From: a virus
Taxonomy: Duplodnaviria > Heunggongvirae > Uroviricota > Caudoviricetes
Length of the DNA stretch: 14,206 nt
IMG/VR virus record: IMGVR_UViG_2531839665_000025
Coordinates: 1-14,206 of that record
Direction: 5' to 3' (one strand)
The position numbers and the translations under genes are program-made. The notes below the pieces were generated by a model. That model was not told where the DNA came from and ran no database searches. It saw only the letters and a list, made by a program, of their open reading frames with translations. This document shows, piece after piece, positions 1-14,206 of the stretch. How positions within the stretch are numbered: position 1 is the first letter of the stretch; every line of letters starts with the position of its first letter.

Positions 1-1284
1 TTACTTCTTCGCCTCTGCAACCACTTTACTACCCACGCCGCGGTTATTGTATTCCCACATGCGGTTGTAGTTAGTGTCATTCAGATTGCGCTGTATTTCG
101 TCGTTATCATCTACGCTGCCGGTATTACCCGCAAACGGACGATTAGAGATCACCGCATCGGCCCACGGTTTAGCCGTGTTAAAACCTTCGTTGATGGCGC
201 TATCACGGATCACCACCTGACCGTTGGTATTGGCATCAACATCCAGCGAGCGGCCCAGTTGCGCCACACCATCACCGAAAGCATTGAAACGGCTGTTTAC
301 GGCGAGGAAACCGTAGTAAATGTTGGACAGCGTAGCCGGTGCAAACACATACGCTTCTTGCTGAGTACGTGAGTTCACCACGCGGAATTCGGTGTTATCG
401 AACACCACTGCGCCGCGACCAGAAACGATATCCACATCCCCTTCAATGTAGCTGTTGGTCACCAGCGTACGCGGCTGACGGTTGGTTTCCAGACGGTTCT
501 GCACACCGCTGTTGGTGACAAAGAAGGTGTTCTGACGACCGAGAATGTTAACGTTGTTAATCTGTACCTGGTCACCATCAGTACGCAGTGCCACCGCCGG
601 ATGGTTACCTGCATCTACGCTATCGCCCAGCGTGTTTTCGATGGTCAGATTTTGCAGTTGCAGGCCATTGTTTTGTGACCAGAAGACCGCAGAGCAGAGA
701 ACACCGATACTGTCGCTGCGTTTGCTCTGGCAGCTATCGTACATATACCACGCTGGTTTACCTGGCATATATTTGCCGCGCGGGTTGACGTCGTGACGCC
801 AGTCGGCAGGGCTCATGCCCCCATCAAGGGAAAGCCCAATCTTCACATCAATCGGTTTTTCACCTGTACCGTACAGAGTAATTCCACCCGGAGCAGCAGG
901 GACATACACCGTTCCCTGATACTCACCAGGCATCACGGCAATATACTGGCGCTTGTTAGTGCGCTTGATAATTGCCGCATCTACCGCCGCCTGAATCGTG
1001 GTATGCGTTACACCTTGAGTACCCGCCGGGCCGACAACAAAGTCAGGTTGCGCAGGCAGGGTAATCGGGGAAGGATTCCACGCTGCAGCACCTGGTGTCA
1101 GGGATGCAAAATAGTGTTGAGCATCGAAATTCTGCGCTTCTTTTGCCGACAGAATCGGGCGAGAAGAGGTACCAGGCGCGGTTTGATCAGAAGGACGTTG
1201 ATCGGGTGGTGTTGAGCTACAGGCGGTCAGCGTCACGCCAAAAGCCAATGCCAGCGCCAGACGGGAAACTGAAAATGTGTTCAC
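1..1284 (-). CDS. ybhC: Host gene ybhC: putative pectinesterase-family outer-membrane lipoprotein, complete, GTG start
   Basis: 427-aa ORF; N-terminus MNTFSVSRLALALAFGVTLTAC has a lipoprotein signal with lipobox-like LTAC; matches remembered E. coli YbhC, the gene flanking attB-lambda on the gal side. Start codon is GTG (plus-strand cac at 1282-1284). Confidence 0.85.
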   Translation of the reverse strand: MNTFSVSRLALALAFGVTLTACSSTPPDQRPSDQTAPGTSSRPILSAKEAQNFDAQHYFASLTPGAAAWNPSPITLPAQPDFVVGPAGTQGVTHTTIQAAVDAAIIKRTNKRQYIAVMPGEYQGTVYVPAAPGGITLYGTGEKPIDVKIGLSLDGGMSPADWRHDVNPRGKYMPGKPAWYMYDSCQSKRSDSIGVLCSAVFWSQNNGLQLQNLTIENTLGDSVDAGNHPAVALRTDGDQVQINNVNILGRQNTFFVTNSGVQNRLETNRQPRTLVTNSYIEGDVDIVSGRGAVVFDNTEFRVVNSRTQQEAYVFAPATLSNIYYGFLAVNSRFNAFGDGVAQLGRSLDVDANTNGQVVIRDSAINEGFNTAKPWADAVISNRPFAGNTGSVDDNDEIQRNLNDTNYNRMWEYNNRGVGSKVVAEAKK

Positions 1285-1330
1285 AGGTTGCTCCGGGCTA
1301 TGAAATAGAAAAATGAATCCGTTGAAGCCT

Positions 1331-1418
1331 GCTTTTTTATACTAAGTTGGCATTATAAAAAAACATTGCTTATCAATTTGTTGCAACGAACAGGTCACTA
1401 TCAGTCAAAATAAAATCA
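1331..1418. other. attL: attL: 15-bp lambda core GCTTTTTTATACTAA (1331-1345) followed by phage P' arm with IHF H' site (about 1371-1390) and Int arm-type sites AGGTCACTAT / CAGTCAAAAT (1392-1411)
   Basis: Exact core sequence seen; left of core reads tgaagcct as in attB, right of core is P'-arm sequence leading directly into the int 3' end. Confidence 0.9.
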
Positions 1419-2489
1419 TTATTTGATTTCAATTTTGTCCCACTCCCTGCCTCTGTCATCACGATACTGTGATGCCATGGTGTCCGACTTATGTCCGAGA
1501 AGATGTTGAGCAAACTTATCGCTTATCTGCTTCTCATAGAGTCTTGCAGACAAACTGCGCAACTCGTGAAAGGTAGGCGGATCCCCTTCGAAGGAAAGAC
1601 CTGATGCTTTTCGTGCGCGCATAAAATACCTTGATACTGTGCCGGATGAAAGCGGTTCACGACGAGTAGATGCAATTATGGTTTCTCCGCCAAGAATCTC
1701 TTTGCATTTATCAAGTGTTTCCTTCATTGATATCCCGAGAGCATCAACATGCAATGTTGTAGGGATGGCAATTTTTACGCCTGTTTTGCTTTGTTCGACA
1801 TAAAGATATCCATCTACGATATCAGACCACTTCATTTCGCATAAATCACCAACTCGCTGCCCGGTAACAACAGCCAGTTCCATTGCAAGTCTGAGCCAAC
1901 ATGGTGATGATTCTGCTGCTTGATAAATTTTCAGGTATTCGTCAGCCGTAAGTCTTGATCTCCTTACCTCTGATTTTGCTGCGCGAGTGGCAGCGACCGG
2001 GTTTGTTGTTATATGGCCTTCAGCTATTGCCTCTCGGAATGCATCGCTCAGTGTTGATCTGATTAACTTGGCTGACGCCGCCTTGCCCTCGTCTATGTAT
2101 CCATTGAGCATTGCCGCAATTTCTTTTGTGGTGATGTCTTCAAGTGGAGCATCAGGCAGCCCCCTCCTTATTGCTTTAATTTTGCTCATGTAATTTATGA
2201 GTGTCTTCTGCTTGATTCCTCTGCTGGCGAGGATTTTTTCGTAGCGATCAAGCCATGAATGTAACGTAACAGAATTATCACTGTTGATTCTCGCTGTCAG
2301 AGGCTTGTGTTTGTGTCCTGAAAATAACTCAATATTGGCCTGTATTGCTTCAGTGATTGCTATCCTCCTGTCTCGGCCTAAACCAAACTCTTTACCCGTC
2401 CTTGGGTCCCTGTAGCAGTAATATCCATTGTTTCTTATATAAAGGTTAGGGGGTAAATCCCGGCGCTCATGACTTCGCCTTCTTCCCAT
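1419..2489 (-). CDS. int: Integrase (tyrosine recombinase), lambda Int
   Basis: 356-aa ORF MGRRRSHERRDLPPNLYIRNNGYYCYRDPRTGKEF...; near-identical to remembered lambda Int; sits next to attL; 5' end overlaps xis. Confidence 0.97.
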   Translation of the reverse strand: MGRRRSHERRDLPPNLYIRNNGYYCYRDPRTGKEFGLGRDRRIAITEAIQANIELFSGHKHKPLTARINSDNSVTLHSWLDRYEKILASRGIKQKTLINYMSKIKAIRRGLPDAPLEDITTKEIAAMLNGYIDEGKAASAKLIRSTLSDAFREAIAEGHITTNPVAATRAAKSEVRRSRLTADEYLKIYQAAESSPCWLRLAMELAVVTGQRVGDLCEMKWSDIVDGYLYVEQSKTGVKIAIPTTLHVDALGISMKETLDKCKEILGGETIIASTRREPLSSGTVSRYFMRARKASGLSFEGDPPTFHELRSLSARLYEKQISDKFAQHLLGHKSDTMASQYRDDRGREWDKIEIK

Positions 2490-2685
2490 TTCTGATCCTC
2501 TTCAAAAGGCTACCTGTTACTGGTCGATTTAAGTCAACCTTTACCGCTGATTCGTGGAACAGATACTCTCTTCCATCCTTAACCGGAGGAGGGAATATCC
2601 TGCATTCGCGCACCCATCGACGAACTGTTTCAAGGCTTCTTGGGCGTCGCTGGCGAGCGTTCCACTCCTGAAGTGTCAAGTACAT
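2467..2685 (-). CDS. xis: Excisionase, lambda Xis (72 aa); internal ATG of the 102-aa track ORF
   Basis: MYLTLQEWNARQRRPRSLETVRRWVRECRIFPPPVKDGREYLFHESAVKVDLNRPVTGSLLKRIRNGKKAKS matches lambda Xis; ATG at 2683-2685; overlaps int start as in lambda. Confidence 0.93.
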   Translation of the reverse strand: MYLTLQEWNARQRRPRSLETVRRWVRECRIFPPPVKDGREYLFHESAVKVDLNRPVTGSLLKRIRNGKKAKS

Positions 2686-2697
2686 CGCAAAGTCTCC

Positions 2698-2711
2698 GCA
2701 ATTACACGCAA
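2698..2711 (-). promoter_or_regulatory. cII-box-like TTGC-N6-TTGC inside xis (position of lambda pI -35 region)
   Basis: Minus strand reads TTGCGTGTAATTGC; same motif and location as remembered lambda pI. Confidence 0.5.
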
Positions 2712-2712
2712 G

Positions 2713-2733
2713 AAAAAGCCGCATTGATGCGGC
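2713..2733 (-). terminator. Putative intrinsic terminator (minus strand): stem GCCGCA-TCAA-TGCGGC followed by T5
   Basis: Perfect 6-bp GC-rich inverted repeat 2718-2733 with A-run 2713-2717 on plus (U-run on minus transcript); lies downstream of the 114-aa gene. Confidence 0.5.
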
Positions 2734-2802
2734 GATGGTAGGTCTGGATATCATTGAGCAATGAACAGGCCTCACCGAGTGTGAGGCGGTGTTATTTCAT
2801 GG

Positions 2803-3147
2803 TTAGTCCTTGCGTAGCTCGCTGATTCTTCTGTAAGTCTCTGGTGCTTTGTTTCCGTGTATCTTCATTTCAGACTTCAACAGAGCAACGAGGGAATCCC
2901 ATTCGTTGAGGATTCCTTTGAATGCCGGAACGCGCTTTGCAACCTTGTTGAATGAATCTCTGATTTCTGGAATCTGCTCAACAAGTGCAACGCATCGTCT
3001 GAAATCGGCTGCGTCATGGGGAGCGCCGAAGTGATGACCATAGATATTCTTTTTCAGTCCACATGCGATTGAGGCAAGAGTTGCGCTACTGATGCCAACA
3101 TCGCCAGTCGATTGCCATTTCAAAACCTTCATAGCCAAATCTGACAT
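2803..3147 (-). CDS. Hypothetical 114-aa protein; cargo (moron) gene between xis and a lambda-like terminator
   Basis: ORF MSDLAMKVLKWQSTGDVGISSATLASIACGLKKNIYGHHFGAPHDAADFRRC...; ATG at 3145-3147 with SD GGAGA about 7 nt upstream; no lambda counterpart recalled; no family recognised. Confidence 0.6.
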   Translation of the reverse strand: MSDLAMKVLKWQSTGDVGISSATLASIACGLKKNIYGHHFGAPHDAADFRRCVALVEQIPEIRDSFNKVAKRVPAFKGILNEWDSLVALLKSEMKIHGNKAPETYRRISELRKD

Positions 3148-3161
3148 TTCTTGTCTCCAAT

Positions 3162-3183
3162 AAAAAAAACCGCCATCAGGCGG
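3162..3183 (-). terminator. Intrinsic terminator (minus strand): GCCGCC-TGAT-GGCGG hairpin plus T8
   Basis: Plus strand aaaaaaaaccgccatcaggcgg; on minus strand a GC stem followed by 8 U. The same element is recalled in lambda between ea8.5 and xis. Confidence 0.7.
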
Positions 3184-3249
3184 CTTGGTGTTCTTTCAGT
3201 TCTTCAATTCGAATATTGGTTACATTGTTTTCATATATGAATAAATAAA

Positions 3250-3429
3250 TTAGCTTTTTTCGTTGCCTTCGCGTTCTTTATTAATTTTGACAAAATCGTT
3301 TTTACCACGCTCTCCAAATGCGTCTTTAGAGTCGTTGTATCCGCAATCGCAGCACACATAATCATCAGACCATCCACGCATTGTTTTTTCTTTTGCAATA
3401 TTTCCAGAACCGCATTTTGGACAAGACAT
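3250..3429 (-). CDS. Small zinc-ribbon protein (59 aa) with CPKC...CCDC motif
   Basis: MSCPKCGSGNIAKEKTMRGWSDDYVCCDCGYNDSKDAFGERGKNDFVKINKEREGNEKS; internal ATG at 3427-3429 preceded by SD GGAGGT; the track ORF 3250..3462 begins at a TTG with no SD. Confidence 0.55.
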   Translation of the reverse strand: MSCPKCGSGNIAKEKTMRGWSDDYVCCDCGYNDSKDAFGERGKNDFVKINKEREGNEKS

Positions 3430-3525
3430 ATCACTACCTCCAAAGCATGAGAGAGATGACAACGTAACATTGATTGGAGATTAACAATAGATTGCTGATG
3501 TAAAAGATATGTATAAGCTTAGCTA

Positions 3526-4314
3526 TCAAAGAGGAGGTTCTGGTAGTTGCATCCAGTCGGTTACATTGCGACTCTGTGTTTCGAAAAATTCATCACCATT
3601 GCGGACAATATCGAAAAACTCTCCGTCTCGATATTGCGCATAAAGAACGAATGCGCCATCACATAAAATAATTACGTGCTGACCATCATCTGGCATTAGC
3701 TCACTACAGCTTATCCAACCATCCGGAGTTACCGGAAGCGAGAACGGCAGCACATCTCTGTGAACAAGTTTTTGCTGTGACAGGTTATCCAGAACTTTCT
3801 GTACTGCTGCATCACCGAATACACCAAGCGCATCTGCCATAACTCCTACAACCTGATAAGCCTCAGCGCATACCGTGGATAAACCATCCGGAATTACCGG
3901 AGAGTTGCCGGGTTCTTTAATGTGCAAGCGAGGCTCACCATCTTTTGGTTCAGGCCACTGGCGCTCCATGTTGATCTTCAATTTATCTTCCATAGCAGCG
4001 GTAATTTCAGCATCGCTGATGCCAGCACGGCGCTGTGCATCCCACAACAGGAAATGCATATCAGCCCACTCGCTGAGATCGTCTGGTTCGGCTGCGGCTT
4101 CCAGAGCCTCTTTTGAGAGGTGTTTCAGTGGACCAATGGGGCCAACGCAGCCAAATGTGGAGTCAGACCATTTGGCATGCTCGTGGCGAATCAGTTCGCG
4201 TTCCAGTGATGCCAGTGCAATTCGTGCCAGTTCCATTTGTTCGCCACGAGTAAGCCCGTTTTCAAGCGGATTTTTAATGAACAATTCAATACGTTCTTTG
4301 GTAATAGTGGTCAT
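3526..4314 (-). CDS. Two-domain phage protein: N-terminal MazG-like nucleotide pyrophosphohydrolase-like domain (DUF550-like) and C-terminal DUF551-like domain
   Basis: 262 aa; N-terminal region carries paired acidic helices (EALEAAAE ... EWAD) reminiscent of MazG-type NTP-PPases; C-terminus DGWISCSELMPDD...TDWMQLPEPPL resembles the remembered DUF551 signature; SD AAGGA before ATG at 4312-4314. Confidence 0.5.
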   Translation of the reverse strand: MTTITKERIELFIKNPLENGLTRGEQMELARIALASLERELIRHEHAKWSDSTFGCVGPIGPLKHLSKEALEAAAEPDDLSEWADMHFLLWDAQRRAGISDAEITAAMEDKLKINMERQWPEPKDGEPRLHIKEPGNSPVIPDGLSTVCAEAYQVVGVMADALGVFGDAAVQKVLDNLSQQKLVHRDVLPFSLPVTPDGWISCSELMPDDGQHVIILCDGAFVLYAQYRDGEFFDIVRNGDEFFETQSRNVTDWMQLPEPPL

Positions 4315-4324
4315 TTGTTAGTCC

Positions 4325-5080
4325 TTAAAGTGCTAGTTGCAATTGCATTTCAAAGCGGTCGCGTTGTTCACAATACGCAAGAGAACCAGGGCTATTGTGT
4401 GCCTCAATCCGTTCTACCATTAATGCTGCGCGTGTCTCTTTACTTGCAGGTGCATAAGCCCCAGACCAGGCTTTATCAATACCGATGTTTCGAGCGACGT
4501 TCGTACTATCTGCGCTGGCTAAGGGTAATTTTGTGAATATCAGCGGATTTAACATGCGCAATCCATGTAGTTTCGTAACCGGCTGACCATGCCCATCAAC
4601 AATGTGACGAATCAGGTCTTTCATTCTGGCTACCGCAAGAGTTGGGCGCTTTACGTCATAGTCGCCACAACTACCGATAGCCACTCGCGGAAACTCATTG
4701 CACAAATGAATAAATCGCTCGTCACTTTCATTCATGTGCCACACTGGAACGCCAGCTAGTTTTCCGTGAGGCCACTCATTCAGAAGCGCATCATTTTCCT
4801 CCTCTCCGCCATCAATAACATCCGGGATAATGGCAAAATCGAATCCTGGGTGATTCTTCCAGCGAGCAACAAACTCGTAGTAATCGCTCCAGTCGATTTT
4901 GTTTTTGCCAGCTGCTTTCCAGGCGGTGAATGCACCGTTGTCCAGCGCGAACGACTGACAGTATTCAGCCGCGAGATTGATCTGGCCTGAATGCGCAAAA
5001 CTGATAAACGCATGTCGCCCTTTCCATGCTCTCATTGCGCACGTATCAGGAGTAATAGGCCCACCGTGGTAGTGAATCAT
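4325..5080 (-). CDS. TGT-fold (tRNA-guanine transglycosylase / DpdA-like) protein, 251 aa, lacking the C-terminal zinc subdomain
   Basis: Motif order parallels bacterial Tgt: HGGPITP (cf. VVETPCFMPVGT), FALDNGAFTAW (cf. LTDSGGFQVF), FDFAIIPDVI (cf. DIVMIFDEC), RVAIGSCGD (cf. YAVGGLAVGE), ADSTNVARNIG (cf. FDCVMPTRNARNG). Start taken at ATG 5078-5080 with SD AAGGAGA; the track's longer start at 5122 has no SD. Confidence 0.5.
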   Translation of the reverse strand: MIHYHGGPITPDTCAMRAWKGRHAFISFAHSGQINLAAEYCQSFALDNGAFTAWKAAGKNKIDWSDYYEFVARWKNHPGFDFAIIPDVIDGGEEENDALLNEWPHGKLAGVPVWHMNESDERFIHLCNEFPRVAIGSCGDYDVKRPTLAVARMKDLIRHIVDGHGQPVTKLHGLRMLNPLIFTKLPLASADSTNVARNIGIDKAWSGAYAPASKETRAALMVERIEAHNSPGSLAYCEQRDRFEMQLQLAL

Positions 5081-5081
5081 C

Positions 5082-5489
5082 TCACTCTCCTTTGATGCGA
5101 ATGCCAGTAGCGCGGATTGCATCGATGACTTCAGAAACTTTGTATGCCATTACCGTTTGGTAATCATCGTGAAAATCTGTTCGATGAAGCATGCTGCTAC
5201 GTTCCGGGAGCAGTATTTCCCGCGCTTCCAGTTCTGCAATGCGCTTTTTTGCTGCTTCCAGTTCATCCAGTAATTCCAGCACGGTAGCCGGATTAGCCTT
5301 GGCAACAAAATCCCGGACTGGCTTACAATCAATCTCCGCAATGGGTTGATACGATGTGTAGCCATGCTGTCTTGTATAACTACCGTGACGAATAACGAAA
5401 AAATCACCATTTATTTTTTTAGCCTGCCACTTATCTTCACCGGCTTTCTCTGCCGCTTCACGCAGTGCCTGAGAGTTAATTTCGCTCAC
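5082..5489 (-). CDS. ea22: Ea22-like protein (135 aa), GTG start overlapping upstream stop
   Basis: N-terminus MSEINSQALREAAE and C-terminus GIRIKGE match remembered lambda Ea22 ends; central part differs. Confidence 0.7.
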   Translation of the reverse strand: MSEINSQALREAAEKAGEDKWQAKKINGDFFVIRHGSYTRQHGYTSYQPIAEIDCKPVRDFVAKANPATVLELLDELEAAKKRIAELEAREILLPERSSMLHRTDFHDDYQTVMAYKVSEVIDAIRATGIRIKGE

Positions 5490-5707
5490 TTCGAACCTCT
5501 CTGTTTACTGATAAGCTCCAGATCCTCCTGGCAACTTGCACAAGTCCGACAACCCTGAACGACCAGGCGTCTTCGTTCATCTATGGGATCGCCACACTCA
5601 CAACAATGAGTGGCGGATATAGTCTGGTAGTTCAGACGACGCATTTTTATTGCTGTATTGCGCTGTAATTCTTCAATTTCTGATGCTGAATCAATGATGT
5701 CCGCCAT
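5486..5707 (-). CDS. TraR/DksA-type C4 zinc-finger protein (73 aa)
   Basis: MADIIDSASEIEELQRNTAIKMRRLNYQTISATHCCECGDPIDERRRLVVQGCRTCASCQEDLELISKQRGSK; CxxC-N17-CxxC; near-identical ORF recalled in lambda. Confidence 0.8.
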   Translation of the reverse strand: MADIIDSASEIEELQRNTAIKMRRLNYQTISATHCCECGDPIDERRRLVVQGCRTCASCQEDLELISKQRGSK

Positions 5708-5756
5708 CTTTCATTAATCCCTGAATTGTTGGTTAATACGCTTGAGGGTAAATGCG

Positions 5757-5783
5757 AATAATAAAAAAGGAGCCTGTAGCTCC
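5757..5783 (-). terminator. Putative intrinsic terminator (minus strand): GGAGC-TACAG-GCTCC plus U-rich tail
   Basis: Plus strand aataataaaaaaggagcctgtagctcc; hairpin then T6ATTATT on the minus transcript. Confidence 0.5.
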
Positions 5784-5805
5784 CTGATGATTTTGCTTTT
5801 CATGT

Positions 5806-6087
5806 TCACCGTTCCTTAAAGACGCCGTTTAACATGCCGATCGCCAGGCTTAAATGAGTCGGTGTGAATCCCATCAGCGTTACCGTTTCGCGGTGCTTCT
5901 TCAGTACGCTACGGCAAATGTCATCGACGTTTTTATCCGGAAACTGCTGTCTGGCTTTTTTGATTTCAGAATTAGCCTGACGGGCAATGCTGCGAAGGGC
6001 GTTTTCTTGCTGAGGTGTCACTGAACAAGCCCCATGTCGGCAAGCATAAGCACACAGAATATGAAGCCCGCTGCCAGAAAAATGCAT
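5806..6087 (-). CDS. Lambda orf61-family small protein (93-aa form)
   Basis: MHFSGSGLHILCAYACRHG...ALRSIARQANSEIKK matches remembered lambda orf61 residues 11 onward; reading frame differs from lambda after a T6/A6 homopolymer (see findings); start uncertain (ATG 6085-6087, or GTG 6019-6021). Confidence 0.6.
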   Translation of the reverse strand: MHFSGSGLHILCAYACRHGACSVTPQQENALRSIARQANSEIKKARQQFPDKNVDDICRSVLKKHRETVTLMGFTPTHLSLAIGMLNGVFKER

Positions 6088-6097
6088 TCAGTGGTTG

Positions 6098-6289
6098 TCA
6101 TACCTGGTCTCTCTCATCTGCTTCTGCTTTCGCCACCATCATTTCCAGCTTTTGTGAAAGGGATGTGGCTAACGTATGAAATTCTTCGTCTGTTTCTACT
6201 GGTATTGGCACAAACCTGACTCCAATTTGAGCAAGGCTATGTGCCATCTCAATGCTCGTTCTTAACTCAACAGGAGATGCTTTGTGCAT
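6098..6289 (-). CDS. Lambda orf63-like small protein (63 aa)
   Basis: 63-aa ORF; 28-nt overlap with next gene, identical to the lambda orf63/orf60a arrangement. Confidence 0.65.
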   Translation of the reverse strand: MHKASPVELRTSIEMAHSLAQIGVRFVPIPVETDEEFHTLATSLSQKLEMMVAKAEADERDQV

Positions 6290-6444
6290 ACAGCCCCTCG
6301 TTTATTATTTATCTCCTCAGCCAGCCGCTGGGCTTTCAGTGGATTTTGGATAACAGAAAGGTCGGGAAATACCCAGCCTCGCTTTGTAACGGAGTAGACG
6401 AAAGTGATCGCACCTACCCGGATATTATCGTGAGGATGCTTCAT
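6262..6444 (-). CDS. Lambda orf60a-like small protein (60 aa from second ATG)
   Basis: [60 protein letters not shown]; ATG at 6442-6444 overlaps the lambda-frame exo stop as ATGA. Confidence 0.65.
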
Positions 6445-7120
6445 CGCCATTGCTCCCCAAATACAAAACCAATTTCAGCCAGTGCCTCGTCCATTTTTCG
6501 ATGAACTCCGGCACCATCTCGTCAAAACCCGCCATGTACTTTTCATCCCGCTCAACCACGACATAATGCAGTCCTTCACGCTTCATACGCGGGTCATAGT
6601 TGGCAAAGTACCAGGCATCTTTTCGCGTCACCCACATGCTGTACTGCACCTGGGCCATGTAAGCTGACTTTATGGCCTCGAAACCACCGAGCCGGAACTT
6701 CATGAAATCCCGGGAGGTAAACGGGCATTTCAGTTCAAGGCCGTTGCCGTCACTGCATAAACCATCTGGAGAGCAGGCGGTACGCATACTTTCGTCGCGA
6801 TAGATGATCGGTGATTCAGTAACATTCACGCCGGAAGTGAACTCAAACAGGGCTCTGGCGTCGTTCTCGTACTGTTTTCCCCAGGCCAGCGCTTTAGCGT
6901 TAACTTCCGGAGCCACACCGGTGCAAACCTCAGCAAGCAGGGTGTGGAAGTAGGACATTTTCATGTCAGGCCACTCTTTTCCGGAGCGGGGTTTTGCTAT
7001 TACGTTATGAACTTCTGAAGCTGTGATGACGCCGAGCCGTAATTTGTGCCACGCATCATCCCCCTGTTCGACAGCTCTCACGTCGATCCCGGTACGCTGC
7101 AGGATAATGTCCGGTGTCAT
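6425..7120 (-). CDS. exo: Lambda exonuclease (Red-alpha) with frameshifted C-terminus
   Basis: [43 protein letters not shown]... matches lambda Exo up to ...VPEFIEK, then reads [22 protein letters not shown] instead of [17 protein letters not shown]; the lambda-frame stop would be at 6441-6443. Confidence 0.85.
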
Positions 7121-7902
7121 GCTGCCACCTTCTGCTCAGTGGCTTTCTGTTTCAGGAATCCAAGAGCTTTCACTGCTTCGGCCTGTGTCAGTTCTGACGA
7201 TGCGCGAATGTCGCGGCGAAATATCTGGGAACAGAGCGGCAATAAGTCGTCATCCCATGTTTTATCCAGGGCGATTAGCAGAGTGTTAATCTCCTGCATG
7301 GTTTCATCGTTAACCGGAGTGATGTCGCGTTCCGGCTGGCGTTCTGCAGTGTATGCAGTATTTTCGACAATGCGCTCGGCTTCATCCTTGTCATAGATAC
7401 CAGCAAATCCGAAGGCCAGACGGGCACACTGAATCATAGCTTTATGCCGTAACATCCGTTTAGGATGCGACTGCCACGGCCCCGTGATTTCTCTGCCTTC
7501 GCGGGTTTTGAATGGTTCGCGGCGGCATTCATCCATCCATTCGGTAACGCAGATCGGATGATTACGGTCCTTGCGGTAAATCCGGCATGTACAGGATTCA
7601 TTGTCCTGCTCAAAGTCCATGCCATCAAACTGCTGGTTTTCATTGATGATGCGGGACCAGCCATCAACGCCCACCACCGGAACGATGCCGTTCTGCTTAT
7701 CAGGGAAGGCGTAAATTTCTTTCGTCCACGGATTAAGGCCGTACTGGTTGGCGACGATCAACAATGCGATGAACTGCGCATCGCTGGCATCGCCTTTAAA
7801 TGCCGTCTGGCGAAGAGTGGTGATCAGTTCCTGTGGGTCGACAGAATCCATGCCGACACGTTCAGCCAGCTTCCCTGCCAGCGTTGCGAGTGCTGTACTC
7901 AT
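7117..7902 (-). CDS. bet: Recombination protein Bet (Red-beta), single-strand annealing protein
   Basis: 261 aa [59 protein letters not shown]...; ATGA overlap with exo. Confidence 0.97.
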
Positions 7903-7907
7903 CCGTT

Positions 7908-8324
7908 TTATACCTCTGAATCAATATCAACCTGATGGTGAGCAATGGTTTCAACCATGTACCGGATGTGTTCTGCCATGCGCTCCTGAAACTCAACATC
8001 GTCATCAAACGCACGGGTAATGGCTTTTTTGCTGGCCCCGTGGCGTTGCAAATGACCGATGCATAGCGATTCAAACAGGTGCTGGGGCAGGCCTTTTTCC
8101 ATGTCGTCTGCCAGTTCTGCCTCTTTCTCTTCACGGGCTATCTGCTGGTAGTGACGCGCCCAGCTCTGAGCCTCAAGACGATCCTGAATGTAATAAGCGT
8201 TCATGGCCGAACTCCTGAAATAGCTGTGAAAATATCGCCCGCGAAATGCCGGGCTGATTAGGAAAACAGGAAAGGGGGTTAGTGAATGCTTTTGCTTGAT
8301 CTCAGTTTCAGTATTAATATCCAT
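7908..8324 (-). CDS. gam: Gam, RecBCD inhibitor
   Basis: 138 aa [88 protein letters not shown]... matches lambda Gam. Confidence 0.96.
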
Positions 8325-8422
8325 TTTTTATAAGCGTCGACGGCCTCACGAAACATCTTTTCATCGCCAATAAAAGTGGCGATAGTGAATTTAGTCTGGA
8401 TAGCCATAATTGTTTGATCCAT
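8279..8422 (-). CDS. kil: Kil (host cell-division/FtsZ inhibitor), 47 aa
   Basis: [47 protein letters not shown]; internal ATG 8420-8422 of the 89-aa track ORF; 46-nt overlap with gam and 32-nt overlap with cIII as in lambda. Confidence 0.9.
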
Positions 8423-8555
8423 TTTTTGGGACTCCTGGCTGATTAAGTATGTCGATAAGGCGTTTCCATCCGTCACGTAATTTACGGGTGATTCGTTCAA
8501 GTAAAGATTCGGAAGGGCAGCCAGCAACAGGCCACCCTGCAATGGCATATTGCAT
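8391..8555 (-). CDS. cIII: CIII, FtsH/HflB inhibitor that stabilises CII, 54 aa
   Basis: Translated by hand from the minus strand: [54 protein letters not shown]; not in the ORF track as a separate ORF (different frame from kil). Confidence 0.88.
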   Translation of the reverse strand: MQYAIAGWPVAGCPSESLLERITRKLRDGWKRLIDILNQPGVPKNGSNNYGYPD

Positions 8556-8627
8556 GGTGTGCTCCTTATTTATACATAACGAAAAACGCCTCGAGTGAAG
8601 CGTAATTGGTATGCGGTAACGCCGCGC

Positions 8628-8996
8628 TCAGGCGGCCTTGATAGTCATATCATCTGAATCAAATATTCCTGATGTATCGATATCGGTAATTCTTATTCCT
8701 TCACTACCATCCATTGGAGGCCATCCTTCCTGACCATTTCCATCATTCCAGTCGAACTCACACACAACACCATATGCATTTAAGTCGCTTGAAATTGCTA
8801 TAAGCAGAGCATGTTGCGCCAGCATGATTAATACAGCATTTAATACAGAGCCGTGTTTATTGAGTCGGTATTCAGAGTCTGACCAGAAATTATTAATCTG
8901 GTGAAGTTTTTCCTCTGTCATTACGTCATGGTCGATTTCAATTTCTATTGATGCTTTCCAGTCGTAATCAATGATGTATTTTTTGATGTTTGACAT
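8628..8996 (-). CDS. ea10: Ea10 protein (122 aa)
   Basis: MSNIKKYIIDYDWKASIEIEIDHDVMTEEKLHQINNFWSDSEYRLNKHGSVLNAVLIMLAQHALLIAISSDLNAYGVVCEFDWNDGNGQEGWPPMDGSEGIRITDIDTSGIFDSDDMTIKAA matches lambda Ea10; SD GAGGA upstream. Confidence 0.93.
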   Translation of the reverse strand: MSNIKKYIIDYDWKASIEIEIDHDVMTEEKLHQINNFWSDSEYRLNKHGSVLNAVLIMLAQHALLIAISSDLNAYGVVCEFDWNDGNGQEGWPPMDGSEGIRITDIDTSGIFDSDDMTIKAA

Positions 8997-9014
8997 CTGT
9001 TCATATCCTCACAG

Positions 9015-9042
9015 ATAAAAAATCGCCCTCATCTTGGAGGGC
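9015..9042 (-). terminator. Putative intrinsic terminator (minus strand): GCCCTC-CAAGAT-GAGGGC plus T6
   Basis: Inverted repeat 9025-9030 / 9037-9042 with A-run 9017-9022 on plus; lies just upstream of the ea10 SD; a near-identical element is recalled in lambda. Confidence 0.5.
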
Positions 9043-9159
9043 AAAGAAGATTTCCAATAATCAGAACAAGTCGGCTCCTGTTTAGTTACGAGCGACATTG
9101 CTCCGTGTATTCACTCGTTGGAATGAATACACAGCGCTGTGTTTATTCTGTTGTTTGCG

Positions 9160-9184
9160 TGAAAATGAAATCCGCCTGAGCGGG
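9160..9184 (-). terminator. Possible terminator hairpin (CCCGC-TCAG-GCGG) with U-rich tail just 3' of the 293-aa gene
   Basis: Minus strand reads CCCGCTCAGGCGGATTTCATTTTCACGC; tail is only moderately U-rich. Confidence 0.35.
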
Positions 9185-10066
9185 TTATGACCACTTTTTG
9201 TTTGGGTTTCGTTGGTGAGCGTGGTTTACAGGATTATTTGATATACCCCATAACTCTGACTCGCTTATCTCTACACGAGAGAAAGACCTGCTTTCTTTCA
9301 GTTCTTTTATAAACCTAGAACCTAAGATGACATCTATTGTACCAGAAAGTTCTTGTAAAAGATCTATGTTTTTTCTGAGGAAGAAAATATCTTCTTTATA
9401 TTTAATTTTTACATAGAATTTATTCTGTATTTTTAATATATCAAAGCATGGCAGATATCTATATCCCTCATATTTTCGCCACTGCTTAACAATTATAACA
9501 TCTTTTTCATTTACTGCATTAATCAGCCCAAGACCAAGTACAGGTATGAATATTCTATTGTCTGCCGAAAGCGTACAATTATCACCACCAGGCAAATATG
9601 TATAAATCATGTCGGAATTTTTATACGCATCAACGAATGCACGTAAGAAGCGTACATATTTTTGCCATCCGTTTATACCGAATTTACCATATAAGTATTC
9701 TTTATTTGTTAGAAGAAAACTATTTGTATCAGGATCCTTATCTACAGACCTGTCGATAAGATCTCCAACTACGTTTACAAAGTCAAAGACAGAGTTTAAT
9801 AAGAACAATTGTCTTTCAGTAGGGCGAATTTCAATTATGTAGCCAGGATGAAGACGATATTGCATCTGCTTACGAAGTATACCGAACGCTTGGGTCCGAG
9901 CATCTGAAAGCAACTTCTTGTCGCCATCGCCGTGAGCATTGTTTCTAATAAAACTGATATAATTTGCTAATTTTTCAGCCTCTTTTTTGTGTTTTTTTCG
10001 CTCTGATGCTGAGTCTATTGGTTTTGGTATGGACTTGTAATCAATCTTCTTCATTACGTACCTCAT
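9185..10066 (-). CDS. Hypothetical 293-aa cytoplasmic protein encoded in an AT-rich cargo block between N and ea10
   Basis: Long ORF MRYVMKKIDYKSIPKPIDSASERKKHKKEAEKLANYISFIRNNAHGDGDKK...; no hydrophobic segments; visibly lower GC than the flanks; start ATG 10064-10066 overlaps the N stop (ATGA), alternative ATG 10052-10054 has SD GAGGT; no family recognised. Confidence 0.65.
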   Translation of the reverse strand: MRYVMKKIDYKSIPKPIDSASERKKHKKEAEKLANYISFIRNNAHGDGDKKLLSDARTQAFGILRKQMQYRLHPGYIIEIRPTERQLFLLNSVFDFVNVVGDLIDRSVDKDPDTNSFLLTNKEYLYGKFGINGWQKYVRFLRAFVDAYKNSDMIYTYLPGGDNCTLSADNRIFIPVLGLGLINAVNEKDVIIVKQWRKYEGYRYLPCFDILKIQNKFYVKIKYKEDIFFLRKNIDLLQELSGTIDVILGSRFIKELKESRSFSRVEISESELWGISNNPVNHAHQRNPNKKWS

Positions 10067-10386
10067 GCCAATGGAATGGATTCCCCTTTAACCTTTTGTC
10101 TTCCTTGACAAGTTATACCGAACTCACCTGGCTTGCTATACCAAACTCGATGATTCTTGCGCTCAATACGTTGCAGGTTGCTTTCAATCTGTTCGTGGTA
10201 TTCAGCCAGCACCGTAAGGTCTATCGGATTCAGTGCGCTTTCTACTCGTGATTTCGGTTTGCGATTCAGCGAGAGAATAGGGCGGTTAACTGGTTTAGCG
10301 CTTACCCCAACCAACAGGGGATTTGCTGCTTTCCATTGAGCCTGTTTCTCTGCGCGACGTTCGCGGCGGCGTGTTTGTGCATCCAT
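10063..10386 (-). CDS. N: Antiterminator N (107 aa)
   Basis: MDAQTRRRERRAEKQAQWKAANPLLVGVSAKPVNRPILSLNRKPKSRVESALNPIDLTVLAEYHEQIESNLQRIERKNHRVWYSKPGEFGITCQGRQKVKGESIPLA, with an arginine-rich N-terminal RNA-binding motif; internal ATG 10384-10386 with SD AGGAGA; the 151-aa track ORF is an upstream extension. Confidence 0.9.
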   Translation of the reverse strand: MDAQTRRRERRAEKQAQWKAANPLLVGVSAKPVNRPILSLNRKPKSRVESALNPIDLTVLAEYHEQIESNLQRIERKNHRVWYSKPGEFGITCQGRQKVKGESIPLA

Positions 10387-10543
10387 CTGGATTCTCCTGT
10401 CAGTTAGCTTTGGTTGTGTGTGGTAGTCGTAGTCCTGAACGAAAACACCCCGCAATGGCACATTGGCAGCTAATCCGGATTCGCACTTCCGGCCAATGCT
10501 TCGTTTCGTATCACACACACCAAAGCCTTCTGCTTTGAATGCT

Positions 10544-10574
10544 GCCCTTCTTCAGGGCTTAATTTTTAAGAGCC
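10544..10574 (-). promoter_or_regulatory. nutL: nutL: boxB GCCCTGAAGAAGGGC (10544-10558) and boxA-like GGCTCTTA (10567-10574)
   Basis: boxB is an exact lambda nutL boxB on the minus strand; boxA differs at its first base from the remembered lambda CGCTCTTA. Confidence 0.8.
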
Positions 10575-10619
10575 TCACCTTCAATGGTGGTCAGTGCGTC
10601 CTGCTGATGGCTTAAAATT

Positions 10620-10687
10620 ACAAGGAAGATTGTATGTTGTAAACAAGAAATATTGTAAAAAGGGGCGTGAAAAACAAACTCCATTGT
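10620..10687 (-). promoter_or_regulatory. 434-type left operator/promoter OL-pL: three 14-bp ACAA-N6-TTGT operators
   Basis: ACAAGGAAGATTGT (10620-10633), ACAAGAAATATTGT (10643-10656), ACAAACTCCATTGT (10674-10687) upstream (in minus-strand sense) of nutL and N. Confidence 0.8.
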
Positions 10688-10737
10688 TTTTAAACGGAAA
10701 ATAGTTTGTTTTTTTGTTATCGAGATTGAGGTGGGGA

Positions 10738-12090
<1,353 letters not shown>

Positions 12091-12098
12091 GACATTCC

Positions 12099-12130
12099 CG
12101 CTCTTACACATCCCAGCCCTGAAAAAGGGC
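12099..12130 (+). promoter_or_regulatory. nutR: nutR: boxA CGCTCTTA (12099-12106) and boxB GCCCTGAAAAAGGGC (12116-12130)
   Basis: Exact lambda nutR boxA and boxB immediately after the cro stop. Confidence 0.88.
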
Positions 12131-12140
12131 ATCAAAATAA

Positions 12141-12176
12141 ACCACACCTATGGTGTATGCATTTATTTGCATACAT
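12141..12176 (+). terminator. tR1 region (Rho-dependent terminator / cII leader), lambda-like
   Basis: Sequence accacacctatggtgtatgcatttatttgcataca matches the remembered lambda tR1 region between nutR and cII. Confidence 0.5.
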
Positions 12177-12209
12177 TCAATCAATTGTTATCTAAGGAAA
12201 TACTTACAT

Positions 12210-12503
12210 ATGGTTCGTGCAAACAAACGCAACGAGGCTCTACGAATCGAGAGTGCGTTGCTTAACAAAATCGCAATGCTTGGAACTGAGAAGACAGCGG
12301 AAGCTGTGGGAGTTGATAAGTCGCAGATCAGCAGGTGGAAGAGGGATTGGATTCCAAAGTTCTCAATGCTGCTTGCTGTTCTTGAATGGGGTGTCGTCGA
12401 CGACGACATGGCTCGATTGGCACGACAAGTTGCTTCGATTCTCACCAATAAAAAACGCCCGGCGGCAACCGAGCGTTCTGAACAAATCCAGATGGAATTC
12501 TGA
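12210..12503 (+). CDS. cII: CII transcriptional activator (97 aa)
   Basis: MVRANKRNEALRIESALLNKIAMLGTEKTAEAVGVDKSQISRWKRDWIPKFSMLLAVLEWGVVDDDMARLARQVASILTNKKRPAATERSEQIQMEF; internal ATG of the 117-aa track ORF. Confidence 0.95.
   Translation: MVRANKRNEALRIESALLNKIAMLGTEKTAEAVGVDKSQISRWKRDWIPKFSMLLAVLEWGVVDDDMARLARQVASILTNKKRPAATERSEQIQMEF
12219..12232 (-). promoter_or_regulatory. pRE cII-binding box TTGC-N6-TTGC (minus strand) within the cII 5' end
   Basis: Minus strand TTGCGTTTGTTTGC; same position as lambda pRE -35. Confidence 0.6.
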
Positions 12504-12525
12504 GGTTATTACTGGAACTATCAAC
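12447..12525 (-). ncRNA. oop: oop antisense RNA (about 77-79 nt) overlapping the cII 3' end, with intrinsic terminator
   Basis: Minus strand ends ...CGGUUGCCGCCGGGCGUUUUUUAUU (terminator at 12447-12475); sequence matches remembered lambda oop with a few substitutions. Confidence 0.75.
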
Positions 12526-12535
12526 AGGAGTCATT

Positions 12536-13375
12536 ATGACAAATACAGCAAAAATACTCAACTTCGGCAGAGGTAACTTTGCCGGACAGGAGCGTAATGT
12601 GGCAGATCTCGATGATGGTTACGCCAGACTATCAAATATGCTGCTTGAGGCTTATTCAGGCGCAGATCTGACCAAGCGACAGTTTAAAGTGCTGCTTGCC
12701 ATTCTGCGTAAAACCTATGGGTGGAATAAACCAATGGACAGAATCACCGATTCTCAACTTAGCGAGATTACAAAGTTACCTGTCAAACGGTGCAATGAAG
12801 CCAAGTTAGAACTCGTCAGAATGAATATTATCAAGCAACAATGCGGCATGTTTGGACCAAATAAAAACATCTCAGAATGGTGTATCCCTCAAAACGAGGG
12901 AAAATCCCCTAAAACGAGGGATAAAACATCCCTCAAATTGGGGGATTGCTATCCCTCAACACAGGGGAACACAAAAGACACTAATACAAAAGAAAATAGA
13001 AAAGATTATTCGTCAGAGAATTCTGGCGAATCCTCTGACCAGCCAGAAAACGACCTTTCTGTGGTGAAACCTGATGCTGCAATTCAGAGCGGCAGCAAAT
13101 GGGGGACAGCAGAAGACCTGACCGCCGCAGAGTGGATGTTTGACATGGTGAAGACTATCGCGCCATCAGCCAGAAAACCGAATTTTGCAGGGTGGGCTAA
13201 CGATATCCGCCTGATGCGTGAACGTGACGGACGTAACCACCGCGATATGTGTGTGCTGTTCCGCTGGGCCTGCCAGGACAACTTCTGGTCCGGTAATGTG
13301 CTGAGCCCGGCCAAACTCCGCGACAAGTGGACCCAGCTCGAAATCAACCGTAACCATCGCCGCACAGATGGTTAA
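12536..13375 (+). CDS. O: Replication initiator O (279 aa; C-terminus shorter than and different from lambda O)
   Basis: MTNTAKILNFGRGNFAGQERNVADLDDGYARLSNMLLEAYSGADLTKRQFKVLLAILRKTYGWNKPMDRITDSQLSEITKL... matches lambda O up to ...KWTQLEINRN, then ends HRRTDG. Confidence 0.9.
   Translation: MTNTAKILNFGRGNFAGQERNVADLDDGYARLSNMLLEAYSGADLTKRQFKVLLAILRKTYGWNKPMDRITDSQLSEITKLPVKRCNEAKLELVRMNIIKQQCGMFGPNKNISEWCIPQNEGKSPKTRDKTSLKLGDCYPSTQGNTKDTNTKENRKDYSSENSGESSDQPENDLSVVKPDAAIQSGSKWGTAEDLTAAEWMFDMVKTIAPSARKPNFAGWANDIRLMRERDGRNHRDMCVLFRWACQDNFWSGNVLSPAKLRDKWTQLEINRNHRRTDG
12884..13010. promoter_or_regulatory. ori-lambda: four O-binding iterons (ATCCCTCAAAACGAGGGA type) plus adjacent AT-rich region inside O
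   Basis: Iterons at about 12884-12903, 12904-12923, 12926-12947, 12950-12972, followed by an A/T-rich stretch acaaaagacactaatacaaaagaaaatagaaaagattatt. Confidence 0.85.
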
Positions 13376-14048
13376 CTTTGACCGTGAGCAGATGCGTCGG
13401 ATCGCCAACAACATGCCGGAACAGTACGACGAAAAGCCTCAGGTACAGCAGGTAGCGCAGATCATCAACGGTGTGTTCAGCCAGTTACTGGCAACTTTCC
13501 CGGCGAGCCTGGCTAACCGTGACCAGAACGAACTGAACGAAATCCGCCGCCAGTGGGTTCTGGCTTTCCGGGAAAACGGGATCACCACAATGGAACAGGT
13601 TAACGCAGGAATGCGCGTAGCCCGTCGGCAGAATCGACCATTTCTGCCATCACCCGGGCAGTTTGTTGCATGGTGCCGGGAAGAAGCATCCGTTATCGCC
13701 GGACTGCCAAACGTCAGCGAGCTGGTTGATATGGTTTACGAGTATTGCCGGAAGCGAGGCCTGTATCCGGATGCGGAGTCTTATCCGTGGAAATCAAACG
13801 CGCACTACTGGCTGGTTACCAACCTGTATCAGAACATGCGGGCCAATGCGCTTACTGATGCGGAATTACGCCGTAAGGCCGCAGATGAGCTTGTCCATAT
13901 GACTGCGAGAATTAACCGTGGTGAGGCGATCCCTGAACCAGTAAAACAACTTCCTGTCATGGGCGGTAGACCTCTAAATCGTGCACAGGCTCTGGCGAAG
14001 ATCGCAGAACTCAAAGCTAAGTTCGGACTGAAAGGAGCAAGTGTATGA
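13368..14048 (+). CDS. P: Replication protein P (helicase loader), 226 aa; lacks the first 7 residues of lambda P
   Basis: MVNFDREQMRRIANNMPEQYDEKPQVQQVAQIINGVFSQLLATFPASLANRDQNELNEIRRQWVLAFRENG... matches lambda P from residue 8; start overlaps the O 3' end; no obvious SD. Confidence 0.88.
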   Translation: MVNFDREQMRRIANNMPEQYDEKPQVQQVAQIINGVFSQLLATFPASLANRDQNELNEIRRQWVLAFRENGITTMEQVNAGMRVARRQNRPFLPSPGQFVAWCREEASVIAGLPNVSELVDMVYEYCRKRGLYPDAESYPWKSNAHYWLVTNLYQNMRANALTDAELRRKAADELVHMTARINRGEAIPEPVKQLPVMGGRPLNRAQALAKIAELKAKFGLKGASV

Positions 14049-14206
14049 CGGGCAAAGAGGCAATTATTCATTACCTGGGGACGCATAATAGCTTCTGTGC
14101 GCCGGACGTTGCCGCGCTAACAGGCGCAACAGTAACCAGCATAAATCAGGCCGCGGCTAAAATGGCACGGGCAGGTCTTCTGGTTATCGAAGGTAAGGTC
14201 TGGCGA
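14045..14206 (+). CDS. ren: Ren (Rex-exclusion protection), 5' partial of gene, runs off window end
   Basis: Hand-translated MTGKEAIIHYLGTHNSFCAPDVAALTGATVTSINQAAAKMARAGLLVIEGKVWR (54 codons, no stop in window); ATG 14045-14047 overlaps P stop (ATGA). Confidence 0.85.
   Translation, partial: MTGKEAIIHYLGTHNSFCAPDVAALTGATVTSINQAAAKMARAGLLVIEGKVWR

Follow-up and report, generated by a model that had tools for sequence, protein, structure and literature searches.

The segment between xis and the end of orf55 in this lambdoid prophage is not new: phages 434 and HK022 carry the same unit, known there as the ORF114 cassette. ORF114 is quite probably an accessory unit of one gene with no promoter of its own, located at the far end of the leftward (pL) early operon, and, judging from the arrangement of signals around it, most likely a delayed-early gene depending on N antitermination. 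The original prediction had seen here a self-contained moron, expressed autonomously from the prophage as a fitness or defense factor; the discrete single-gene piece of extra DNA, its Shine-Dalgarno sequence and the terminator that follows it hold, but autonomous expression and a role in defense are not supported.

Layout of the prophage end and the segment absent from lambda

At the lambda attachment site, the window, the whole stretch of 14,206 nucleotides that was analyzed, includes the left end of a lambdoid prophage, best explained as an integrated lambdoid phage with 434-like immunity. After the host gene ybhC, the minus strand carries int, xis, ORF114 and then further leftward early genes (Table 1); all genes from N to int lie on this strand, with exo, bet, gam, kil, the N-like gene and the cIII thermoregulator RNA among them. 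The true start of the N-like gene is probably internal to the longest open reading frame. Homology to lambda begins at the region of the pL transcript start (+1). Upstream of this region there are ACAA-N6-TTGT motifs that have the look of a 434-type operator, as judged by eye, and a 158-aa gene (PHROG 2651, no assigned function) sits between the cI-like repressor gene and pL.

Table 1. Features located in the 14,206-nucleotide window
Feature	Position	Strand	Basis or remark
Host ybhC	1-1284		adjoins the prophage end
int, lambda type, 356 aa	1419-2489	-	ORF list, homology to 434 record
xis, lambda type, 72 aa	2467-2685	-	ORF list, homology to 434 record, lambda alignment
Putative pI promoter and CII-binding site TTGC-N6-TTGC (2698-2711)	2680-2711	-	placed by homology: OL657226 annotation carried over via alignment
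Downstream terminator: hairpin 2718-2733 and T5 2713-2717	2713-2733	-	hairpin -10.5 kcal/mol
7-bp stem-loop, 16 nt 3' of ORF114 stop, no T-run	2769-2787	-	folding and comparison
ORF114, 114 aa and stop, ATG at 3147	2803-3147	-	PHROG 1229; homolog of 434 ORF114 / HK022 gp32
Shine-Dalgarno GGAGA, 7 nt 5' of ORF114 ATG	3154-3158	-	sequence
T8 (U8) tract of upstream terminator, ends 3 nt before Shine-Dalgarno	3162-3169	-	sequence
Upstream terminator hairpin AAGCCGCC-TGAT-GGCGGTTT	3167-3186	-	-12 to -13 kcal/mol
orf55 remnant: last 14 codons (TNIRIEELKEHQAA) and stop, without start codon	3175-3223	-	alignments
Zn-ribbon gene (CxxC...CxxC)	3250-3462	-	'Eag protein' in RefSeq E. coli annotations
262-aa protein, PF04447 dATP/dGTP pyrophosphohydrolase domain and C-terminal DUF551	3526-4314	-	
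265-aa DpdA-like protein	4325-5122	-	PHROG 887 'queuine tRNA-ribosyltransferase', E 5e-104
Terminator-like sites, N to ORF114	9023-9044, 8586-8603, 5767-5785	-	sequence consensus only
Rfam Lambda_thermo (cIII thermoregulator RNA)	8510-8568	-	88.5 bits
N-like antiterminator gene (longest ORF)	10063-10518	-	
nutL, lambda type	10544-10573	-	boxB 10544-10558 identical to lambda
cI-like repressor, 210 aa	11139-11771		

The ORF, the Shine-Dalgarno sequence, both hairpins and their U-tracts were all found on the minus strand where they had been predicted, and the predicted insert of about 450 bp relative to lambda at the terminator A-run proved, in an alignment with NC_001416, to be 451 bp long: window positions 2713-3163 are absent from lambda, with an ambiguity of a few nucleotides within the A-runs. 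The lambda sequence ...CGCAAG, the ending of ...ATTACACGCAAG, joins AAAAAACCGCCATCAGGCGGC directly and is therefore without this segment, whose position coincides exactly with the A-run of the hairpin that precedes xis. The 114-aa ORF is one real gene with its own Shine-Dalgarno sequence, followed by a hairpin and U-tract, and does not lie within a larger gene; the 434 record OL657226 annotates a ribosome-binding site at the homologous position. The 'lambda-like terminator' on the upstream side of the segment doubles as the 3' end of lambda orf55, whose TGA stop falls within the loop; shortly beyond it, at 3223/3224, the homology shared with lambda, 434 and HK022 breaks off at a recombination junction with unrelated sequence.

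The Zn-ribbon gene, which stands where most of orf55 would be, is AT-rich (GC 0.35-0.40 for the region), and its protein has weak Lar-like and HVO_2753-like matches. The PF04447-DUF551 gene adjoins the DpdA-like gene, which was without a match in Pfam and NCBIfam scans and, from its PHROG assignment, may be a 7-deazaguanine DNA-modification gene within the early-left operon.

Flanking terminators and the expression of ORF114

In the interval 2300-3700, six terminator-like sites were found against 1.2 expected from shuffled sequences. The hairpin on the upstream side of the segment has the same sequence as the one that precedes xis in lambda. The downstream terminator is the 't'-I' of the 434 records (the terminator annotation of OL657226 cites PMID 6305007) and adjoins pI at its CII site and -35 element. 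The two flanking hairpins are alike (AAAAAGCCGCATTGATGCGGC and AAAAAACCGCCATCAGGCGGC), both consisting of an A-run with a CCGC/GCGG hairpin, each flanking terminator abuts either a Shine-Dalgarno sequence or the pI/CII site, and a third similar unit of terminator plus Shine-Dalgarno sequence is found before orf55 in 434 and directly before ORF114 in phage g341c. Given this likeness, the difference from lambda would most simply stem from recombination at these linker-like sequences, within the A-runs or beside them, that either inserted or deleted the segment; both arrangements, with and without ORF114, keep a terminator directly upstream of pI. A 12-nt direct repeat behind two of the hairpins, GGTGTT(A/C)TTTCA, was too short to interpret.

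The terminator behind ORF114 had been taken for the gene's own. The hairpin and T5 are indeed present, but in phages compared by int/xis module their presence follows the lambda-type xis/pI rather than ORF114: in g341c, the following gene begins right behind the ORF114 3' stem-loop and the T5 terminator is absent, WGPS6 (AlpA-type module) has a different hairpin at this position, and in mEp213 no hairpin was evident there. Phi24B is without ORF114, yet has a hairpin immediately upstream of xis, and lambdoid phages in general appear to have a terminator ahead of the excisionase gene. What is kept with ORF114, in all six phages compared and including those with differing flanks, is the 7-bp stem-loop; having no T-run, it is not a canonical terminator, and it may serve to stabilize the RNA 3' end or as a linker for recombination. 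A search of the ORF114 region matched no Rfam family. The hairpins of Phi24B (locus L080, 1580-1635) and WGPS6 (locus L005, 1579-1625) are GC hairpins with a T-rich tail directly upstream of xis or alpA, carried by unrelated integration modules.

Sequence elements expected of an N-antiterminated pL operon are present: ORF114 lies on the same strand and downstream of pL, an N-like gene and nutL are found, the latter with a boxA one base off that of lambda, just upstream of the conserved core, and predicted terminators intervene. By consensus only, minus-strand terminator-like sites end at 9044, 8603, 5785, 3186 and 2733, so that at least four predicted intrinsic terminators (9044, 8603, 5785, 3186) lie between pL and ORF114. 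With such an arrangement, ORF114 would be carried only on the N-antiterminated pL transcript. Transcription would start at pL and acquire N at the lambda-type nutL; the antiterminated transcript would pass a series of terminators, including the hairpin and U8 located 3 nt before the ORF114 Shine-Dalgarno sequence, from which ORF114 would be translated, and would run on past t'-I, the second hairpin with its U5, to reach xis and int. Where N is missing, as in a repressed prophage or at the very start of infection, the predicted terminators would keep ORF114, xis and int silent, which would make ORF114 a delayed-early gene of the lytic cycle and not a moron expressed in the lysogen. Both the N-dependence and the silence in the lysogen are inferred from the order of these signals.

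Morons were reportedly described by Juhala et al. 2000, with gene 15 of HK97 as an example. They are defined as extra DNA with its own promoter and terminator, usually of deviant GC content, expressed from the repressed prophage (PMC3594210). By this definition, an autonomous moron that brings a fitness or defense benefit to the lysogen is an unlikely description of ORF114. A scan limited to the sigma-70 -35/-10 consensus found no promoter-like site in 2300-3700, where 2.7 were expected, and none on the minus strand from 9417 to 1459. Only 14 nt separate the end of the T8 run from the ATG, and only 3 nt from the Shine-Dalgarno sequence, so any transcript that bears the Shine-Dalgarno sequence must pass the upstream terminator, and on the sequence the spacing excludes a promoter for want of room. 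The GC content of ORF114 (0.46-0.50) equals that of int/xis (0.44-0.50), PADLOC defense models gave no match (0 families at E <= 0.1), homologs in Vibrio, Gordonia and Arthrobacter phages lie inside packed early operons, and the terminator behind the gene seems to be part of the xis/pI module. Against these points stand the extra DNA at a conserved position relative to lambda, its boundaries exactly at a terminator, the hairpin and U-tract sites that bracket it, and the frequency of the gene in E. coli, where it is present in 963 of 5426 complete genomes. In addition, the junction next to lambda-type xis, carried by roughly 1800 E. coli genomes, has the contiguous lambda form in 38 of a spread sample of 41 full-coverage matches in E. 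coli, and contains the segment of about 450 bp in the other three; a majority of junctions without the cassette is the pattern expected of moron-like acquisition and was counted against the assignment of ORF114 to the pL operon. A gene bracketed by terminators is not automatically a moron; in this case the terminator placed against the ribosome-binding site excludes a promoter and points to N-gated early expression.

The ORF114 protein and its family

ORF114 is under purifying selection and is a real gene: its pN/pS is 0.04-0.20 in six phages, synonymous changes far outnumbering non-synonymous ones. That it might be a chance open frame between two terminators, with a non-coding feature as the conserved element, is exceedingly improbable; it would agree with the absence of functional annotation in Pfam, NCBIfam, PADLOC and the PDB, but it is refuted by the pattern of conservation, and a protein family recognizable at 30-40% identity in phages of several phyla and with seven invariant residues, a structure model of high confidence and the lack of any Rfam match all speak against it.

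The protein belongs to PHROG 1229 (function unknown; E 1.1e-51 over residues 1-114) and is 96.5% identical to 434 ORF114 of M60848, with full-length homology, the same strand and the same synteny (5' of xis, 3' of the orf55 end). The homology and structure searches that had been proposed for it revealed a large family, but no counterpart in Pfam, NCBIfam or the PDB. A profile search of 1.84 billion representative proteins yielded 2819 clusters (defined at 50% identity) at E <= 1e-3, of which 606 were at E <= 1e-10, and tblastn detected homologs of 30-45% identity in Vibrio, Klebsiella, Mannheimia, Gordonia and Arthrobacter phages. Residues S20, P43, D45, D48, R51, C52 and W83 are invariant among 58 diverse members; several of them stand where helices begin (S-S-x-T, D-P-x-D) and may serve as structural caps rather than as a catalytic site. 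The AlphaFold2 model is all-alpha with seven helices (mean pLDDT 93.4). PDB sequence and profile searches were without a match, a Pfam scan of the 58 diverse members gave only chance-level matches, and the BFVD matches are to uncharacterized viral proteins only. The family is without annotated function in any library searched.

Many database 'homologs' (P0015, P0030, P0037, P0048 and P0063 among them) are chimeras with part of ORF114 joined to PF04447, Ea22-like, Kil or other early proteins, and look like deletions inside the early-left operons of decaying E. coli prophages; the junction in P0015 is at a shared G-I-S motif. A link between ORF114 and PF04447 by way of P0015, P0051 and P0063 was rejected, as these are deletion chimeras that fuse a neighboring gene to ORF114. 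Fused family members have N- and C-terminal extensions of various kinds that match no Pfam or PHROG entry, with the exceptions of one match to a PHROG of unknown function and one CCA-adding-enzyme/HD fusion. The latter (P0168 of the representative library, 558 aa) combines a PolyA_pol head, an RNA-binding domain and an HD domain with a C-terminal ORF114-like domain, and is the sole fusion of the family to an annotated domain architecture; a link to RNA or nucleotides is a possible hint from it.

Many unrelated phages have homologs, which lie in their early, replication and accessory regions. In Gordonia phage PhorbesPhlower the homolog is part of a long co-directional early array, its ends overlapping the adjacent genes, and in Vibrio phage D80 it is found amid many small, closely spaced genes. 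No conserved partner gene was detected at 53 IMG/VR loci of distant homologs, where the neighbors are mixed early, replication and recombination genes. Only one of 95 neighbor genes of distant homologs is an integrase, which argues, together with the missing partner, against ORF114 being an accessory factor of site-specific recombination or of its regulation. Such a role, very unlikely on balance, would be in keeping with the location beside xis/int in many lambdoid and P22-like phages and with an N-terminal helix-loop-G-I-S-S-x-T-helix that may resemble a helix-turn-helix. However, ORF114 is the last or near-last early-left gene beside four types of int/xis module (lambda-type, AlpA-type, SfX-type and HK620-type), and its place at the end of the early-left operon accounts for the adjacency to xis/int; ORF114 is missing from lambda and from most E. 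coli prophages whose xis is of the lambda type.

That the family is found in early operons, and in phages with many different hosts, makes a lytic role likelier than that of a fitness factor for the lysogen. As a weak inference, ORF114 may bind some macromolecule while the phage grows lytically and so contribute, for instance, to host takeover or counter-defense. More speculatively, ORF114 could be the E. coli member of a large non-Pfam family with an undescribed early-infection function, such as neutralizing a host defense or modifying a host or nucleic-acid target, and gated by N through the terminator against its ribosome-binding site; this is a possibility, though a rather doubtful one. 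Whatever its function, ORF114 offers a stand-in for a widespread, conserved phage family with a confident, unmatched fold, tractable in 434 or HK022.

Comparison with known phages and accessory genes

A megablast search with positions 2600-3300 matched 208 phage records. The 434 record M60848, which we take to be the one belonging to Baker et al. 1991 (New Biol 3:297), gives the order int, xis, terminator 't'-I', 'ORF114', 'ORF55', terminator 't-L4'. ORF114 is AAA67902 in M60848 and CPT_434_33 in OL657226; the latter record, of the complete 434 genome published in 2022 (PMC9119081), shows the same gene with its ribosome-binding site and a terminator that abuts the pI promoter and CII site. In HK022 it is gene 32 / gp32 (AUM59808 / HK022p30), with the record note 'N15 early protein homolog'. 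No study of ORF114 was found in the literature searched, and the screens of phage accessory genes by Silas et al. contain neither the protein nor its motif. For 434 and HK022, public records have shown this gene, the terminators on either side and the departure from lambda for decades; little is added to them here, and the arrangement exemplifies lambdoid mosaicism in textbook fashion.

Both 434 and HK022 carry the same segment in the same place with about 95% DNA identity, and share with the window the position between xis and orf55, the Shine-Dalgarno sequence, the two hairpins and the 3' stem-loop. The window differs from them in 10-12 additional bases behind the 3' stem-loop and in the truncation of orf55, which is replaced by the Zn-ribbon, pyrophosphohydrolase-DUF551 and DpdA-like genes. 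Lambda has the identical hairpin and A/T-run at the orf55 end and a conserved pI/CII-site sequence beside xis, but in lambda this one hairpin abuts pI without ORF114, whereas the window, 434 and HK022 have the second, similar hairpin (t'-I) there.

The exo-xis region genes of lambda and Stx phages are expressed at the earliest lytic stages (PMC8614690). Like ORF114, the accessory genes of that region (orf55, ea8.5, ea22, orf61, orf63, orf60a, orf73) are small, non-essential and situated in the pL-driven stretch, but ORF114 is unrelated to them in sequence and predicted fold. It is absent from lambda and from Phi24B, and vb_24B_1c, which lies beside xis in Phi24B, was considered as a counterpart and proved unrelated. 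With morons, the ORF114 segment shares its nature as extra DNA at an exact intergenic site relative to a close relative, consisting of a single gene followed by a terminator; unlike them, it has neither its own promoter nor a deviation in GC content, its terminator seems to be common with the neighboring module, and it is co-oriented with the other genes of an N-antiterminated early operon.

Follow-up and report, generated by a model that had tools for sequence, protein, structure and literature searches.

What does the gene encode that a phage 434-type prophage carries between N and ea10, and what could the phage gain from it? The question is raised by a 14,206-nucleotide stretch of a Caudoviricetes genome (IMG/VR record IMGVR_UViG_2531839665_000025, positions 1 to 14,206; the window in the following), in which an AT-rich gene occupies this interval of the lambdoid early operon.

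A separate gene downstream of N

The window matches lambda with 98.3% identity over positions 8400-9156 and with 92.4% over 10073-10612, which leaves the intervening 916 bp (9157-10072) between N and ea10 as a non-lambda segment. It stands in place of lambda 34065-35046, which comprises ral, orf28 and sieB, and has no DNA similarity to this ral/sieB segment. These boundaries bear out the preliminary description of the locus, made from the sequence without database searches, which had seen lambda-like sequence interrupted by a horizontally exchanged cassette in the variable N-ea10 slot. The low GC content noted there is likewise found: it is 34.6% for the gene (GC3 30%), compared to 46.7% for the window and 48.8% for N.

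The open reading frame list contains, as described, a single long minus-strand frame at 9185..10066. Its first ATG, at 10066, does overlap the stop codon of N (ATGA) and had been taken as the start of a 293-residue protein. The overlap is real, but this ATG is probably not the start codon. Translation more likely begins at the second ATG, at 10054, and yields 289 residues (Table 1), because a GAGG Shine-Dalgarno sequence precedes this ATG, because the phage 434 GenBank annotation and RefSeq WP_001299183.1 both chose it, and because the overlapping ATG in the homologous locus L006 (68% identical) reads ATG AGG TAA and thus stops at once, with TGAGGTA..ATG retained. The GAGG, which shares bases with the TGA stop codon of N (10063-10065), is annotated as a ribosome-binding site in the 434 record. 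Consequently, the gene is not fused onto N, as had been stated, but constitutes a separate cistron that begins 8 nt after it.

The suggestion that the gene is made together with N fares better. On the minus strand, a scan from 10800 to 8900 returned just one intrinsic-terminator-like site; it lies 3' of the gene and is also annotated as a terminator in the 434 record, and N and the gene therefore form one transcription unit. The 434 record also annotates nutL at the place matching the boxB hairpin in the window. By contrast, a consensus scan found no lysogenic promoter upstream of the gene: there were three weak matches where 4.5 are expected by chance, two of them inside the gene on its own strand and one on the opposite strand. 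As no promoter for the lysogen was found, prophage-type exclusion of the kind exerted by HK022 Nun would not be expected in this phage. Lambda plates on 434 lysogens.

Table 1. Positions in the window of the gene, its predicted protein regions and neighboring elements
Feature	Position	Strand	Description	Basis
nutL boxB hairpin	10544..10558	-	GCCCTGAAGAAGGGC on minus strand; upstream of N	sequence, stem-loop scan
Antiterminator gene N	10063..10386	-	lambda/434 type, 107 aa; directly upstream, same pL transcript	
Shine-Dalgarno GAGG	10061..10064	-	6 nt before ATG at 10054	sequence read
Long Nun-like protein, CDS	9185..10054	-	probably 289 aa; TAA stop at 9185-9187	ORF list
Residues 1-68	9851..10054	-	predicted basic N-terminal helical hairpin	AlphaFold2
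Residues 69-223 (approx.)	9386..9850	-	predicted TnpB/Cas12-like WED+REC lobe	
Residues 224-258	9281..9385	-	two predicted post-core helices, 223-243 and 247-258	AlphaFold2
Residues 259-289	9188..9280	-	S-x-S-F-S-R-V-E motif, then flexible linker, tail	
Putative RNA-polymerase-arrest peptide	9188..9229	-	last 14 codons, VNHAHQRNPNKKWS	HK022 Nun translation
Mosaic block	9118..9230	-	~96% DNA identity to HK022	DNA alignment
Intrinsic-terminator-like site	9013..9044	-	between gene and ea10	terminator scan

The encoded protein is basic (pI 9.5) and, in agreement with the preliminary description, has no transmembrane segment (maximum of 1.38 in a 19-residue Kyte-Doolittle window). It is no orphan, however: it matches PHROG 12139 (E 8e-206), is 99.7% identical to CPT_434_48 of phage 434 and has divergent homologs. 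The gene is found in 74 of 5,426 complete E. coli genomes, and its carriers include phage 434 as well as prophages of pathogenic E. coli O103, O121 and others.

The Nun-type C terminus

The preliminary description had also assigned no motif to the protein, yet its final 14 residues, VNHAHQRNPNKKWS, are identical to residues 96-109 of HK022 Nun, and PHROG 5632, the ‘Nun-like transcription termination factor’, matches residues 274-293 in the 293-residue reading (E 7e-5). Nun is the textbook case of an RNA polymerase stopped by a peptide that is wedged into the elongation complex. In the structure of this complex, only Nun residues 87-109 are visible, and all known arrest determinants are located there: N97, H98, H100, R102, K106, K107 and W108 form contacts, N103 is dispensable, and removal of the last 13 residues inactivates Nun (Kang et al. 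2017, PMC5386594). The upstream-DNA contacts H93 and R94 of Nun correspond to N-N in the protein studied here. AlphaFold2 assigns a pLDDT below 50 to residues 249-282, which predicts disorder in the tail region.

In the family alignment, V96, N97, H98, A99, H100, R102, K106, K107 and W108 never change; variation in the tail is confined to positions 101, 103-105 and 109. The Nun contact residues are kept in the homologs P0003, P0004, P0005, P0006 and P0035, which are 37-68% identical, also where identity is no more than 37-48%, and the 14 tail codons of the divergent homologs have undergone 6-8 synonymous versus 3-4 non-synonymous changes. Since the synonymous sites have diverged while the contact residues stayed fixed, the conservation points to selection on the peptide rather than recent DNA transfer; as these codons show, purifying selection at the protein level acts on the tail throughout the family. 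The history of the individual copy in the window may be different. Here, a mosaic block of near-identity to HK022 extends from the Nun V96 codon past the stop codon and about 70 bp further downstream; the HK022 copy of the block ends at an IS903 insertion, and EF120460 annotates ‘boundary sequence 4’ just 3' of the stop codon. As the tail sits at a known mosaic recombination boundary, this copy, considered by itself, may owe it to hitch-hiking.

Among the IMG/VR matches listed, the tail is carried by HK022-type Nun, by many proteins of 83-123 residues and by the long family; in these matches, the 83-123-residue proteins have arginine-rich N termini, which differ from one protein to the other. 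In the loci L007 and L034, tail-bearing genes even occur in tandem. The sequences thus portray the arrest peptide as a modular and portable unit, which is found on many different heads.

The folded body and its relatives

Ahead of the tail, residues 4-248 are confidently folded in the AlphaFold2 model (mean pLDDT 82.5, pTM 0.77). The N-terminal hairpin, formed by helices 16-38 and 43-65 (pLDDT about 95), has a net charge of +9 and a pI of 10 over residues 1-68; it is confined to the long Nun subfamily and absent from the BREX-type relatives described below. An arginine-rich RNA-binding motif was considered at this end of the protein and rejected. The stretch ERKKHKKEAEKLANY of the 434 protein had seemed to resemble TRRRERRAEKQAQW of lambda N, but the key aromatic residue and the arginines are unconserved in homologs. 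Likewise, an N-terminal profile of the long family, compared with 43 short Nun and N proteins for a boxB-binding motif, gave a best E-value of 0.028 at ~6 bits, which is not significant. The N terminus is lysine-rich instead and predicted to lie within the folded hairpin.

The hairpin is followed by an OB-fold barrel with an inserted helical bundle. Based on a structure prediction that used an alignment of 30 sequences, and on an hhalign score of moderate size, with Foldseek E-values that are non-significant on their own, this core appears to descend from, or to resemble, the WED+REC lobe of TnpB/Cas12-like proteins, in a nuclease-less form. In TnpB, a lobe of this kind is the binding site for the TAM DNA duplex and for a portion of the guide-RNA scaffold (PMC10097598). 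The alignment ends at TnpB residue 176, the end of the WED domain; beyond it, the protein has only two helices and the disordered tail, and neither a RuvC nor a TNB domain was found. The Abi_2, HEPN, nuclease and nucleotidyltransferase folds that had been suggested as candidates were not found either. Profiles from Pfam, NCBIfam and PADLOC (PADLOC-DB 2.0) gave no match to the protein, Pfam scans of all 30 family members returned nothing meaningful, and a search of the PDB by sequence with the family profile produced no match.

All members of the family are basic. In L006, L007 and phage 434, the homolog directly follows N. In L004, a cI-type repressor gene comes first, then pL and a 74-nt block with 70 positions identical to HK022 putL, and then the homolog, which therefore lies exactly where nun lies in an HK022-type (putL) phage. 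The predicted fold of the L004 leader is no more stable than that of shuffled sequence, but its sequence matches HK022 putL. In species-representative genomes, we found no long relatives, and a tail-pattern scan there yielded short Nuns only.

More distant relatives of the core (P0027, P0030, P0032 and P0033; 276-288 residues) are encoded between BrxC and PglX, as fixed components of a BREX variant. They share about 20% identity with the core, at profile E-values down to 1e-16, and have an S-x-x-Y-S-R-V-D-F motif before the tail, comparable to the SFSRVE motif in the protein studied here. PADLOC returned no hit for the BREX-embedded relative P0032.

Proposed function and comparison with known systems

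We consider it reasonably probable, at roughly 60%, that the gene encodes a long Nun-class arrest (phage-exclusion) factor, in which a TnpB-derived targeting domain replaces the RNA-binding peptide. The protein has a folded, basic body of ~250 residues, followed by a flexible segment of ~30-40 residues that ends in the Nun peptide. The tail would thread its way past the zipper, lid and rudder of beta-prime on one side and the nucleic acids on the other, and block translocation as the tail of Nun does. The body would act as a targeting module in place of Nun's arginine-rich motif and anchor the protein to one particular nucleic acid, which could be duplex DNA upstream or nascent RNA; if this nucleic acid came from the transcription unit of a competitor or of the host, the arrest would be selective. 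Produced from pL with N right after infection or induction, and silent in the repressed prophage, the factor would exclude co-infecting or co-resident elements, or shut off selected transcription. A lambda-type boxB is ruled out as its target, because the phage itself has N and nut sites of the lambda type, and the protein cannot aim at such a site without harming its own phage. Of the roles proposed in the preliminary description, exclusion or defence hence remains the best reading, given the Nun tail and the core relatives in BREX, whereas we found nothing to suggest anti-restriction. More tentatively, and less likely than not, the lobe could be a domesticated recognition module, directed at a short DNA motif, in the way TnpB reads a TAM, or at an RNA-found target. 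It would deliver the polymerase-jamming peptide there, as a natural weapon for ‘targeted transcription arrest’, and would recur, with another C-terminal peptide, as a core component of an undescribed BREX variant. If true, TnpB domestication, BREX and Nun-type phage exclusion would be connected.

Other readings account for parts of these observations. The tail might arrest host RNA polymerase non-specifically, in a general host shut-off brought about by high pL expression in early lytic growth; the phage's own N- or Q-modified complexes would then be spared or would out-compete, and the body would serve stability, dosage or the binding of polymerase or Nus. Nun indeed binds non-specific elongation complexes with a Kd of about 300 nM, and in lysogens it is specific by virtue of being scarce, at about 100 nM (PMC5386594); moreover, the gene lies on the strong immediate-early pL transcript, after N and ahead of the first intrinsic terminator. 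Still, a conserved nucleic-acid-binding lobe of 150 residues exceeds what this role needs, and the reading has to assume that N-modified complexes resist the tail. The family also occurs in the HK022-type nun slot, and HK022 nun is expressed in lysogens without general arrest, which argues for specificity and makes a general shut-off unlikely. We find it less plausible again that the tail is an inert passenger, captured by recombination, and that the body alone acts as a DNA-binding regulator, an anti-defence or a defence protein. The onset of HK022 identity exactly at the 14 tail codons and its continuation downstream are what a mosaic joint would leave, as is the boundary sequence annotated there, and the distant core relatives in BREX operons bear a different tail. 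Against this, homologs down to 37% identity have kept the tail, with diverged synonymous sites and fixed contacts, and it always forms the end of the protein, behind a disordered linker.

It is quite improbable that the protein is a self-regulator, which would act on its own pL and pR complexes, compete with or modulate N, and thereby time or limit early expression. Its gene always lies beside an antitermination determinant (N/nutL or putL), and by eye the basic N-terminal helix is similar to lambda N (KEAEKLANY versus RRAEKQAQW). This resemblance is, however, non-significant and unconserved in homologs, HK022 nun mutants grow and lysogenize normally (PMC4124055), and stacked tail genes with different N termini fit anti-phage weapons better. 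At the far end of the scale, we would expect least of an RNA-guided arrest, in which the lobe still binds a guide RNA and steers the tail to complementary DNA or RNA, in the manner of TldR. The idea draws on the apparent kinship of the core with the WED+REC lobe of RNA-guided nucleases and on the repeated domestication of TnpB for transcription control (PMC10705468). In TnpB, however, RuvC and WED together hold the guide-RNA scaffold, and the RuvC lobe is missing here. Nor is there room for a dedicated non-coding RNA beside the gene, as the upstream gap measures 8 nt and the downstream side is common lambda sequence; among relatives, the BREX loci have gaps of 23 and 35 nt and L004 has one of 46 nt. 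Rfam returned nothing in L004, in L006 or in the vicinity of the gene, and the sole hit in the window was the known cIII thermoregulator, although a guide RNA might be encoded elsewhere. The long Nun-class factor with a targeting body thus remains our preferred reading.

Its Nun tail is already noted in the phage 434 GenBank record, which labels CPT_434_48 a ‘Nun C-terminal peptide-containing protein’. In the papers searched, we found no report of the TnpB-like core, no functional study or experiment on the protein, no mention of the Nun-tail gene of OL657226, of a ‘Nun-like’ protein or of a ‘Nun homolog’, and no relevant paper joining TnpB, BREX and the WED domain. To our knowledge, Nun has so far been regarded as a one-off of phage HK022, and the TnpB-derived regulators that we know of have kept both the RuvC fold and a guide RNA. 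Here, one head of the arrest peptide would be a nuclease-less TnpB/Cas12 recognition lobe, a domestication of which we found no report. As phage 434 is a founding model phage, the gene can already be studied with the genetics at hand, including rpoC alleles resistant to Nun, and with elongation-complex assays in vitro. Should target specificity reside in the body, this would represent a new principle for selective transcription arrest and offer a handle on the function of the related BREX-variant protein.

Among known systems, HK022 Nun shares the 14-residue C terminus with its contact residues, the disordered stretch before the tail and the genomic setting, at the head of the pL operon and beside a nut or put site, with one homolog in the nun slot proper. 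Unlike the protein described here, which is neither small nor unstructured at 289 residues, Nun has just 109-112; a short arginine-rich boxB-binding peptide takes the place of the folded ~250-residue body; and its H93 and R94 are not conserved here. Furthermore, the gene in the window is co-expressed with N and not expected to be active in the lysogen. Lambda SieB and Ral occupy the same N-ea10 interval and are likewise accessory, non-essential ‘moron’-type proteins for exclusion or restriction alleviation, but they have no sequence or fold similarity to the protein; in addition, lambda sieB lies on the opposite strand and has its own promoter.

With TnpB, Cas12 and Fanzor, the likeness lies in the predicted fold and in the order of its elements, which match TnpB residues 4-176: the first WED strand, the four-helix REC insertion and the remaining WED strands, including the N-terminal motif ‘h-x-L-x-P-x-x-x-Q-x-x-x-L’. 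The most conserved motif of the family, C-S/T-L/I-S-x-x-N, aligns to the TnpB strand with the DNA-contacting residues Q121, T123 and N124. By contrast, sequence identity is about 10-15%, the RuvC, TNB and C-terminal domains are absent, and we saw no adjacent guide RNA, IS200/IS605 ends or TnpA; the gene is flanked by N and ea10 of the lambdoid early operon and not by an IS200/IS605 or IS607 element. TldR, too, appears to be a domesticated TnpB-related protein that interferes with transcription, but it retains the RuvC fold in inactivated form along with a guide RNA, and acts as a DNA-bound roadblock, whereas the protein in the window has no nuclease lobe at all and bears a peptide of the type that acts inside RNA polymerase. 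Finally, the BREX-variant protein has the core domain, the motif before the tail and the basic character in common with it. It does not possess the N-terminal hairpin, ends in ...GGLPSLGK(G/R)R instead of the Nun peptide, and is encoded in a defence operon rather than in the early operon of a phage.

The long gene and its setting

The window's minus strand carries an early region of the phage 434 type, with the gene order cI(434), hex, oL/pL, nutL, N, ORF, terminator, ea10, cIII, kil, gam, bet and exo. As the preliminary description had stated, likeness to lambda breaks off and then resumes at N: BLAST homology covers 8400-9156 (98.3%) and 10073-10612 (92.4%), so that the 916 bp in between are foreign to lambda. 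They stand in for lambda 34065-35046, the slot of ral, orf28 and sieB. The ORF announced for this interval is present, and its GC content is indeed low, at 34.6% (GC3 30%) versus 46.7% in the whole window and 48.8% in N. Its product is basic (pI 9.5) and has no hydrophobic segment, in agreement with the claimed lack of transmembrane segments.

The ATG said to overlap the N stop codon (ATGA) exists in the sequence, but translation is unlikely to start there. A Shine-Dalgarno GAGG overlaps the N stop ahead of a second ATG at 10054, which both the 434 GenBank record and RefSeq take as the start, giving 289 aa; in a 68% identical homologue (locus L006), the overlapping ATG reads ATG AGG TAA, an immediate stop, and the Shine-Dalgarno-ATG arrangement is kept. 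Nor is the ORF fused onto the end of N: it is a separate cistron, 8 nt past N. A scan of the minus strand from 10800 to 8900 found no terminator between N and the long gene, its sole intrinsic-terminator-like site lying downstream of the latter.

Downstream of cI(434), the window has the counterpart of hex, which encodes the 'repressor protection protein' in phage 434. The longest ORF at this place has 158 aa and an overlap with the cI end; the 434 record, which calls the published start codon wrong, gives a shorter product of 134 aa. An otherwise identical prophage of E. coli 2015C-3163 carries an IS3-family insertion that is absent from the window.

The gene had been described as an orphan without an assignable motif, and neither statement held up. 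Its product shares 99.7% identity with phage 434 CPT_434_48, a gene that the depositors labelled 'Nun C-terminal peptide-containing protein' and that the phage 434 genome announcement does not mention. Among 5,426 complete E. coli genomes, 74 contain the 2.1-kb ea10-ORF-N stretch at a coverage of at least 80%, and many of these 74 are O103 and O121 strains. Searches of Pfam, NCBIfam and PADLOC returned zero matches, and RefSeq names the protein hypothetical. It matches PHROG 12139, a group annotated as unknown function; for the final 20 residues there is a further match, to PHROG 5632, 'Nun-like transcription termination factor'. The likeness to the Nun tail is thus already on record in one GenBank annotation and in PHROGs; in the literature searched, we found no papers on it, or on Nun homologues generally.

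Coordinates and members of the features described in this part
Feature	Where	Position or members	Remarks
Long ORF	window (-)	9185-10066	
Segment foreign to lambda	window	9157-10072	916 bp
Terminator-like site	window (-)	9044-9023	
Recombination 'boundary sequence'	window	9117-9156	~40 bp, just after the stop codon
hex	window (-)	10738-11214	
Lambda cIII thermoregulator RNA element	window (-)	8510-8568	Rfam RF01804, 88.5 bits; expected upstream of cIII
IS3-family insertion between gam and kil	L002	4522-5735	E. coli 2015C-3163 prophage
Basic helical hairpin	window protein	residues 16-65	AlphaFold2
Mixed alpha/beta core	window protein	residues 72-217	AlphaFold2
Two helices	window protein	residues 223-258	AlphaFold2
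BREX variant with fixed extra gene between brxC and pglX		L008, L009, L142 (3128-16867), L143, L144, L146	
88-aa tail-bearing ORFs	IMG/VR	L041, L044, L054, L055, L095	
Further short Nun-type loci		L043, L064, L108, L111	
Further short Nun-type loci		L013, L014, L015, L021, L022, L025, L039, L047, L050, L087, L099, L110, L121, L126	
N-like gene, long gene, then short tail ORF	L007	6733-8345	short ORF (~8037-8345) missed by gene caller
Two short tail-bearing genes	L034	3251-3855	tandem, overlapping
45-codon ORF 3' of N-like gene	L010	2909-3046	Stx phage PA28, NC_041935; also IMG/VR loci L037, L080

The Nun tail and its spread

HK022 Nun ends in ...VMHRVVNHAHQRNPNKKWS and the window protein in ...WGISNNPVNHAHQRNPNKKWS, the last 14 residues being identical. 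In the cryo-EM structure of Nun on the E. coli elongation complex, only residues 87-109 are ordered, and every known determinant of arrest falls within them. Contacts to the beta-prime rudder, RNA and template strand are made by N97, H98 and H100; R102 is paired with the carboxylate of the C terminus, and K106, K107 and W108 are lodged in a pocket that has the hybrid on one side and the downstream DNA on the other. Nun can do without N103, and removal of its last 13 residues inactivates it (PMC5386594).

A homologue search of 5.8 billion proteins, together with a profile search that covered 1.84 billion representatives exhaustively, yielded a small family of homologues: P0003 (68% identical), P0035 (48%), P0005 (47%), P0004 (42%) and P0006 (37%). 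All of them terminate in V-N-H-A-H-x-R-x-x-x-K-K-W(-S), with substitutions confined to positions 101, 103-105 and 109. Compared with the window, the 14 tail codons of the homologues show 6-8 synonymous and 3-4 non-synonymous changes; given these synonymous changes and the fixed residues, it is the peptide that is conserved, not the DNA. Since residues 249-282 are predicted by AlphaFold2 to be disordered, the tail would sit on a flexible tether, like that of Nun.

At the DNA level, an identity of ~96% to HK022 begins exactly at the V96 codon and runs ~70 bp beyond the stop, to the position of the HK022 IS903; just downstream of this, another lambdoid record bears the annotation 'boundary sequence 4'. 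This HK022-like block is a mosaic joint, which raises the possibility that the tail is a mere passenger. Against this reading, the homologues keep the tail residues despite synonymous divergence.

The boundary sequence after the stop codon is common to more than 200 lambdoid phage records, and the tail-coding 50 bp act as a mini-module of their own: Stx1 phages share the tail and stop codon only, lambda the downstream part only. P0008 (96 aa) is a chimera of the first 23 residues of Bet and the last 73 of the long Nun-like protein, which implies a prophage deletion from bet into the long gene that left the tail in frame.

Scanning IMG/VR for a degenerate DNA pattern of N-H-A-H-x-R-x3-K-K-W retrieved at least 119 loci, a set that shows distribution rather than selection, because the pattern itself forces the searched residues. 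Among the matches listed, the pattern-bearing ORFs form three groups: HK022-type Nun (112 aa), many proteins of 83-123 aa, and the long family (289-293 aa). The second group has quite different arginine-rich N termini, some nearly lambda-N-like (MDAQARRREKRKEKQEEWK...), others presumably resembling those of phi21 N or P22 N. This large and diverse short set suggests a family of exclusion factors directed against different types of nut or boxB. Long forms are rare, and one-per-species genomes yielded only short ones, in Providencia, Photorhabdus, Proteus, Shimwellia and Escherichia. A 45-codon ORF in Shiga-toxin phages encodes the C-terminal 45 residues of HK022 Nun, without an arginine-rich motif; it may represent a remnant or else a minimal gene consisting of the tail only.

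A TnpB-like lobe in the body

The AlphaFold2 model of the window protein, computed from a 30-sequence alignment, has a mean pLDDT of 82.5 and a pTM of 0.77. Comparisons of structure and of sequence both link its core to TnpB/Cas12. Its best Foldseek matches were dCas12f, CasLambda, Cas12f and Cas12p in the PDB and TnpB-type 'transposases' of giant viruses among viral models, with E-values that are not significant. For a profile comparison, we combined residues 1-203 of ISDra2 TnpB (a sequence 100% identical to 8BF8 chain A) with 12 diverse plasmid TnpB N termini. In hhalign, positions 69-223 of the family and TnpB 4-176 formed an alignment of 143 collinear columns with a score of 37.3 (E 1.1e-4). 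All 32 controls, which were reversed, block-shuffled or column-shuffled, scored lower, with 26.2 as their maximum.

TnpB is composed of WED (1-12 and 117-176), REC (13-116) and, from 185, RuvC, and its WED+REC lobe clamps the TAM DNA duplex and, together with RuvC, holds the guide-RNA scaffold (PMC10097598). As the alignment ends at TnpB 176, the core comprises the entire recognition lobe and none of the nuclease lobe. The most conserved motif of the family (C160, S/T161, S163, N166) may, in this moderate alignment, match the TnpB strand with the DNA-contacting Q121, T123 and N124.

About 20 further proteins of 213-326 aa, found by the exhaustive search, possess this core (query 73-227) together with a shared motif ahead of the tail, S-x-x-Y-S-R-V-D-F. 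Unlike the window protein, they end in ...GGLPSLGK(R/G)R in place of the Nun peptide and lack the N-terminal hairpin. P0027, P0030, P0032 and P0033 are encoded in a BREX-like operon with the order BrxA, BrxB, BrxC, distant relative, PglX, two unknown proteins, HSP70-like protein and a second PglX-like methyltransferase, preceded in L142 and L144 by a WYL regulator gene; PADLOC has no model for this extra protein. Another relative, P0029, has DISARM-like surroundings (ParB-like, NYN/OST-HTH, a 1003-aa RelA/SpoT-domain protein, PLD nuclease and DUF1998 (MZB)).

Proposed action and comparison with Nun

We propose that the tail would arrest elongation complexes as in Nun, with the body deciding where this happens, in place of Nun's RNA-binding peptide. 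The last helix of the body ends only ~9 residues short of the Nun-87 equivalent; therefore, the body would sit at Nun's entrance, beside the duplex of the upstream DNA and the exit of the RNA, probably a sensible site for a DNA- or RNA-binding lobe. The protein would be produced together with N from pL, and no promoter for lysogenic expression was seen upstream of its gene, which argues for action in lytic growth rather than as a prophage guard. Lambda-type nut sites cannot be its target without harm to its own phage.

Arrest at sites chosen by the body has a serious rival in a general shut-off of transcription at high dose, because Nun also binds non-specific complexes, with a Kd of ~300 nM (PMC5386594). 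RNA-guided targeting, self-regulation and a tail carried as a passenger are the remaining rivals.

The genomic position also recalls Nun. In L006, L007 and phage 434, the long gene lies immediately 3' of N. In L004, the locus of the 42% homologue, no N gene is present, and the long gene comes after the gene of a cI-type repressor, a promoter resembling pL and a 74-nt block matching HK022 putL at 70 of 74 positions; putL lies just downstream of pL (PMC9378689). In an HK022-type phage, exactly this place is the slot of nun. In the literature searched, we found no report of the TnpB-like recognition lobe, the nun-slot placement, the tail's modular spread or the relatives embedded in BREX operons, and we class the window protein as a putative arrest factor of the Nun type with a head that is new and derived from TnpB.

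Follow-up and report, generated by a model that had tools for sequence, protein, structure and literature searches.

A probable strain-private 85-bp deletion at the O/P junction of a 434-immunity lambdoid prophage in Escherichia coli O145:H2 strain 4.0967

The effect of shortening the replication initiator O from its C-terminal end is known from alleles of phage lambda. In Oam205, the change of TAC to TAG at 39570 leaves an O of 294 of the 299 residues, with an EOP of 0 on a sup0 host (PMC6022878). Oam125, an amber at lambda 39511, is a null allele (PMC6022878); by computation this amber is codon 276 and leaves 275 aa. The O encoded by ilr541c is without its last 35 codons; the allele was selected as defective in replicative killing and does not complement (PMC6022878). 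The ilr class consists of small deletions and insertions in O-P selected in non-excisable prophages (PMC6022878). The authors concluded that O cannot do without its last five residues, yet a tag of 76 residues can be added to the protein (PMC6022878).

For the helicase loader P, the structure of the complex of DnaB with lambda P (2.66 Å) describes domain I, residues 1–29, as a "lasso" at the N terminus that is ordered in one chain out of five (PMC12661323). The lasso residues in contact with DnaB are Met8, Val9, Phe11, Asp12, Gln15, Met16, and Tyr27, an interface that the authors consider tentative (PMC12661323). An N-terminal deletion of P that abolishes function removes residues 9–86 (PMC3640518) and is therefore uninformative about residues 1–7.

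Here, a lambdoid prophage in which the O/P junction is shorter than in these phages is described. The reading that best accounts for the observations is a real deletion of 85 bp, private to one strain, which probably leaves a 434-immunity prophage replication-defective; this would be ordinary decay, with no new mechanism.

The prophage and the gap at its O/P junction

The window, which is the whole stretch of 14,206 nucleotides that was analysed, is identical to the last 14.2 kb of contig AFAA02000033.1 (GCA_000194495.2; 1,265,706 bp), and the contig ends 1 base further. The record of the 279-aa O protein, EII32949.1, belongs to Escherichia coli 4.0967. AFAA is the Stx2-positive O145:H2 strain 4.0967, sequenced by JCVI and grouped with O103:H2 12009 in a whole-genome tree (PMC3359367). 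The prophage is a 434-immunity lambdoid prophage inserted at attB-lambda adjoining ybhC. The order of genes in the window is ybhC, attL, int, xis, a variable ea region, exo, bet, gam, kil, cIII, N, cI, cro, cII, O, P, and the start of ren. The prophage is known here up to ren; nin, Q, and the lysis and morphogenesis genes are on other contigs. The features referred to below are as follows, the truncated O and the shortened P being denoted O′ and P′.

1–1284, minus strand: ybhC
6425–7120, minus strand: exo, with a −1 frameshift
12536–13375, plus strand: O′, replication initiator gene O, 279 aa (native residues 1–273 followed by HRRTDG and a TAA stop), from the list of open reading frames
12884–12968, plus strand: lambda-type origin with four iterons, inside O (lambda 39034–39118), from the annotation of lambda and 434
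13354/13355, plus strand: deletion junction, with 85 bp missing (lambda 39505–39589)
13355–13375, plus strand: former P codons 3 (part) to 9, now in the O frame as HRRTDG and then a TAA stop
13368–14048, plus strand: P′, helicase-loader gene P, 226 aa (lambda P 8–233), starting MVNFDREQ, from the list of open reading frames
14045–14206, plus strand: 5′ part of ren, from alignment; the contig ends one base past the window

Lambda positions of the iterons were converted to window positions by subtracting 26150. Among phages, 434 is the best match to the window, with 98.9% identity over 75% of its length. The closest chromosomal counterpart examined is the prophage of 434 immunity that occupies this site in E. 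coli 2015C-3163, with which the cI and cro proteins share 100% identity. The same holds for all but three of the 18 early proteins compared from int to cII, the exceptions being TraR (95.9%), a weakly matching hypothetical protein of 55 aa, and the frameshifted exo; the ybhC protein likewise shows 100% identity. Between N and the DUF2528 gene lies an ORF of 289 aa (9188–10054, minus strand) that belongs to phrog_12139, a family of unknown function. The last 20 residues of this ORF match the C terminus of Nun-like transcription termination factors (phrog_5632, E 5e-5).

Alignment with phage 434, lambda, and two E. coli prophages revealed a single clean gap, which is the sole indel within 1.7 kb of cII-O-P-ren. 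The original prediction had proposed a deletion of about 85 bp at this junction relative to lambda, and in all of these alignments the gap is exactly 85 bp. Lambda itself carries the 85 bp, and the prediction is thus not refuted by lambda having the short junction. The left flank, ...ATCAACCGTAAC (written further out, ...CAACCGTAAC), extends to window 13354, and the right flank, CATCGCCGCACAGATGG..., begins at 13355. The 85 bp comprise the final 26 codons of O with the TGA stop, the Shine-Dalgarno sequence of P, which in the parental sequence is contained in the 3′ end of O, and the opening 8 nt of P.

No microhomology is present at the exact junction; an AAC(A) repeat occurs on both sides with an offset of one base. 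In parental 434, no direct or inverted repeat brackets the deletion, a 6-nt inverted repeat that does not bracket it being all that was found, and no significant fold joins the endpoints in a hairpin (z 0.18). These results give no support to a repeat- or hairpin-mediated deletion. The lack of microhomology at the exact junction is unusual among spontaneous E. coli deletions and counts against reading the gap as a real deletion.

The offset AAC(A) repeat also raises the question of whether the true event was a deletion of 86 bp between the repeats, CGTAAC-ATCGCC, with an extra C miscalled. Dropping one C restores the P frame, and the product would be an in-frame O::P fusion of 503 aa, O(1–273) joined to P(4–233). 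The assembly already has one possible homopolymer error, which is in favor of such a miscall. However, the record reads CC, and an overcall from one base to two seldom persists in a consensus. The predicted fusion junction was not found in 5,426 complete E. coli genomes or in IMG/VR, and the essential O tail would still be missing from the fused protein. The fusion is thus considered highly improbable, and the 85-bp deletion as recorded is retained in what follows.

Truncated O and shortened P

The open reading frame of O′ comprises native residues 1–273 followed by HRRTDG, and its C-terminal end reads ...LEINRNHRRTDG. That O would be both truncated and altered, ending in EINRNHRRTDG, was therefore anticipated correctly, but the extent of the loss had been underestimated: alignment shows that 26 residues are gone and not about 20. 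These are residues 274–299 (KQQAGVTASKPKLDLTNTDWIYGVDL), in whose place HRRTDG is found. The N-terminal part of the protein is intact. The Pfam domain PF04492 (Phage_rep_O) matches O′ residues 22–115 over profile positions 2–95 of 95 (E 6.8e-35; 119.9 bits against a cut-off of 28.7). O′ has the N-terminal origin-binding domain and the embedded iterons of a lambda-type O; it does not have the complete C-terminal, P-interacting domain. Within the origin, an A to C substitution at window 12960 (lambda 39110) lies in the center of iteron 4 and changes Lys to Thr in O. By alignment, this substitution is private to the window: it is not in lambda, 434, or the two closest prophages.

Among homologues, the C-terminal domain of O is conserved up to ...LRxKWxxL..., after which a tail of 25–35 residues differs between subfamilies. 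In lambda-type O proteins, which are paired with lambda-type P, the tail KPKLDLxNTDWIYGV(D/E)L is strictly conserved; the alignment of tails came from a homologue search with the O C-terminal domain in which all proteins returned were fragments no longer than 216 aa. An AlphaFold model of O residues 101–299, from an alignment of 17 sequences, has a mean pLDDT of 62, with a helical core at about 187–278 (pLDDT about 90). In the same model, the tail (280–299) is of low confidence, and the deletion endpoint falls within the last helix. As the PDB contains no solved O structure, the role of the tail rests on genetics and this shallow-alignment model. The model fits a flexible terminal peptide that would be needed for partner binding.

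In O′, fewer native residues are kept (273) than in Oam125 or Oam205, and O′ is therefore predicted to be null. By analogy with these alleles, it is almost certainly dead as an initiator. The original prediction of impaired initiation in a defective prophage is favored by the null lambda O alleles (PMC6022878), to which O′ is likely to be equivalent. Without its C-terminal tail O′ would not initiate at its own origin, which is still present inside the gene. After derepression, the early genes would be expressed and replication would be absent, as might be expected of a decaying prophage. We infer that the truncation of O is an inactivating lesion in a gene required for lytic growth, the mark of a defective prophage. 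Rescue would be conceivable only by a co-resident lambda-type O acting in trans. Published data indicate that trans complementation of O works poorly; it is possible that the O/P of the strain's Stx2 phage supplies the function in this way.

P is affected differently. Physically, only its first 8 nt (ATGAAAAA) are deleted, with ATG1 and the Shine-Dalgarno sequence gone. The view that the first seven codons of P are missing is thus right in that they are unusable, having no in-frame start, but wrong as to the DNA: codons 4–7 (IAAQ) remain and are read in the O frame within HRRTDG. The first canonical in-frame start of P is Met8, as had been expected together with the absence of a Shine-Dalgarno sequence. 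The best anti-Shine-Dalgarno duplex in the 20 nt before the P′ start has an energy of +0.6 kcal/mol, compared with −6.6 for native P and −6.9 for O. The ATG of P′ precedes the O′ stop by 3 nt, and the two reading frames overlap by 8 nt (ATGGTTAA), in agreement with the overlap described at the outset. P′ has no Shine-Dalgarno sequence and, if it is made at all, would have to be translated by termination of O′ and reinitiation at the overlapping ATGGTTAA. A programmed frameshift from O′ into P was also considered and rejected: there is no slippery sequence in AAC CAT CGC CGC ACA GAT GGT TAA.

As a protein, P′ may well be active. The Pfam domain PF06992 is complete on P′ residues 31–191 (1–162 of 162, E 5e-62), and P′ is 98.7% identical to P of E. 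coli 2015C-3163. With P of 434 as query, the lambda P chain of PDB entry 8V9T is matched over residues 1–233; chains of lambda P are also found in 6BBM. All seven lasso residues reported to contact DnaB are kept in P′, and only residues 1–7 are missing. Judged from its sequence, P′ appears to retain the conserved core and domains II–IV, including the C-terminal DnaB-binding lasso. Its own start codon, the Shine-Dalgarno sequence, and a complete N-terminal lasso (1–29) are lacking.

Two further features of P were noted. A private A to C substitution at window 14010 changes Ile to Leu near the C terminus (AEIKAKF to AELKAKF). The 3′ part of P contains a mosaic patch (window 13956–14016) in which the window sides with lambda and NT1F25; in O and the 5′ part of P, it sides with 434 and 2015C-3163 instead.

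Could O′ and P′ still be a working pair, with P′ made by tight translational coupling and the prophage competent for replication? The overlap of the P′ ATG with the O′ stop (ATGGTTAA) suits termination-reinitiation, P′ retains its Pfam core along with the residues reported to contact DnaB, the model suggests that in the C-terminal domain of O the folded core is kept to residue 273, and the O tail differs among distant subfamilies. Against this, lambda O alleles that are longer than O′ (275 and 294 residues) are already null (PMC6022878), and the tail is strictly conserved in lambda-type O that is paired with lambda-type P. P′ has no Shine-Dalgarno sequence, and the allele is absent from isolated phages and from the other genomes searched. 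The re-wiring through translational coupling that had been offered as an alternative to a defect could at most explain the translation of P′ and brings no rescue of O. A functional pair is therefore regarded as very unlikely, and loss of replication through O′ is the preferred reading.

Rarity of the junction and reliability of the assembly

A junction query of 451 bp matches in two pieces that span 536 bp in 152 of 152 matching phage records. The same pattern was observed in all 60 E. coli records among the matches listed. Two pieces spanning 536 bp for a query of 451 bp indicate that these records carry the 85 bp. Among the matches listed, at least 24 complete genomes are 100% identical over the flanking 451 bp and have the 85 bp present. 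A junction-only query of 27 + 27 nt, in which each side is too short to seed a megablast hit, had no match in 5,426 complete E. coli genomes. The same query design matched the junction of a 12-bp deletion allele (six full-length hits), which serves as a positive control that the design works. Exact junction strings were absent from the GTDB species representatives, IMG/VR, and the JGI metagenomes, and the exact O′ protein of 279 aa is on record for one contig only, AFAA02000033.1.

These searches bear on the possibility, raised with the original prediction, that the short junction is the common form in functional lambdoid phages, as a natural polymorphism or a mosaic boundary. Other alleles in which P is readable only from Met8 do exist, namely a 12-bp deletion (six closed genomes and several drafts) and a 1-bp deletion (one run assembly), and could be taken to support a polymorphism. 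These alleles, however, are different lesions, and PGAP calls O a pseudogene in the 12-bp allele. The 85-bp gap occurs in 0 of the 152 matching phage records and 0 of the 5,426 complete E. coli genomes, and the 12-bp allele is in no phage-collection record. The 85-bp junction is unique across the databases searched; a short junction present in isolated phages or in many genomes was not observed. A normal polymorphism is regarded as highly improbable.

The prophage family that contains the deletion variant is common in O103:H2, O121, and related strains. Many intact prophages of related O103:H2 and O121 strains match the flanks with 100% identity, which indicates that the event is recent. The near-complete identity of the early proteins from int to cII with those of 2015C-3163 likewise places a recent deletion on the branch to strain 4.0967.

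The restriction of the junction and the O′ protein to a single assembly is equally what an assembly or sequencing artefact would produce, in which O/P is intact in the strain and the gap arose in assembling a region repeated among co-resident lambdoid prophages. The window is the final 14 kb of a draft contig, and the junction is about 850 bp from the contig end; the contig stops in ren, 832 bp past the O′ stop. In other drafts there are forks near both endpoints, with five contigs beginning 1 nt ahead of Met8 of P and some partial O proteins breaking off at ...EINRNK(QQ). Draft breaks near both endpoints suggest that the segment is a typical graph "bubble" in genomes with several prophages.

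The exo lesion, if it is a consensus error, lowers trust in the assembly further. Relative to the prophages of 2015C-3163 and NT1F25, a run of six A is reduced to five at 6494–6498, giving a −1 frameshift that swaps the last 17 Exo residues and produces an ORF of 231 aa instead of 226. The 231-aa product is on record only for contig AFAA02000033.1. The lesion, a private homopolymer frameshift, could be either a further step of prophage decay or a homopolymer consensus error. Because it is of the homopolymer type and the junction is about 850 bp from the contig end, an artefact retains some probability.

Other properties of the junction argue against an artefact. The endpoints share no common k-mer, the only repeat being the AAC one base out of register, which makes a mis-join unexpected in overlap and de Bruijn assembly alike. 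Single reads would span a deletion of 85 bp. The flanks are otherwise free of errors and 100% identical to relatives, and the contig is one of 1.27 Mb in a version-2 assembly. Six closed genomes carry real, independent small deletions at this junction, which demonstrates that such lesions occur. An artefact is consequently held to be unlikely, and a real, strain-private deletion is the interpretation carried forward. As a separate observation, the five draft contigs come from different assemblies and start at the identical base, GATGGTTAAC..., one nt before Met8. The shared start base suggests a recurrent fork of the assembly graph, at the boundary of sequence common to co-resident prophages.

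Related alleles and known systems

The exact P′ protein is found on 18 contigs, where it is reached by other routes. The 12-bp deletion allele (GGATC|CGCC) removes TATGAAAAACAT, with the result that the O stop and the P ATG are lost and P is called from Met8. In this allele O loses L299 and reads on for 31 residues, and the native Shine-Dalgarno sequence is kept 12 nt upstream of Met8. It is present in 6 of the 5,426 complete E. coli genomes, including 2013C-4538 and the O118:H16 strain 2009C-4446, with O annotated by PGAP as a pseudogene, and is absent from all phage-collection records. A deletion of 1 bp in P codons 5–6 was found in one run assembly. In all three independent lesions (85, 12, and 1 bp), the native P start is lost or unusable, and P is readable only from Met8.

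A broader proposal, that lambda-type prophages in Shiga-toxin E. coli are repeatedly inactivated in nature at the O/P junction, is at present distinctly doubtful. If it is true and driven by selection, hosts would keep prophages that are unable to start runaway replication within the chromosome, an escape from "replicative killing". Such prophages could still express an N-terminally shortened, DnaB-binding P, and the clustering of lesions at the O/P overlap would be a candidate for a preferred route of prophage domestication.

For the 85-bp allele itself, the practical consequence is that O of the 4.0967 prophage should be annotated as a pseudogene and that inventories of STEC prophages should not include this one among the intact or inducible elements. 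Outside annotation, its significance is slight. The allele would correspond, in a natural setting, to the O C-terminal truncations known from the laboratory and lends support to the last ~26 residues of O being a separate, flexible, and essential tail.

The replication module is of the classical lambda/434 O-P kind. Compared with wild-type lambda and 434, the prophage is 98–100% identical in cII, O 1–273, the four iterons, P 8–233, and ren. In the wild-type phages O and P are also translationally overlapped (ATGA). They differ from the present prophage in having the 26-residue O tail, the P Shine-Dalgarno sequence (GGGGTGGAT), and P residues 1–7.

The 12-bp allele of STEC prophages resembles the 85-bp allele in several respects: it lies at the same junction, has no exact microhomology, abolishes the P ATG, leaving P to be called from Met8, and occurs in prophages only. 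The two also differ in distribution: at least six closed genomes have the 12-bp allele and a single draft has the 85-bp one.

The closest likeness in the lambda literature is to Oam125, Oam205, and ilr541c, in which O is cut C-terminally at 275, 294, and ~264 residues, respectively (PMC6022878). In these truncations, replication initiation is abolished although ori and the N-terminal DNA-binding domain are intact (PMC6022878). The lambda alleles are point mutations or laboratory-selected lesions in lambda itself; in contrast, the 85-bp allele comes from a wild prophage of the 434 type, also loses the O stop, the P Shine-Dalgarno sequence, and the P start, and adds six foreign residues. The 85-bp allele is a single-strain natural case of the known O C-terminal truncations and O-P lesions of replicative-killing survivors.
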